Positions 1-64,000 of a DNA stretch of 64,000 nucleotides are shown here, piece after piece. This DNA comes from an uncultured Trueperaceae bacterium (lineage in GTDB: Bacteria; Deinococcota; Deinococci; Deinococcales; Trueperaceae). Below the pieces are notes generated by a model. It saw nothing but the letters and a program-made list of their open reading frames with translations, did no database searches and was not told the origin of the DNA. The stretch is taken from assembly GCA_963799485.1 (NCBI GenBank), contig CAWCXJ010000001.1, forward strand, positions 192,001 through 256,000, written 5' to 3'. Both the position numbers and the translations under genes were made by a program. Numbering within the stretch: the stretch's first letter is position 1; each line of letters starts with the position of its first letter.

Positions 1-288
1 GTCGTAGCGGTACATCTGCGCGGGCGCCAGGGTAATAAAATAGTCATTCAGAAACGAGCCGAAACGCCAGTTGCGCTGAATGTGTTCGGTCAAAGACTGC
101 GCCTTGTACTGCGTCAGGACGTACATTCCAAAGATTTCAGAGTTCATCATGTTGTTTAGGGCAAAGTCGATGATGCGGTACTTGCTGCCGAACGGCACGG
201 CGGGTTTCGAGCGTTTGGAAGTTAAAGGCTCGAGCCTCGTTCCCTTACCGCCTGCCAAGACCATGCCTAAAACTCGAGTCCGTTTCAT
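1..288 (-). CDS. glgC: Glucose-1-phosphate adenylyltransferase, N-terminal part (runs off window start)
   Basis: Manual translation from the ATG at 288 gives [46 protein letters not shown]...[10 protein letters not shown], the ADP-glucose pyrophosphorylase signature. Not in the ORF track. Confidence 0.93.
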
Positions 289-674
289 CACTGTTTCGTG
301 GTTCACGTGTCCGTCCCTTCGGCGCTCCCGGTACTGAGGCACCCGTGTTATCTCGTTTGTGAGCACTATAGCCTAACATGGTCTGCCGGGCGCACAGCTG
401 CGGCGCTATCAAGTTGTGTGAACGGTCGGGCTTGTGTGTGGCTTGGAGATGTAGAAGGCAGAATTGAGGGTATAGAAAACCCAAAGCTCCCCTTTTTCCC
501 TGCTTCTTCGCTGCGTATTCTTGCTCTTAATGACCGCAACCTCAAGCCTTGCATGTATACCCAAGCGCGCTTTAGTAGACGCTGGCAGGCACGAGAAAGC
601 CTTTCATAGTCGGACATCGGGTGAAAAGCTGAACATCGACAGTGATTCAAGGGTGTTCTTAGCAGCCTGTAGTA

Positions 675-1569
675 ACCACTGGTGCTAGTTCATAGAGAGA
701 ACTCAGCGATGCTCAGCTGAAACGGGTCAGCTTCGGGATGCAACTTGTGAAAAAGCCCAAGCAGAACGTTGAACATAGCAGTAGTGAAGGCTAAACGAGC
801 TTGGATATGCTCAGCAGCACGGTGCTCGAGTTTTTTGAAGTTGCAGACGTTGGTGAGCATAGAAAAGGCTGTTTCGATACACATACGTTCATTCCAAGCA
901 CCTTTGGGGCAAAACTTCAGGTGCTCGGGTGCGCCTGCTTGGTCACGAAAGCCGTAATCGGCAAGGACGATAGTTTGACCTATAAGAGGTTCGACTAGAG
1001 GATTGAAGGTTTTGTCGGGAACGTTCATGGTGTCGAAGTTCCAGGCGACGACTTTGCCCGCTTCATTGATGAGCACAGGTGAGCATCCCAGATGCTGGCA
1101 CGATGTGCCTAACCTGGCAGAGCTTCATACCGATACTCCAACGCCCTTTATCTCTGTCTTTCTTACCAATTTGTTGCTTGCTGCGCCCTTCGCGAATCGG
1201 GAAGATAAGTTCGATCGGGTAACTGTCGATAACACTAAAGAAGCTCGGTTCCGACAAAAGATGCGCCGCCCATGCTTGACGTGTTTTAAGCAACCTTTGC
1301 AGGCGACTGCGCTCGGGTAAGCCTGGGAATAAACCTCGGTAGTCTCGTTTCAACCAGCGGTAAAACGCCCCAAAGCTCACGCCCTTGAGTGCCGTCAGAA
1401 TGCCTATTGTCACCACTTCGCTTGTGAATGTAGCTTTAGCTCAGGCAGTTTGTCATCTACGACCATGAAAATCAGCGTGATAATATCTTCCGTGGTCATA
1501 AGGTTTTCTGTGTTGTCCACAATCTCACAGTTTAAGACCTTATGACCTTTTTTAACTAGCACCAGTGGT
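675..1569 (-). mobile_element. IS982-like insertion sequence, decayed
   Basis: Perfect terminal inverted repeats ACCACTGGTGCTAGTT (675-690) and AACTAGCACCAGTGGT (1554-1569), flanked by the direct repeat TAGTA (670-674, 1570-1574). About 0.9 kb with DDE transposase fragments inside. Confidence 0.85.
690..1499 (-). pseudogene. DDE transposase split by two frame disruptions
   Basis: MTTEDIITLIFMVVDDKLP starts at 1499 and stops early. Reading continues in ORFs 1063-1416 (IDSYPIE) and 690-1076 (LADYGF, ERMCIETAFS). Confidence 0.85.
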
Positions 1570-1663
1570 TAGTAACCTTACTTAATCAAAACCGTCCACA
1601 CCTTTGAAAAGTCGATCCCACCGCCGTGTTGGCCTGCGAAAGCATAGCGCTTCATATTCAGGT

Positions 1664-2281
1664 TCACCAGCGCGGCCGCGCCAAGACGTATCTAAGGTCC
1701 TCGGTCAGCTTGGGTATATTGCCCTGGGTGTAAACAATCCTCATTTTCCCCTTGCGGTCGAGCAGCGTGACGTGGCTATTGTGAGACACAGTGCCGTCAT
1801 TTTGCAGGACTGAAGTCGCGTAAAAAGCCGCGCTAGCCTTGGCGGTGGTTGTCGCATTGCCACTTAGACCAACAAAGCTCGGGTGGAAGTTTTCGACGTA
1901 CTGCTGAAGGCGCTCCGGCGTGTCGCGCGACGGGTCGACCGTGACCATCACGATTTGTAGATCACTGGGTTCATTGAGGTCACGGTAGACCTTAGCCAAT
2001 TCCGACATAGTCAAGGGGCAAACATCGGGGCAGTTGGCGTAGCCGAAAAAGACCAATAGAACTTTGCTGCGCCAGGCGTCAGGGAAACGCACCGCCTCAC
2101 CACCGGCTCGAAAAAGCTCGAAGGAATCGACCACCCGGGGTTGCTCAACCACGGTTCCTGCGAATTCATGTTGCGAACTAGGCGCGACCGCACGGTAGAT
2201 ACCGTAGCCTCCGGCAACCAAGACAACCAGCCCAAGTGCCAAACGTAATCTCTGCCGTATAGACGTTGCGCGCCCCATCAA
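1664..2281 (-). CDS. SCO1/SenC family copper chaperone
   Basis: N-terminal TM helix, FFGYANCPDVCPLTM (CxxxC), VTVDPSRDT and a conserved His near the C-terminus. Confidence 0.92.
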   Translation of the reverse strand: MMGRATSIRQRLRLALGLVVLVAGGYGIYRAVAPSSQHEFAGTVVEQPRVVDSFELFRAGGEAVRFPDAWRSKVLLVFFGYANCPDVCPLTMSELAKVYRDLNEPSDLQIVMVTVDPSRDTPERLQQYVENFHPSFVGLSGNATTTAKASAAFYATSVLQNDGTVSHNSHVTLLDRKGKMRIVYTQGNIPKLTEDLRYVLARPRW

Positions 2282-2332
2282 CCTACGTCAGCTCCCTCCA
2301 TGAAGCACACTGAAACATGACACGGCTCGGTA

Positions 2333-3226
2333 CTATTTGAGCCACGTCGCACCACCGTCATCGCTGCGGTAGACTTGGCCCTGCTGCGAAACAGCCATGA
2401 GCTGATTTTCACCTTCCGGCTGCGCTGCCACGAGCGCCATCGGCGCGCTCGGGCCTAGTGCAGTCCAACTTTGCCCCCCGTCCGCCGAGCGGGAGACGCC
2501 CTGTTGCCCGGCAACGTAGACGTTTCCACTCGCAGGATGGGCGTAGATACCCGACATGCTCATACCGGACACCTGCGTCACACCTTGCCAGCTCGCGCCC
2601 CCGTCGCCTGAACGGAGCAGCCCTTGATCCATCGTCGCTGCGTAGAGCGTGGCAGGGTCGCCGGGGCCAGCCGCCAGCGCCATCGCCCCACCGGTCGCGG
2701 GTGACACAAACTCCCAGCTGCCGTCGGCCTCGGTCGAGCGGTAAAGCCCTTGCCCGGCTATGTTGGCGTAGAGCCAGCCGTTCTCGGGCGCGACCGCAAA
2801 GCCGTGTATGTCCGTCCCCGGCAAGTTGCCGAAGCCGGGGGCGCTCCAGGTGCCGCCGCCGTCGGTGCTTTTAAGAAACAGGTCGTGTCCTGCTTGATAG
2901 ATGACCTCGGGCTGTGCCGGGGAGGAAGAGATAGCCATCGCGTCACCGGTATTACTCGGAGACGTCCAGCTCGTACCGGCGTCGCTGCTGATTTGCAGGC
3001 CGCCGTGCTGTCCGTAAAAGATGCGGCCCTCCGGCGCGAAGGCGAGCGCGTGCATGTCTCCACCGAGCTGACTGAGACCTGCATTTTGCACTGTTGCCCC
3101 GTTGCGTGTGGTCAACCACCAGACGCCGAGACCTACCAGCACAGCTACAACCAGCCAAGCCGTGAGCGAACGCGCTTTGCCGTTCTTCGACTTGTCTGTA
3201 CGAGGTTTACGTTGGGTGGTACTCAC
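2333..3226 (-). CDS. Membrane-anchored BNR/Asp-box repeat beta-propeller protein
   Basis: Repeated SxDGGxxW Asp-boxes plus DMHAL and DIHGF motifs and an N-terminal TM. GTG start chosen at 3226. Confidence 0.8.
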   Translation of the reverse strand: MSTTQRKPRTDKSKNGKARSLTAWLVVAVLVGLGVWWLTTRNGATVQNAGLSQLGGDMHALAFAPEGRIFYGQHGGLQISSDAGTSWTSPSNTGDAMAISSSPAQPEVIYQAGHDLFLKSTDGGGTWSAPGFGNLPGTDIHGFAVAPENGWLYANIAGQGLYRSTEADGSWEFVSPATGGAMALAAGPGDPATLYAATMDQGLLRSGDGGASWQGVTQVSGMSMSGIYAHPASGNVYVAGQQGVSRSADGGQSWTALGPSAPMALVAAQPEGENQLMAVSQQGQVYRSDDGGATWLK

Positions 3227-3304
3227 AGTCGGCCCCCAAAGAATATATTTGTCTCGAGAAAAACTAGCTGACCCATGTTGCACTCACGTTTTCGGGCTCG
3301 AGCC

Positions 3305-3544
3305 TCACGACAGCGCATGTTTAAGCCGTTCGAACTCGCCCTGGTCGATTTCACCTTTGGCGTAGCGCTCGCGGGCAAGGCTCAGCGCCTTGTCTTCGCT
3401 AGGGGTTGCGCTGTCGGCGGTTTTGAAAACCTGACCGAGGTTCAAAGCTCGAGCCAGATAGACGATCCCCAACCCGATCAGCACAACCAGCAGTAACCAG
3501 AAAATTCCCATCATCGTCATCATGCTGCCACCATAATTTCCCAT
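3305..3544 (-). CDS. Small SHOCT-domain membrane protein
   Basis: Met-rich N-terminus, one TM, C-terminal ARERYAKGEIDQGEFERLK. Start uncertain. Confidence 0.85.
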   Translation of the reverse strand: MGNYGGSMMTMMGIFWLLLVVLIGLGIVYLARALNLGQVFKTADSATPSEDKALSLARERYAKGEIDQGEFERLKHALS

Positions 3545-3596
3545 ACCATCCACGCCGTTCAGCGTAAAAAAGCTATTCCCCGTTTCTCGTTTGCCT

Positions 3597-3947
3597 TTAA
3601 CCCGGCTGCGCCGCCGCAACAGCGGGTCGACGTTCCGGGCTCGCCTCATCTTCGGCTTCCAACGTGGCGATTTGGCCGGCGAGTGCTTGCTGCTGCGCCG
3701 CGAGTTCGGCAAGCCGCGCAGCACGGCTCCGAGGTTGCTGACCGACTTCCACCGCACTTGGCGGCGAGGTTTGACCCTTACCGTTCATCGCGCCCATCAT
3801 CAAGACCATCGACAGCGGGCAGATCGCCAATACGAGAAAAGGCAGGGCAGCGGCGGCGAGGCCGGGCGCAAAGACAAACAACCCGGCACTAGCGGCGGCG
3901 ACCCCCGCCAGCACTTTCCAGTTGAGACACATCTTAAGAGCGTTCAT
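3597..3947 (-). CDS. DUF2933-like small membrane protein
   Basis: LPFLVLAICPLSMVLMMGAM motif. AAGGAAGAA upstream of the ATG at 3947. Confidence 0.75.
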   Translation of the reverse strand: MNALKMCLNWKVLAGVAAASAGLFVFAPGLAAAALPFLVLAICPLSMVLMMGAMNGKGQTSPPSAVEVGQQPRSRAARLAELAAQQQALAGQIATLEAEDEASPERRPAVAAAQPG

Positions 3948-4022
3948 TTCTTCCTTTTTCCCTTTCCGGGCGGTCGCAGGCGCGACCGCCCGTTGCAACT
4001 GCCGAGAGTTTAAGCGTGGTTT

Positions 4023-4039
4023 GTAAAGCTCAGGTAAAG
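4023..4039 (-). promoter_or_regulatory. Putative OmpR-family response regulator box
   Basis: Minus strand CTTTAC-ctgag-CTTTAC (11-bp period), followed 10 nt later by a -10-like TAAACT. Confidence 0.6.
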
Positions 4040-4042
4040 CGT

Positions 4043-4540
4043 CTACTCAGCTGTTCGAGGCTGCACGTTACCGGTCGCTGCGTCAACTAAAAGTTTGCCC
4101 GCGGTGCCGCCCTGAACGTACCCGACCGTGTAACCTTTCGCTGTCGGAAGAACATTTTGAAGGGTAAGTGCAGCCGCTGAGTCGCGGCCCGTAAGAAAGG
4201 CTCGAGCCAGGGCTCTAGCGGTAGCCTTATCCATCTGTGCAGCAGTGGCAGCCGCACCCATCATCGGCTTCATACCTTGCCCGTCCATCATGCCCATCTG
4301 CTTGCCTTGCATCGTCTGCATCATGTTCGAACACGCCTGCATCATTTGCATCATAGCCATCATGCCCTGCTGATCGCCCATCACGCCCTGGTTCATGTTG
4401 TTCTGCCCCGTGCTGTTCTGCCCCATGCTTCCCTGGCCCATCGTCATACCGTCTTTGTTTTGCGGTGTCGCCTCTTGAGCTGCGCCCAACGCGAACAAAC
4501 TGACAACCAAGACCACTGCACCTTTAGCTAATATCTTCAT
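4043..4540 (-). CDS. Secreted Met-rich protein with PepSY-like C-terminus
   Basis: Signal peptide, a long Met/Gln/Gly tract and C-terminal KLLVDAATGNV. Confidence 0.75.
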   Translation of the reverse strand: MKILAKGAVVLVVSLFALGAAQEATPQNKDGMTMGQGSMGQNSTGQNNMNQGVMGDQQGMMAMMQMMQACSNMMQTMQGKQMGMMDGQGMKPMMGAAATAAQMDKATARALARAFLTGRDSAAALTLQNVLPTAKGYTVGYVQGGTAGKLLVDAATGNVQPRTAE

Positions 4541-4742
4541 CCCAACTTCCTTCCTGTTGCTTTAAGTAGGTTTCAGGTGGTGCGACGACCTCTTCTGGTT
4601 CATCTTTCCACCCGTCATTAAAATCCGTTTCGTCGGACGATCCCGGCACGGGAAAAAGCATGGCCAGCAGCCACAAGGCGAACCCCAGCAGGCATAGCCA
4701 GCTCAGGCCACCCCAGAGCAGGCGGCTTTCCAGCAGACTCGT
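4524..4742 (-). CDS. Small membrane protein, start uncertain (ACG after AAAGGAGG)
   Basis: Hydrophobic WGGLSWLCLLGFALWLLAMLFP followed by an acidic tail. Strong SD but no canonical start codon behind it. Confidence 0.45.
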   Translation of the reverse strand, partial: TSLLESRLLWGGLSWLCLLGFALWLLAMLFPVPGSSDETDFNDGWKDEPEEVVAPPETYLKQQEGSWDEDIS

Positions 4743-4787
4743 GACGACGGCGCGACCTCCTTTCACTCGGAAGGTTAGGTCGCAACT

Positions 4788-4804
4788 GTAAAGCTCCGAT
4801 AAAG
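4788..4804 (-). promoter_or_regulatory. Putative OmpR-family response regulator box
   Basis: Minus strand CTTTAT-cggag-CTTTAC, followed 10 nt later by TAACCT. Confidence 0.6.
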
Positions 4805-5944
4805 TCAAGAACGGGGTGCGGGCATAGCTGCCGCGCGCGGCAGCGTAAACCAAAAGACGCTGCCTTCGCCTAACTCACTTTTGACGCCGACTTGCCCACC
4901 CTGACACTCGACATAGTGTTTGACGATGGTGAGTCCGATACCGCTGCCCTGTTCGGGTGCGTGCCGCCGAGCCTTATCGGTCCGGTAAAAACGGGTAAAG
5001 AGGTGCGGCAGGTCGGTAGCAGCCACACCCTCACCCGTGTCCCGCACCTCGAACAGGATTTCGCCTCCATGTGCGCGTGTCGTAATGCTCACCGTACCGC
5101 CACGGGGGGTATGTTTAAGTGCGTTGTCCAGCAAGTTGGCAAGCGCCTGCAAGGTGCGCTCGGCGTCGGCCTGAACATACAAGTTTGCGGTGGGGGAAAC
5201 CTCGAGCGCCACACCGTTGCCCCCGTAATCCGGTCGAAACGAACTCGCCGCTGCCTCGAGTAAGTCGGCGACCGCCAGCGGCGCGAGTTGCAGTGTTTCC
5301 TGGCCTGTTTCGACCCGCGAGAGTAAGGCAAGGTCGGCGACGAGCCGCTCGAGCCGCGCAACCTGGCACGCACACGCCTCAAACGTCTCGTCTCTGGCCT
5401 CGAACGTTCCGTCACGCAGTCCGGTAACGTAGCCGCGCAGGCTGCTCAGCGGCGTTTTGAACTCATGCGCGACGTTTGCCAGCAGGTCGACGCGGCGGGT
5501 TTCGGTCTGCTCGAGGGCGTGGGCCATATCGTTGAAGCAAGCGGCCAGCTCGCCAATCTCGCCGGGTGCTTGCGGATCGAGTCGCTCTTGGTAACGGCCC
5601 GCGGCAATGCGGCGGCTGACGCGCTGCATCTTGCGAACGGGGGCGACAATGCGGCGACTTACAAACAGGCTCACAGCGCTCGCGATGAGCGCGGCCGCGC
5701 TCATCCCCCACACCATGCCCTGGCGACTGGCTTGCTGGTAGGCAGCGCCCAGATCGCTCACCATCAGGTCCATCATCGGACCCGCACCCCGCATCCGCTG
5801 CATCGTGCCGCCCATGTGCTGGTCGAAAAAAAACGTAGCGAAAGTGTCCCCTGCCAAGTAAAACGTAAAACAGCCGACCAGAATGATGAGCAGGTAAGAC
5901 GCCAAAAGTCGCCAGTACAGGCTCAGGTCGCGGGCCAGCTTCAT
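4805..5944 (-). CDS. Sensor histidine kinase (HAMP-HisKA-HATPase) with short Met-rich sensor loop
   Basis: AHEFKTPL, NLLDNALKH, DTGEG, GSGIGL. The ATG at 5944 overlaps the regulator stop. Confidence 0.95.
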   Translation of the reverse strand: MKLARDLSLYWRLLASYLLIILVGCFTFYLAGDTFATFFFDQHMGGTMQRMRGAGPMMDLMVSDLGAAYQQASRQGMVWGMSAAALIASAVSLFVSRRIVAPVRKMQRVSRRIAAGRYQERLDPQAPGEIGELAACFNDMAHALEQTETRRVDLLANVAHEFKTPLSSLRGYVTGLRDGTFEARDETFEACACQVARLERLVADLALLSRVETGQETLQLAPLAVADLLEAAASSFRPDYGGNGVALEVSPTANLYVQADAERTLQALANLLDNALKHTPRGGTVSITTRAHGGEILFEVRDTGEGVAATDLPHLFTRFYRTDKARRHAPEQGSGIGLTIVKHYVECQGGQVGVKSELGEGSVFWFTLPRAAAMPAPRS

Positions 5945-6630
5945 AAGACCACCTCGGTGAATTTGTAGCCGACGCGCCGCAGGGTGAGCAGGTAACGGGG
6001 ATTTCCAGGGTCCAGCTCGAGCTTTTGCCTCAAGTTGGAGACGTGGACGTCCACTACGCGGTCGACCCCAACGAAGTCGTGCCCCCAAACACGGTTTAAG
6101 AGGTCGTCGCGGCGAAACACCCGGCCCGGATTGGTAGCGAAGACCAGCAGCAACTCGAACTCGACCGCTGTGAGCTCGAGCGTTTCCCCCGCGCGCGTTA
6201 CCCTGCGTTTGCTAGGGTCGATGCTGAGATCGCCTACCTCTATGACTTCGGTCGTTCTTTTGGGTTGCGTCCGGCGCAACACAGCTTTAACGCGCGCGAC
6301 GAGTTCCGGGGGATGAAAGGGCTTGGGCACATAGTCGTCCGCTCCGTGCTCGAAGCCCTCTAGCCGGTCTTCGGCCTCGCCGCGAGCGGTAAGCATGATT
6401 ACGGGTGTGCTCAGCGTAGGGCGCAGGCGCTTTAGCAGCTCGAAGCCGTCTAACCCCGGCAGCATCAGGTCGAGCACGATAAGTGCCGGGGGTGCGGTCA
6501 GCGCCCGCTCGAGTCCGCTCGAACCGTCGTGAACTACTTCAACTTCGAACCCACCACGCCGCAGGTAAGTCTCTACGATACGCGCGATGTCGGGGTCGTC
6601 CTCGACGAGGAGAATACGGGTGTGTGACAT
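5941..6630 (-). CDS. OmpR-family response regulator
   Basis: LLVEDD, LDLMLP, GADDYVPKPF, VDVHVSNLRQKLE. Leaderless-type TAAGCT-6nt-ATG. Confidence 0.96.
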   Translation of the reverse strand: MSHTRILLVEDDPDIARIVETYLRRGGFEVEVVHDGSSGLERALTAPPALIVLDLMLPGLDGFELLKRLRPTLSTPVIMLTARGEAEDRLEGFEHGADDYVPKPFHPPELVARVKAVLRRTQPKRTTEVIEVGDLSIDPSKRRVTRAGETLELTAVEFELLLVFATNPGRVFRRDDLLNRVWGHDFVGVDRVVDVHVSNLRQKLELDPGNPRYLLTLRRVGYKFTEVVL

Positions 6631-6747
6631 ACGTCTAGCTTAGGACGTCCAGCGGCTCAACCAGGGGGCGCTCAGATAAGCGATACCGTGAGGTCGAGGA
6701 CGTGTGCTAGAGACGGCGATGACCCTAGGGTACAGACCAGACTCCCA

Positions 6748-7599
6748 CTAGATAAACCAGTAGACGACGGTATCGTAAAGTCCGGTGAGGACCAAGACGA
6801 TTCCGGCGAAGAGGGAGAGAGCACGGTTGGTGCGGCGCATCCCACCTATTACCTCACGCTTTGACCCCACTGTCCCCATCAGCCCCAGCATGAGCAGTAG
6901 GGGAACAGCGGTACCGAGAGCAAACAGTGCCGGGAATACGACGCCGGTACCCGAGGCAATCGCGGTAGGCAGCATCAAACCAAAGAAGAGCAAGAAAAGC
7001 GTCGGACAAAAGGCCAAACCAAAAGCGGAGCCTAGTGCGAAGGCCCCAGCACCCCCGCCCCGTGTTTCCGCCCAACTTCTCAGGTGCTGCGCGGCTCCTA
7101 TAGGTAAGGGCAGCTGTAGACGCAGCCAGCCGAACATGTAAAAGCCGATCAGGATCATCAGGGGTCCGATAACGCGGCGCACACCGATAAATAACGCGCC
7201 AGGTGCGCCGAATTCACCACCGAAAACCCAGATGGCGATACCTGCGAGCGTCAGGTAAACCAGCGTTTTTCCGGTCAAAAAGAGCCCTACTCGTCCCCAG
7301 CCACGACCGTGTACCGCATCTGAAGAAAAGTAGGCTATCGCAGCAGCGTTGGTCGAAAGCTGGCAGGGAGCGGTAGCTGCCATAAGTCCGAGCAAGAAAG
7401 CTCCCAGGGCCGGAATACCGAGTCCGAGACGGACGGTGTTGAGGGGGCCGGCCACCACCGCGTAGATGCTGCTGGCAAAGGTGTAAAGCTCGAGGGCGAG
7501 CGTCTTCACTTCTGGAACGTACATTTTAAGCGCTACCAACAGCAGTGCTGTACCAAGAAGAATTAAGGGGAGACGCAAATGACCGGTTACTCTCTGCAT
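6748..7599 (-). CDS. CcdA/DsbD-like membrane thiol-redox protein
   Basis: Multi-TM with APCQLSTN and FCPT cysteine motifs. GGAGG SD before the ATG at 7599. Confidence 0.8.
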   Translation of the reverse strand: MQRVTGHLRLPLILLGTALLLVALKMYVPEVKTLALELYTFASSIYAVVAGPLNTVRLGLGIPALGAFLLGLMAATAPCQLSTNAAAIAYFSSDAVHGRGWGRVGLFLTGKTLVYLTLAGIAIWVFGGEFGAPGALFIGVRRVIGPLMILIGFYMFGWLRLQLPLPIGAAQHLRSWAETRGGGAGAFALGSAFGLAFCPTLFLLFFGLMLPTAIASGTGVVFPALFALGTAVPLLLMLGLMGTVGSKREVIGGMRRTNRALSLFAGIVLVLTGLYDTVVYWFI

Positions 7600-7632
7600 G
7601 TAAACCTCCAACCTTAGTTGTAGAAAAGTAAT

Positions 7633-7649
7633 GTTAAGCTCGTATAAAC
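7633..7649 (-). promoter_or_regulatory. Third, degenerate copy of the putative regulator box
   Basis: Minus strand GTTTAT-acgag-CTTAAC upstream of the CcdA-like gene. Confidence 0.45.
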
Positions 7650-7896
7650 TTCAGTGGTCGCTGCATACCGATTCGGCTGTCTTTGCGGGTCTGCCCGCTA
7701 GGATGCTGCTTTAAGGCGTTGTTGCAAGCCTTTCAGCTATTTCTTCAGATGTTTATTGCTCTCCCCCGTAGCCTCCTAAAAGCCGCGCTATCTAGTTGTA
7801 GACGAAAGCTCCAGTCAGGCTGCGTTTCATAAAGTCTTGCACGTCGGTATATAGGTCTCAGCAGTACAGGTAGACTTGAGGATATGGAGGTTCTTG

Positions 7897-9282
7897 GTGA
7901 CTAAACATGACCTTATCGTAATCGGCGCGGGGCCTGGTGGCTACGTCGCCGCAATCCGCGCCGCGCAGCTTGGCTTCGACACAGCCTGCGTCGAGCAAGA
8001 ACCGGCACTCGGCGGCACGTGTTTGCGGGTCGGGTGTATTCCGAGCAAAGCGCTGTTGGAATCGTCAGAAAAGTATCTCGAGACGCAAGGCGCACTCAAA
8101 GAACACGGCATCGAGGTATCGGGAGCGTCTTTGAATTTGGCGAATATGCATAAGCGCAAAGACAAAGTGGTCAAGATGTTGACCGGCGGCGTTGCCGGAC
8201 TGTTCAAAAAGAACGGTGTGACGCGCTACGAAGGCACGGCGAGCTTTACTGCGCCGGGCAAACTTACGGTTTCCGGCAAAGACGGGGAGACGGAATTAGA
8301 GGCCGAGCGCATCATCATCGCGACGGGCTCTTCGAGCGTCACGTTGCCCGGTATTGAAATCGACGGTGAGCAGGTCGGCACCTCGACCGACGCGCTTGCT
8401 TACGACAAGGTACCCGAACATCTCGTCGTTATCGGCGCGGGGTATATCGGCCTCGAGCTGGGATCGGTCTGGAAACGTCTGGGTGCAAAAGTTACCGTGG
8501 TCGAATATCTAGACCGCATCTTGCCGGGGATGGACACTGAAATCGCCGCCGACGCCCTGAAGATATTTAAGAAGCAGGGGCTCGAGTTCAAACTCGGCGC
8601 AAAGGTCACCTCGGCAAAAGCGCAGGGTGATAAGGCCGTCGTCGAAATCGAAGGGCAAGCTGCTTTAGAGGCCGACCGGGTTTTGGTCGCCGTCGGGCGC
8701 AAACCGAATACGGACGGATTGAACGTGGGGGCAATTGGTTTGGAACTCGACAAACGCGGCTTTGTGCCGGTAGATGAGCACTTCAAAACCAAAATCTCAG
8801 GTGTTTACGCTATCGGCGACGTCATCGGCGGCACGATGCTGGCGCACAAGGCCGAAGAAGAGGGCATCGCCTGCGTCGAAGGGCTTGCGACCGGCGTGGG
8901 GCACGTCAACTACGGCGCGATTCCGGGCGTCGCCTACACCGAGCCGGAAATCGCCTCGGTCGGCAAGACCGAAGAGCAGCTCCAAGACGAGGGCGTTGAC
9001 TACAAAAAAGGGACGTTCCCGTTTGTTGCCAACGGACGGGCGCGGGCACTCGGCCACACCGACGGCAAGGTCAAGGTGTTGGCCGACGCGAAAACCGACC
9101 GCTTGCTGGGCGTGCATATCTTGGGCTCACGCGCGGGCGACCTGATTGCCGAGGCGGTTGCTGCTTTGGAGTTCGGCGCGTCGGCAGAAGACGTAGCCCG
9201 GACCTCTCACGCGCACCCGACTCTGGCAGAGGCGTTTAAGGAGGCGGCGCTGGCAGTCGAGGGGCGGGCGATTCACGTCTAG
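7897..9282 (+). CDS. lpdA: Dihydrolipoyl dehydrogenase
   Basis: GAGPGGY, GGTCLRVGCIPSK, LAHKAEEEG, HAHPTLAE. Confidence 0.97.
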   Translation: MTKHDLIVIGAGPGGYVAAIRAAQLGFDTACVEQEPALGGTCLRVGCIPSKALLESSEKYLETQGALKEHGIEVSGASLNLANMHKRKDKVVKMLTGGVAGLFKKNGVTRYEGTASFTAPGKLTVSGKDGETELEAERIIIATGSSSVTLPGIEIDGEQVGTSTDALAYDKVPEHLVVIGAGYIGLELGSVWKRLGAKVTVVEYLDRILPGMDTEIAADALKIFKKQGLEFKLGAKVTSAKAQGDKAVVEIEGQAALEADRVLVAVGRKPNTDGLNVGAIGLELDKRGFVPVDEHFKTKISGVYAIGDVIGGTMLAHKAEEEGIACVEGLATGVGHVNYGAIPGVAYTEPEIASVGKTEEQLQDEGVDYKKGTFPFVANGRARALGHTDGKVKVLADAKTDRLLGVHILGSRAGDLIAEAVAALEFGASAEDVARTSHAHPTLAEAFKEAALAVEGRAIHV

Positions 9283-9293
9283 CGGTTTGCCGG

Positions 9294-10133
9294 CTAATGT
9301 TTTACCGTTCGGACTCGAGCAGGAAGCTCAGCTCCCTGCTCGTTTTTTACCGCAACGTTGTAGTGCTGCGCCAACACCTCACCGACGACCTCATCTTCCG
9401 CAATCCCCCTGGCCTTCGCCTCCTCCCGGTACGCTTCGATAACTGCTTCAGGAAGCCGTAAAAGCTCACTGCGCCTGCTCCGGTCGCGGACGCGGTAGTT
9501 GTAAAGCGCGTTGACGCCCAAAACCCAACCCGCGCCGAGCGCGATTCCGGCTAAAACGTCGGACGGATAGTGAACTTGCAAGTAGAGCCTCGAGGCGCTC
9601 ACCGACAGGCAAAAGAGCAGCCCGAGAGTGCCCGCAAGCCATTGCCACTTGGGGGCGAGTCGCCGCACGACGAAAAAGAGCGTCAGGGCAAAGACCGCAC
9701 TGCCGGTCGCGTGACCACTCGGAAACGACGGTGAAGCGGTCTGCCAGTAGTTCACATCGGGGAATAGTTCGGGCCGGGGACGCGCTAAAACAACCTTGGT
9801 CAAACCCATAATGACCGACGCGCCGACCATGCTGACGGCAAAGAACACCGCCTCACGGTGACTCTTAAACCATAAAAAGATAATGAGCAGGGTGGAGAGT
9901 GCGATCATGACCTCGAGCCCACCTACCGTGCTCAGTGCGAGGGCAATCTGCGTCAAGGTCGGGGAAACGAAACCGTAAAACCAGGTTAAGACCGGCACGT
10001 CGAAAAAGAACCCCTGTTTTTCGTAGATTTGGTCGGTTAATTCGGCGAACGCCCAGAGACCGCCGAGCAGAATACCCCAGTAGAGCAGGAGTCGCCACGA
10101 GAGGCGTGAGAGTAAGGTCTTGATGACGTCCAT
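9294..10133 (-). CDS. PAP2 family membrane phosphatase
   Basis: KxxxxRPRP, SFPSGH, SRLYLQVHYPSDV. Confidence 0.93.
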   Translation of the reverse strand: MDVIKTLLSRLSWRLLLYWGILLGGLWAFAELTDQIYEKQGFFFDVPVLTWFYGFVSPTLTQIALALSTVGGLEVMIALSTLLIIFLWFKSHREAVFFAVSMVGASVIMGLTKVVLARPRPELFPDVNYWQTASPSFPSGHATGSAVFALTLFFVVRRLAPKWQWLAGTLGLLFCLSVSASRLYLQVHYPSDVLAGIALGAGWVLGVNALYNYRVRDRSRRSELLRLPEAVIEAYREEAKARGIAEDEVVGEVLAQHYNVAVKNEQGAELPARVRTVKH

Positions 10134-10220
10134 AAGGGTACTTTAACAGTCCGGCACAAGCGGACGCACAGACAGTTGAAGCTTAGAAACTTTTCCTCTA
10201 AACCTGATAAAATCGGGCTG

Positions 10221-11108
10221 ATGGCCCGTCCAGATCAAGACTACGAACGTTTTGTTCAGAATGTCTATCAAACGCTTTTGAATGCTGAAGGCAAAGATAC
10301 AGTTGAGGTCGAGAGAGATATCAAGCTTAAAGGTATAAGCGGGCAAGAACATCAGATTGACGTCTACTGGAAATACAAGCAGGCTGGCATAACTTACGAG
10401 ACTGCTGTCGAATGCAAACTATACAAGAAAACCGTTAATGTTGGCAGAATTAGAGATTTTCAGGGCGTTCTAACTGATATACGTGGCCTACGTGGAGTCT
10501 TTGCTACTAAATTGGGATATCAATCTGGCGCGAAGATGTACGCCAAAGCGTACAACATAAGACTGCTTGTAATCAGAGAACCTGAAGAGAAAGACTACGA
10601 TTGGAGAACTCTGAACGTAGAACTTTTTGGTTCGTATGCAAAATTGTTGAGAGAACGACTTCAAGTAATACCTGACTTGAATTGGTATTTGGCACAAGGG
10701 TTACATCCTGAAGATAGAGAAGTTGCAGTATCTGGAGACGGTTCAGATATCTTTCTGGAGAATAGGTCTACAGGTGAGCGAAAAACAATGCTCGACATCC
10801 AGCGAGAATTAGATATTTTTGCACAAAATTTAGTTGTGGGAGGCCAACACAGCCGAGTCTTTCCAAACGACAAAGAGAGAGACGAGAGATTTGAAGACAC
10901 CTGGCTCCATTTTTCAAAGGATGATTCTATAGAACCTGTCAAGATATCCCAGCTCGAGGTTCCTTACGTGGTCGCCAAAGGTTTTTGGGTATTTGAACTC
11001 GAGCAAGTAACAGAGAACCACCACGTAATCGTGCGGGATGATTTAGATGACGAGCATACATTTTATGACAAAGAAGGCCGCGAAACTGGCAAGAAGTTTC
11101 GCTACTAA
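10221..11108 (+). CDS. Mrr-like (PD-D/ExK) restriction endonuclease domain protein
   Basis: QIDV...AVECK...GYQSGA...A Mrr_cat pattern. AT-rich relative to its flanks. No methyltransferase nearby. Confidence 0.82.
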   Translation: MARPDQDYERFVQNVYQTLLNAEGKDTVEVERDIKLKGISGQEHQIDVYWKYKQAGITYETAVECKLYKKTVNVGRIRDFQGVLTDIRGLRGVFATKLGYQSGAKMYAKAYNIRLLVIREPEEKDYDWRTLNVELFGSYAKLLRERLQVIPDLNWYLAQGLHPEDREVAVSGDGSDIFLENRSTGERKTMLDIQRELDIFAQNLVVGGQHSRVFPNDKERDERFEDTWLHFSKDDSIEPVKISQLEVPYVVAKGFWVFELEQVTENHHVIVRDDLDDEHTFYDKEGRETGKKFRY

Positions 11109-11148
11109 CTATGCTCGCCAAAATTTAAGGGGCAATTGCGCCCCTTGC

Positions 11149-13659
<2,511 letters not shown>

Positions 13660-13691
13660 GATGTCTCCACTATAGTTCAGAAGGACGTGAC

Positions 13692-13720
13692 AAAAGAAAA
13701 ACCCTAACCAAAGGCTAGGG
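13692..13720 (-). terminator. Intrinsic terminator in the leuS leader (attenuator)
   Basis: Minus strand CCCTAGCC-TTT-GGTTAGGG followed by TTTTTCTTTT, 32 nt upstream of the leuS ATG. Confidence 0.85.
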
Positions 13721-13743
13721 CAGAGGGGCGCGTAGGGGTACGC

Positions 13744-13794
13744 TTACGGCCTCGGCCCACCGGGTAAGAGTAGCTTGGACGTATGCAAGAACAT
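13744..13794 (-). CDS. leuS leader peptide MFLHTSKLLLPGGPRP
   Basis: 16 sense codons with tandem Leu codons CTA-CTC-TTA, lying between the promoter and the terminator. Confidence 0.82.
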   Translation of the reverse strand: MFLHTSKLLLPGGPRP

Positions 13795-13800
13795 AAATGT

Positions 13801-13829
13801 ATGGTAGGCGGTTAGGGCAACATAGTCAA
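13801..13829 (-). promoter_or_regulatory. Sigma70-type promoter for the leuS leader
   Basis: TTGACT-17nt-TACCAT, then 6 nt to the leader ATG (leaderless geometry). Confidence 0.8.
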
Positions 13830-13892
13830 GTATAAACCAAAGTATACACACCTCTAGGATTGACTTACTATTGAAGCTTAGTCAGCAAAAGC

Positions 13893-14669
13893 TCAACCAT
13901 AAAAAAGCTCAAAAAAGTACAAGTACAAATTTGAATATAGTTCTCTCACTGCTTCCATATATGGATTCACTAAAAGGAGTACAAGATATAAGGCTAATCC
14001 AATAGACATTGTGCCTATCGCAAGTGCCACAGGAAAAAGAACCATAGCTAAGATTCCAGGCACCCACACGGGGATTTCTGGTAGCTTCCTGCGCCTTAAG
14101 GTTTGTTCTATGTGTCGATCTAATTGTTTGCTCTGTTCTACTTTTTGGATACCTATCTGGGCATTTATAGAACCAAAGTTGAGAATAGTTATTGTGGCCA
14201 TCTTTCTTATGCGTTCATCGGCAGCTTGACGTGTGTTGTCAACTTCACTCGAAAGTTCTTCTCCTATTTTCTCGTTTATGAAGCTTTGAATTATTCTATC
14301 AGATTCACCATCAGACAGACCTGCTCGTTTGAGTCTGCGTATCGCATTTATGCTAGCCATCTTTAGAACTTTCTCCTTCCTGCTAAAGAACCCACTATGT
14401 TTTTCTAATGTATAGCAATAAATTAGGTTACTCATTCTCTCGTCGGAATTTCCGCCTAAGAACAACCATTGTATAAGCCGTAAAAACCTTGTTTCTAGAA
14501 ACAGGATTATAGATGCTGCTACCAGTGCTGTTATTGCGCTCAAAGTTTTTGTGGCATATAGAACATCAGCTATTACATAAGTAACCAATGCAGTCGCCGC
14601 AACTGTCAGAAGAATTATTACTTTCCCTACTATTGAAATAATGGCCTGTCTATACGTTATATTCGACAT
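13893..14669 (-). CDS. Hypothetical membrane protein (low GC)
   Basis: 258-aa ORF with TM pairs at both ends and AT-rich codon usage. Confidence 0.65.
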   Translation of the reverse strand: MSNITYRQAIISIVGKVIILLTVAATALVTYVIADVLYATKTLSAITALVAASIILFLETRFLRLIQWLFLGGNSDERMSNLIYCYTLEKHSGFFSRKEKVLKMASINAIRRLKRAGLSDGESDRIIQSFINEKIGEELSSEVDNTRQAADERIRKMATITILNFGSINAQIGIQKVEQSKQLDRHIEQTLRRRKLPEIPVWVPGILAMVLFPVALAIGTMSIGLALYLVLLLVNPYMEAVRELYSNLYLYFFELFYG

Positions 14670-14804
14670 TCTGACTTATGATAACTCAGTGAGAGATACA
14701 CAATCAAATTTGTACTGACGCATTCACCTCTGATGATGGCAAAAGCCAGTAAGTAAACAGACAAGCAGATGCCCTAGGCTAACTTGACTGCAAAATTACA
14801 TCGT

Positions 14805-15284
14805 TTACCTTATGTCTAACTGTTGTCGCTGTTGCTTCCCTATATTATCTGTCCACACTACAACTATATTTTCAGGGCTAGGTAAGTAGCTTTTAAGTTC
14901 AAACTCAAACGTTGTGCAACTTTTGGGTTCGAGGGTTGGCTCATACCCTTTTAGACTTGTACGTTTGAAAGTGGGATAGACATCTAGGCGTATGTCACCC
15001 ACGAAAAACTGCGCTTGGTAAGCAGTACCATTGCCAATGTTCCTTACAAAAGCTGTTAGACTTTTATCCCAACGCCCTAGCGTTTCAATAGCAAACGAAG
15101 CCTGCTTCTTTGAAGCTTGTTCACTTTCATGGCGCTCCGATTCTATTGCGAGTAAGCGTTTTTGTATATCGTTCGCTACTCTAGCAGAGTTACAAGCGGA
15201 CAATTTGCTCTGCCATGCTATGAAAGCGGAGACTACAGCAACGATTTCGGGCAGTAAATTAACTAAATTGGTAAAAAAGCTCAT
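14805..15284 (-). CDS. Hypothetical protein (N-terminal TM, coiled coil, beta-rich C-terminus; low GC)
   Basis: 159-aa ORF with an NxGxxxA motif (VRNIGNGTA). Confidence 0.65.
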   Translation of the reverse strand: MSFFTNLVNLLPEIVAVVSAFIAWQSKLSACNSARVANDIQKRLLAIESERHESEQASKKQASFAIETLGRWDKSLTAFVRNIGNGTAYQAQFFVGDIRLDVYPTFKRTSLKGYEPTLEPKSCTTFEFELKSYLPSPENIVVVWTDNIGKQQRQQLDIR

Positions 15285-15417
15285 ACGCTGAGTACATCAT
15301 TTGTAGCAGCAAGAGATTGTTTTTTGAAACATCTTAATAGATAGTCTGTCTGCATCTTTGTAAACATTTTGTTGCCCGAGCAACGCTGACCCTTAATAAT
15401 TTAGGTACTATAACGTC

Positions 15418-16407
15418 ATGAATCCTAAAGTCAACCCTCTAAGTCGGCGTCCGGCTCAGAAGCGCCTGGTGATTGCCGTGCGCGGGGCCGCCGGAACCGG
15501 CAAAAGTTACTTTGCGGCTTCCCTCGCGGACGCGGGCGTCGGTCGGCTCCTGTTTTTCGATGTCGAGCGCAAATCAAGATTGTTGCCGGGCGCAACCGGC
15601 GACACGCCCAAATTCGACGCCGTAGAGGTGCATCACCCTGACGAACTGCCGGAGTTTATAGACTGGGCCTTGGACGGCGAAGGCAAAGAGCAGCATTATG
15701 GGGCTTACGCGCTCGATTCGTGGAGTCTGTACTTTGCCCGTAAACACCGCGAGACGCTCCGGGCCGTGCGGGAGAAAACGGGCGACCCGACCGCGCCACC
15801 GACCGCCGACCAGCTGCAAGACGACCAGGTGCTCTACCAGGAGGTTTTACGGCGGCTTTGTATGGATTCGGGTGCGTGCGTGGTGATTACCGACCACATC
15901 GCCGCAAAGGGTAAAGAGCAGGTCGAAGAAAACGAGTTGGGGCAGGTGGTGCCGATTACGCGTGGCGGCTTGGAGTACTTTATCGATGTGATGCTCGAGC
16001 TGTCCCTCCGCGCCGACGGTTTTGAAACCAAACGCATCGGTACCGTTGTAAAGAGCAACAGCGACCATTTCCCGATTGGGCTCGAGCTTGAAGAACCGAC
16101 CTTCGGCGCGCTGCTCGCGCAGATGGACGACGTACCCAAACCGGCGCAGGACGACATTCCCGAGTTTTTGAAGCTTGACGAAACGCCTGTAGAAACCGGG
16201 CCGAGCCTCGAGGATGTGGTCAAGCAAGCCGAGACTTACGGCCTCGACCGCGCCAAACTGCTGCTCGCTGCCCGGAGCTATCACAAAGTTACGGCGTTAG
16301 AACAGCTTAGCGAGGCTCAGCGCAGCGACTTGTTAGCGCGGATGGCGGAGAAATTCGGTGCTGCCCAGCGCGTAAAAGCGTCAGATAAAAAAGCCTACGC
16401 GAACTAG
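15418..16407 (+). CDS. AAA_24 / Sak4-like P-loop ATPase
   Basis: Walker A GAAGTGKS, FFDVE, Walker B ALDSWS, VITDH. Acidic linker and small helical C-terminal domain. TACTAT-6nt-ATG. Confidence 0.75.
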   Translation: MNPKVNPLSRRPAQKRLVIAVRGAAGTGKSYFAASLADAGVGRLLFFDVERKSRLLPGATGDTPKFDAVEVHHPDELPEFIDWALDGEGKEQHYGAYALDSWSLYFARKHRETLRAVREKTGDPTAPPTADQLQDDQVLYQEVLRRLCMDSGACVVITDHIAAKGKEQVEENELGQVVPITRGGLEYFIDVMLELSLRADGFETKRIGTVVKSNSDHFPIGLELEEPTFGALLAQMDDVPKPAQDDIPEFLKLDETPVETGPSLEDVVKQAETYGLDRAKLLLAARSYHKVTALEQLSEAQRSDLLARMAEKFGAAQRVKASDKKAYAN

Positions 16408-16445
16408 CAGGTGAGCCCGTCCCGAATGTCTGATAGCCTGTAGCG

Positions 16446-17381
16446 ATGACAGACATCTATACAGACATCTGTATGGTCGGGAGCGCTATGACAGACCTTA
16501 CGGTGCGGGTGCCGAGGCTGCCGGAACCGGGGGAGACGATCTTCGGTAGGGGCTTTTCTGAAGGTTTCGGCGGTAAAGGTTCGAATCAGGCGGTGATGGC
16601 GGCAAGGTTGGGGGCCAAAGTCAGCGTCGTCGTCAAGCTCGGTGGGGACGATTACGGCGACAAAACGCTGCAGAACTACCGCGCAGAAGGTATCGACACG
16701 GCGTTCGTCGGGCGGGCTCCCGGTGCGTCGGGTATTGCGCTGATTACGGTTGCAGAATCCGGCGAAAACGTGATTTCTCTTGCGCCGGGAGCCAACACGA
16801 CACTTTCTCCGGAAGACGTGGCGGGCGCGGCGGCGGCGGTGCAGGGGGCGGCAGTCTTGGTGGCGCAGCTCGAGACGCCCCTAGACGCGACCCTGGCGGC
16901 GTTTCGCCTCGCCAAAGGGGGAAAAACCCGAACCATCTTAAATCCGGCTCCGGCAGCCGAACTACCCGCCGAGCTGCTCTCATTGACCGATATCTTGATT
17001 CCTAACGAGGTCGAGGCGGGGATGCTCTTGGGACGGCGTGTGGGAACGCTCGAGGAAGCAGGGGAGGCTGCCGTGGCGCTGCTCGAGCTTGGCCCCAGAG
17101 CTGTAGTCATTACCCTGGGCAAACGCGGCGCACTCTTTGCCGGAACGGACGACGGGCCGCAGCATATTCCGGTAGACGCCGTAAACGCCGTCGATACGAC
17201 GGGTGCAGGCGACGCCTTTGTCGGGTCGCTCGCATATTTTTCTGCCTGTCAACCCAACCTGCCGTTTAGGGAAGCCGTGACCAGGGCCTGCCGCCTTGCG
17301 GCGCTCACCGTCGAGAAGTCCGGCGCACAAAGTTCGTACCCGCAGCGCGTAGAGGCAGCCGCTATTGTCGAAGCCACTTGA
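16446..17381 (+). CDS. rbsK: Ribokinase
   Basis: GGKGSNQA, QLETP, NPAPA, PNEVE, DTTGAGDAF. Confidence 0.92.
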   Translation: MTDIYTDICMVGSAMTDLTVRVPRLPEPGETIFGRGFSEGFGGKGSNQAVMAARLGAKVSVVVKLGGDDYGDKTLQNYRAEGIDTAFVGRAPGASGIALITVAESGENVISLAPGANTTLSPEDVAGAAAAVQGAAVLVAQLETPLDATLAAFRLAKGGKTRTILNPAPAAELPAELLSLTDILIPNEVEAGMLLGRRVGTLEEAGEAAVALLELGPRAVVITLGKRGALFAGTDDGPQHIPVDAVNAVDTTGAGDAFVGSLAYFSACQPNLPFREAVTRACRLAALTVEKSGAQSSYPQRVEAAAIVEAT

Positions 17382-17413
17382 GCGTCGGGGAGCGTACACC
17401 GCGTGGCAGCGGT

Positions 17414-17509
17414 CTGCGGCGCGTGTACAGTTTAGGTATTCATTCGCTTCAGCGATGCCGGCGGCGTCGGCGTCGTTGACTGCGGCGCGTGTATAGTTTA
17501 GGTATTCAT
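17414..17509 (+). repeat. 30-bp direct repeat pair separated by a hairpin
   Basis: CTGCGGCGCGTGTA(C/T)AGTTTAGGTATTCAT at 17414-17443 and 17480-17509 (29/30 identical). Confidence 0.9.
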
Positions 17510-17594
17510 AAGCGTCTCAGCCGGGAGCTGGGCAGCGCACAAGGAGCCTAAACATGCACATGTTCGGCGTTGGCAATCTGAAGGCGAGGGTATA

Positions 17595-18962
17595 GTGACG
17601 CAACTTAGTCTGACAGCTCTAGAAGAACGTTTTAGTGAGCTCAAACCTCCGCTGAGCGCACGTGAAGCGAAGCTCGAGGCCAACCGTTGCCTCTACTGTT
17701 TCGACGCGCCCTGTATAAGCGCGTGTCCGACCAGTATCGATGTGCCGACGTTTATCCGCAAAATTTCAACCGACAACGTGACCGGGGCCGCCGTAACCAT
17801 TTTGGAAGCCAACCTGATAGCGGCAACCTGCGCCCGCGTCTGCCCGGTCGAAGAGCTGTGCGAAGGGGCGTGTGTTTTAGGCGGCGACCACAAACCCATC
17901 GAAATCGGGCGGTTGCAGCGTTATGCGATGGACTATATCTACGAAAAGCAAAAATTGCCGTTTACTCCGGCCCCTGCCAACGGCCTGCGTGTCGCGGTCG
18001 TCGGCGCCGGCCCGGCAGGGCTTTCGTGTGCGGGCGAGCTCGCCAAGCTCGGCTACGCGGTTACGGTTTTCGAAAAAAACCCGCTCCCCGGCGGGTTGTC
18101 CACCTACGGCATCGTGGTGATGCGAGAACCGATTCGGGTGGCGTTAGAAGAAGTTGCGCTTGTCGAGGCGCTCGGGGTAGAGGTCAAAACGGGCGTCACG
18201 GTCGGGCAAGACGTGAGCGCCGACGAACTTTTAAGCGATTTCGACGCGGTGTTTCTAGGTGTCGGGATGGGGTCGGTGCCGCATCTGGGGATTCCCGGCG
18301 AGGAGTTAGAGGGCGTCACTGAGGCGTTATCGTTTATCGCCGAAACCAAACTCGCCGAAAAAGACGGGTTGGAGCACCTGCGAGCGCTCCCTGTCGGGCG
18401 GCACGTCGCCGTAATCGGCGCGGGCAACACCGCTATCGACGCGGCGACGATTGCCAAACGGTTGGGCGCGGAGCGCGTGACGCTCGTTTACCGGCGCGGC
18501 GAAGACCAGATGACGGCCTACGACTTTGAGTACAGCTTTATCAAGCATGAGGGCGTGGAGTTTCGGTTTCTCAGTCAGCCGCTGCGCATTTTGGGTGAAA
18601 ACGGGCGGGTCGTGGGGCTCGAGTGCCTCCGCGTCGAACTCGGCGCACCCGGACCCGACGGGCGGGCGCTCCCTGAACCCGTAGCGGGCAGCGAGTTCGT
18701 CATCCCCTGCGACCAAGTGATTAAAGCGATTGGGCAAGAAAAACGCTTTGACCTGTATGCTCATTTCGGCTTGGAGCAAAACCGCGGCTACCTCGAGGTA
18801 AACGAAAACTTGCGCACTACGAACCCCAAAATCTTTGCGGGCGGCGACTGTATCCGCGCCACCGGCGACGCGATGACCGTCACCGCGACGCAGGACGGTA
18901 AAATCGCGGCGCAGGGTATTCACGCGCAGCTTTCTCCCGAAGCCGCCGATACACTACACTAG
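17595..18962 (+). CDS. preT: Dihydropyrimidine dehydrogenase, GltD-like subunit
   Basis: RCLYCFDAPCISACP, CARVCPVEELCEGAC, GAGPAG, GAGNTAID. Operon context. Confidence 0.9.
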   Translation: MTQLSLTALEERFSELKPPLSAREAKLEANRCLYCFDAPCISACPTSIDVPTFIRKISTDNVTGAAVTILEANLIAATCARVCPVEELCEGACVLGGDHKPIEIGRLQRYAMDYIYEKQKLPFTPAPANGLRVAVVGAGPAGLSCAGELAKLGYAVTVFEKNPLPGGLSTYGIVVMREPIRVALEEVALVEALGVEVKTGVTVGQDVSADELLSDFDAVFLGVGMGSVPHLGIPGEELEGVTEALSFIAETKLAEKDGLEHLRALPVGRHVAVIGAGNTAIDAATIAKRLGAERVTLVYRRGEDQMTAYDFEYSFIKHEGVEFRFLSQPLRILGENGRVVGLECLRVELGAPGPDGRALPEPVAGSEFVIPCDQVIKAIGQEKRFDLYAHFGLEQNRGYLEVNENLRTTNPKIFAGGDCIRATGDAMTVTATQDGKIAAQGIHAQLSPEAADTLH

Positions 18963-18965
18963 TCT

Positions 18966-19415
18966 ATGGACACCTTGGCGAAACCAACCTACGAAGAGGA
19001 CTTCGTGCTGTGGCTCGAGCATCAAGCTGAACTTTTACGGCAAGGGCGCGTGGGTGAGCTTGACCTTGAAAACCTGGCCGAGGAGGTTGACGACATCGGA
19101 CGGAGCCAGCGGCGTGCGGTCGAAAGCGAACTCACTATCATTCTCATTCACCTGCTCAAATATCAGTTTCAGCCCTCAAAACGGAGCCGCAGCTGGCTGG
19201 ACACCCTGCTCGAACACCGTGGGCGCTTGGCTAGAGACTTTCGCGTCAGTAAGAGCTTAAGGTTTCACGCGGAAACTGAGCTAGCTGACCTTTACAGGCT
19301 TGCCCGTAAACGGGCTGCAGTTCAAACGCGACTGCCGCTCACCACGTTTCCTGAAACCAGCCCCTACACCCTCGAGCAAACCCTAAACGAAGACTTTTTC
19401 CCGGAGGGCTCTTGA
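18966..19415 (+). CDS. DUF29 family protein
   Basis: YEEDFVLWLEHQAELL...LDLENLAEEV...HLLKYQFQP...SW...FPETSPYTLEQTLNEDFFP. Confidence 0.92.
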   Translation: MDTLAKPTYEEDFVLWLEHQAELLRQGRVGELDLENLAEEVDDIGRSQRRAVESELTIILIHLLKYQFQPSKRSRSWLDTLLEHRGRLARDFRVSKSLRFHAETELADLYRLARKRAAVQTRLPLTTFPETSPYTLEQTLNEDFFPEGS

Positions 19416-20770
19416 TGGCTGACCTTGCTACCAATTTTTGCGGCGTTAAAAGCCCCAACCCGTTCTGGCTCGCGTCGGCCCCGCCAACGAACACTGCGTA
19501 CCAAATCAACAAAGCGTTCGAGTACGGTTGGGGCGGTGCGGTTTGGAAGACTATCGGCACACCTGTTCTGAACGTCTCGTCACGGTACGGCGGCTGGGAG
19601 TATAACGGCAACAAGCTGGCTGCCATCAACAACATCGAGCTGATTTCGGACAGGCCGCTAGCCGTAAACCTGCGCGAAATCGCCGAGGTCAAACGGCTCT
19701 GGCCTGAGCGCGCCGTCATCGTCTCGGCGATGTTCGAGTCCGACCCGAAGGTTTGGGCCGACGCCGTAAAACGCATCGAGGATACCGGCGCGGACGCCAT
19801 CGAACTCAACTACGGCTGCCCACACGGCATGTCGGAGCGCGGCATGGGTTCAGCCGTCGGGCAAGTTCCGGAATACTGCACGATGATTACCGAGTGGGTC
19901 ACGTCGGTGGCGAGCATCCCCGTAATCGTCAAATTGACGCCGAACATCACCGACATCAAGATGCCCGCTCGAGCTGCAATAGATGGTCACGCAAATGCTT
20001 TATCACTCATCAACACGATTAACTCGGTGGTTGGGGTAGATTTGGATTCGTTTCAACTCCGGCCCAACGTCGGTGGTAAAGGTGGACACGGCGGTTACGC
20101 GGGGCCCGCCGTAAAACCGATTGCGCTCAGTATGCTCAGCGAAGTGATGCAACTGCCTGAAACGCAGCGTTATCAGATTCCGGTTTCGGGTATGGGCGGC
20201 ATTCAAACCTGGCGCGACGCCGCCGAGTTTCTTCTTTTAGGTGCAACGAGTTTGCAGGTCTGCACGGCGGTCATGCACTACGGCTTTCGCCTCATCGAAG
20301 ACCTGACCGACGGTTTATCGAACTGGTTGGACGATAAAGGTGCTACCAGCATCCAGGAAATTATCGGCGCGTCGGCCCCGCGCTATTCACCCTTTAACGA
20401 ACTCGATCTGTCATACAAAGTCGTCGCGCGAATTGATGAGCGCACGTGTATCAACTGCAACCTCTGCTTTGTGGCGTGTGATGAGGGCGCGCATCAGTGC
20501 ATCGACCTGACCGTAAACGGCGCGAAAATCGACCCGGCGACGTATCGCGGCGACGTAAAAGCACAACCTGTAGTGCGTGAAGACGACTGCGTGGGGTGTA
20601 ACCTCTGCTCGCTGGTGTGTCCGGTAGACGGCTGCATTTCGATGATTGAGATGCCTTCGGGTAGAGATTCCGTGACCTGGGGCGAGATCACGGCGGAGCA
20701 GCCGGAAGTGACCAGTCAGTGGGACGAGATGGAACGTTACCGGGCGGCAAAAGGTATCGAAATTCACTAG
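19415..20770 (+). CDS. preA: Dihydropyrimidine dehydrogenase, FMN/4Fe-4S subunit
   Basis: NPFWLASAPPT, ELNYGCPHGMSERGMG, KLTPN and two CxxCxxC ferredoxin motifs. Confidence 0.96.
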   Translation: MADLATNFCGVKSPNPFWLASAPPTNTAYQINKAFEYGWGGAVWKTIGTPVLNVSSRYGGWEYNGNKLAAINNIELISDRPLAVNLREIAEVKRLWPERAVIVSAMFESDPKVWADAVKRIEDTGADAIELNYGCPHGMSERGMGSAVGQVPEYCTMITEWVTSVASIPVIVKLTPNITDIKMPARAAIDGHANALSLINTINSVVGVDLDSFQLRPNVGGKGGHGGYAGPAVKPIALSMLSEVMQLPETQRYQIPVSGMGGIQTWRDAAEFLLLGATSLQVCTAVMHYGFRLIEDLTDGLSNWLDDKGATSIQEIIGASAPRYSPFNELDLSYKVVARIDERTCINCNLCFVACDEGAHQCIDLTVNGAKIDPATYRGDVKAQPVVREDDCVGCNLCSLVCPVDGCISMIEMPSGRDSVTWGEITAEQPEVTSQWDEMERYRAAKGIEIH

Positions 20771-20806
20771 CCTCGAGCAAAGATTTTCTGAGAGTATGAT
20801 TCTGCC

Positions 20807-21073
20807 ATGACCAAAACGCTCCTCAAAACCGCCCCCGACGGCAGCGTCACCATCCCCAAGGAGCTTTTGGGCGACGCCCCACCCGGTACGGCATTTCGCT
20901 TAGAGCGTGAGGGAAAGGTGCTGCGGCTCGAGCCCGCCCCCCGTAAACTCCACGAGATTAAAGACCCGGAGGAGCGCGCAAGAGCCGTCGATGACTTCAT
21001 GAACCGTATCGCTCACAAAACCGGTGTGGACTGGCCCGAAAATTATAACTTCAGAGATGATATCTACGACTAG
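20807..21073 (+). CDS. AbrB/MazE-type antitoxin (VapB-like)
   Basis: DGSVTIPKEL...GKVLRLEP swapped-hairpin pattern. Stop overlaps the PIN gene start. Confidence 0.75.
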   Translation: MTKTLLKTAPDGSVTIPKELLGDAPPGTAFRLEREGKVLRLEPAPRKLHEIKDPEERARAVDDFMNRIAHKTGVDWPENYNFRDDIYD

Positions 21074-21513
21074 TGCGTTATCTCCTCGATACGAATATCG
21101 TGCTGAGAACCGTTAATCCAGACAATGGGCTCTATCCGATGGTGTCTCGAGCCGTCCAGAATCTCTCTATTCAAGGCCACGAACTTGTTATCGTGCCCCA
21201 AGTTATCTATGAGTTTTGGTCGGTAGCAAGTAGGCCCGCGACCGTCAATGGTTTCGGTTGGCCATTAACAACTGTCCGCACGGTCATCAATGACTTAATG
21301 CAGGAATGGACACTTTTAGATGATACCCCGGAAGTTTTTGACCTTTGGCTCGAGCTTGTCACCACCCACCAGGTTTCAGGTAAACAGATTCACGACGCCC
21401 GGTTAGCTGCGTCGCTAAAAGCGCACGACGTTGAAGCTCTGCTGACCCTTAACGGCGACGACTTCAGTCGCTTCGACGTCCGCGTCGTCCATCCCCAAGA
21501 AGTGGCAGAATAA
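21073..21513 (+). CDS. PIN-domain toxin (VapC-like)
   Basis: YLLDTNI, QVIYEF, IHDARLAA, LLTLNGDDF. Confidence 0.92.
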   Translation: MRYLLDTNIVLRTVNPDNGLYPMVSRAVQNLSIQGHELVIVPQVIYEFWSVASRPATVNGFGWPLTTVRTVINDLMQEWTLLDDTPEVFDLWLELVTTHQVSGKQIHDARLAASLKAHDVEALLTLNGDDFSRFDVRVVHPQEVAE

Positions 21514-21540
21514 ACGAGCAACAGCAGCAAGGAGGATTGT

Positions 21541-22920
21541 ATGGCGCTACTTATCCAAAACGGCGAAATCATCACCGCCGACAAGCGTACCAAAGCCGAC
21601 ATCTACATCGAAGACGAAACGATCACTGAAATCGGTGAAAACTTAGAGGTTCCCGAAGGCACCGAGGTCATAGACGCTTCAGGAAAATATGTATTCCCCG
21701 GTTTTATCGACCCGCACGTGCATATCTATCTGCCGTTTATGGGCACCTATAGCAAAGACACGCACGCTAGCGGCTCGCAGGCGGCGCTTTTTGGCGGCAC
21801 CACGACCTTTATCGAGATGTGCGCCCCGGCAGGGAGTGAAGATACGCTCGCGGGTTACCAGCACTGGAAATCTCTGGCGGAGGGCAACGCCGCGTGTGAC
21901 TACGCCTTTCACATGGGCGTCACCCGCTTCGATGAGCAAACCGAAATGCAGCTCCGCGAGATTGTCGCGGACGGTACGGCGTCGTTCAAGGTCTTTTTGG
22001 CCTATAAAGGTGCTTTTAGCTTGGGCGATGAGGAGCTTTACAAAACGTTGACGCTCGCTAAAGAACTCGGCGTCATCACCACGGCGCACACCGAAAACGC
22101 CGAGCTGGTCGCGCAGCTGCAGCAAAAACTTTTGCGTGAGGGCAAAACCGGCCCCGAATGGCACGAACCGAGCCGCCCGGAATACGTCGAGGCGGACGGC
22201 GTGCATCACTTTACGACGTTTCTAGAAGCAACCGGCGCAAGGGGGTATATCGTTCACCTGTCGTGTGAACCGGCTTTGGACGCAGCTTTGGAAGCGAAGG
22301 CAAGGGGCGTCAACGTCTCCATCGAAGCGGTTATTCCCCACCTGTTACTTGACAAAACCTACGCTGAACGCCCCGACTTCGAGGGCGCAAAACACGTCAT
22401 GAGCCCGCCCTTACGTGACAAACGCAATCAGGCCGTACTCTGGGAGGCGTTAGAACGCGGCGACATCAGCACCGTCGGTACCGACCACGCGCCGTTTGAT
22501 ACGACTCAGAAGGCGATGGGCAAGGGCGACTTTACAAGGATTCCCAACGGCATCCCGGCGATTGAAGACCGGGTGAACCTGCTCTATACCTACGGGGTCT
22601 CGAGGGGCGGCCTAAACATCCACCGGTTTGTAGACGCCGCCAGCACGCAAGCTGCCAAGCTGTTCGGCCTCTATCCCCGTAAAGGCACTGTAGAAGTCGG
22701 CAGTGACGCCGATTTGGTGATTTACGACCCCGAGTATCGCGGCACATTATCCGTTAAAACGCAGCATATGAACGTCGACTACAGCGGCTTTGAAGGCGTT
22801 GAAATAGACGGCAAACCCGAAGTCGTGACGGTGCGGGGCGTGGTTCAGGTTAGAGACGGGCAGTTCGTCGGGGACAAGGCGAGAGGCAAGTTTTTACGGC
22901 GTGAGACGCTAGGCGGTTAG
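21541..22920 (+). CDS. hydA: Dihydropyrimidinase (D-hydantoinase)
   Basis: PGFIDPHVH, SFKVFLAYK, HTEN, GTDHAPF, IPNG. Confidence 0.96.
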   Translation: MALLIQNGEIITADKRTKADIYIEDETITEIGENLEVPEGTEVIDASGKYVFPGFIDPHVHIYLPFMGTYSKDTHASGSQAALFGGTTTFIEMCAPAGSEDTLAGYQHWKSLAEGNAACDYAFHMGVTRFDEQTEMQLREIVADGTASFKVFLAYKGAFSLGDEELYKTLTLAKELGVITTAHTENAELVAQLQQKLLREGKTGPEWHEPSRPEYVEADGVHHFTTFLEATGARGYIVHLSCEPALDAALEAKARGVNVSIEAVIPHLLLDKTYAERPDFEGAKHVMSPPLRDKRNQAVLWEALERGDISTVGTDHAPFDTTQKAMGKGDFTRIPNGIPAIEDRVNLLYTYGVSRGGLNIHRFVDAASTQAAKLFGLYPRKGTVEVGSDADLVIYDPEYRGTLSVKTQHMNVDYSGFEGVEIDGKPEVVTVRGVVQVRDGQFVGDKARGKFLRRETLGG

Positions 22921-22921
22921 C

Positions 22922-23734
22922 TTGACGGTGCAAACGCAGTCGCAAAGCCAGAGCCGGCGCTCAGAAAGTTCTCCGGTTATCTCAATCCGTGACTTGTCGA
23001 TGGTCTATAAAGCCAGGGCAGGGGAGACAGTAGCGCTGCAAAACGCTAATTTGACGGTTCAGGGGGGCGAATTTATCAGCCTCATCGGGCCTTCGGGGTG
23101 CGGCAAAACGACGCTTTTACGGCTGATTGCCGACCTCATCGAACCGACCTCCGGTGAACTGCGCGTTGCGGGCAAAACGCCCCGGGAGGCGAGGGGGGCG
23201 CGCGAGTACGGTTACGTCTTTCAGGCTCCGGTGTTATACGAGTGGCGCACCGTGATTAAAAACGTGATGTTGCCTCTAGAGATCATGCGGTTTCCCAAAG
23301 CCGAGCAGCGGGAGCGGGCTTCACGTTTACTCAAACTCGTCGGTCTGCAAGATTTTCACAACCAATACCCGTTTCAACTCTCCGGCGGGATGCAGCAGCG
23401 CGTTTCGATTGCCAGAGCTCTGGCCTTCGACCCCAAGCTGCTCTTGATGGACGAACCTTTTGGTGCGCTCGATGAAATCACCCGCGAGAGCATGAACGAC
23501 GAGCTCCTGCGTATCTGGCAAGAGACGCATAAAACGGTGGTATTTGTGACCCACTCAATCCCTGAAGCAGTTTTTTTATCGTCGCGTATCGTGGTGATGA
23601 CGCCGCGTCCCGGCAAGATTGAACGCGTTATCGAGGTGGATTTGCCCTATCCGAGAGACGAAAGCGTGCGCGAGTCGCGGCGCTTTTTCGAGCTGACGAC
23701 CGAGGTGCGCGAAGCGCTTAAAGGAATGCACTAG
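22922..23734 (+). CDS. ABC transporter ATP-binding protein (NitT/TauT type)
   Basis: GPSGCGKT, LSGGMQQR, LLMDEPFGALD. Confidence 0.96.
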   Translation: MTVQTQSQSQSRRSESSPVISIRDLSMVYKARAGETVALQNANLTVQGGEFISLIGPSGCGKTTLLRLIADLIEPTSGELRVAGKTPREARGAREYGYVFQAPVLYEWRTVIKNVMLPLEIMRFPKAEQRERASRLLKLVGLQDFHNQYPFQLSGGMQQRVSIARALAFDPKLLLMDEPFGALDEITRESMNDELLRIWQETHKTVVFVTHSIPEAVFLSSRIVVMTPRPGKIERVIEVDLPYPRDESVRESRRFFELTTEVREALKGMH

Positions 23735-23735
23735 G

Positions 23736-25577
23736 GTGCGAAAGAGGGTTTCTGCCTTTTTCCCTGTTTTGTTAGTCCTTATCGGCCTAATTTTGCTCGG
23801 CTATCCACTGGCGCTGCTATTTGGTTTACCTTTGGCTCTAAGAGACATGCGCGATTTGCGAAAGTGGGACAAAGCGACGGTGACGGCGAGACCGCCACAG
23901 CAACTCGAGGGTAGAACGACCTTAACTTTTACCAACGCGGCAGAAAAAGGTGTCCTTGTTCGGGACGGCGCGCCGCTGCGGATGCTCTATGCTCAGTCGG
24001 GTGCAGACGTAACGCTGGACGCAGAACCTACCGCGCCGCTCGTAACCTGGGGTGAAACGTTGACCCCGGTATCGGCGACGCTTTACCGGTACCCCGGCGA
24101 GTTACCCGACCCTTTGATGCTCTATGTCGGCAATAAGCTCTTGGTAGAGGGCGCGACCCCGGCTGCCGAAACGCCCGATGATGTGCGCACGACGTTTACC
24201 TTCGGCGACGCGTCCGGCCCTGTGTTGCTGGACGACGAAGTTTTGGCTGAAGGTCAATACACCGTTCAGGGCGACGCGCTGACTTTTACCAAAGCGCCAA
24301 GTTTTGGGAGCGTTTTACGGCGCGTTACGGATGATTACGCGGTTTTAGACGAGGGTAAAAGCACCGTCGTTTTTACGGCACCGCCGCAGGGAGCGGTGCG
24401 CGCCGTAAAGAGTGTCGTCCGGCTTGCCGAGCGCCTTTCGGGAGACGCAGACGGGACGAACCGCACGTTTACCTTTGCCCAAACACCCGTCGCCGAGACC
24501 GAACCCTACGACGTTTATGTGGACGGTACGCTTTTGTCAAGCGACGATGAGCGCCCGAACGAGCGGGTAGACGGTGAGCAGAAAACGTTTACCTTTGAAA
24601 GTAGCGAAGGAATCGTTACGGTAGACGGTGCGCCGCAAACCGAGGGCGAAGCCTATACGCGGGACGGTTTTACGGTGACGTTTGCCCAAGCGCCCGCCCG
24701 TAACGCGCAGCTCCGGCAGTATCCGGGTGCGTTTTTGAGCAATTTTGAAACAGGTGAAGTGCTGCTGGCCCGGACGCCTCCGGTGGGTGCAACGGTCTGG
24801 ACGGACGCTTACACGATCTACGCGCAACCGGGCTGCGGGGCAAACGTCATAGCGTGTTTTCTGGCCCTGCCGCAACATCCGGTGCCCTTTCCGCACTGGA
24901 TTGCTGCGCGCGTCGTCCCGTTTTTCGATAAGTTTCCGCTCGCTGATGAGCGCAACATCGTTCGGGCGGTGCTCTATACGGCTGCCGGAACGCTTTCGGC
25001 GCTGGCGCTCGGGGCGGCGGTCGGAACGCTGCTGGCGGTGCTGTTTGTGCTGGTGAGGCCCGTGGAGCGCGCCCTCTTGCCGTGGCTCGTCGCGTCGCAA
25101 ACGGTGCCGATTATCGCGCTCGTACCGGTGTTGCTGCTGATTTTGGGTAACGCGGGTATCACCATTCAAACATCGCTATTACCGACGGCGCTCATCGGCG
25201 CGTATATTGCGTTTTTTCCAGTCGTTGTCGGTACCGTAAAAGGTTTGCGCTCGGTTGACCCGCTGTCACTCGATTTGATGAAATCCTACGCGGCGACGCC
25301 CGTGCAGCTTTTTCTAAAGGTGCGGTTTCCGGCGGCGGTGCCGTTTTTGTTTACCTCGCTCAAACTGGCGGCGGCGGCGGCGCTCGTCGGGGCGCTCGTC
25401 GCTGAAACCGAATCGAACAACCGGCGTGGTTTAGGCTTTCAGATTTTGGGTCAGGTGCAGTCCGGCAACGTGGCGGACGTGTGGATTTTGCTGCTGATTT
25501 CGGCGCTCTTGGGGATTGGGCTCGTCGGGCTCGTCGGTTTGTTGCAACGCTTTATCGCACCGTGGGAGCGTTCGTGA
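23736..25577 (+). CDS. ABC permease with a very large extracytoplasmic beta-repeat insertion
   Basis: C-terminal ~200 aa is a TauC-type permease (SQTVPIIAL, GLRSVD, KVRFPAAVP). Residues ~50-360 are soluble beta repeats. Confidence 0.9.
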   Translation: MRKRVSAFFPVLLVLIGLILLGYPLALLFGLPLALRDMRDLRKWDKATVTARPPQQLEGRTTLTFTNAAEKGVLVRDGAPLRMLYAQSGADVTLDAEPTAPLVTWGETLTPVSATLYRYPGELPDPLMLYVGNKLLVEGATPAAETPDDVRTTFTFGDASGPVLLDDEVLAEGQYTVQGDALTFTKAPSFGSVLRRVTDDYAVLDEGKSTVVFTAPPQGAVRAVKSVVRLAERLSGDADGTNRTFTFAQTPVAETEPYDVYVDGTLLSSDDERPNERVDGEQKTFTFESSEGIVTVDGAPQTEGEAYTRDGFTVTFAQAPARNAQLRQYPGAFLSNFETGEVLLARTPPVGATVWTDAYTIYAQPGCGANVIACFLALPQHPVPFPHWIAARVVPFFDKFPLADERNIVRAVLYTAAGTLSALALGAAVGTLLAVLFVLVRPVERALLPWLVASQTVPIIALVPVLLLILGNAGITIQTSLLPTALIGAYIAFFPVVVGTVKGLRSVDPLSLDLMKSYAATPVQLFLKVRFPAAVPFLFTSLKLAAAAALVGALVAETESNNRRGLGFQILGQVQSGNVADVWILLLISALLGIGLVGLVGLLQRFIAPWERS

Positions 25578-26488
25578 GGGCGCTCGCGGCTACCACCGTC
25601 ACGCTGCTGGGTTTTGCCGGAGCGTTCTGGACGGTTACGGGCGACGTTACGCCAACGTACTGGCTTCGGTTCTGGGGCTTTTTGCTGCTCGCGTGTGCCG
25701 CGGCGGGGCAGGGGGGGCGTTCACGTTTGGGACAGCTCTTGCTCCCGGCAGCGGTGCCGTTCGTCTTACTGCTTTTGTGGCAAGGTCTGGTCGTCGGTTT
25801 CGGCGTCCCCAAAGGCATTTTTCCAAGTGTGACCGACGTCTGGTCGTCGCTTTCGGCAACATTTCCGGTGCTTGTCAGAGACGCTTATGTGACGTTCGTC
25901 AAAGAGATTTTGCTCGGATTTGCGATTGGGTTTACGGCGGGTGTCTTGGCGGGCATCGGGGTTGCCGGAAGTGTTTTTTTGCAACGCGGGTTTCTGCCGC
26001 TGGCGGCGGCGTTCGGGGCGGTGCCGATTGTCGGGCTGGCTCCGGTCTTGGGCCGCGCGTTCGGCGTCGGGTGGGAGTCGAAGGCGGCGGTGGTCGTCAT
26101 CGTCACGTTTTTTCCGGTGTTGCTCAACACGGTGCAGGGGCTGTTGTCGGTTGATGTACTCAAGCTCGAGCTCCTCCGCGCCTACGCCGCCAAACCGTGG
26201 GAAGTCTTTGTCAAGTTGCGTTTACCCAACGCTGCGCCGTATCTGTTCAACGCACTTCGGCTCGCGGTTGTCTTGTCGATTGTCAGCGTGATCGTCGCCG
26301 AGTTTTTGATTCCGGGGCCGCCCGAGGGCTTGGGTCAGCGCATCTCGCTCTCGGCGCGGCGGGGGGCGTATGATGTGGTGTTCGCCGCCATTTTCGTCTC
26401 GAGCCTCGTCTCTATCGTTCTCTACAACGTCGTCGCCTGGGCAGAGCGGCGCACGACCCGCTGGCACGCGTCGTTTAGGGAAGACTGA
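25574..26488 (+). CDS. ABC permease (TauC/SsuC type)
   Basis: FFPVLLNTVQGL, KLRLPNAAPYLF, IVAEF. GTG overlaps the upstream stop. Confidence 0.92.
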   Translation: MRALAATTVTLLGFAGAFWTVTGDVTPTYWLRFWGFLLLACAAAGQGGRSRLGQLLLPAAVPFVLLLLWQGLVVGFGVPKGIFPSVTDVWSSLSATFPVLVRDAYVTFVKEILLGFAIGFTAGVLAGIGVAGSVFLQRGFLPLAAAFGAVPIVGLAPVLGRAFGVGWESKAAVVVIVTFFPVLLNTVQGLLSVDVLKLELLRAYAAKPWEVFVKLRLPNAAPYLFNALRLAVVLSIVSVIVAEFLIPGPPEGLGQRISLSARRGAYDVVFAAIFVSSLVSIVLYNVVAWAERRTTRWHASFRED

Positions 26489-26660
26489 AGTCGCCTCTAA
26501 TACTATGTTTTACGTGGGGTAGCGCGAGCGCCTCCCCCTGCCTGACACCTCTCAGTTTCAGCCGTAAAAACAAGCCTGACAAACCTCGCTCGTTGCAACA
26601 TGTACACTCCGCCCGATACACTGTAATGACGTTTACAGAACGTTCATCCAAGGAGGCAAT

Positions 26661-27707
26661 ATGAAGCGAATTTTAGTCGGTTTGGGAATACTGCTCCTTT
26701 CGGGTTTAGTGTCGGCCCAAGACCTCATCGACGTGACCTTCCAGTCCAAGTGGTTTCCCCAAGCGCAGTTCGCGGGCTACTTTGTGGCGCAGGCCAAAGG
26801 CTTTTACGAAGAAGAAGGGCTGAACGTCACGGTGTTAGACGGCGGTAACGTCAACCCGACCGTACAGGTCGCTTCGGGCAACGCCGACTTCGGCACCGAC
26901 TGGATCGCCAACATGCTGGTGCAACGTGAACAGGGCCTAAACGTCGTGCAGATCGCGCAGATTTACCAGGCTTCGGGCTACCGGATGGTCGCTCTCAACG
27001 ATTCGGGTATCGAAAGTTTTGCCGACCTTGCGGGCCGCACCGTCGGTGTTTGGGGTTTTGGCAACGAGTTCGTCGCCCAGGCGGTTTTCGCGGCTGAAGA
27101 CATCACCTCCGACCTCGACCCGACCGTCACCGACCCGGACGTAAACGCCGTCGTCTACGCGTTCGACCCGTCTTTGGTGTTTCCCAACGAGGTTGACGTC
27201 GCCTCGGCGATGACCTACAACGAACTCGATCAGATCGTCGGGCTCGGCTATGGGCTGGACACGCTGACCCTGCTCGACCCCGCCGACATCGACGCGGCTT
27301 TGCTCGAGGATTTGATCTTCACCACCCCCGAACTCTTACAAAATCCCGACTTTAAGGGCTCCGGCGTTTCGGGCCGTGAGGTTGCCGAGCGCTTTTTACG
27401 CGCGACGATCAAGGGCTGGGAATACGCGGTTGCCAATCAAGAAGAGGCGGTCAGCATTGTTTTAGAGTCGTGCGGTGACACCTGTGCCGGGTCGGGCAGC
27501 ACGCAGAGCCCGCAGATTCACCAGACCTGGCAGATGGCCCGCGTCGCCGAACTCGTCGCGCCGGAAGACGACACCCGCGTAGGTGCGCTGAACGAAGAGG
27601 CGTTCAACCGCTCCGTTGAACTGCTGAACCAAGTCGGCCTGCTCTCCGAGCCGGTTGCGTATAGTGACGTAGTAGACGAAAGTGTATACGACGCTGTAGC
27701 ACAGTAG
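26661..27707 (+). CDS. NMT1/THI5-family substrate-binding protein
   Basis: Signal peptide, KWFPQAQFAGYFVAQAKGFYEEEGLNV, AMTYNE. AAGGAGG SD. Confidence 0.93.
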   Translation: MKRILVGLGILLLSGLVSAQDLIDVTFQSKWFPQAQFAGYFVAQAKGFYEEEGLNVTVLDGGNVNPTVQVASGNADFGTDWIANMLVQREQGLNVVQIAQIYQASGYRMVALNDSGIESFADLAGRTVGVWGFGNEFVAQAVFAAEDITSDLDPTVTDPDVNAVVYAFDPSLVFPNEVDVASAMTYNELDQIVGLGYGLDTLTLLDPADIDAALLEDLIFTTPELLQNPDFKGSGVSGREVAERFLRATIKGWEYAVANQEEAVSIVLESCGDTCAGSGSTQSPQIHQTWQMARVAELVAPEDDTRVGALNEEAFNRSVELLNQVGLLSEPVAYSDVVDESVYDAVAQ

Positions 27708-27791
27708 CAGTGGCTATGGCTGCGCTTGCTGCAGGGCTCGAGGAAGTCGAACAACTTTTGTGTGGGACTTGTTTCGGCGCACCGCAAACAC

Positions 27792-27841
27792 AAAAAACAC
27801 CCCGCACCGCCGTAAGGGTGATGCGGGGTGTACGCTTTTTT
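27792..27841. terminator. Stem-loop terminator after the pyrimidine operon
   Basis: AAAAAACACCCCGCA...TGCGGGGTGT followed by a T-run. Confidence 0.7.
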
Positions 27842-27876
27842 ACCGTACTTTCCGGCACCGAACGCTACCGAACGCT

Positions 27877-28056
27877 TTAGCTGCGTTCGGACACAAAGCT
27901 CAGTTTGAACAGCGGTTCATTGTAAGGCTCATCTTTGTAACGCAAAATAAGTGCAATCATCAGCGCGACCGCATAGTGAAATTGGGGCAACCCGAGACAA
28001 AAAGCCGTGATAAGTAGGGCGAGGATGACGAAAAACCAGACGGTATTGTGACGCAT
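27877..28056 (-). CDS. Small hydrophobic ORF (59 aa), or the remnant of a frameshifted membrane-protein gene
   Basis: MRHNTVWFFVILALLITAFCLGLPQFHYAVALMIALILRYKDEPYNEPLFKLSFVSERS with GGGGAG upstream. Below the ORF-track cutoff. Confidence 0.4.
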   Translation of the reverse strand: MRHNTVWFFVILALLITAFCLGLPQFHYAVALMIALILRYKDEPYNEPLFKLSFVSERS

Positions 28057-28378
28057 CAGCTCCCCAGTACAGGCCGAAGCCCCAGATAAGATAAGCTGAG
28101 TTTAGCACGATGTGAAAAATCTCATAGCACTTTGGGTCTAGTCCTTCTGGCGAATTCGGCGGACGTACCAGTATCACAGCCGCCGTCTGTAGGAGCAGAT
28201 TGAGTCATGACTTTCGCCAGCGGAAGGCTTGCTATCCTCAAAATGTGATCGGCAGAATTCGACCAGCTTAGGAGCCTCGGTAACAAGACGGCACCTTGCA
28301 AACTGACCGACACACTACAGGCACCCAAACGGCAAACTGACCCGATGTACAGGGGCAGTCCTTGCGTCTGTCACGTAG

Positions 28379-28455
28379 TGGTGGGCCCTGTTGGACTTGA
28401 ACCAACGACCAATCGATTATGAGTCGACTGCTCTAACCAACTGAGCTAAGGGCCC
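28379..28455 (-). tRNA. tRNA with CAT anticodon, Ile2 (lysidine) type
   Basis: GGGCCCTTAGCTCAGTTGGTTAGAGCAGTCGACT-CAT-AATCGATTGGTCGTTGGTTCAAGTCCAACAGGGCCCACCA. Resembles ileX-type tRNAs rather than fMet. Confidence 0.93.
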
Positions 28456-28512
28456 CAAGACCTTACACGACTTTATCATGGGCCTCGAGGGTGCGCCAAG
28501 TAAACTGGAGGT

Positions 28513-30297
28513 GTGCATCGTGCTGTGCGCTTTTTCCTGCTTTTTCTGCTCGTCCTGAGTACCGGGTATCTTGCGTGGCTACTCTTTTACCCACGCCCAC
28601 TGCCGCTGCCTTTGGTCACCGTCGGCTTCGAAAACCCCTATCAAAAACCTTTGCTTGCCGACTACGAACGCCTTTTTAAGGCGGAGTTGCGCGGAGATAC
28701 CGGCACGCTCGAGCAGTTTGTCAAAGCCGCCCCGAACAGCTATTTGCGCTACCGCACCCTCTTAAACCTCGCGCGTACCCCGCAGCTTCCGGCCAAGGTG
28801 CGGCTCGCATATCTGGAGCAGGTGCTGGCGTTTGACCTCATCTCACCGCTTGCTCGCGACGACGTAAAAAGGGCGCAGCTTGCGCTGGGCCGGCTCGCCG
28901 AAGAAGCCGGAGCTACCGCCCGCGCCGCTACCGCTTACGGGGAGGCGCTCCCGCAAGAGGCTGCGTTTCGGGGACTCCTGCGGCTGAACCTCGAGCCCCG
29001 CACGCTGGCCCGGATTTTTCTGGACGCCCGCGACCCCGAACGGGCGCTCACAGCGCTCAAGGGTATTGCGGCACCGGAACTGCGCGCACCCGCCCTCGCC
29101 GCCGTAGGCGACCCTGCGCGGGCGCTCAAGGTGTATAACCGCCTACTCACGCAGCAACCAAACGACGTGGCGGCGCGCCGGGGAAAGTTCGGCGTGCTTT
29201 TGTCGCTGGGGCGCTTTCGTCAAGCGGAGGCGGTCTTGAAAACGTTGCCCGGTTCACTCGCGGCCCAAGTTCAGCTCGCCGAAGCCGAGGACGATCCCGA
29301 CGCGCGCCTCGCGGCGTATCTGGAACTCGGCGACGCCCGCAGCTTGTGGCTGGCAGCGGGGATTATCGAGGCGCAGGGCGACGCCGCGGCTGCCTTGCCG
29401 CTTTACTTAGAGCTTGCTCGAGACGCCCCGAGTGACGCCAACGACTACCGCGACGACGCGGCCTTTCGCGCTTACACCCTCGCCACCCGCGCCGGTGATG
29501 CGGAGACTGCTGGCGCGGCGGACGCCCTTATTCCGGCGGACAGCTTTTTCAGCCTGCTCCGGGGACGGTCGCTGCCCGCTTTTAACCAACCCCTACGGCG
29601 CGTGACGCCGCCTGTGCTCGAGCTGTCCCGAGTCCTCCGCCAAGCCGGGGATACCGAAGCGGCTTTGGGCGAACTGCTCGTTGCGCTCTCCCGAAGCCGT
29701 GACGAAGCCACTACTGTGGCTCTAGCCGAAGCGTTACAGGAGCTGGGTGAATTCGGCTCGAGTTCACTTGCGGCGAGCACCTATGTTCAGCGTGGCAGCC
29801 GCGCCCGCCGTACCTACCGGGCCGCGTATCCCCAGGCTTACAAACCGACCGTCCGGGCTCAGGCGCGTGCTTACGGTCTGCCCCCGGCGCTCCTCTGGGC
29901 GGTGATGCGCCAAGAATCGCATTTTTACCCCCGCGCCGTGTCCCGCTCCGGCGCGCAAGGCTTGCTGCAACTCGTACCGAGCACCTGGGATTACGTCGCC
30001 GAGCTGCTGGGTGAACCGCCCGCCGACCCTTTTAACCCCGCCGCCAACGTCCGTTACGGCGCATTTTATTTGTCAAGATTGTTGGGGCAGTTTGACGGCA
30101 AGCTGCCCGAAAGTATCGCCGCGTATAACGGTGGCCCCGGTTATATCAGCAGGTTGCTGGACGAACCGGCGCTGACGGTTACAACCGACCCTTACCCCGA
30201 CTTTCTCCGCGCCATCACCCGCGACGAAACCCGCGAATACGTCGCCCGGGTGATGATGAACTATGCGGTTTACGGCGAGCTTTACGGGCTGAAGTAG
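28513..30297 (+). CDS. Slt-type lytic transglycosylase with TPR-like helical region
   Basis: AVMRQES, GAQGLLQL, AAYNGGPG, ETREYV. Confidence 0.93.
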   Translation: MHRAVRFFLLFLLVLSTGYLAWLLFYPRPLPLPLVTVGFENPYQKPLLADYERLFKAELRGDTGTLEQFVKAAPNSYLRYRTLLNLARTPQLPAKVRLAYLEQVLAFDLISPLARDDVKRAQLALGRLAEEAGATARAATAYGEALPQEAAFRGLLRLNLEPRTLARIFLDARDPERALTALKGIAAPELRAPALAAVGDPARALKVYNRLLTQQPNDVAARRGKFGVLLSLGRFRQAEAVLKTLPGSLAAQVQLAEAEDDPDARLAAYLELGDARSLWLAAGIIEAQGDAAAALPLYLELARDAPSDANDYRDDAAFRAYTLATRAGDAETAGAADALIPADSFFSLLRGRSLPAFNQPLRRVTPPVLELSRVLRQAGDTEAALGELLVALSRSRDEATTVALAEALQELGEFGSSSLAASTYVQRGSRARRTYRAAYPQAYKPTVRAQARAYGLPPALLWAVMRQESHFYPRAVSRSGAQGLLQLVPSTWDYVAELLGEPPADPFNPAANVRYGAFYLSRLLGQFDGKLPESIAAYNGGPGYISRLLDEPALTVTTDPYPDFLRAITRDETREYVARVMMNYAVYGELYGLK

Positions 30298-30563
30298 CCA
30301 AAGAGGAGGTACGGGTTCTACCTTTGTCTACTTTGACTGTTAGAAAACTCGGCTTATCGACGTTACGGTAAACTCGCTCAGCGTGCGTTAGACCCAAGTT
30401 GTGGGCAAACTTTTGACCTATACCTAACCTAAAGGGGGAGAACTGCACCAGGGCAAAGCAGCACTTGAGAACACGTCATCCGTAAAAACATCTAGAACGC
30501 AACAAAGCTCGCGCAAACGGTGTTTTGTGCCTCGAGCCCACACCTCGCTCAAAGGGAGTAAAG

Positions 30564-31772
30564 ATGAAAGCAGTCGTATTTCACGCTATCGGTGACATCC
30601 GTTTAGACGACGTTCCCGAGCCGACCCTTCAAGACCCCAACGACGCTATCGTGCGGCTGACCGCGAGCGCGATTTGCGGCACCGACCTGCACATGATTCG
30701 CGGGACGTTTACCGGGATGGAAGAGGGACGTATTTTGGGTCACGAGGGTGTCGGTATCGTCGAAGCGGTCGGCGACGACGTACGAAACCTCGGTGTGGGC
30801 GACCGCGTGGTGATTCCTTCGACTGTCGGTTGCGGGTACTGTTCGTACTGCCGCGCCGGGTACTACGCGCAGTGCGACAATGCCAACCCGAACGGTAAAC
30901 GCGCCGGGACGACCTTTTTCGGCGGGCCGGAAGCGGCGGGCGGGCTCGACGGGATGCAAGCGGAAAAGGTGCGCGTCCCCTTTGCCAACGTCGGTTTGGT
31001 CAAGTTGCCGGACAACGTCACCGACGACCAGGCGATTATGATTTCAGACATCTTTCCGACCGGGTATTTTGGCGCTGACTTGGCTGAAATCGAAGCCGGG
31101 GACACAGTGGCAGTCTTTGGCTGTGGCCCGGTCGGGCAGTTTGCCATCCTGAGCGCCAAGCTTATGGGCGCGGGCCGGGTAATCGCCGTCGACCGGCATC
31201 CCAGCAGGTTGGCAGCCGCCAAAGCGCAAGGGGCCGAGGTTGTGAACTTCGACGAGGAAGACCCGGTAGAAACGATTGTGCGGCTTACCGGTGGTATCGG
31301 CGTCGATAGGGTTATCGACGCGGTCGGGGTGGACGCGCAGCACGCCGACCACGGCCCCGCCGCCCCGGAAGCGCAGGCGGAAAAGCAGTTCGACGCCCAG
31401 GTCGAGCAGCTTGCTCCGAAACAAAATCCCGACGGTGACAACTGGATTCCCGGTGACGCGCCTTCACAAGCGCTCGAGTGGGCGGTAGCGTCCGTTGCCA
31501 AGGCCGGAACGGTGTCGATTATCGGGGTTTACCCGCCGACGATGCAAACGTTTCCCATCGGACAGGCGATGAACAAAAACTTGACGCTCAAGATGGGCAA
31601 CTGCAACCACCGCAAGTACATCCCCAAGCTCATCGATCTGGTCGCTTCGGGGGTTGTCGATCCGGCCAAGGTGTTGACCGAAACCGAAAAGGTGCAAGAC
31701 GCTATCTCGGCGTATAAAGCGTTCGACGAGCGGCAACCGGGTTGGCTCAAGGTCGAACTCGAGCCCGCGTAG
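30564..31772 (+). CDS. Zn-dependent alcohol/formaldehyde dehydrogenase family
   Basis: ICGTDLH, GHEGVG, CGYCSYC...C, SDIFPTGY, GCGPVG. Confidence 0.92.
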   Translation: MKAVVFHAIGDIRLDDVPEPTLQDPNDAIVRLTASAICGTDLHMIRGTFTGMEEGRILGHEGVGIVEAVGDDVRNLGVGDRVVIPSTVGCGYCSYCRAGYYAQCDNANPNGKRAGTTFFGGPEAAGGLDGMQAEKVRVPFANVGLVKLPDNVTDDQAIMISDIFPTGYFGADLAEIEAGDTVAVFGCGPVGQFAILSAKLMGAGRVIAVDRHPSRLAAAKAQGAEVVNFDEEDPVETIVRLTGGIGVDRVIDAVGVDAQHADHGPAAPEAQAEKQFDAQVEQLAPKQNPDGDNWIPGDAPSQALEWAVASVAKAGTVSIIGVYPPTMQTFPIGQAMNKNLTLKMGNCNHRKYIPKLIDLVASGVVDPAKVLTETEKVQDAISAYKAFDERQPGWLKVELEPA

Positions 31773-32082
31773 CCTGCTCGGCAACGCGCACAGCTAAAAC
31801 CCAAGCGCGTATCAACCTGCAGCGATTTGACCCTTAGGGTCTGCCGGGCCAAGTGTGCTGTGCTTAATACCCGCGCTCACTATACGCAGCTATGTGAAGC
31901 CTAAAACTTTAGGGTGATAAAAGCCGATTGTCAACAGCTATACCGCACTAAAGGAGCACTGTGAACACCGTAAAAACCGCTGCACGCTTGGATTTGGCCG
32001 GGCTTGGCAAAAGTGCTCCGGCAGAAGTTGAATGTGCGAAGAGGCGTCGGGCACTTACCGCGATCGGCGCGCGGCTGCTATA

Positions 32083-32400
32083 TCAGGACGCGACAGGCGC
32101 TAAAAACTGCCGTCCCCAACGGTCTACGGCGCTGATAACGCCCTCGAGCGCCAACCCCGCTTCGGTCAGGGTGTAGCGGGTACGCGGCGGTATCGTCGAC
32201 TCGACGCGCTTCTCGACGATGCCGGCCGCCTCGAGCCGCTCGAGGCGCTGCGTCAGGGTCGTCGGGTTGCAACCGCCGATATCCCGGCCCAACGCGTTAA
32301 AGCCTTTCGGCCCGGCGAGCAGCGAACGCACGATATGCAGTGTCCACTTCTCCTGCAACAGGTTAATCGACTCGTAAATCGGACAAAAATCGTGGTTCAC
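32083..32400 (-). CDS. HxlR-family winged-helix regulator
   Basis: CPIYESINLLQEKWTLHIV...TLTQRLERLE...PPRTRYTLT. Divergent from wrbA. Confidence 0.92.
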   Translation of the reverse strand: MNHDFCPIYESINLLQEKWTLHIVRSLLAGPKGFNALGRDIGGCNPTTLTQRLERLEAAGIVEKRVESTIPPRTRYTLTEAGLALEGVISAVDRWGRQFLAPVAS

Positions 32401-32587
32401 GCCTACCTCCACCTCTCAGACAGTTTTCGTAGTACTTGTTTCGTAGCCCCTGTTTCGTGATAGCCGAGCGTAACTCTGTAATACAGATCACTTGACAAAA
32501 TATAGCATTGCCCATACGCTTGAACACGTTGTCAGGTGACGCAAGTTAGTTACGAGATGTGTCCAAACGTAAAACCAAGGAGACCTC

Positions 32588-33223
32588 ATGCCTACGAATA
32601 TCCTAATCCCTTTTTACAGCGCCTACGGTCATCTTCATAAAATGGCGCACGCCGTCGCGGAAGGTGCGGCGAGTGTTCCCGATACTGAGGTCAAGGTCAG
32701 GCGCATCCCTGAACTCGAGTCCGCGCGGCAGGCGATGTCCAGCCAAGACGCCTACGTTCAGGCGCAAAAAGAGATCGCCGAACACGGCGAAGTGACGCAC
32801 GACGACCTCCGCTGGGCCGACGGCATCATCTGGGGCACGCCGACGCGTTACGGCAACATGACCGCGCAGATGAAGCAGTTTATCGATACGACCGGCAGCC
32901 TCTGGGCCAACGGTGAGCTGACGGACAAGGCGACGGGTATCTTCGTCGGCTCGGCGACGACCGGCGGCGGTCAGGAAACGACGGTGCTGACCAGCATGAT
33001 TCCGATGCTGCACCAGGGGATGATTTTGGTCGGCTCGCCCTACAGCCAGAACGAAGAGCTGTTTACAACCGAGGGGCGTGGCGGCTCGCCCTACGGCCCC
33101 GGTACACTCGCAGGCGGGGACGGCTCGCGGCAACCCGCCGAAAACGAACTCAGCATGGCGCGCAAGCTCGGCGTCCGCGTCGCCAAAGTCGCGGCGGGCG
33201 TTAAAGGAATGCGCGCGTCCTAA
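32588..33223 (+). CDS. wrbA: NAD(P)H:quinone oxidoreductase WrbA
   Basis: YSAYGH, GTPTRYGNM, GGGQETT, GGSPYG. Confidence 0.93.
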   Translation: MPTNILIPFYSAYGHLHKMAHAVAEGAASVPDTEVKVRRIPELESARQAMSSQDAYVQAQKEIAEHGEVTHDDLRWADGIIWGTPTRYGNMTAQMKQFIDTTGSLWANGELTDKATGIFVGSATTGGGQETTVLTSMIPMLHQGMILVGSPYSQNEELFTTEGRGGSPYGPGTLAGGDGSRQPAENELSMARKLGVRVAKVAAGVKGMRAS

Positions 33224-33432
33224 AACGCCCGGTAACGCTGAACCAGGCGCGGCGCAACTCACCGCGCTTTATCTTTGCCCGCAGGCACCGTAAACTAGGA
33301 CGTTGAGCTGTAGTGCTGGCGCGGTGTCGGCAAAGCCGCGCCGTCACAGCCATAGTCGCAGTCAAAGTTGTAGTCAAAACCGTAGTTTTGGAGCCCCCGT
33401 GCTCCGTTATCTTTAGCTTTAAGGGAGCTGCT

Positions 33433-33831
33433 GTGGTTCAAACCAAACGTGTCCGTGCACCTGAAATTCCTTTCACCCGCTTTTTGATCTTGCTTTTTAC
33501 GCTTTTGGTCGCAGCAGCATTTTACTACGCGTTCGGCGGGCCGGTTCCCTACACTATCTATTTCGATGGACCTACCGGTGCAGCTTTCGAAGGGCAGTAC
33601 GCAGCCGTTGCCGATACGACCCGGGAGCTACCGGAAAACGCCGCAACGTTTCGCGCGACCTACCCGAACACCGTAACGCTCTGGGAACCACGCTGGCGTG
33701 GCGTCGTGGCAACCTCGAGTAACGGCGGTGCCAACGCGCTGTATACGATCTCGGTGCGCCGCGCCTGGGTGATCTGCAGCAAGGCGTACCGCTGGGGTAC
33801 CGATCTAACTGTGGTTTGCGACCCCAAATAA
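33433..33831 (+). CDS. Hypothetical membrane-anchored protein
   Basis: GGGAG SD, one TM, beta-rich domain with a C-terminal Cys pair. Confidence 0.55.
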   Translation: MVQTKRVRAPEIPFTRFLILLFTLLVAAAFYYAFGGPVPYTIYFDGPTGAAFEGQYAAVADTTRELPENAATFRATYPNTVTLWEPRWRGVVATSSNGGANALYTISVRRAWVICSKAYRWGTDLTVVCDPK

Positions 33832-33843
33832 CTATAGGTTACG

Positions 33844-35040
33844 TCAGGTTACGCGGCCCGCATGGGCCACGGTTTTGTAGTCGCCTACAGCCAAAAGCTC
33901 ACGCAGTACCCGCACGGTTTCGTCGAGCTCGGCCTCGGTGTTGTAGAGCGCGACAGGGGCGAGCCGCAGCAGGTTGGGCGCGCGGTAATCGGGAGTGATG
34001 CGGCGTTCCCGCAGGGCGAGGCTCAAGTTTTGCGCGTGCGGGTGTTCCAAAACGATATGCCCCCCTCGTTTCGACGGGTCTCTCGGCGTTCGCAGCGTAA
34101 ATTCGGGCAGTTGCGCGTCAACGAGACCGACGAGATAGTCGGTCAGTTCTAGAGACCGCGCCCGCACCGCCTCGATACTTACCTCTTCAAATACGCCTAA
34201 AGCACCCTCGAGCCCTGCGAGCGCAATTACACTCGGCGTCCCGATCTGATACGCGCCTGCGCCACATGCCTTGCGAAACCCCGGTGACATTTCAAACTGC
34301 GTGGCTTTATCGTGCCCCCACCACCCCGGCAGCCCCGGCGTGCGGTCAAAGTGCCGTTCGTGAACGAACAACCCACCCGGCGCGCCCGGCCCGGCGTTTA
34401 GATACTTGTACGAACACCACACCGCGAAATCTACCTGTGCGTCGTGAAACGTATGCGGCAACGCCCCGATAGAATGCGCCGCGTCCCAACCGATAAGTGT
34501 GCCCGCTGCGTGCGCCTGCGCCGTAATGCTCTTAACGCCTAAAAGTTGCCCGCTTCGGTAGAGCACCGTCGGCAGAACGGCGAGCGCGATGTCCGGCGTC
34601 AAGGCGTCCCGAACGTCGTCGTCGTGGAGCGTGTGCCCGTCTCTCGAGGGGATGAGTTTGAGCTCGCCGCCCTGCCGCTCGGCCCACGCCGAGAGCGCGT
34701 AGAGGTCGCTGGGAAAGTCGAGGCTGGTCGCCAGCAGGTTGCGGCGTTCGCCTTCAGGCGCATAAAACGTCGCGAGAAGCGCGTGCAGATTGCTCGTAAT
34801 GCTGCCCGTGGCGATGACCTCTGCGGGTTTGGCCCCGACGAGCCGGGCGAGCGCCGGGGCGAGGCGCTCAGCGAGTTCAAACCATTCGTCCCAACCGTTG
34901 ACCGCCAGATGTTGCCACTGCTTGAGGCGGCGCTCAGTCGCGGCCTGCGCCCCGTAAGAGAGCGGCCCGAGCGAGTTGCCGTCGAGATAGATGCCGCGCG
35001 GCAGTAAAAAGGCGTCCCGTAAAAACACGTCTCGTTTCAC
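33844..35040 (-). CDS. kynU: Kynureninase
   Basis: YLDGNSLG, WDAAHSIG, WCSYKYLNAGPG, GWWGH. Confidence 0.95.
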   Translation of the reverse strand: MKRDVFLRDAFLLPRGIYLDGNSLGPLSYGAQAATERRLKQWQHLAVNGWDEWFELAERLAPALARLVGAKPAEVIATGSITSNLHALLATFYAPEGERRNLLATSLDFPSDLYALSAWAERQGGELKLIPSRDGHTLHDDDVRDALTPDIALAVLPTVLYRSGQLLGVKSITAQAHAAGTLIGWDAAHSIGALPHTFHDAQVDFAVWCSYKYLNAGPGAPGGLFVHERHFDRTPGLPGWWGHDKATQFEMSPGFRKACGAGAYQIGTPSVIALAGLEGALGVFEEVSIEAVRARSLELTDYLVGLVDAQLPEFTLRTPRDPSKRGGHIVLEHPHAQNLSLALRERRITPDYRAPNLLRLAPVALYNTEAELDETVRVLRELLAVGDYKTVAHAGRVT

Positions 35041-35636
35041 CGGAGAATCGCCCTTACGGGAGAGGCGTCGGCGTCGGGGAGGTTGAGCGGCAAGCAGATG
35101 AGTTCATACGTGCCCTCCGGAACATTGTGTAAGTTGAGACCCTCGAGGATCAGCACGCCCCGTTCCAGACAAGCCATGTGTGCGGGTAGGTCTTTACTTG
35201 TCAGGGCGTCGACGCTCGGCGCGTCGGTTCCGACAAGCTTTACACCCCGGTCGGCGAGGGCGTGGATGAGGTCGGGTGTAAGCGGGGTAAAGGCTTCGGG
35301 AAAAACGTCCCAGTGGGCGCGCTCGCCGGTATACAAAAGCACGCGTTCGGGCAGGCTCGAGAACGGGCCGATAAGCTCTTTTGAAACGCCGCGACGCGCG
35401 CCTATGACCTGCGCGGGGCCGATCAGGGTTTCTAGCGCGACGCTCCCCAACTTTCCTCCGTCCCGGCTGTAGTGGAACGGCGCGTCGAGGTGGGTACCGC
35501 AGTGCGTCGAGGTCGTTATCTTCATGACGTTTACCGCAGAACCCTCTTGTATGTCGGCAGTTAGCTTTACGGTCAGGGGGGTATCACCGGGCCAGTTGGG
35601 ATGTCCTGGGGTAAGGGCTCGAGTAATATCAAACAT
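35037..35636 (-). CDS. kynB: Arylformamidase (cyclase family)
   Basis: HCGTHLDAPFH, GTDAPSVD, ILEGL, DASPVRAIL. Coupled to kynU. Confidence 0.88.
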   Translation of the reverse strand: MFDITRALTPGHPNWPGDTPLTVKLTADIQEGSAVNVMKITTSTHCGTHLDAPFHYSRDGGKLGSVALETLIGPAQVIGARRGVSKELIGPFSSLPERVLLYTGERAHWDVFPEAFTPLTPDLIHALADRGVKLVGTDAPSVDALTSKDLPAHMACLERGVLILEGLNLHNVPEGTYELICLPLNLPDADASPVRAILR

Positions 35637-35771
35637 GGACTACTTTACCTGACGCTACAGGTCATTAGGTACCGGCGCAGAAACAAGCTAAAGTGTCGAG
35701 ATCAGTACCCTGGACAGCTTTAAGGACTAGAGTCGTTCCCCAATAGTCTGCGAAGCTGCCAGACTGAGAAG

Positions 35772-35983
35772 ATGCTGGCGAAGATACGAGATGAACGGCT
35801 CAGCGCGCTGACAGGACTTACACAGGAGAAGTTCACTGCGCTAACGGAGGGGTTTGCTGAGACGTACGAAACCGAGAAGGCGCAAGTGCACGAGCCGGGA
35901 GGCAAACAGCGAAGACCAGGCGCAGGACGGAAAGGGAAGCTGCCGAGTGCTGAGGCGAAGCTACTATTTTTGCTTTACTATTC
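35772..35983 (+). pseudogene. Truncated IS5/ISL2-like transposase N-terminus
   Basis: ALTGLTQEKFTAL...GAGRKGKLPSAEAKLLFLLYY, ending where the IS200 element begins. Confidence 0.7.
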
Positions 35984-36546
35984 CAAGCGTAAGGTTCAAG
36001 CCACCGCCTTTAGGCGGTCAGATTTCATCTGCCAGCCTTAGGGGATGGAGTATCGCTGTGGGAGTCACACGGTTTTCAACATCGAGTACCATTTTGTCTG
36101 GGTGACGAAGTACCGCTACAAGGTACTCAAGGGTGACGCTGCCGAGCGAGTGCGAGAACTGGTACGGCAAACCTGCGAGGCGTTCGAGATACGGATACTG
36201 AGTGGGGTAGTCAGTAGCGAGCATGTACACATCTTGGTAAGCGCTCCGCCGACGCTGGCCCCAAGCGAGATCATGCGGCGAATCGAGGGACGAAGTGCGA
36301 GCAAGCTGTTCGAGGAGTTTCCAAAGCTGAAAGGGCGATATTGGGGCAGACACTTCCGGGCGAGGGGATACTTTTATGCGACCGTCGGGCAGGTAACGGA
36401 GGAGATGATCAAGAGCTACTTGGAACACCACTTGGAACCGACTCGGGACGACAACTTCAAGACGGAGGACTAACGGGTCTACGACCCGTATCCCGACTTT
36501 CAGGCGTCGTCTCAAACCCTCCGACTTTAGTCGGTGTGTTGTTTAG
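35984..36546 (+). mobile_element. IS200/IS605-family element, tnpA only
   Basis: Subterminal hairpins ACCGCCTTTAGGCGGT (left) and CCGACTTTAGTCGG (right) around a Y1 transposase. Ends approximate. Confidence 0.85.
36045..36473 (+). CDS. tnpA: Y1 HUH transposase
   Basis: YHFVWVTKYRYKVL, EHVHIL, IKSYLEHH. Confidence 0.93.
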   Translation: MEYRCGSHTVFNIEYHFVWVTKYRYKVLKGDAAERVRELVRQTCEAFEIRILSGVVSSEHVHILVSAPPTLAPSEIMRRIEGRSASKLFEEFPKLKGRYWGRHFRARGYFYATVGQVTEEMIKSYLEHHLEPTRDDNFKTED

Positions 36547-36625
36547 CGACATTGCCGGACTGCAAGCTGCTCCCGGCGTAAAAAAATCGCTTTGGGTGGT
36601 CTGATTCGGGGCTTTTTAGAAGACG

Positions 36626-37312
36626 TCAGCTGCTCAAAAAGTCTCGGTGGTCAAACCCCAACAGCTCAGCTAGACGCGTAACCGTTACGTCGGCTGCCGG
36701 ATACGGCTCGGTCTCTTCGAGGTCGAAAGCGTAATGACCCTGACGTACAAAAACGGTCGTAAGGCGTTCGCCCCATACATTTTTTACGGCGCTTAACAGC
36801 CGGAGTTTGTCGTCGACCATGACGTAATGTGTAGCAGGATAGAGGCGTTCGACCTCGGCAAGTTCTTTTTCTTTGTGGATATAAATCAGTACCTCGCCGT
36901 TTACGGCGTCGTAAAGCCCCGAACGCCTGATTTTATGCGGTTGAAAGACTACATCACCATCCGACAAGATGACCGCTCGGCCCAATGCTTGCAAGTGCGT
37001 GACGACCTCGAGCGCCCCCGGATAGAGCCGTTCACGAAACGGGTAATCGATTAAAAACTCGGAGACGCTCATGAGGCACTGAGTATGCGAATGCTCGAGC
37101 CGGTAGCGTTGCAGCGTCTCCAAATAGTCGGCGTAGCCGAGTTCTCGGCGCAGGTCTGCAAACAGCTCGAAGTAGCGCTCGCGGGCGGCGGGGCCGAGTT
37201 CAGCCTCCAAGTTGGCCCGGAGGTCGGCGGTTACCCGGTCGTTCTCGAGCAGTGTATTATCTACATCGAGCAAAAAGACGGTGCTTTCGGGTCGGGTGTT
37301 TATAGCAGTCAT
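36626..37312 (-). CDS. HAD-superfamily hydrolase
   Basis: FLLDVDNTL, ILSDGD, HK, MVDDK. Confidence 0.88.
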   Translation of the reverse strand: MTAINTRPESTVFLLDVDNTLLENDRVTADLRANLEAELGPAARERYFELFADLRRELGYADYLETLQRYRLEHSHTQCLMSVSEFLIDYPFRERLYPGALEVVTHLQALGRAVILSDGDVVFQPHKIRRSGLYDAVNGEVLIYIHKEKELAEVERLYPATHYVMVDDKLRLLSAVKNVWGERLTTVFVRQGHYAFDLEETEPYPAADVTVTRLAELLGFDHRDFLSS

Positions 37313-37380
37313 CCTAAACGCAGTTTAAGGTATTTCGGTGCAGCCTCGCTCGTAGCTGCGCCGTAAAACAACCAGAGGCC

Positions 37381-37432
37381 AACGAACCACAGACTGACGA
37401 ACCACAGACCAACGAACCACAGACCGACGAAC
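37381..37432 (+). repeat. 15-bp tandem repeat (about 3.5 copies)
   Basis: AACGAACCACAGACT GACGAACCACAGACC AACGAACCACAGACC GACGAAC. Confidence 0.9.
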
Positions 37433-37514
37433 AAAGCGAGCACTACAAGCTTCAAACCCACGTCTGGAATCTTACCTTTTGCCTGCTGACAGACCCGTTT
37501 CCAGGCAAGTTCCG

Positions 37515-37553
37515 TTCACACCCCGTTCACATTCTCTCCCCCCGTCCTTCACA
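37515..37553 (+). promoter_or_regulatory. Putative response-regulator direct repeats
   Basis: TTCACA at 37515, 37526 and 37548 (11- and 22-bp spacing), upstream of a TAAGCT -10-like box. Confidence 0.55.
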
Positions 37554-37617
37554 GGGGCCGCCCTAAGCTTTATCTAGCACTGAACAGGGTCAACCTGACA
37601 GGCAGAAGGGGAGAAAA

Positions 37618-38106
37618 ATGGAACACATGGGTATGGGTTTCGGACTCGGGTTTTTGAACCTGATCGGTACGGTTCTCTTTTGGGTCGTGCTCATCTGGAC
37701 GATTCGGTTTTTCGTCCGGGGTGGGTTTAGAGGGGGGCGTTTTGACCGGAGCCGTTTTGACAGGTGGCGGGGCGATATGAAGCGCTCTGATTGCGGACGC
37801 AGGGGGGGCCGGGGAACCTCAGACGAAGCCGACAAGCTGATCCGCGAACGGCTCGCCAAAGGTGAAATTGGTGAAGACGAGTATACGCGGCTCAAGGCGA
37901 AGCTCGGCGACGCTAACAGTTCCGGGGAGAACGGTTCCTCGCGCACCGCAGAAGATGGCCCACGCAGAAATGGCGGTCGTCCCGAAGGTGGCCCGCTGAG
38001 CTGGCTAAGGGGTGACAACGCCCTCGAGACCGCCCGTCTCCGCCTCGCTAAAGGTGAGATCACCCCGGATGAGTTCGAGACGATTCGCCGGGTGCTGACC
38101 AGCTAA
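37618..38106 (+). CDS. Membrane protein with two SHOCT domains
   Basis: One TM, RERLAKGEIGEDEY and RLRLAKGEITPDEF. Confidence 0.88.
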   Translation: MEHMGMGFGLGFLNLIGTVLFWVVLIWTIRFFVRGGFRGGRFDRSRFDRWRGDMKRSDCGRRGGRGTSDEADKLIRERLAKGEIGEDEYTRLKAKLGDANSSGENGSSRTAEDGPRRNGGRPEGGPLSWLRGDNALETARLRLAKGEITPDEFETIRRVLTS

Positions 38107-38116
38107 AATGGTCTCG

Positions 38117-38153
38117 TACAAAAAAGAGGCAGCTAGACTGCCTCTTTTTTGTA
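38117..38153. terminator. Bidirectional intrinsic terminator
   Basis: TACAAAAAAGAGGCAG-ctaga-CTGCCTCTTTTTTGTA. Confidence 0.85.
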
Positions 38154-38175
38154 TCGTAAGGGCAAGTTGGAGGGT

Positions 38176-38838
38176 ATGAAAACAATTCTGATTGTCGAAG
38201 ACGAAACGCGGCTCGCCGAGATTTTAGGCGAGTACCTAAAGCGTGAAGGGTTTCGTACCGAACGGGCCAAAGACGGGCAGCGGGCGTTGGAGCTGTGGCG
38301 GGCCGCGCGCCCCGACCTGATTTTGCTCGATCTGATGCTGCCGCTGCTAGACGGGCTCGAGGTCGCGCGGCGTGTCCGGGCCGAATCGGAGGTACCGATT
38401 ATCATGCTTACTGCCCGTGATGAAGAGGTCGATAAACTCGTCGGCCTGGGCCTCGGCGCAGACGATTACGTCGTTAAGCCCTACAGCCCGCGCGAGGTCG
38501 TCGCCCGCGTCAAGGCTGTTTTACGGCGTGCAAACGGTTTAACGCAAACGGGGCCGGTCACAGTAGGGGCTTTGGAGGTCGACCTCAGCACCTACCTGAC
38601 CCGCTGCCACGGGGAAGAGATTACGCTGACGCCGAGCGAAGTACGGCTTTTAGCCCACCTCGCCAAAGAACCGGGGGTTGTCCGGAGTCGCACCGAACTT
38701 TTGGGCGTCACCGGTGACGACGCTTTTGCCGACCTCCGCAGTGTAGACGCGCACGTAAAAAATATCCGGCGTAAACTCGGTGCTTGTGGAGAGCAGCTCG
38801 AGACCGTGCGCGGCGTCGGCTACAGGTTGCGTTCCTAA
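38176..38838 (+). CDS. OmpR-family response regulator
   Basis: ILIVEDE, LDLMLP, GADDYVVKP, VDAHVKNIRRKL. Confidence 0.95.
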   Translation: MKTILIVEDETRLAEILGEYLKREGFRTERAKDGQRALELWRAARPDLILLDLMLPLLDGLEVARRVRAESEVPIIMLTARDEEVDKLVGLGLGADDYVVKPYSPREVVARVKAVLRRANGLTQTGPVTVGALEVDLSTYLTRCHGEEITLTPSEVRLLAHLAKEPGVVRSRTELLGVTGDDAFADLRSVDAHVKNIRRKLGACGEQLETVRGVGYRLRS

Positions 38839-40092
38839 ATGTCCAAGTGGCGGCGTGGACGGCACTACGGGCCACCGCCGTGGGTACACCGGGTACCTGG
38901 CCCGCCGCCGGACGGTTGGCAACGCCACCGCAAAGGTCATCACAGGCGCTGGGGGCTCCGCCGCCGCCTGACCTTTGCGTTTGCTTTCGTCGCGCTGATG
39001 GCGGTCAGTCTGACGACCTTTTTAACATTGGGCGCAGTGTTCGGCGCGCAACGCGAACTGTTCGCCGGGAGCGCTCCCGGCGACGCTGCACCGACGGGGG
39101 GCTGGCACACCTGGGGTGATTGGGGCGGTGATTTCGCGCCGGCGCGGGCGGCATTTATGCAGATTACCCGGACGGCGTTTTTTGCCGGACTCTTGTCGTT
39201 TCTCCTGGCCTCGGCGACGGCGGCGCTCCTGACCCGCGCCCTGACGCGGCCCCTGTCGGCGCTGACCGACGGGGCGCGGCGGCTCGGCGCAGGGGAGCGT
39301 GGTTTACAGCTCCGCGTGCCCCGTTCGCGTGACGAACTTCGGACGCTGACCGAAGCCTTTAATAACCTCGTGACCGGGTTGGAGCGCCAAGAGGCGTGGC
39401 GGCGCAACCTCGTTGCCGATATCGCGCACGACCTGCGCACGCCACTGTCGATTTTGCGGAGCGAGTTGGAGGGGTTGCAAGACGGCGTGATTACGCTTGA
39501 CGACGCGGCCTTGGACCGCCTCCACGCCGAGGTGTTGACGCTTTCGACCTTGGTGAGCGGCCTGCGCGAACTCTCACTTGCCGAAGGGGGCGGCTTACCG
39601 CTCAAACGCGAGAAGATTTTGCTGGGGACCTTTCTGGAGGATTTCACGGAAAGCTTTCAGACGCGAGCTGCTGAAGTGGGTGTGACACTCACGTTAGCAC
39701 GCCTTTCGCCCAAGCTGACGGCGACCTTCGACCCCGACCAGCTCGAGCGTGTCCTCGGCAATCTGCTGAGCAACGCGCTAAACTATGCGTCGCCGGGTGC
39801 GGTCGTCCTCGGGGCAACGCGGACGGCTACCGGGGTGCGGCTCTCTGTTCGTGACCACGGGCCGGGGGTACCGGACGACCCGGAAAGGCTCTTTGAACGT
39901 TTTTATCGGGGGGACAGCTCGAGAACCCGCACGGCAGGCGGTGAAAAAGGGTCAGGGCTGGGGTTATCGATTGCCAGGGCGATTGTGCAGGCGCACGGCG
40001 GCACCCTGAGCGCGGCAAACCATCCGGGTGGCGGCGCGGTCTTTACCCTCGTGTTGCCCGACAAAGGGCTTTCGACAGCTGACGAAGAATAA
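38839..40092 (+). CDS. Sensor histidine kinase (BaeS-like)
   Basis: HAMP, AHDLRTPL, NLLSNA, DHGPG, GSGLGL. Confidence 0.95.
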   Translation: MSKWRRGRHYGPPPWVHRVPGPPPDGWQRHRKGHHRRWGLRRRLTFAFAFVALMAVSLTTFLTLGAVFGAQRELFAGSAPGDAAPTGGWHTWGDWGGDFAPARAAFMQITRTAFFAGLLSFLLASATAALLTRALTRPLSALTDGARRLGAGERGLQLRVPRSRDELRTLTEAFNNLVTGLERQEAWRRNLVADIAHDLRTPLSILRSELEGLQDGVITLDDAALDRLHAEVLTLSTLVSGLRELSLAEGGGLPLKREKILLGTFLEDFTESFQTRAAEVGVTLTLARLSPKLTATFDPDQLERVLGNLLSNALNYASPGAVVLGATRTATGVRLSVRDHGPGVPDDPERLFERFYRGDSSRTRTAGGEKGSGLGLSIARAIVQAHGGTLSAANHPGGGAVFTLVLPDKGLSTADEE

Positions 40093-40326
40093 AGCTTTGT
40101 GTTTTGCCGTGTCCCGACGCGAACGGGACGCTGCTCCCATGATAATTTGATACCCGGCAACCGGGTTATCTTCTCGGTCTCTGCGGGAGACATGGCCGAC
40201 GGCGCGCAGCAATCCTTCGGGCGCGCCGGGCAGGGTTCGGTCAAGCTGCCGAAGAGAACCTCTAGACTTTGCGCCAGCTTGCTATTTCGCTCCCCGCCTC
40301 GAGCTACCCTCACGTGAGGTGAAATT

Positions 40327-40539
40327 ATGGCTATCGTCAAGGTGATTGAAGTGTTGGCGCAGTCTGACAAGAGTTTCGATGACGCCGTAAAAGTCGCTTG
40401 CGCCGAAGTAACCAAAACAACGCGTGGGGTACAGAGTATTTATGTCAAAGAGATGCAGGCGGTGGTCGAAAACGATCAGATAGTCAAGTACCGCGTCAAC
40501 GCCAAAGTCTCGTTCGTCGTCGAGGAAGAGTCTCGGTAA
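40327..40539 (+). CDS. Dodecin family protein
   Basis: KVIEVLAQSDKSFDDAV...YRVNAKVSF. GAGG SD. Confidence 0.9.
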   Translation: MAIVKVIEVLAQSDKSFDDAVKVACAEVTKTTRGVQSIYVKEMQAVVENDQIVKYRVNAKVSFVVEEESR

Positions 40540-40820
40540 GCTTTTTGAAACTACGTTTACACGGTCGATTTTAGGGCGTAGTTCTCAGGTGGATTCCGCT
40601 GATTTCGCGAGTCCCGCGCCGTAAAATCTCTGCCGCACGCGAATTGCCGGTGCTTGCAAAACTGTAAAACGTCGACGCCTGCTCCGTTTCTCGTGAGGCC
40701 GAACATACCTGCTCAACCGCAAAGGTCGGGACGGCTCGAGCCCCGCCAAAGTGCGTGTGCGCTGCTGCACCCGTGCCGACGTAGCTGCGCCGAAAGCGCA
40801 GCCGTGTGCTACAAAAGGGT

Positions 40821-42311
40821 ATGAAACTCCTCCTCGGAATCGACGTTGGTACCTATTCGTCCAAAGGCGTCCTCGCTACCTCAGCGGGCGAGGTCGTAAA
40901 GCAACACGTCGTCCCGCACAAGCCGGATATCCCGCATCCCGGTTGGGCCGAGCAAGACGCCGACGGGGTGTGGTGGGCCGACGTTGTAGCGATCTGCAAG
41001 GTTCTATTGGACGGGTCGCCGTATTCCGGTGACGACGTAGCGGGCGTCGCGGTGAGCGCCATCGGGCCGTGTTTGTTGCCGCTAGACAAAGATGGTCGCC
41101 CACTCCGTAAAGGCATCTTGTACGGCGTCGATACCAGGGCGGGTGCAGAGATTGACGTCCTTAACGCGCAGCTCGGTGAAGCGGCGATTTTCGAGTTTTC
41201 CGGGATGGCCTTGACCTCGCAAGCTGTCGGCCCCAAAATCTTGTGGTTGCGGCGGCACGAACCCGAGGTGTGGGCGAAAACCGCGCACCTGACGACAGCG
41301 AGCAGCTACCTTGTCTACCGTTTGACGCACGAAAAAGTGATGGACAAACACACGGCGAGTCACTATATGCCGCTGATCGATATAGGGACGCTCGAGTGGT
41401 CGTCCCGTTTCGAGGGCGCCGTAGCCCCTCTGGAACTGCTGCCCCGGTTGGCTCCCAGCGACGAAGTGGCCGGTGCGGTGAGCGCCGAAGCCGCACGGCA
41501 AACCGGACTCAAAGCCGGGACGCTTGTTGCAGTCGGCGCAGTCGACGCCCTCAGCGAAGCGTTGAGCGTCGGCGTGACCCAACCCGGCGACCTGATGGTG
41601 ATGTACGGCAGCACCACCTTTTTTATCCTCGTTTTAGAAAAACCTGCGCCCGACCCCCGCACCTGGACGACGGCGGGCGCGTTCGCCGGACAGTACGCCC
41701 TTGCCGCCGGAATGTCCACGACAGGCTCTTTGACAAGGTGGTTGCGGGACAACTTCGCACAGGAATATCCCGAGTCCGAGGCTTACGGCAGACTTTTCGA
41801 GGGTGCAAAACATGTCGCGCCGGGGTCGGACGGGCTTTTGCTTTTGCCGTATTTCAGCGGTGAGCGCACGCCCATCAACGACCCGAAAGCCAAGGGCGTG
41901 ATCGCCGGGTTGACGCTCTCGCACACTCGAGCCCACCTTTTCCGGGCGACTTTGGAGGGCGTCGGGTTCGGTATCCGGCAAAACCTCGAGGCGTTCCGTG
42001 AACTCGGCGCACCTCTCAAACGAGTCGTCGCCGTCGGCGGCGGTACGCAAGGCGACACCTGGGTGCAGATCGTTTCGGACATCACCAAAACACCGCAAAT
42101 CGTCCCCCGACAAACCATCGGCGCAAGCTACGGCGACGCGTTCTTGGCAGGTCTGGCGACTGGGCTGGTCAAACGCGACGACCTCGAGACCTGGGTAGGG
42201 GCGACGCGCACCGTTGAGCCCAATACGGCGCACGCACCGCGTTACGACGAACTGTTCGAGCAGTACAAAGCCCTCTACGAGGCGACCAAAAGCGTCGTCC
42301 ACAAGTTGTAG
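40821..42311 (+). CDS. FGGY-family carbohydrate kinase
   Basis: GIDVGTYSSK, GWAEQD, PKILW, LPYFSGERTP, VGGG. Confidence 0.93.
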   Translation: MKLLLGIDVGTYSSKGVLATSAGEVVKQHVVPHKPDIPHPGWAEQDADGVWWADVVAICKVLLDGSPYSGDDVAGVAVSAIGPCLLPLDKDGRPLRKGILYGVDTRAGAEIDVLNAQLGEAAIFEFSGMALTSQAVGPKILWLRRHEPEVWAKTAHLTTASSYLVYRLTHEKVMDKHTASHYMPLIDIGTLEWSSRFEGAVAPLELLPRLAPSDEVAGAVSAEAARQTGLKAGTLVAVGAVDALSEALSVGVTQPGDLMVMYGSTTFFILVLEKPAPDPRTWTTAGAFAGQYALAAGMSTTGSLTRWLRDNFAQEYPESEAYGRLFEGAKHVAPGSDGLLLLPYFSGERTPINDPKAKGVIAGLTLSHTRAHLFRATLEGVGFGIRQNLEAFRELGAPLKRVVAVGGGTQGDTWVQIVSDITKTPQIVPRQTIGASYGDAFLAGLATGLVKRDDLETWVGATRTVEPNTAHAPRYDELFEQYKALYEATKSVVHKL

Positions 42312-42316
42312 GTTGA

Positions 42317-42535
42317 TCAGGCTTGATGCTCGAGCTCTTCAACCTCTTCTAGCAGCTCATCGGCGGTGTGGCGCAGTTCGTCGGCTTTTTCACTGAGCCC
42401 GTCGGCCTGTCCGTCGGGTAGGTCGTGAGCCGCCTGTTGCAAGGCCTCGGCTTGTTTACGAATCACGTCGATGAGTTTATGGATACGTTCAATTTCGCGG
42501 GTGTGTTCCTCCGGGGTAGCGCGTTCGGCAGACAT
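42317..42535 (-). CDS. Small helical hypothetical protein
   Basis: 72-aa charged coiled-coil-like ORF with host-like codons. Confidence 0.6.
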   Translation of the reverse strand: MSAERATPEEHTREIERIHKLIDVIRKQAEALQQAAHDLPDGQADGLSEKADELRHTADELLEEVEELEHQA

Positions 42536-42600
42536 GCCCTTAAGTTTTCACCCTTTTGAACTTGCAAACTAAGACGCACATCACGTTTTTGGAGACAAAC

Positions 42601-43383
42601 TCATTCGTGGCCTTCCCGATGACTTTTTTCTACCTGCTCGGGACAACGTTCTGAAGGCGACACCGTTCCAACCCCGGAAATGTCTGTGAAAACCTCCGGT
42701 TCGCCCCGGTAACGCACATCGCTCGCACCGGATACGGACGCGTCTAAGGTGTCGGTTGCCTGAACAAAGGCGTCACCCGCGCCCGAAACATCAACCCCGG
42801 TGTTTTCGCTCAGAAGTGCACACGCCTCATAGCTGCCTGTGCCCGAGACCGTAACCTTTTGCTCGGTCACGGCTCCTGAAAGCTGCATGTCTCCTGCGCC
42901 GGACAGGTCTGCCTCGAGCTCGTCTGCCTGCACGTCTTCGGCGTAAAGACTTCCCGCACCGCTCGACGAGAGCGTCACGTCGTCCCCGGCGACCTTCTCC
43001 GCTCGGACGTCGCCCGCGCCGGAAACCGTTAGCCGCTCCAGATTCGGCGTGACGACGCGGTAACCGACGCTGCTCCGTCTCGGCAACCGCAGGGTGCGTT
43101 TGACGCTGACTTTCAGGGTGTCGTCCTCAACTTCGGTCTCCAAAACGTTGAGCATATTCTCCGGCGCACGTATCTCGAGGCTCGGTTTGTCGCCTAAAGA
43201 GACCGTCATGTCACCGACTCCCGACAAGCTGACGCCGCTAAACGACCCGACCTCCCGGGTTTCAGAAACCACGTCGCCGGACTCCGTAATCATGCGCCCT
43301 TAGCCGCCGCCTCGCCGCGAACTGATAAAGCTCACGACGAGCGCCGCCCCCAAAGCGATGCCGAAAACCGTTGACCCCCGCAT
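42601..43383 (-). pseudogene. GIN-domain (DUF2807-like) protein with an in-frame TAA after the signal segment
   Basis: GGAGG-ATG at 43383 gives MRGSTVFGIALGAALVVSFISSRRGGG*GRMITESG. Stop at 43300-43302. SGAG repeats downstream. Confidence 0.75.
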
Positions 43384-43434
43384 CTGTACACCTCCAGGTT
43401 CTTTCAGCGTACACCGACCCGGCCCTCTAAAGGC

Positions 43435-43486
43435 TTGACAAGCCAGCTACCTAGTTTTACTATATAATCACCTAGCGACGCTATGT
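43435..43486 (+). promoter_or_regulatory. Promoter with two PadR-type imperfect palindromes
   Basis: TTGACA-17nt-TACTAT. ACCTAG-n5-CTATAT (43449-43465) and ACCTAG-n5-CTATGT (43470-43486). Confidence 0.7.
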
Positions 43487-43514
43487 AAAGCTCTAGAACT
43501 ATCCGGAGGTGCGT

Positions 43515-43841
43515 ATGAGTAAAGGCTTGCTGAGAGACAACTTCGACCTCATCTTGCTCGCGATTTTGGAGGACGGCCCCAAGTACGGCCTAGAGATTAT
43601 CGCCGAGGCGCGGGGCCGTACGGACGGTTACTTCGACTTTAAGGAAGGGAGCCTCTACCCGGCTTTGCACCGGCTCGAGAAAGCCCGCCTTGTCGAGGCC
43701 GAGTTTGCGCCCTCAGACACGGGTGGGCCGCGCCGCCGCTACTACCGCCTGACGGACGCGGGTAAGGGGCAACTCGCCGTAAAACGTGAAGCCTGGGAGC
43801 GCTTTAACGGCGCAGTCGGGGCGCTCTGGGAGGCGAAATGA
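43515..43841 (+). CDS. PadR-family regulator
   Basis: YGLEI, EGSLYPALHRLE, RRYYRLT. Confidence 0.95.
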   Translation: MSKGLLRDNFDLILLAILEDGPKYGLEIIAEARGRTDGYFDFKEGSLYPALHRLEKARLVEAEFAPSDTGGPRRRYYRLTDAGKGQLAVKREAWERFNGAVGALWEAK

Positions 43842-45058
43842 AACCCGAACCGGTAGAAACGTGTGTTGAAACCTACCTACGGCGGGCGACGCGGGGGCTT
43901 TGGGGCAAGAAGCGGCTCGAGGTCAGGGAAGAGTTGGCGGCGCACCTTGAGGAGCGGGTGATGGCCTACCGCATCGGCGGGTTAGGGGAGACGGACGCCG
44001 TAAAAAAAGCGCTGGCTGAGCTTGGTAAACCGCAGGAGGTGAGTTTCGGGATGGCACGGCTTTATACCTTTCCAACTTTGTTAGGTTCGGGCGCAGTGTT
44101 AGCGGCAGCATTTGTGCTAGTGGTGGCGCTTTTACCGAAAGGTGCTGCACAGTCGCCGGTTATAGGTTCGTTTTTCTGGCCTTCACCGAAATGTACGGCA
44201 GCTCTCAGAACTGATTCGGTGCTCGCGGCTTTCAACTCATGCCAGAGGTTGGACAACAATCTTTGGCTCGACACAAAAGCGTTGACAAAAACGTTAGAAG
44301 CGCAGGGCGTAACGGTTCGCCAAGAAGATAAAATGCTGACGCTTACGTTTCCCAGCCTGCCTCCAGTTGAAGTTCCTTTGGATTCTTCGTCACTGCTCGT
44401 TAATGATTCGGGTGAGGTAGTATGGTTACTCGATTCAGGTGACATAATTAAAGGTACTGAAATCTCCGCTGTTCCCAGTGCTCTTTCACTTTGGGATTTG
44501 TTGGAAGCCGTAGGTAAGCAGTCTAAACTACCAATCCGTCTTGAAGGGGATAAGAATCCTACCGTACATCTTGGTGAGGTTTCCTTTCAGGTCGGAACTA
44601 AACTGAGGTCGGTGAACAGTGATGACTTCTACGATAACTATCTCGAGAACGTTTTCTTCAGAGATTTGGTTGATCCAATCGAGATGAAGCAAGGTTTTTT
44701 TGCTATAAATTCGCGTGTTGATACGGACACGCCATTAGAAGAGGCAGAACTCGGCCTGAAGGCAGCAGAATCCGGTGTTTACGGTATCATCACAATCCTT
44801 GCACCTGATACGCTGGATAGATATTTGTCGCGTATCATAGACCCGTTCGCTGCGGACTTCTATGCCTCATTTGAAGTCGTTCGGGTAGAAGATGGCAACA
44901 TGTTTTCTGCTAAACTTCCCGAAAAACCGGTTCGTTTCGTCAAGGCATTTAGCGCAGATAAGAATATTGGTTCTGCGGTCATAGTTCGGCTCGCCGGCAG
45001 TTCTGAAACAGGCGGTTGGTATGAGGTCGTTTCACCCGACCGCATCACCGTTCAGTAG
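43838..45058 (+). CDS. HAAS / permease-prefix-domain membrane protein
   Basis: ETYLRRATRGLWG...REELAAHLEE...ALAELGKP, one TM and a large extracytoplasmic domain. Confidence 0.8.
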   Translation: MKPEPVETCVETYLRRATRGLWGKKRLEVREELAAHLEERVMAYRIGGLGETDAVKKALAELGKPQEVSFGMARLYTFPTLLGSGAVLAAAFVLVVALLPKGAAQSPVIGSFFWPSPKCTAALRTDSVLAAFNSCQRLDNNLWLDTKALTKTLEAQGVTVRQEDKMLTLTFPSLPPVEVPLDSSSLLVNDSGEVVWLLDSGDIIKGTEISAVPSALSLWDLLEAVGKQSKLPIRLEGDKNPTVHLGEVSFQVGTKLRSVNSDDFYDNYLENVFFRDLVDPIEMKQGFFAINSRVDTDTPLEEAELGLKAAESGVYGIITILAPDTLDRYLSRIIDPFAADFYASFEVVRVEDGNMFSAKLPEKPVRFVKAFSADKNIGSAVIVRLAGSSETGGWYEVVSPDRITVQ

Positions 45059-45130
45059 TCACGCCCTAACTTCACCCTGCCTTACAGTTTTACCCCCACC
45101 TCCTGCCCACAATAACCGCAGGAGGAAAAT

Positions 45131-45253
45131 ATGACCCAGGCCCTGTTTGGTTTGCCCGTGCAGGCTCGAGACGACGATGAAGCCGAACCGTTAGAAGACG
45201 ACCAGTACCCCGACGATGACGACTACGAAGAGATACCGGCGGACGAACAGTGA
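45131..45253 (+). CDS. Acidic microprotein (40 aa)
   Basis: AGGAGG SD, then MTQALFGLPVQARDDDEAEPLEDDQYPDDDDYEEIPADEQ. Confidence 0.6.
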   Translation: MTQALFGLPVQARDDDEAEPLEDDQYPDDDDYEEIPADEQ

Positions 45254-45393
45254 CCGATACACCGAACCCACCGCCCGACGATGAGCTGCTACCAGGTGAC
45301 GACTTCGGCGCACAAAAAGAGCAGGTAGATCAGTGGCTGGAAGAAGAAAAAGAAGAGCGTGAGGAAAGGGAAAAGCGGCAGAGCGACCCCTGA
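45250..45393 (+). CDS. Acidic/charged microprotein (47 aa), GTGA-coupled
   Basis: MTDTPNPPPDDELLPGDDFGAQKEQVDQWLEEEKEEREEREKRQSDP. Confidence 0.5.
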   Translation: MTDTPNPPPDDELLPGDDFGAQKEQVDQWLEEEKEEREEREKRQSDP

Positions 45394-45420
45394 ACCCCCG
45401 CACCAGTAGACACCTGTACG

Positions 45421-45460
45421 AAAATGTGCCCAACGCTATTTTAGCTGTCGGGCACGTTTT
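45421..45460. terminator. Bidirectional stem-loop
   Basis: AAAATGTGCCC...GGGCACGTTTT between convergent genes. Confidence 0.65.
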
Positions 45461-45462
45461 TA

Positions 45463-45500
45463 TCATTGCTCATTGCTCATTGCTCATTGCTCATTGCTCA
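45463..45500 (+). repeat. Heptamer tandem repeat (TCATTGC)x5
   Basis: Five perfect units plus TCA. The final TCA is the epimerase stop codon on the minus strand. Confidence 0.92.
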
Positions 45501-46346
45501 GGCCAAACCGTGCTTTTTCGCCCCTTCTTTCAAAAAGGCCAAACCTTGCGTCGCTAAAACCTCCGGCGGCTGGTTCGTCGGACGCCACAAACAGGTTGCG
45601 GCGGCAATCGTCGGGTTGATGGCGGCGAACGATTCCAAAACTAGATTCCCGGAAAAGTTCGCGTCTTTAAGACCGCGAAAGGCCTCGTCCCAGTTTACGG
45701 TGCCGGTGCCGACGAGCCCACGGTGGCTTTCGCTCATGTGGACGTGGCCCAAAACGTCCTGCGTTTCGACAAAAGGCGTGTAGAACCCCTCTTCTTCGAT
45801 ATTCATGTGATAGGTGTCGGCGTGAAGCTGCATATTGTCGGTGCCGATGGCGAGCACCGCCTCACGGGTGTCGTGCAGCGAGTTGTAGAGATGCGTTTCG
45901 TAGCGGTTACACGCCTCGAGCGCCAACGTAATACCGCGCGTTTTGGCGTCTTCGGCAACTTCGCGCAAACCGTCCACGATAATCCGGCGCTCCTCCGCCG
46001 TCGGCGGTTTGCCGGTCAAAGCCCCCAGCGAGTAGCCGAGGCAGCCTGCCAGATAGGTGCTGCCGAGTTCTTCCATGTGCCCCAACACGCGGCGTAAAAA
46101 GCGTTTGGCTCCTTCGGGGTTGTCGGGCATGTGAAACTCGCGGGGCAGCGCGAGCGAGATAGTAGCCTCGAGTCCCGTTTCATCTAAAACCCTTTTGTGA
46201 CTTTTGGCGTCGAAGTTTTCAGGGTCTAAAAGCGGAATTTCCAACAGGTCGAAACCCGTTTCCGCCGCCTTGCGAATGGTGTCGTTGCCCGCGTCGGTGC
46301 TCCAGTCGCCAAGCCAGACAAAGCCGTGTGCGCCGTATTTGACCAT
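45498..46346 (-). CDS. Sugar epimerase/isomerase (D-psicose/D-tagatose 3-epimerase family)
   Basis: LEACNRYE, DTYHMNIEE, HVHMSESHRG, LESF. Confidence 0.88.
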   Translation of the reverse strand: MVKYGAHGFVWLGDWSTDAGNDTIRKAAETGFDLLEIPLLDPENFDAKSHKRVLDETGLEATISLALPREFHMPDNPEGAKRFLRRVLGHMEELGSTYLAGCLGYSLGALTGKPPTAEERRIIVDGLREVAEDAKTRGITLALEACNRYETHLYNSLHDTREAVLAIGTDNMQLHADTYHMNIEEEGFYTPFVETQDVLGHVHMSESHRGLVGTGTVNWDEAFRGLKDANFSGNLVLESFAAINPTIAAATCLWRPTNQPPEVLATQGLAFLKEGAKKHGLA

Positions 46347-46491
46347 GATTTTCCCCTTTCACGTTACTTCGCTCTAATCTATACCAAACCGGGTGATGCG
46401 GGCTCGAGGTGGGGGTGGTAAGGTCGTCTGCAGGGGTGCTCGAGCGCTTGGTTTACGCTGAGCTGCCGAGGCTGGGGAGTGACGCTACCGT

Positions 46492-47685
46492 ATGACGTTT
46501 CGAAAGTTTGCACTGCGTACCTTGTTTGTGCTGGTTATCCTCGTGCTTTTGCTGACGTTGTGGCGTTTTCGCACGACTTTTATGCTGGGATTTCTGGCTA
46601 TCGTGCTGGCGGTTTTGGTCAGCATCCCGGTAAGCTACCTGGAGCGCTTTATGCCGAGGGCGCTGGCGGTTATCTTGTCGGTGCTCGCTACCGTGGTCAT
46701 CGCACTCGGCTTGGGGATTTGGCTCGTCCCGGTAATCGGGGCCGACCTTTATGAGATCGCCCTGCGTCTCCCGGCCTTTACGACCCAGTTAAGCCAGGCT
46801 TACACCGAGCTGAGTAATCAGGAGACGCTGTTGGGGCGCTTGTTGCCACCGCTCACGGGTAATCTGAACAGCGCTTCGCTGACGCCCCTGCGTCTCCAGC
46901 AACTTCTCAGCGACGCGCTGAGTGCCGGATTACCCGTACTGATCAGCGGCGGTAACTTCGTTTTTACACTTCTAGCCAACCTGTTTTTGGTCGTGATGCT
47001 GGCGATTTTTTTTATCGCTGAGCCCAAAGCGTATGTGCGGGCCACTCTTTACCTGGTTCCGGCGCACCGGCAACTCGAGCTGCTGGGGCTCTGGAGCGTC
47101 CTTTACCACACGCTCAGGACGTGGCTTTCGACGCTCCTGATTTCGATCTCGATTACCGTTACGCTGGTTGCGCTGATTTTGGGCGCGCTGGGGATGCCCA
47201 ACGTGATGGTCGTCGCGGTTTTTGCCGGACTCGCCACCTTTATCCCGAACATCGGTGCGATTTTGCCGGTTATTCCTATCGTGGTGTTTTTGCTCATCTC
47301 AAATCCCAGTCAGATTCCGCTGATGGTCGGGGCGTATTTAGGGATTCAGCTGCTCGAGAGCAACGTCTTGACCCCCTCGGTCGTCCGGCGTCAGCTCAGT
47401 ATTCCGCCCGCCGCCACACTCCTCACCCAGATTTTAGCCGGGTATATCTTCGGTGTGGTGGGTGTGCTGCTCGCCGTGCCGCTACTCGCCGTAATGATCG
47501 CTCTGGTGCGTGAACTGTACAGCTACGGGTTGCTGGGGCTGCGCGGGAGCACGGTATCAGCCAAGCTTCCTGCCCCGACCCCGCACGCCCGCGATACCCG
47601 TTTGCTCCAGCGGATGCGGGCACTTCAGGAACGCCGCAAACGCCGCCACGTCCGGGTCATTCCTGAAGAGAATGAACCCGATTAA
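46492..47685 (+). CDS. AI-2E family transporter
   Basis: Multi-[26 protein letters not shown]. Confidence 0.9.
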
Positions 47686-47749
47686 TGCGCCCGGGCGGGG
47701 CAACTGCAAACTCGAGCAGTGCGACCGGAAGATGATAAGCTGGGATTAC

Positions 47750-48697
47750 ATGAGTGAACAGGGACCACACACGGCGTTTGCCGAGCGTTTTAAGGCGCTC
47801 TCCGGGGCCGTCGAAGGTGCAATTCTGGGACAGCGCGCGGTCGTCGAAGACCTGCTGGTCGTCGTTTTAGCGGGGGGGCACGCGCTTCTGGAGGGTGCGC
47901 CCGGTCTCGGCAAAACCCGTCTGGTGCGCGCGCTCGCGGACGCTACCGACCTTACCTTCGGGCGCGTACAGTTCACCCCCGACCTGATGCCCGCCGACGT
48001 TACCGGGACGACGCTTTTGTCCGAAGAACACGGGCGCGCCCACTTTACCTTTCAACCGGGGCCGGTCTTTCATCAGGTTTTGTTAGCCGACGAGATCAAC
48101 CGGGCGACGCCGAAAACGCAGTCGGCGCTCTTAGAGGCGATGCAAGAACGCGCCGTCACGGTTTCCGGTGAAGAGCATCCGTTACCGAAACCGTTTACGG
48201 TGCTGGCGACGCAGAACCCGCTCGAGATGGAAGGCACCTACCCGCTTCCCGAAGCGCAGCTCGACCGGTTTTTGTTCAAGATTCTGGTTCCGCGCCCCGA
48301 CGCCGCCACGCTCACCCGGATTCTCTCCGCGACGACCGGCTCGCACGAAGCAGAAGTCGCACAGGTTATCAGCCACAGCGAGCTTTCCGAACTCCAAACG
48401 ACGCTCCGGGCGGTGCCGGTAGCAAGCCGCGCTTTAGAGTACGTCGTCGGCTTTGTCGAGGCGAGTCACGCACACCCGCTGGTGCGGCTCGGCTCTTCGC
48501 CGCGCGGCGCACAGGCGATGGTCTTGGCGGCAAAAGGTTACGCGCTTGCGGCAGCGCGCCCGAACGTCGAACTCAGCGACCTCAAGCGGGCAGCCCCGGC
48601 AGCGCTCCGGCACCGGCTGCTCTTAAACTTCGAGGCGGAGGTTTCCGGGACGACGCCCGACGAAGTTATCGCCGAGTTGCTCAAGACCGTCAAATAG
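47750..48697 (+). CDS. MoxR-family AAA+ ATPase
   Basis: [45 protein letters not shown]. Confidence 0.96.
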
Positions 48698-48705
48698 CCC
48701 CGCCT

Positions 48706-49578
48706 GTGACTCAAACCTCGCTAACCCTGAGTGCCCCCACAAGGGCACTGCTGTCGCGCTACGTGCCCGCGCCCCGCGTCCTGAACGCGATGTCCGGCGA
48801 GCGGCTGGTGCGCGAGGCGGGGAGCAGCTTGGAGTTCTTCGACGTGCGCCCCTACGGTGCCGGGGATGAGCTGCGTTACGTCGACTGGAAAGCCTACGCC
48901 CGCACCGGCAAGCTCTTCACCCGGCTTTTTCAGGCCGAGCGTACCTCGGCGCTGCAGGTCTTGCTCGACACCTCGCCGAGTATGAACGTGGGCGGCAAGT
49001 TCGCAGCGGCGCAGCGGCTCGCGGCGATGCTGGTGACGACCTCACTCGGCATGCGGACGCAAGTCGGGCGCTTCGGCGGCGCGCTGAGTCCGCGCGGCGG
49101 CGCACGCACGCAGCTCCCCGAGCTGTGGCGTTTTATCGGTGAGACGCCTGAGCCTGCCCCTGAAGCGCCCGTGGCGGCGCTCTCGGCGTTTGCGGCAAGC
49201 ACGTCCTACGCCGCCGGGATGGTCGTCGTGTTGTCCGACCTCTTTGATGAGGCGTCGTTGCAACCTGCTTTAATCGCACTTAGGGCGCGGCGGCTCGACG
49301 TGTGTTTCGTGCAAATCATGAGCGCGGCTGACCTGAGGCCCGAGGGTAGCCGCCTCGAGGTTCGTGACAGCGAAACGGGGGAGACGCTCGAGGTCGGCCC
49401 CGACGAGGTGCGGCTTTATAAGGAGGCAGTGCACCGTTTCCTTGGACAGACACGCGCGGCGGTCTTGCAGGCCGGGTTTCGCTACTGCCTGGTGCGGGTC
49501 GAGGAAGAGCCCCTCGAGGCGCAAGAAGCTGATTTTCTGGCGGCGCTCTACCGGGCGGGTATCTTGGTCAGAAAATAG
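48706..49578 (+). CDS. DUF58 (VWA) protein
   Basis: EFFDVRPYGAGDELRYVDWK, LDTSPSM, LSDL. Confidence 0.92.
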   Translation: MTQTSLTLSAPTRALLSRYVPAPRVLNAMSGERLVREAGSSLEFFDVRPYGAGDELRYVDWKAYARTGKLFTRLFQAERTSALQVLLDTSPSMNVGGKFAAAQRLAAMLVTTSLGMRTQVGRFGGALSPRGGARTQLPELWRFIGETPEPAPEAPVAALSAFAASTSYAAGMVVVLSDLFDEASLQPALIALRARRLDVCFVQIMSAADLRPEGSRLEVRDSETGETLEVGPDEVRLYKEAVHRFLGQTRAAVLQAGFRYCLVRVEEEPLEAQEADFLAALYRAGILVRK

Positions 49579-49744
49579 TGCGTCATGCGGCTTTTGCTTG
49601 AAAACTTTGTAACCTCTTACAGCTGGACTTATGTTTGCTTGTCTAAGTATTTGCAACCGGGCTTTTTGCTGTCCTAGCTACCCGTAGCGTTAGTTTGCAG
49701 CTGTTCTCAGTTGAAGAGGTTTGCTCGAGCCTCATCCGAGCGTC

Positions 49745-50908
49745 CTAAACGTCGTCAACCCGGACCCACCGCTCCTCGTCGGCAGAAGTCAGCGCCGCCG
49801 CGATGACCTGATTGACCTTCACCCCGTCCCTAAAGTCCGGCTGAATAGGCGTGTCGTTGGCGATACCGTAAAGCAGCTCGTAAATCTCGATGACCTTCAT
49901 GTCGCCAAACCCCAGACCGCACCCGGCGACAGGCCAAAAACTGCTGTAGTAAGGGTGTCGCGGGCCGGTATGGACGGTTCTAAACCCCTGTGTGCCTTCG
50001 GGGTCGTTCGAAAAATAGACGCTCAGCTCGTTCATCCGTTCGTGTTCGAACCGTAACGAGCCCTTGCTGCCGTTGATTTCATACGCCAGGTAGACCTTGC
50101 GGCCTTGGGCGACGCGGCTCGACTCGAGCGTCCCTGTCGCACCGTTTTTGAACTTGACGAGCATCTGTACGGCGTCGTCGTTTTCGACGCTGCGTTTAGG
50201 GGCGTCCGCGTCGGCTTTGCCGTCATACCCGTAAGCGCCCGTCGCAACGGGGCGTTCTTTGATAAACGTTTCGGTGAGTGCCGACACCTTATCGATGTCC
50301 CCGACGAGCGACAGGGCGACCGCGATGATATGCGCGCCCAAATCGCCCAGCGCACCCGAACCCGCAATCTCTCGTTCAAAACGCCACGAGAACGGCAGTC
50401 TGGGGTCAGCCAAAACGTCCTGATTGAAGTAACCCTTGAAGTGCCACACATTCCCGAGTTTGCCCGCTTCGATGAGCTGTTTGGCTGCCAAGGTCGCCGG
50501 ACTTTTAAGGTAGTTAAAGCCTACCATCGTCCGCACACCGGCCTTTTCAGCAGCGTCTAACATCGCCCGCGCGTCCCCCAGCGTCACCGCCAGGGGTTTT
50601 TCGCAGTAGATGTGTTTGCCTGCCTTAGCCGCCGCAACCGCAATGTCTTTATGAACGTGGTTGGGCGCGGTGATGTCGATGATGTCCACTTCCGGGTGGT
50701 TGACGACCGCCTCCCACCCCACCGCGTAGTCTTCGAAGCCGAAATCGTGCGCGGCCCGTTTTGCCAATTCCTCCGAAACGTCGCCGAGCAGCCGTAAACG
50801 GGGGTAGGCGGGGAGCGGACTGAAGACTTTAGGCACGAGGTTGTAGGCCATGCTGTGACCTTTGCCCATAAAGCCGCTGCCGATAAGACCGATGTTGAGG
50901 GTTTTCAC
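49745..50908 (-). CDS. Gfo/Idh/MocA oxidoreductase (levoglucosan/scyllo-inositol dehydrogenase-like clade)
   Basis: GSGFMGKGH, CEKPL, GSGALGDLGAH, GFRTVHTGPRHPY. Confidence 0.9.
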   Translation of the reverse strand: MKTLNIGLIGSGFMGKGHSMAYNLVPKVFSPLPAYPRLRLLGDVSEELAKRAAHDFGFEDYAVGWEAVVNHPEVDIIDITAPNHVHKDIAVAAAKAGKHIYCEKPLAVTLGDARAMLDAAEKAGVRTMVGFNYLKSPATLAAKQLIEAGKLGNVWHFKGYFNQDVLADPRLPFSWRFEREIAGSGALGDLGAHIIAVALSLVGDIDKVSALTETFIKERPVATGAYGYDGKADADAPKRSVENDDAVQMLVKFKNGATGTLESSRVAQGRKVYLAYEINGSKGSLRFEHERMNELSVYFSNDPEGTQGFRTVHTGPRHPYYSSFWPVAGCGLGFGDMKVIEIYELLYGIANDTPIQPDFRDGVKVNQVIAAALTSADEERWVRVDDV

Positions 50909-51037
50909 GTTATCTCCAAGATAGTTATAAATACAGTCATGAGTTCTGAGCAATGAGTAAAGAGCTTTGATTTCCGCTCATTGCTCGCTAGGTGAAGCAC
51001 ACCGTGCTTTGAGCTTTACGCCGACCTGTACGTTTAG

Positions 51038-52021
51038 CTAAACGAGCCCGGTTCGCCGCCGTCCGAGACGGCCTGCGGCGTTGGCGATTAGACGGTTGGC
51101 GAGCGTTGCCGCGACCACGAGCAAACCGAGCAGCAAGATGTACCACTGCGAGTCGATACCTGCGACGATGAGGTAGCTCTGGATGCTCGTCAGGACGAAC
51201 GCGCCCAGCACCGTTCCCCAAATAGAGGCGCGTCCGCCGCCCAGCACGCAGCCGCCCAAGACCGCCGCGGCAATGGCCTCGAGTTCCATCAGCCGCCCGA
51301 AACTCCCCTCCGCCACCCCGATATTCGAGGCTTCCAAAAGACCGGCGAAGCCCGCCAAAACCGCGCTGGCGACAAACGCGCCCAGCTTGATACGCCGGAC
51401 GCCGACGCCGCGCGAGTGGGCGCTCGCTGCGTCGCCACCGACCGCCAGAAGACGGTTGCCGCCGGGCGTAAAGAGCAAGTAGAGATGAACGACCGTCGCC
51501 ACGATGACGAGCCAGAGGACGGCGGTGCTGAGGCCGAATATACGCCCGCCGCCTAACAGCCCGTAAACAAACGAGCTTCGCATGTCGCTGCCGGCGCTAA
51601 AAAAATAGCCGGATTCGGTGACAGCCAGCGCCACCCCGCGAAAGGTAAAGAGCGTGCCCAGCGTGACGACCAGCGAGGGAATGCGGAGGTAGCCGACCAG
51701 GTAGCCGTTAAGCGCGCCGATAGCGGCGGCGACCAGGAGCGCGAGCAGGGCGGCGACAGGTGTTCCTATCCGTTCGGCTGCGCCCAGGTAGGTAAAAGCC
51801 GCCATCGCAAAAACCGACCCCAGCGAGATGTCGATTTCGCCGACGGTAATGACCAGCGCGGCCCCGATGCCCATAATCGCCAGGACGGACATAACCTGCA
51901 ACACGGACTTGAGGTTGGCGACTGCCAGCCAGCCGCCGCCTGTGGTCGCGGCAAACAAGACCACGAGCAGCACGGCGACGCTGAGGATGCCGACCTCGGG
52001 AAACCGCAGCAGCGCCCTCAC
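51038..52021 (-). CDS. Sugar ABC permease (RbsC-like)
   Basis: IDISLGS, PSLVVTLG, ELEAIAAAVLGG. Confidence 0.94.
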   Translation of the reverse strand: MRALLRFPEVGILSVAVLLVVLFAATTGGGWLAVANLKSVLQVMSVLAIMGIGAALVITVGEIDISLGSVFAMAAFTYLGAAERIGTPVAALLALLVAAAIGALNGYLVGYLRIPSLVVTLGTLFTFRGVALAVTESGYFFSAGSDMRSSFVYGLLGGGRIFGLSTAVLWLVIVATVVHLYLLFTPGGNRLLAVGGDAASAHSRGVGVRRIKLGAFVASAVLAGFAGLLEASNIGVAEGSFGRLMELEAIAAAVLGGCVLGGGRASIWGTVLGAFVLTSIQSYLIVAGIDSQWYILLLGLLVVAATLANRLIANAAGRLGRRRTGLV

Positions 52022-52848
52022 GCCGCCTCGACCACGCGACCGCCGTCGCGGATGACGCGCTCGAGTTCTTCTGCCGACATCTCGCCCTTAGGCACGTCGA
52101 TGACCTTTTGCCCGTTTTCCATAATCACGATGCGGTCGGCCAGCCGGTGAATCTGAAAGATGTCGTGGGTGATGTAGATAACCAAAAGCCCCTGCTCTTT
52201 AAGCTGAAGCGCCAAATCGTTGACGTGCTGCCGCTCGCGTACCGAGAGGTGGTTGGTCGGCTCGTCTAAAATCATGATGCGGTTACGAAAATCCACCGCC
52301 CGCCCAATCTTAAATGATTGCCGCTCACCGCCTGAAAGCATGGCGATTTCATCGTCTACGTCTACATGGTCGCGCAGCCCGAAGCTGCGGATGACCTTGC
52401 GGCTCGAGTCCCGCATCTTCCCAAAGTCCAAAAAGGGGATGCCCAGTATCTTCTTGGTCGGTTCACGCCCCAAAAAGTAGTTCCGCGCGACCGAGAGGTT
52501 GCCGCACACGCCTACGGACTGCTGGATGGTCTCGATGCCTAGGTCGATAGCTTGCCTGGGGTGAAAGTTTCTCAGGCGTTTGCCGTCTACGATGACCTCG
52601 CCCTGCGTGGGGCTGTGGATACCGCAGAGGATGTTGATCAGGCTCGTTTTGCCCGCGCCGTTGTCCCCGACCAAACCGACCAGCTCGCCGGGGTAAAAGT
52701 CCACGCTGACATCTCTTAGCACGTCGAACTGACCGAAGCGGAGGTGGATGTTTTTCATCTGAATAAGGGGCTGGGCGCCGGTTTGCTTGCTGGCTGGGGT
52801 TCTAGGTGTGCCCGGTTGGGTACCAGGTATGTCTGCCACGCCGTTCAC
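52018..52848 (-). CDS. Sugar ABC ATP-binding protein
   Basis: GDNGAGKT, LSGGERQ, LDEPT. Confidence 0.94.
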   Translation of the reverse strand: MNGVADIPGTQPGTPRTPASKQTGAQPLIQMKNIHLRFGQFDVLRDVSVDFYPGELVGLVGDNGAGKTSLINILCGIHSPTQGEVIVDGKRLRNFHPRQAIDLGIETIQQSVGVCGNLSVARNYFLGREPTKKILGIPFLDFGKMRDSSRKVIRSFGLRDHVDVDDEIAMLSGGERQSFKIGRAVDFRNRIMILDEPTNHLSVRERQHVNDLALQLKEQGLLVIYITHDIFQIHRLADRIVIMENGQKVIDVPKGEMSAEELERVIRDGGRVVEAA

Positions 52849-52901
52849 CTTCTTTCTATCGAGTTTTTTCTGTTCGGGTCTTTTTGCTTAGTGCTTAGCT
52901 G

Positions 52902-53864
52902 TTATGTACTCAGGCCCGTGACGCGCCGGGTGATGGTGATGTTTAAGACCACGCCGACGACGAGGACTACGCCGACGAAACTCAGATACCACGAGGGCGG
53001 GATGCCGAGCGCGATAATCTCGTAGCGGACGCTCGTCAAAAAGAACGCACCTAAAACCGCGCCGACGACCGTTCCGCGTCCACCCGTGAGGGCGACCCCG
53101 CCGATGACGGCGGCGGCGATAGCCTCGAGTTCCAGGTCGCTGCCCAGCGTGACGTGCGTGCGCGGCGAGTCCGCCAGCGTCAGGATTGAGGCAAAACCCG
53201 CCAGCGTGGAGGTTGCCACAAAAGCGAGCGTTTTAACGCGGGCTACGTCGATGCCCCTCGAGCGGGCGCTCGCTTCGTCGCCGCCGACCGCCAAGAGATG
53301 ATTGCCGAAACGCGTCCGCGTCAGCAAGAGCGAAAAGACGACTAGAATGATAATGAGCCAGATTACGGCGTTTTCGACCGACAACCAGTTCGCGCCCAAG
53401 AGCTGCGTAAACCAGTGACTCCGTGCTTCACGGTCAAAGTTGGGCGCGTTGCCCCCGGTGGTGATGTAGATAAGCCCCCGGTAAAAAAAGAGTGCGCCGA
53501 GCGTGACGATTACCGAGCTGAGGCGTCCTTTAATGACCAAAAGCGCGTTGAGCAGGCCGATAGCGGCGGCGATAGTCATCGCCAGAACAAACGAGCCGAC
53601 CACGCCCAAAACCGGCTCGAGGCCGATAAAGACGATACCGACCACCCCGTACACCGAACCCACCGACAGGTCGATCTCCTTGCAGATAATCAGCAGTGCT
53701 TCGCCGATGGCGATAAACCCTAAGATGGCGGTAAACTGCAAAACATTGTTGAGCGTTCGCGCCTTTAGCCAGCTTCCCGGGTCGATAACAGAAAAGAGAA
53801 CGAACAGGGCGATAACCCCGAGCAAAATAGGCGTTTCGCTCCGCTTAAACAAGTTGCGTAACAC
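52902..53864 (-). CDS. Sugar ABC permease (RbsC-like)
   Basis: IDLSVGS, ELEAIAAAVIGG. Confidence 0.94.
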   Translation of the reverse strand: MLRNLFKRSETPILLGVIALFVLFSVIDPGSWLKARTLNNVLQFTAILGFIAIGEALLIICKEIDLSVGSVYGVVGIVFIGLEPVLGVVGSFVLAMTIAAAIGLLNALLVIKGRLSSVIVTLGALFFYRGLIYITTGGNAPNFDREARSHWFTQLLGANWLSVENAVIWLIIILVVFSLLLTRTRFGNHLLAVGGDEASARSRGIDVARVKTLAFVATSTLAGFASILTLADSPRTHVTLGSDLELEAIAAAVIGGVALTGGRGTVVGAVLGAFFLTSVRYEIIALGIPPSWYLSFVGVVLVVGVVLNITITRRVTGLST

Positions 53865-54003
53865 GCTGACCTCCTGAGCCTAACCTCACGTTTTAGGGGA
53901 TGCGTCAATTGAGCCCGGTTCGGTTAAGGTCTGACTAAAGGTTTCTTAAACCCTCGAGCAACTAAAAGGTTTCGGGTGCAGCTTGAGAGCTGCACCTCTT
54001 GAT

Positions 54004-55023
54004 TTACCAGATGCTCTGGCTGTCGTATTCGCTGTCGCCGAAGAGCTTCCGCACGACCGCTTCAAAGGTCTGAGCGTTACTCTTGTCGATGATAACGGGG
54101 CCGGTGAGGATATCAGACTGCGGCACGTAACCGAATTCCTTGTTCCAGTAGAGCCACTCCATTGGGCTGTAGCCCTGAAGCCAAAAACCCTGGCTGTGGG
54201 TCGTCAAGAGGTAGCCCTGCTTGACCCCTTCAATCGATAAGGGGCTGTCGTCGACGCCCTGCAAGGTGAGGCCTTCCATATCTACGTCGGGGCTCAGGTC
54301 TAGGTCTGTCGCGACCTCGTAAACCCACGGGGTCGAGAAGGTGGTGACGTTGTAGATATAGTTGATATCGGTGTTGTTCGAGAGGTAAGCCTCGAGCAGG
54401 TTGCGGGCTCGAGCGGGTTCCGCCGTGACGTTAAACATCTCGCCTTCGACGCCCGCCTCCGACATCGCGTCGAGGTAGCCCGTGCAGCGGGCGTTGAGCC
54501 CCGCGTGTCCGGTATCGGGGTTCGCACACATCACGCGGGTCGGCGTCGGCACTTCGCCTGCTTTTGCGGCTGCGAGCGCATACTGAGCCGCCTGGTAGCC
54601 GTCTTGATAGAGGTCGCCGCCGACGTAGGTGAGGTACGGGATGCGCTCATCTTTAGGGCGCGTGTCGGCCCCGTTAAAGGCCACCACAGGGATACCGCTG
54701 TCGATAGCCTGGCGCAAGATGGGGTCTTCCGCTTCAGCGTTCAGAATCGGCACGGCGAGGCCGTCGGGGTTGGTGGCGATGGCCTGCTGGATGAGCTGGT
54801 AAAACTCTTGCAGGCTGTATTCGCCGCTCGGCGAGATGTACTCCACCTTGACATCCGGGTATTTCGCTTCAAAGTCCTTGATGGCGTTGGTCAACCAGAG
54901 CATGTTGGGGTCGCTCGGGCCGATGTGTGAGACCATCACGAAGCGGTACTTGGGTTCTTGAGCGAACGTTACGCTCAGTAGCGCGGCTAATACGAGGGCA
55001 AGTAAAACGGTGAGCTTTTTCAT
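54004..55023 (-). CDS. Sugar ABC substrate-binding protein
   Basis: Signal peptide, VSH, AIATNPDGLAV, GIPVVAFN, LQGY. A stem-loop at 53975-53996 follows. Confidence 0.92.
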   Translation of the reverse strand: MKKLTVLLALVLAALLSVTFAQEPKYRFVMVSHIGPSDPNMLWLTNAIKDFEAKYPDVKVEYISPSGEYSLQEFYQLIQQAIATNPDGLAVPILNAEAEDPILRQAIDSGIPVVAFNGADTRPKDERIPYLTYVGGDLYQDGYQAAQYALAAAKAGEVPTPTRVMCANPDTGHAGLNARCTGYLDAMSEAGVEGEMFNVTAEPARARNLLEAYLSNNTDINYIYNVTTFSTPWVYEVATDLDLSPDVDMEGLTLQGVDDSPLSIEGVKQGYLLTTHSQGFWLQGYSPMEWLYWNKEFGYVPQSDILTGPVIIDKSNAQTFEAVVRKLFGDSEYDSQSIW

Positions 55024-55082
55024 GATTCCTCCAGGGGGGTAGATAGATGTTTGCGGTTACGGGCCGAGTTGCTGTGTTCTAT

Positions 55083-56045
55083 TTAATGGGCCACCTCCTT
55101 TACGGCGTCACCGGCTAAATCACGGGCCAGGATGCGCCGCAACAGTCCTGCTGCTTCGCGGACGCCCGCTTCGGGTGTCAGGCTCAAATCTTCGTGTTCG
55201 ATGCTCAGCACGTCGTCGTAACCCGCTTCGGTGAGCAAACGCACGAAGTCGCGCCAGAACGCGTCGGGTTGCCCGCGCCCGAGGGTGACGTAGTTCCACG
55301 AACGCGTCGCCACCTGCGCGTTAGGTTTGGTCTCGAGGAGCGTGTTGGGTCGGCGGTTATCTTCAAGCCGCGTGTCCTTGGCGTGGACGTGATAAATCGC
55401 CTCGGCGAGCGGGCGGATGGCTGTGAGCGGGTCGCCGCCCATCCACAGCATGTGGCTCGGGTCGAAGTTCACCCCGACGCTCTCGCCTGCCGCGTCACGC
55501 AGCTTGAGCATCGTTTCGGTGTTGTAGACGAGCTGCTGCCCGTGCGGTTCGACGCATAGCCGCACCTCCAAGCCCGCTGCGTAGCGCGCCAGGTCTCGCC
55601 AGTAGGGGATAGCGACCTCTTCCCACTGATAGGTGAGAATTTCAGCGGTTTCGGGTGGCCACGCCACCGTGACCCAGTTGGGGTAACGGTCGCCGGGCGC
55701 GGCGGGCAGCCCGGACATGAGGACGACGCGCCCTACCCCCAAAAGGTTGGCGAGCTTGATGGTCTTTCTGACCGTCTCGTCGTGACGGCGGCCCGCTTCG
55801 CCGGAGGCGAGCTGGTTGCCCGAGCAGTTGAGGGCGCTGATGCTCAAGCTGTGGTCTGCTAGCTTGCTCGAGAACTCCCGCCGCGCCGCCGCGCGTTCCA
55901 AAAGGTCGTCCAAGCTGAGGTGCGGAGCCTGCGCCCAGTTGCCGGTGCCGAACTCGAGCCGCTCAATTCCCAACTCGCCGACCGTTTCCAGTAGTTCATC
56001 AAAACTCAGCTGTGCCAGGCTTTCGGTAATCAGTCCGATGTTCAC
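55083..56045 (-). CDS. Sugar-phosphate isomerase/epimerase (IolE/IolH-like TIM barrel)
   Basis: SALNCSGN, NFDPSH, YHVHAKD, LSIEHED. Confidence 0.9.
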   Translation of the reverse strand: MNIGLITESLAQLSFDELLETVGELGIERLEFGTGNWAQAPHLSLDDLLERAAARREFSSKLADHSLSISALNCSGNQLASGEAGRRHDETVRKTIKLANLLGVGRVVLMSGLPAAPGDRYPNWVTVAWPPETAEILTYQWEEVAIPYWRDLARYAAGLEVRLCVEPHGQQLVYNTETMLKLRDAAGESVGVNFDPSHMLWMGGDPLTAIRPLAEAIYHVHAKDTRLEDNRRPNTLLETKPNAQVATRSWNYVTLGRGQPDAFWRDFVRLLTEAGYDDVLSIEHEDLSLTPEAGVREAAGLLRRILARDLAGDAVKEVAH

Positions 56046-56070
56046 GCTTTACTCTCCTTTCCGTCGCCCC

Positions 56071-57090
56071 TCACGCGCACGGCTCCCACTGTTCGACCGG
56101 GACGACTTGCTGCGTGTGCAACGACGTTACGGCGGCTTCGGCGATGAGCTGCGCTTTTAAGCCGTCGTCAAGCGAGGGTGAGGGTTTTACGCCCCCCTGC
56201 AACGCCGTAACGAAGGCGTCGATTTCGGTGTAAAAACTTCCCTCCATACGCTCGAACCAGCCCGCATACGTGCCCTGCTGAACGGCCTTGTCGCCGCCGT
56301 AACGTGTGACGTTAGCGGTGGGTTTGCGTTCGGAAATCACCAGTCCGTCGGAACCGAAGACCTCCAAGCGTTCGTCGTAGCCGTAGGCGGCGCGGCGGCT
56401 GCTGTCGATTGTGCAGATTGCGCCGCCTCTAAAGTTCAGCACTACCACCGACGTATCGATATCGCCCGCTGCGCCGATGGCCGGGTCGATGAGGCACGCG
56501 CCCTTGGCGTAAACCGAGTCAACTTCGTCGGCGGCCAACCAGCGGGCAAGGTCGAAGAAGTGAATGGTCTGGTCGCGAAGCTGTCCACCCGAAACCTTGA
56601 CGTAGGCGATAGGCGGCGGGGTAGGGCCGCGCGTGGTGAGGTGCATCAGCTCGACCTTGCCGACCTCGCCACACTGCACCGCGTCGTGCAAAAGTTTGTG
56701 GTTCGTGTCAAAACGGCGGCTGAACCCGATGCTGATGGGAATGCCTGCTCGTGTCACTTTACTCACGACCGCTTTGACACGCGCTAAATCCAGGTCGATG
56801 GGTTTTTCGCAGAGGACCGCCTTGCCCGCGTCTGCGGCTTGGGCGAGCAAATCGGCGTGGGTGTTCGTCGAAGAGGCGATAAGTACGGCGTCTACGTCCG
56901 AGTTCCAGATTTCATCCGGAGCGGCGGCTACTCTACAACCGAACGTGCTTGCCGCCTTCGCCGCCGTTTCCGCGTGCGCGTCGTACACGTAAACGAGTTC
57001 GGCATCCGGGTGCTTGGTGAGGTTGCCTGCGTGGACGGTGCCGATAAAGCCTGCGCCGAAAAGTCCGAACTTAATGCTGGGATTAGTCAT
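56071..57090 (-). CDS. iolG: Inositol 2-dehydrogenase-like oxidoreductase
   Basis: [47 protein letters not shown]. Confidence 0.75.
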
Positions 57091-58291
57091 GTGCTGCCCT
57101 TTCAAACGAGATGCTCGAGTCCGTCCACGCGCCGCCCCGTTCGTGCGACGCCACCGCCGCCTCGACAAATTTCACGCCCCGCACGCCGTCTTCGACGGTG
57201 GGAAAGTCGAGCGCCAGCGGGTCGGCGGGAATCCCGTAACGCCGCGCGACAACCGTGTCGGCGATGTCCGTGTAGAGGTTGGCGAACGCCTCGAAAAAGC
57301 CCTCCGCGTGACCGGGGCCGGTGCGGGTGGCGCGCTTTGCTGCCGCCGAGAGGTAGCTCGAGCCGCGTCCGAGGCGTTGCGGCGGGCCGCCCTGTGGCCT
57401 CAGCGTCAGGTAGTTGGGGTCTTCGTGCTGCCACTCGAGACTCGCCTCACTGCCGTAAACGCGGATTCTGAGCCCGTGTTCGTGTCCGGTCGCCGCCATG
57501 CTGACCCACATAAAGCCTTTGACCCCGCCTTCAAAATGCAGCTTGAGATGCGCGTTGTCGTCCGCCTGCCGCCCCGGTACAAGCGTCATCAGCTCCGCTG
57601 AGACCTCGAGCAGCTCGAGCCCGCCGACAAACCGCGCGAGCTGATGGGCGTGCGTGCCCAAATCACCGACCACGCTCGACTTCCCGGCATAAACCGGGTC
57701 GGTCCGCCACGACGCCTGCTTGTGTCCGTCCGCCTCCAACAGCGTCGCCGCCCAACCCGAGGCGTGTTCGACCTGGATAAGGCGGAGAGAACCCAACGCG
57801 CCGTTTTTGACCATAGCCCGTGCGTGACGCACCATCGGGTAGCCGCTGTAGTTGTGCGTCACCCCGAAGACGAGGCCGCGCGCCTGAGCGACTTCCCGAA
57901 GTTTTAACGCCTCTTTAAGCGAGTTCGTCAGCGGTTTGTCGCAAATCACGTCGAAACCGTACTCGAGTGCGCCCAGCGCCATCTCGTAGTGAAGGTGGTT
58001 CGGCGTGAGGATGCTCACGACCTCCGCGCCGCCCTCGCGTTCACGCTCAGCCGCAAGCATCGTCCGCCAGTCGTGATAGGCCCGTTCCGGTGCGACGCCG
58101 AACCGCTGCGCGGCCCGTTGGCTGCGTTCTGATTGCGACGAAAACACACCCGCAACGAGTTCGAAACGGTTATCAAACCGCGCGGCATATCTGTGCGTTT
58201 CGCCGATGTTGGAGTCTAAACCGCCACCAATCATGGCAAGCCTGAGCTTTGGCGGCACATGTGTACCGACATGTGTGTCTAAAAGCTGCAC
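57083..58291 (-). CDS. Gfo/Idh/MocA oxidoreductase
   Basis: [41 protein letters not shown]. Confidence 0.92.
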
Positions 58292-58427
58292 GAAACCCTC
58301 TTTCCAAACGTGTTTACACGGGCAATATTGTGTTTTTCGTCCCGTTTAGTATAGCCAGCCGGACGCTTGAAAGAAATGACTGAAAGTGTCAAAATGTGTC
58401 TCAAATTATCTTTAGAAGGATGGTCTT

Positions 58428-59276
58428 ATGGCTTTTAGCCCGTCAGCCGTGATCGATCTGGGGTCGATATGGTTCGAGGAGAGCAGTGTCGGCTCGACCC
58501 TTTACCCGCCTGGTAGCACGCTCGGGCCGAGGATTCAGGCGTATGTTCAGCTCGTGTTTTTGCACTTCGGGACGCTTACCGTAAATGTGGACGGTACCAA
58601 GCAGGCGCTCAAGGCCGATACGGTGGGGCTCCTCTTGCCGGGACACGAAGAATATTTCGAGTTCGCCAGAACCACCGAGACGCTTCACAGCTACGTGCAT
58701 ATTCGCCCGGACACGCTGGCTCCCGAGGTGCAGCGGCGGCTTACGACCCTGCCCCGGGTGCTGCCGCTCTCGAGGGCGTTAGAAAACCTTATCCATCAGG
58801 CGACGACCGCGCCCCTCAGTGTGCTGCCGACCCGCAACAAGATTTTCGAGGCGCTGGCCTTGCAGATGCTCTGGCACTATATCGGCGAAGCGGAAGCGCT
58901 CGGCGCGCACGAGGCCGACGACACCTACCGGCGTGTCCCCAAAGCGCAACTCTTCATTCACGATCACCTCGCCGAAGCGCTCGATTTGGAACGTATTGCC
59001 CGGGCGGTGCGGCTCAGCAAACCGCAATTAACGAGGATATTTAAGCGGGAGCTGGGCGTGACGCCGATGGTGTATGTGTGGCAGCGCCGGACGGCGGCGG
59101 CGACCGAACTCTTAAAACACAGCGGCCTCAGTATCGACGCGATTAGCGAACGCTGCGGGTTTGCCAGCCGTTATCACCTCTCGAGGCGCGTCAAAGAAGC
59201 TGCCGGGATGTCGCCGGGGGTCTTGCGGCGCAGCTACTGGCGGGCGCAGCACACACCGTTTGCGCTCGAGCGGTAA
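58428..59276 (+). CDS. AraC-family regulator
   Basis: N-terminal cupin, C-terminal double HTH (LTRIFKRELG, ISERCGF). Divergent from the sugar cluster. Confidence 0.92.
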   Translation: MAFSPSAVIDLGSIWFEESSVGSTLYPPGSTLGPRIQAYVQLVFLHFGTLTVNVDGTKQALKADTVGLLLPGHEEYFEFARTTETLHSYVHIRPDTLAPEVQRRLTTLPRVLPLSRALENLIHQATTAPLSVLPTRNKIFEALALQMLWHYIGEAEALGAHEADDTYRRVPKAQLFIHDHLAEALDLERIARAVRLSKPQLTRIFKRELGVTPMVYVWQRRTAAATELLKHSGLSIDAISERCGFASRYHLSRRVKEAAGMSPGVLRRSYWRAQHTPFALER

Positions 59277-59284
59277 AAACACTC

Positions 59285-59673
59285 GGTAGTGGCCCATTAA
59301 CGAATGCTCGAAGCCCGCTCTAAGTTGTAGCGGTGCAAGAAGAGGTGTAAGCAAATGAGGTGCATTTCATCGGACTTGGAGAAAGACAGGGTTTTTCTAA
59401 CGAAGCGACTAAGCCGTTGCCTAAGAGTACAGTTGAAACGCTCAAGGTGGTTGGTCAAACCCGTGCCTTTGCCAACGGCCTGATGGCGCTCTTTGGGGAG
59501 AACAAGTTGGTAGGCTTTGCAAAAATCGCTGTAGCAGCTGCCCTGCTGGTAAGATTTAGGTACCGAACGCCATAACTGTTTGCACGTTGCCTCACCGCGT
59601 CCACCCACAACGCACGCGACAACTTGCCGTGTCCGTTTGCAAAGAGCGAACCAGACCCAGCGTTTGTTGCGTT
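59285..59673 (-). mobile_element. IS1-family remnant (InsB-like C-terminal part)
   Basis: RWVWFAL, YSDFCKAY, TNHLERFNCTLRQRLSRFVRKTLSFSK. GGTAGTG terminus at 59285. Confidence 0.85.
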
Positions 59674-60692
59674 GGCTCTTAACGGATTCCAAGGAGGTAA
59701 TGTAAAGCCGTTGCAACACGGGCAGAATCACCGTTAGACTCGACGAATGCTGAACATCCAGGTCTTGGTGGATGACGCCAAGTGTTTCGAGGAAGTGCGC
59801 AAGCTACGTTGGCCTGGTGGGGTGAAGTGCCCAAGCTGCGGGTCAGAGAGGATCATCAAGCGAGGCTTTCACAGCACCCAGCCGCATCGCCAACGCTACG
59901 TTTGTCAGGGAAGGTGCTGTGCTCGGTTCGACGATCTTACCGATACCGTCTTTGAAGGCCATCATCAGCCGCTGAAGGTATGGGTGCTGTGCCTGTATTT
60001 CATGGGTCTGAATCTCTCCAATCGGCAGATTGCCAAAGAGCTAGATTTGAACGAGGATGATGTGCAGCAGATGACCAGCCAGCTTCGTGAGGGCGTGGTG
60101 GCGAAAAAAAGCCTGTCGAGCTATTAGGAACCGTAGAGTGCGATGAGGTGTATATCGTTGCGGGTCACAAGGGACAAGCTCAGGCGGTCAAGAACAAGGA
60201 GCGTCAGGGACGAAGGCGCAGACTCAAAGGAAGCCGCGGAAGAGGCACGCTCGAGAAGGAGAAGCCTCCTGTGCTAGGGATGCTGCAACGCAACGGTGAG
60301 GTAGTGATCAAGATGCTTGCCAACGTAAAGCAGAAGACTATCGCGCCATTCATCAAAAGCTTCATTTCCAGGGGCAGCCTTATCTACACTGACGAGTACT
60401 GCATCTATGACCGCTTGGAGCAGTGGGGATACGAGCACCAAGCCGTCAACCACTCTGCCGGTGAGTATGCCCGCAAGATGGCGATGGCTTTCATGAGGTG
60501 CATGTCAACAGCATTGAGGGCTTCTGGTCGCTACTGCGCTCTTGGCTTCGCCCCCATCGCGGCATCTCGCAAGAAAAGTTGCCACTCTATTTGGGCTTCT
60601 TCGAGTTCGTCCACAACGTTAGGAGCCGGGGTAGGGCACTATTACCGTCCCTCATTGAGGTTCTGGTAGCTCCTTGAAACGCAGGAAGAGCC
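59674..60692 (+). mobile_element. IS1595-family element
   Basis: Imperfect TIRs GGCTCTTAACGGATTCCAAGGAG versus (reverse complement of right end) GGCTCTTCCTGCGTTTCAAGGAG. Zn-ribbon RWPGGVKCPSC, ECDEVY, YTDEY, HVNSIEGFWS. Confidence 0.88.
59747..60677 (+). pseudogene. IS1595 transposase with an A7G -1 slippery site plus an extra frameshift
   Basis: AAAAAAAG at 60104-60111 links ORF1 to ORF2. A second break near 60475 moves DGDGFHEVHVNSIEGFWS out of frame. Confidence 0.8.
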
Positions 60693-60775
60693 TACGGAAT
60701 ATTGCCGCTGGAGAAGAGGCGGCGGGGAACATCAGCATCTTAGAAGACAAGCGTGTGGTGGCGAAGTTGATGCAG
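60693..60775 (+). pseudogene. Possible 3' remnant of an acetyl-CoA synthetase gene
   Basis: Reads (L)RNIAAGEEAAGNISILEDKRVVAKL, resembling the Acs C-terminal LRxIAxG...GDxSTLED motif. Abuts the IS end. Confidence 0.5.
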
Positions 60776-60852
60776 CCGGGGGCGGGTAAACAGTTACTTC
60801 CTGAAACAAGTATCTACGGCGCACATCTGCGCGCCGTAGTAACATTTTAAGA

Positions 60853-61449
60853 ATGTCTAAGAAAAAGAAGAAACCACTAGCGTACGAAATTCAAACGAAA
60901 TTAGGAATAGAGGCGTTCAGGCTATCGCTTTTGGATGAATCTGATAGAGGACTTGTTCTAGTTGGTGCTGCGTTTATAGAGGAACAGTTGGAAGCACTGC
61001 TACGAGCGCACTTCTTATTCGAAGAAAGCTTGCAAAACTCTACGAGTGAAGAAACTGGGAAATTTGGGAAGATAGTCAATAAGCTCTTCGGTTATGGACC
61101 ATTGGGCTCTTTTTACGCTAAAGCTGATATGGCGTATTCTCTTGGGCTTATCCCAGAGTGGGAACACTGGCGCATAGACTTATTGAGAGACGTCCGTAAC
61201 AGCTTTGCTCATAACATCGAAAGCAGTAGTTTTGAAAGTCAAGACGTTGTTAAACTACTTGAGCGGTTTGTTAGTCCAGAGAATGTAAGACGTGATTCTA
61301 TAGAAAAAATGGTAATACAGCTAGCAGCTTTAATCTTCACTAGAGTGTCATTCATGAGCAATAGCGGCCTTAGCCCCGACGCGAAAAGATCTTATCTAGC
61401 TGCTCTACGAAGCGAAGACGTTTACAACCTCAAGCAACGTGCTCAGTGA
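60853..61449 (+). CDS. MtlR/HEPN-like protein (low GC)
   Basis: ESDRGLVLVGAAFIEEQL, GPLGSF, AYSLGLI, RDVRNSFAH (RxxxxH). Confidence 0.78.
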   Translation: MSKKKKKPLAYEIQTKLGIEAFRLSLLDESDRGLVLVGAAFIEEQLEALLRAHFLFEESLQNSTSEETGKFGKIVNKLFGYGPLGSFYAKADMAYSLGLIPEWEHWRIDLLRDVRNSFAHNIESSSFESQDVVKLLERFVSPENVRRDSIEKMVIQLAALIFTRVSFMSNSGLSPDAKRSYLAALRSEDVYNLKQRAQ

Positions 61450-62309
61450 GGTGTAGGCGGCGCACCCTCGAGCCCCCCCTTCTTTACCCTAAGTTCACTC
61501 AGCAGCATCGCCACCCCGACCAGCCCGGCCCCGACCCAGCCCCACACCTCGAGCCGTTCACCGAGCAGCAGGTAGGCGAACACTGCGGCGAAGACGGGCT
61601 CGAGCACAAAAATGAGCGCCGCCATATGTGCGCTCACGACGCGCTGCGCCCGCACCTGCAACACGGACACCAGCGCTGTCGCCACCGCGCCCAGATAAAC
61701 AAGCGACCAGACCGATCCGGCGCTTGGGCTGTTTAGCTGTCCAAGCTGCGGAACAGCCCAAATCCATGCGAGCAGCGCCATCAGCCAGAACTGCACGGCG
61801 GAGAGCTCGAGCGCCCCGTATTTCGGTGCCACTTCGCCCAGGTAGAGGATATAAAACGCGTAAAAGACGGCGGTTCCCAAAATCCATAAATCGCCTGCCG
61901 TAACTCCCTGCACGCCTGTCAAACTCATCAGTCCGAGACCGACCAGGGCGACCGCCGCTGCCAGATACGCCCGTGCTGGAATACTATGACGAAACCACAG
62001 GGCACTAAAAAGGGGCGTCAGAATCACGCTTAAGCCGGTGATAAAGGCGGCTTTCGAGGCGGTGGTGCTGACCAAACCGATGGTTTGAGTGGCAAAGCCC
62101 AGAAACGACAACACGCCCAAAATCAGGCCCGGTACAAGAGCTTTTCGGCTCGGTCTGACCCAGGCAAAAAGCAGCGCCGCGACCGAAAAGCGCAGGGCCA
62201 GCAAGGGCGCAGGAGAGACGGTGGCGACGGTTTCCTTGACGATGACGAAGGTCGTCCCCCAGATGAAGGTAATCAGGACGAGGGTAGAGATACCGAGTGG
62301 ACGGGGCAT
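61443..62309 (-). CDS. DMT/EamA transporter
   Basis: IWGTTF, LRF, AAFITGL, LEPVFAA. Confidence 0.93.
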   Translation of the reverse strand: MPRPLGISTLVLITFIWGTTFVIVKETVATVSPAPLLALRFSVAALLFAWVRPSRKALVPGLILGVLSFLGFATQTIGLVSTTASKAAFITGLSVILTPLFSALWFRHSIPARAYLAAAVALVGLGLMSLTGVQGVTAGDLWILGTAVFYAFYILYLGEVAPKYGALELSAVQFWLMALLAWIWAVPQLGQLNSPSAGSVWSLVYLGAVATALVSVLQVRAQRVVSAHMAALIFVLEPVFAAVFAYLLLGERLEVWGWVGAGLVGVAMLLSELRVKKGGLEGAPPTPH

Positions 62310-62361
62310 AGAGCTGATTGTATAAGGCTGATTGTGTCACGGCGAGGCTCTACAATAGGTC

Positions 62362-62841
62362 ATGAGCGTTTTGGACGGGTTACGGATCGGTTTCGGTGAA
62401 GACGCGCACGCGCTGATAGCCGACAGACGGCTGGTACTCGGCGGCGTCGAGGTGCCGAGTTTGCGCGGGGCGGCGGCGCACTCGGACGGGGACGCACTGC
62501 TGCACGCGCTCGCCGACGCACTCCTGTCGAGCCTCGCGCTAGGCGACATCGGCGTCTATTACCCACCCTCCGACCCGGCTTTTAGGAACATGGACAGCCG
62601 CGAAATCGTCTCACGCTGCTTGGGGACGCTGCACTCGAGAGAAGCCGAACTCGTCAACGTCGCGCTCGTCGTGACGCTCGACACACCCAAGCTCGGCCCC
62701 TACCGCGCCGATATTGCGGGCAGCGTGGCAGCGCTGCTCAAGCTGTCCCCCGAACGCGTCGGCCTCGGTTTCAAAACGAGCGAAGGGCTTGCGCCGGGTC
62801 ACGTGCAGGCGCGGGCGACGGTGCTCGTCAGGGTGCGCTGA
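62362..62841 (+). CDS. ispF: 2-C-methyl-D-erythritol 2,4-cyclodiphosphate synthase
   Basis: [34 protein letters not shown]. Confidence 0.95.
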
Positions 62842-64000
62842 CGCTTGCTTCGGTCAAGTCTTGCAGGGCGTGAACGGTTAAAGGCTGCTTCTGAAGGGCG
62901 CTTAGGGCTTTGACAAACCAGCGGGCGGCGTCGGCGGTGGTGACGTAAGGAACGCCGGACTCGAGCCCCCTTCTCAGCTCCTGGGTATGGTCGGTGTCAA
63001 TGAGCAAATCGTACTCGGGTTCCGCAGAGGTTGACTCGGTGATGAGAGTAAAACCGAGGGTCTCGAGCTCAGCTTTTACGGCGTCTAAACCGTCACCTAA
63101 AACGAGCGCGGTACCCGCCTTCGGCAGCTTGACGTTCGCGCCCAGTAGCGCTTTGGCGTACGCCATATACGGGTCGGGGTCGGTGCCCATACTTTCACCC
63201 GTCGAGCGCATCTCCGGCCCCAACACCGGTAAGATATTCTTAAACTTGAGAAACGGCAAGACGACCTCTTTGGCGCTGTAAAACGTCGGTTTCGGCGTTT
63301 CGGTAAAGCCCAGCTCCTCGAGCGTCTTTCCGGCGGCGATGAGCGCAGCGTACTTGGCTAAAGGGTGCCCGATGGCTTTGGACAGGTACGGCACGGTGCG
63401 GCTGGCTCTCGGGTTCGCCTCAATCACGAGGACTTGTCCGTCTTTAATCACGTACTGAATGTTGATGAGGCCGCGCACGCCAATCGCCTCAGCAAGTTTG
63501 ACGCTGTAGTCGAGCAGGGTCTGGACAACTTCCGCGCTCAAGTTTACGGGCGGCGTGATGCACGCCGAATCGCCCGAATGGACGCCCGCGCCCTCGATAT
63601 GCTCCATCACACCTGCGACGACGACCCGTTCGCCGTCGGCGAGGGCGTCCACGTCCACCTCTTGCGCCCCGGCGATAAAGTCGTCAACTAAAATGGACGG
63701 ATTTCCCGGCAGTTCGGCGTAAATCTCGGCTAAATAGCGCTCGAGCTCCGCCTCGCTGTAAACCACCTGCATCGCCCGCCCACCCAGCACAAAAGACGGC
63801 CTGACCATCACCGGGTAGCCGATGCCTTCGGCAAGTTTTACGGCGTCTTCGGGTTTTACGGCGACGCCCCCGGCGGGTTGCGGAATGTCTAGGCGTTCGC
63901 AAAGCCGGTGAAACGAGTTGCGGTCTTCAGCTTCAAAAATCGCCTGCGCGGGTGTTCCCCAAATCGGCACGCCCGCGTCGGTCAAGGGCTGCGCGAGTCT
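62828..64000 (-). CDS. carB: Carbamoyl-phosphate synthase large subunit, C-terminal part (enters from window end)
   Basis: [46 protein letters not shown]. Confidence 0.96.

Follow-up and report, generated by a model that had tools for sequence, protein, structure and literature searches.

Type I ABC importers are as a rule minimal, the reviewed exception being MalF's P2 loop. The permease examined here, encoded by an uncultured Trueperaceae bacterium, carries a long soluble stretch, and the question is what this stretch is made of, how it arose and what it does for the transporter. The window analysed is a stretch of 64,000 nucleotides (assembly GCA_963799485.1, contig CAWCXJ010000001.1, positions 192,001 to 256,000), in whose numbering all coordinates are given. 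The permease, here called perm1, is one of a pair in a binding-protein-dependent ABC importer, which is encoded with genes of reductive pyrimidine catabolism:

17595..22920, + strand: catabolic genes of the operon, in an order conserved in related genomes
22922..23734, + strand: ABC ATPase of the same transporter as perm1 (Pfam, NCBIfam)
23736..25577, + strand: perm1, the ABC importer permease with ectodomain (613-residue ORF; GTG start one base past the ATPase stop)
25574..26488, + strand: perm2, the second permease (likely start GTG 25574; BPD_transp_1)
26661..27707, + strand: NMT1/THI5-type substrate-binding protein (SBP), with a signal peptide and without a lipobox Cys

The catabolic part holds a GltD/PreT-like subunit, a small ORF, the PreA dihydropyrimidine dehydrogenase, an inserted PIN/VapC gene and a dihydropyrimidinase (DHPase), and the operon gene order is conserved at all 11 related loci examined. 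Judging only from these neighbouring pyrimidine-catabolism genes, the importer probably takes up a pyrimidine. Genes for an ABC_tran protein, a second BPD_transp_1 protein and an NMT1 protein adjoin perm1, as expected of a type I importer. The GTG at 25574 overlaps the stop codon of perm1 as GTGA and is preceded by GGGAG; the longest ORF for perm2 runs from 25481.

The only Pfam domain of perm1 is BPD_transp_1 (PF00528), which covers residues 427–609 with 62.7 bits at a cut-off of 26.4. Hydropathy places the first transmembrane helix (TM1) inside residues 1–36 and the next hydrophobic stretch from residue 411 onward, so about 330 soluble residues follow TM1. ORF, Pfam and hydropathy thus agree with the first-pass annotation, which had described a 613-residue permease with a long soluble stretch after TM1. 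The NCBIfam equivalogs SaoP, NtrB, SsuC and TauC give 18–53 bits, far from their cut-offs of 209–347, and by sequence perm1 is best placed in a separate subfamily of NitT/TauT-type permeases. Its membrane part consists of the following elements:

23757..23843, + strand: TM1 (about residues 8–36), from hydropathy; motif YPLALLFGLPLA nearly invariant
24831..24860, + strand: C-x6-C hairpin (C367, C374) in the first periplasmic loop, an ancestral feature with both Cys invariant
24861..25574, + strand: canonical membrane domain with the LPQHPVPFP motif, TM2–TM6 and BPD_transp_1 (Pfam; 79% identity among distant orthologues)

C367 and C374 are the sole cysteines in residues 1–400, the C-x6-C motif also occurs in orthologues without the insert, and the hairpin lies outside the phage-like module described below. 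Alignment with these insert-less orthologues puts the insertion point in the TM1–TM2 loop, immediately 5′ of the conserved C-x6-C and LPxP motifs. The GTG start is favoured over Met38 because TM1, which lies upstream of Met38, is nearly invariant among homologues.

The perm1 ectodomain is built from five copies of one beta-sandwich unit of about 55 residues, of which one is free and four form two nested pairs, modules A and B:

23859..23885, + strand: strand beta0 (residues 42–50), probably the first strand of the module B outer sandwich (strand E5–11 in the model)
23886..24038, + strand: unit0 (residues 51–101), the free copy (about 95% by hhalign with either inner unit; conservation)
24039..24149, + strand: outer A, N-terminal half (residues 102–138), from profile–profile comparison
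24150..24329, + strand: inner A (residues 139–198), an intact unit within outer A (hhalign; VIA on model positions 100–159)
24330..24410, + strand: outer A, C-terminal half (residues 199–225), from hhalign of joined outer A
24411..24545, + strand: outer B, N-terminal half (residues 226–270), from profile–profile comparison and VIA
24546..24725, + strand: inner B (residues 271–330), the most conserved unit (alignment; VIA)
24726..24830, + strand: outer B, C-terminal half (residues 331–365), from hhalign and VIA

The repeats were compared profile against profile with hhalign, using sub-alignments of 69–76 homologues. Module A (residues 102–225) aligns with module B (residues 227–357) at a probability of 99.5% (E 1.9e-22), inner A with inner B at 99.3% (E 2.8e-20), joined outer A with joined outer B at 97% (E 1e-10), and unit0 with both inner A and inner B at about 95%. 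The nesting itself is seen when an intact unit is aligned across the junction of two joined halves: inner A matches joined outer A (95.4%, E 1.8e-8) and joined outer B (96%, E 3.8e-9), and inner B matches joined outer B (89%, E 2.1e-6). A self-BLASTP of the insert found no repeat; the repeats, visible to profiles alone, are old. The repeats proposed in the first-pass annotation are therefore real, well beyond chance, and their nesting holds as well, since joined halves align to intact units and the flanks superpose on one contiguous domain. Its residue numbers were about five too low (TPDDVRTTFTF starts at residue 146 and VDGEQKTFTF at residue 278), and the un-nested fifth unit at residues 51–101 comes on top of those it had counted.

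The AlphaFold2 model of residues 40–375 is all beta (pLDDT 95.8, pTM 0.88), and module B modelled alone reaches a pLDDT of 92.7 and a pTM of 0.84. The flanks of the module B model (6..136, 66 residues aligned, with the 60-residue inner unit skipped) superpose on a contiguous 78-residue domain of chain 8gtc_G, residues 97–174 (VIA, Z 7.5, rmsd 1.9 Å, 24% identity; Z 7.4–7.5 and 24–25% over both models), the best match for the split outer unit and presumably the insertion domain of the Dit protein of roseophage vB_DshS-R4C. The inner unit (model positions 46–105) superposes separately, on other phage domains. In short forms of the protein, beta0 directly precedes module B, and including beta0 lengthens the 8gtc_G alignment by seven residues, from 66 to 73. 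Unit0 and module A seem to have been inserted themselves, after the first strand (residues 42–50) of module B.

The ectodomain very probably grew when a unit was placed in a loop of another unit and the nested pair was then duplicated, which gives the order strand beta0, unit0, A(outer[inner]), B(outer[inner]). Module B is the membrane-proximal part that is always kept, and unit0 and module A are a dispensable distal extension. Since the N- and C-termini of a unit lie close together, the nested pairs provide a clear and confidently modelled example of self-insertion.

The relatives of the units lead to phage tails. In a library of 1.84 billion proteins, the insert profile matched 107 proteins at E ≤ 1e-3 (best whole-library E 7e-14), and most matches outside the transporter family contain 2–7 copies of the unit. 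Fifty of the profile matches were scanned for domains. Tail or virion families of PHROGs were found in 41 of them and phage-specific Pfam families in 27, with Phage_T7_tail in 18, DUF2460 in 7 and CBM_X2 in 18. Phage_T7_tail (PF03906) coincides with the stretch matched by the insert in, for example, P0118, P0134, P0146 and P0149. The seven DUF2460 (PF09343) matches are partial, covering profile positions of about 125–173 of 205, and two of them, in P0119 and P0128, exceed the cut-off. P0104, a bridging protein, has matches among genes annotated as tail fibres in cultured phages; the cluster members of the ten bridging proteins bear no informative names. The insert of perm1 itself matches phrog_18673 at E 1e-4, and its best homologue does so at 1.3e-6.

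Structural comparison points the same way. In VIA, where Z values of 5–7.6 are graded “middling” by the tool, all 13 chains matching the whole insert at Z ≥ 5 are phage, virus or CIS tail parts, as are 30 of the best 32 rows for module B. Inner B superposes on 9efk_AE with Z 7.6 (rmsd 1.7 Å over 58 residues) and the inner unit on the N-terminus of T7 gp17 (7boz_a) with a likewise “middling” Z of 5.1–5.2 (rmsd 1.9 Å, 58–59 residues); the gene transfer agent (GTA) chain 6tba_2A gives Z 3.7 with the insert. BFVD yielded 20 matches at E ≤ 1e-3, many of them to tail fibre, baseplate or tailspike proteins. The best look-alike of module B in the ESM Atlas scores 0.88, below the 0.9 line, and a Phage_T7_tail cluster is among the look-alikes. 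Foldseek against the PDB, with the whole insert and with module B, returned nothing at E ≤ 1e-3, the weak top rows being phage tail entries, and the insert profile had no match among PDB sequences at E ≤ 10.

Curated families set a limit to this relationship. The insert has no Pfam match to PF03906 even at E ≤ 10 and none to PF09343 or TIGR02217 in Pfam and NCBIfam, and CBM_X2 (PF03442) scores 13.4 bits (E 0.087) at a gathering threshold of 28.9, with a precomputed PF03442 match in 9 of 79 insert homologues. With no Pfam or NCBIfam threshold reached, the insert counts by the curated test as a remote relative and not as a member. A tblastn search of the insert against 50,697 phage records gave no match, and P0097 likewise gave none. 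Outside the transporter family, the whole nested module was found only in partial, weak alignments, the best of which (P0128, E 1.4e-5) covers the inner unit and the C-terminal half of the outer one. The first-pass assignment of the repeats to phage or GTA tail-type domains consequently stands on profile matches, PHROGs and structures, and fails at the thresholds of the three families PF03906, PF09343 and TIGR02217.

By profile, and tentatively by predicted fold, the units are akin to those of phage tail fibres, baseplates and tailspike N-termini, in particular to the T7 gp17 N-terminal domain (PF03906) and the fibre units phrog_18673, phrog_2710 and phrog_10330. In virions, the PF03906 domain forms the N-terminal end of a fibre and joins the fibre to the tail. 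The perm1 insert has a different position, inside the loop of a membrane permease, and its units are nested, whereas those of phages follow each other in tandem in soluble, usually trimeric virion proteins. The insertion domain of the R4C Dit protein resembles the T7 fibre N-terminus and, like the perm1 units, sits within another protein, so such a unit is already known as an inserted domain (PMC10276861). Parsimony suggests that the transfer went from phage to host.

Among Deinococcota, the insert was found in 84 of 127 genomes of Trueperaceae (family f1; the count includes the unpublished genome G325), and in none of those of families f3 to f6 (0/19, 0/23, 0/68 and 0/1). Two weak matches in f2 genomes (E 4e-5 and 4e-4) lie inside GAF/PAS histidine kinases and were treated as chance. 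The membrane domain of perm1 always occurs in long frames in Trueperaceae (73–95% identity), and the closest permeases in f2, f3 and f5 (46–53% identity) are mostly encoded in frames of about 290–350 residues. These insert-less orthologues share the gene order and have C-x6-C and LPxP after TM1, as perm1 does; the order PreT-PreA-DHPase-ATPase-perm1-perm2-SBP was present in all three of the insert-less permeases checked. The linker from TM1 to C-x6-C measures about 18 residues in them as against about 325 in perm1. One clade has a short form in which only module B, the nested pair next to the membrane, is retained. Searched with the insert as query, the genome of this bacterium contains no second copy and no related prophage fibre. 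Among sequencing runs sharing words with the sequence, none of RNA was listed, and the eight of DNA had small shares (0.06–0.13).

By this comparison of genomes, the insert appears as a lineage-specific gain confined, among Deinococcota, to Trueperaceae, which settles the presence and absence of the insert that the first-pass annotation had proposed to survey. In the ancestor of the Trueperaceae orthologues, a short first periplasmic loop very probably acquired an all-beta ectodomain between TM1 and C-x6-C. Altogether, perm1 is very probably a Trueperaceae importer permease with an ectodomain of phage-type units, grown by self-insertion and duplication, in which module B is proximal and has been kept.

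Conservation is uneven along the insert. Identity among distant orthologues is lowest in unit0 (30%) and reaches 59% in inner B, compared with 79% in the membrane domain, and across alignments module B has 16–27 invariant positions. Those of inner B are R273, E276, R277, G280, F285, F287, G292, R309, P320, R322, N323 and R327, and part of this invariant motif (ERP..DG, R) recurs at the junction of the outer and inner units of module A. The insert as a whole shows about 40–80% identity versus 74–95% for the binding protein. It is free of stop codons in all genomes that bear it, and a functional role of the ectodomain is supported by this open frame, by the rise in conservation from unit0 to inner B, by the invariant polar residues of inner B and by the fact that short forms retain exactly module B.

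From the topology of the family, the ectodomain should lie in the periplasm, where it may serve, by analogy with the P2 domain of MalF, as a docking arm for the binding protein. We favour this reading over the others, although it is somewhat less likely than not. MalF is, like perm1, a type I importer permease with a large periplasmic beta-sandwich domain; its Ig-like P2 domain projects about 3 nm and binds MalE, and the P1 loop of MalG, at the same topological position as the perm1 insert (TM1–TM2 of the six-helix core), contacts MalE throughout the cycle (PMC6906923). In perm1, a rigid arm next to the docking site of the NMT1-type binding protein on the perm1/perm2 heterodimer would capture or orient that protein, as P2 and P1 do for MalE, and the invariant Arg/Glu/Asn cluster of inner B would form the contact surface. 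The two systems share a beta-sandwich domain in a permease loop and differ in its location and make-up: MalF P2 is a single domain of about 185 residues between TM3 and TM4 of a sugar-type permease, whereas the insert of perm1 has about 325 residues, lies between TM1 and TM2 of a NitT/TauT-type permease and consists of five phage-associated units.

Several observations weigh against docking. The binding protein is far more conserved than the insert, an outcome that a large co-evolving interface would not lead one to expect, and it shows no lineage-specific indel or extra feature when genomes with the insert are compared with insert-less orthologues. The arm must also be unnecessary for the basic mechanism, given the insert-less orthologous transporters of sister families, and some of the invariant residues may be structural rather than part of a binding surface, since the ERP..DG, R motif recurs in module A. 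A complex prediction for the ectodomain and the mature binding protein (residues 20–348) reached scores of 0.23 and 0.14, the mark being 0.32, and as an uncontrolled run is evidence neither way. The passages of PMC10276861 considered here treat the phage unit as an element for tail attachment or for binding carbohydrate and not as an SBP docking site.

A carbohydrate ligand would suit an envelope anchor, in which the ectodomain binds peptidoglycan, a secondary wall polymer or a periplasmic glycan and, through the proposed carbohydrate-binding capacity of its units, holds the importer in place, or at a distance, with respect to the thick wall of the Deinococcota type. We consider this unlikely. 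It draws on the weak CBM_X2 similarity of the insert, of 9 of its 79 homologues and of 18 of the 50 related phage proteins, on distal units that vary in length and sequence as in a surface-exposed, adhesin-like array, and on the R4C Dit insertion domain, which resembles the T7 fibre N-terminus and for which the authors speculated about saccharide binding (PMC10276861). However, no CBM family exceeds its threshold, no conserved aromatic platform is evident (the invariant aromatics are F-x-F core positions), the most conserved part is membrane-proximal and not distal, and carbohydrate binding by the phage units is itself a proposal. The array could also be largely passive, captured by a tolerant loop without a specific ligand, and persist by stabilising the perm1/perm2 heterodimer as it folds or assembles, or by shielding the loop. 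Evolution has been much faster in the insert than in the membrane domain (30–59% versus 79% among distant orthologues), a clade without unit0 and module A still has the transporter, the conserved charged residues at the outer/inner junctions, partly recurring in module A, suggest structural salt bridges, and Ig-like decorations of phage proteins are regarded as products of promiscuous transfer (PMC10276861). Nevertheless, module B with its 16–27 invariant positions is present in every orthologue found in the family and no Trueperaceae orthologue has reverted to a short loop, and passive decoration is a rather improbable account.

The homology of the units to virion tail parts and the faster evolution of the distal ones also bring phages to mind, with an arm that mimics the attachment module of a tail fibre and either intercepts tail tips in the periplasm or acts as a phage receptor at the inner membrane. 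Such a role is highly improbable, as the domain is periplasmic and belongs to a catabolic transporter of the inner membrane, all transporter-bearing genomes of the family have the insert without the patchy turnover of defence genes, the operon offers no defence context, and the genome holds neither a second copy nor a prophage fibre that the insert query would detect. For a periplasmic domain that is inherited vertically and sits on a catabolic transporter, the decoy suggested in the first-pass annotation is a poor fit. That a domesticated tail-fibre array, grown by recursive self-insertion of one unit of about 55 residues to three levels of nesting, gives the importer a novel activity, be it a tether to envelope glycan or peptidoglycan or a periplasmic interaction with tail tips, is unlikely. 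There is a negligible chance that the gene is artefactual, through a chimeric assembly or through two genes misread as a single frame. The existing gene call P0002 (576 residues) does start at Met38 and removes TM1, but homologues keep TM1, upstream of Met38, nearly unchanged, the GC content of the gene shows nothing unusual, and a continuous, stop-free frame of the same architecture is present in 84 of 127 other Trueperaceae genomes, including single-contig ones. These comparative data refute the artefact reading and exclude the chimeric assembly named in the first-pass annotation as one of the findings that would undo its proposal.

A literature search, with subscription journals mostly outside its scope, found no permease with such an ectodomain. 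The first-pass statement that no described transporter has this architecture is borne out to that extent, and has to be read beside MalF P2, a known periplasmic Ig-like docking domain. In OpuA and GlnPQ, a substrate-binding domain is fused to the permease. Fusions of this kind resemble perm1 in carrying an extra extracytoplasmic module covalently on the membrane domain of a type I importer, but the fused modules are the binding proteins themselves, whereas the perm1 insert has no SBP fold and a separate NMT1-type protein is encoded. A further importer with a binding domain fused to its permease is the MalF–MalE fusion of Bdellovibrio (PMC6906923).

Trueperaceae keep a virion-type ectodomain of 150–330 residues on a catabolic transporter, while in sister families the same operon does without it. 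The long, short and insert-less forms make up a natural comparison set. Should the arm dock the binding protein, such arms would have arisen more than once and from unrelated modules; if it binds parts of the envelope or of phages, it would represent a new function for an importer.

The permease (perm1) lies in the following run of catabolic and transport genes.

Genes of the run, in order along the window
17595-18962: GltD/PreT-like subunit, first of the run
small ORF between the PreT-like subunit and PreA
PreA dihydropyrimidine dehydrogenase (NF006183, 649 bits)
21073-21513, + strand: PIN/VapC gene (TIGR00028, E 1e-6, under the cut-off), between PreA and dihydropyrimidinase
dihydropyrimidinase (TIGR02033, 519 bits)
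ABC ATPase, before perm1
23736-25577, + strand: perm1, 613 aa
perm2, the second permease
NMT1/THI5-type binding protein (SBP), last of the run

The PreT, PreA and dihydropyrimidinase genes of this neighbourhood are the reason for calling the transporter 'pyrimidine'. Binding proteins of the NMT1/ThiY type bind pyrimidine-like ligands. Directly before the PreT-like gene lies a ribokinase gene (16446-17381, + strand; TIGR02152, 318 bits, above cut-off), a hint of nucleoside as well as base catabolism in this region. By tblastn, the PIN/VapC gene is also found in the two closest relatives (loci L001 and L002) and is absent from L003 and eight more distant loci.

The only Pfam match in perm1 is BPD_transp_1 (aa 427-609, 62.7 bits, cut-off 26.4), and its similarity to the SaoP, NtrB, SsuC and TauC permeases of NCBIfam is sub-threshold throughout. 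Hydropathy places a single N-terminal helix within aa 1-36 and the next hydrophobic residues from aa 411. The gene call in a public collection (P0002) starts at Met38, giving 576 aa and losing TM1; as TM1 (YPLALLFGLPLA) is nearly invariant among the homologues, the GTG at 23736 is the better predicted start. The perm1 stop codon TGA (25575-25577) shares two bases with a GTG (25574-25576) in the sequence GTGA, and GGGAG lies a few bases before it, so the probable start of perm2 is 25574 (304 aa) rather than the longest-ORF start, 25481. From that start, two hydrophobic stretches still lie within the ~55 residues that precede the canonical first helix of perm2.

Alignment with insert-less orthologues places the insertion point downstream of TM1 and upstream of a C-x6-C hairpin followed by an LPxPxxP motif, where a linker of about 18 residues is replaced by about 325 in perm1. 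The hairpin and the motif (window 24831-24860; loci L034, L035, L036) are common to insert-bearing and insert-less orthologues, and on this sequence comparison the hairpin is an ancestral feature of the first periplasmic loop. Its cysteines, C367 and C374, are both invariant, are the only ones in residues 1-400, and would form a periplasmic disulfide. Because the topology of 6-TM BPD_transp_1 permeases is established, the insert would, by analogy with the family, lie on the periplasmic side.

A word-indexed search with aa 40-375 returned 79 proteins at E<=1e-3, of which 77 contain PF00528, the other two being one truncated and one frameshifted copy. Seven are short forms of 433-437 aa, with alignments confined to the final ~43% of the insert; the record titles of close relatives read Truepera or Trueperaceae. 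Six-frame scanning of 364 genomes from the phylum, with tallies that take in the unpublished genome G325 (no other claim depends on it), found the insert in 84 of 127 Trueperaceae genomes, with one copy in the window's own genome. It was not found in four other Deinococcota families (f3, 0/19; f4, 0/23; f5, 0/68; f6, 0/1). Matches in two of 125 genomes of family f2 (E 4e-5 and 4e-4) fall within GAF/PAS histidine kinases and were taken as chance, so that the presence/absence search proposed in the first-pass annotation limits the insert to Trueperaceae. Orthology was checked with the membrane domain alone (aa 376-613) against the same genomes. The Trueperaceae matches (73-95% identity) all lie in long open frames, bar a few cut by contig ends, and in genera of the family without the insert (e.g. 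g16 and g23) the permease was likewise not found at E<=1e-30. The best matches in f2, f3 and f5 have 46-53% identity, mostly in frames of ~290-350 aa; among those examined, three insert-less loci have the order PreT-PreA-dihydropyrimidinase-ATPase-perm1-perm2-SBP, identical to that of all eight Trueperaceae loci examined, long and short forms included.

BLASTP of the insert against itself showed no repeats. Profile-profile comparison of sub-alignments gave the matches below, where unit0 spans aa 51-101 and modules A (aa 102-225) and B (aa 227-357) each comprise an outer and an inner unit.

Profile-profile matches (probability, then E-value; E-values are for single pairwise comparisons)
module A vs module B: 99.5%, E 1.9e-22
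inner A vs inner B: 99.3%, E 2.8e-20
unit0 vs inner A: 94.8%, E 5.1e-8
unit0 vs inner B: 95.7%, E 9.6e-9
joined outer A vs joined outer B: 97%, E 1e-10
inner A vs joined outer A: 95.4%, E 1.8e-8
inner A vs joined outer B: 96%, E 3.8e-9
inner B vs joined outer B: 89%, E 2.1e-6

In the three comparisons of inner with joined outer units, the alignment of the intact inner unit runs through the point where the two outer halves were joined. The ectodomain is therefore composed of five copies of one unit, two of which are each interrupted by another, inserted copy.

The AlphaFold2 model of aa 40-375 (76 sequences) is all-beta (pLDDT 95.8, pTM 0.88), and module B modelled alone gave pLDDT 92.7 and pTM 0.84; the geometry of the predicted models was taken from structural alignments. 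Inner B (model 46-105) superposes over its whole length on small domains from phage tail assemblies, at Z-scores under 8, which are common: the LME-1 portal-tail complex (9efk_AE; Z 7.6, rmsd 1.7 A, 58 aa), the CBA120 tailspike-4 N-terminal region (7rfv_A; Z 7.0), the DT57C neck (8hqo_R; Z 6.4), Carin-1 (8ck1_B; Z 6.2) and the T7 gp17 N-terminus (7boz_a; Z 5.1). The flanks of module B (66 residues within model 6..136) superpose on contiguous residues 97-174 of 8gtc_G, a chain of the R4C roseophage distal-tail and baseplate entry (Z 7.5, rmsd 1.9 A, 24% identity), which directly supports the nesting. The nested repeats reported in the first-pass annotation are thus borne out by profiles and superposition alike, with residue numbers that were about 5 too low and with unit0 overlooked. 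The complete insert matches 8gtc_G over 73 residues (model 7..323), a gain of seven over the alignment that lacks strand beta0 (aa 42-50), and in the short forms beta0 immediately precedes module B; these observations suggest that, in the predicted fold, the outer sandwich of module B in turn hosts unit0 and module A as an insertion. Every one of the 13 chains that reach Z>=5 with the complete insert comes from a phage, a virus or a contractile injection system, as do 30 of the 32 best rows for module B, and ordinary Ig domains match module B below Z 4 only. Foldseek gave no match at E<=1e-3 in the PDB and 20 in a virus-only library of predicted structures, where tail fibre, baseplate wedge and tailspike proteins made up many of the matches.

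At the sequence level, the insert reaches no Pfam threshold (best CBM_X2, E 0.087, and Shr-like_HID, E 0.11) and has no tblastn match among 50,697 phage records. The window's insert matches phrog_18673 (tail fibre) at E 1.1e-4, and among 27 orthologous inserts phrog_10330 was matched by five, phrog_18673 by three (best 1.3e-6) and phrog_2710 by three. Searching 1.84 billion representatives with a profile of these 27 gave 107 proteins at E<=1e-3; some two dozen belong to the transporter family and its fragments, and the remainder match mostly in the inner-unit region, in 2-7 stretches each. Fifty were scanned (P0097-P0152 minus the fragment-like single-stretch matches P0098-P0101, P0105 and P0142), giving Phage_T7_tail in 18, DUF2460 in 7, CBM_X2 in 18, DUF4183 in 6, collagen repeats in 6, and GPW_gp25, T4_gp9_10_N, Phage_gp53 or Phage_fiber_2 in a few. 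A phage-specific Pfam family occurs in 27, none of any kind in 11, and solely non-phage families in 4 (a giant cadherin-type adhesin, an RHS protein, a HYR protein and an odd exonuclease/CobW protein). PHROGs assigned tail or virion-structural families to 41 of the 50 at E<=1e-5, and since many of these proteins have separate baseplate-wedge or fibre domains beyond the repeats, the phage labelling is not circular. The profile stretch coincides with Phage_T7_tail or DUF2460 in P0118, P0134, P0146, P0149, P0116 and P0117, among others, and the bridging protein P0104 is similar to genes annotated as tail fibres in Pelagibacter phage Mosig (71% identity) and Synechococcus phage S-H38. The phage families named in the earlier annotation thus hold as remote relatives, not as strict memberships. 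The R4C paper likens the Dit 'insertion domain', probably the matched part of 8gtc_G, to the T7 fibre N-terminus (PMC10276861).

Two phage-type matches, P0108 and P0114, have a unit period of ~122-128 aa, with only the C-terminal half of the unit matched; as this period approximates the size of a nested pair, nested units may exist in phage fibres too. No complete nested module was detected among the phage-type matches. P0131 (324 aa, with DNA_pol_B_exo2 and CobW matches) has one 35-residue stretch with a very strong match to the inner-B profile (i-E 2.9e-15) and resembles a chimeric or frame-shifted ORF of metagenomic origin.

Among 35-42 distant orthologues, identity to the window sequence climbs along the insert, from unit0 (30%) through outer A (31-38%), inner A (44%) and outer B (41-45%) to inner B (59%), with 79% in the membrane domain. 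A quick maximum-likelihood tree was built from the membrane domains of 75 family members with 3 insert-less outgroups, omitting P0025, P0040, P0051 and P0073, which were truncated or missed the motif filter. All seven short forms fall in a single supported clade of 13 (SH-aLRT 96) nested in long-form diversity. The short form thus seems to have arisen by loss of unit0 and module A, on a root made unsafe by the very long outgroup branch (4.45 changes per column). Two short-form genomes show further differences in the operon. In G260 (L037) there is extra DNA of ~2.3 kb between dihydropyrimidinase and ATPase and ~1.7 kb between perm2 and SBP (about 5210-7549 and 10746-12505), and in G257 (L038, 6715-7902) the perm2 orthologue spans 396 alignment columns against a 335-aa query, which suggests a ~60-residue insertion.

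A real role for the ectodomain is favoured by the retention of at least module B in every orthologue found in Trueperaceae, by an invariant polar cluster in and around inner B (R273, E276, R277, R309, R322, N323, R327) and by the absence of reversion to a short loop among them. On the preferred, though tentative, reading the ectodomain may be a docking or capture arm for the SBP, by analogy with the Ig-like P2 domain of MalF, which binds MalE with micromolar affinity, and the P1 loop of MalG, which contacts MalE throughout the cycle and has the same topological position as the insert (PMC6906923). Against docking, the SBP of insert-bearing genomes shows no lineage-specific feature and evolves far more slowly than the insert (74-95% identity over the best 120 homologues), and part of the 'invariant' inner-B motif recurs at the module A junction and may thus be structural.

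An envelope or glycan anchor is somewhat unlikely; saccharide binding by the Dit insertion domain is a speculation of the R4C authors (PMC10276861). That the ectodomain is a largely passive, stabilising decoration is slightly less likely still, and a phage-related role is very improbable. The occurrence of the insert across many Trueperaceae genomes excludes the chimeric assembly considered in the first-pass annotation, and an artefact is scarcely conceivable.

No description of such a permease was found in the literature searched, whose coverage lay mostly outside subscription journals. MalF P2 already provides a precedent for a large beta-sandwich on the periplasmic side of a type I importer permease; new, as far as could be seen, are the kind of unit, the place where it is inserted, its repetition in five copies that include two nested pairs, and a gain cleanly confined to one family. 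Phage proteins widely carry the unit and, outside phages, the five-unit arrangement was found in one transporter of one bacterial family only, for which phage-to-host capture of the unit would be the parsimonious reading.
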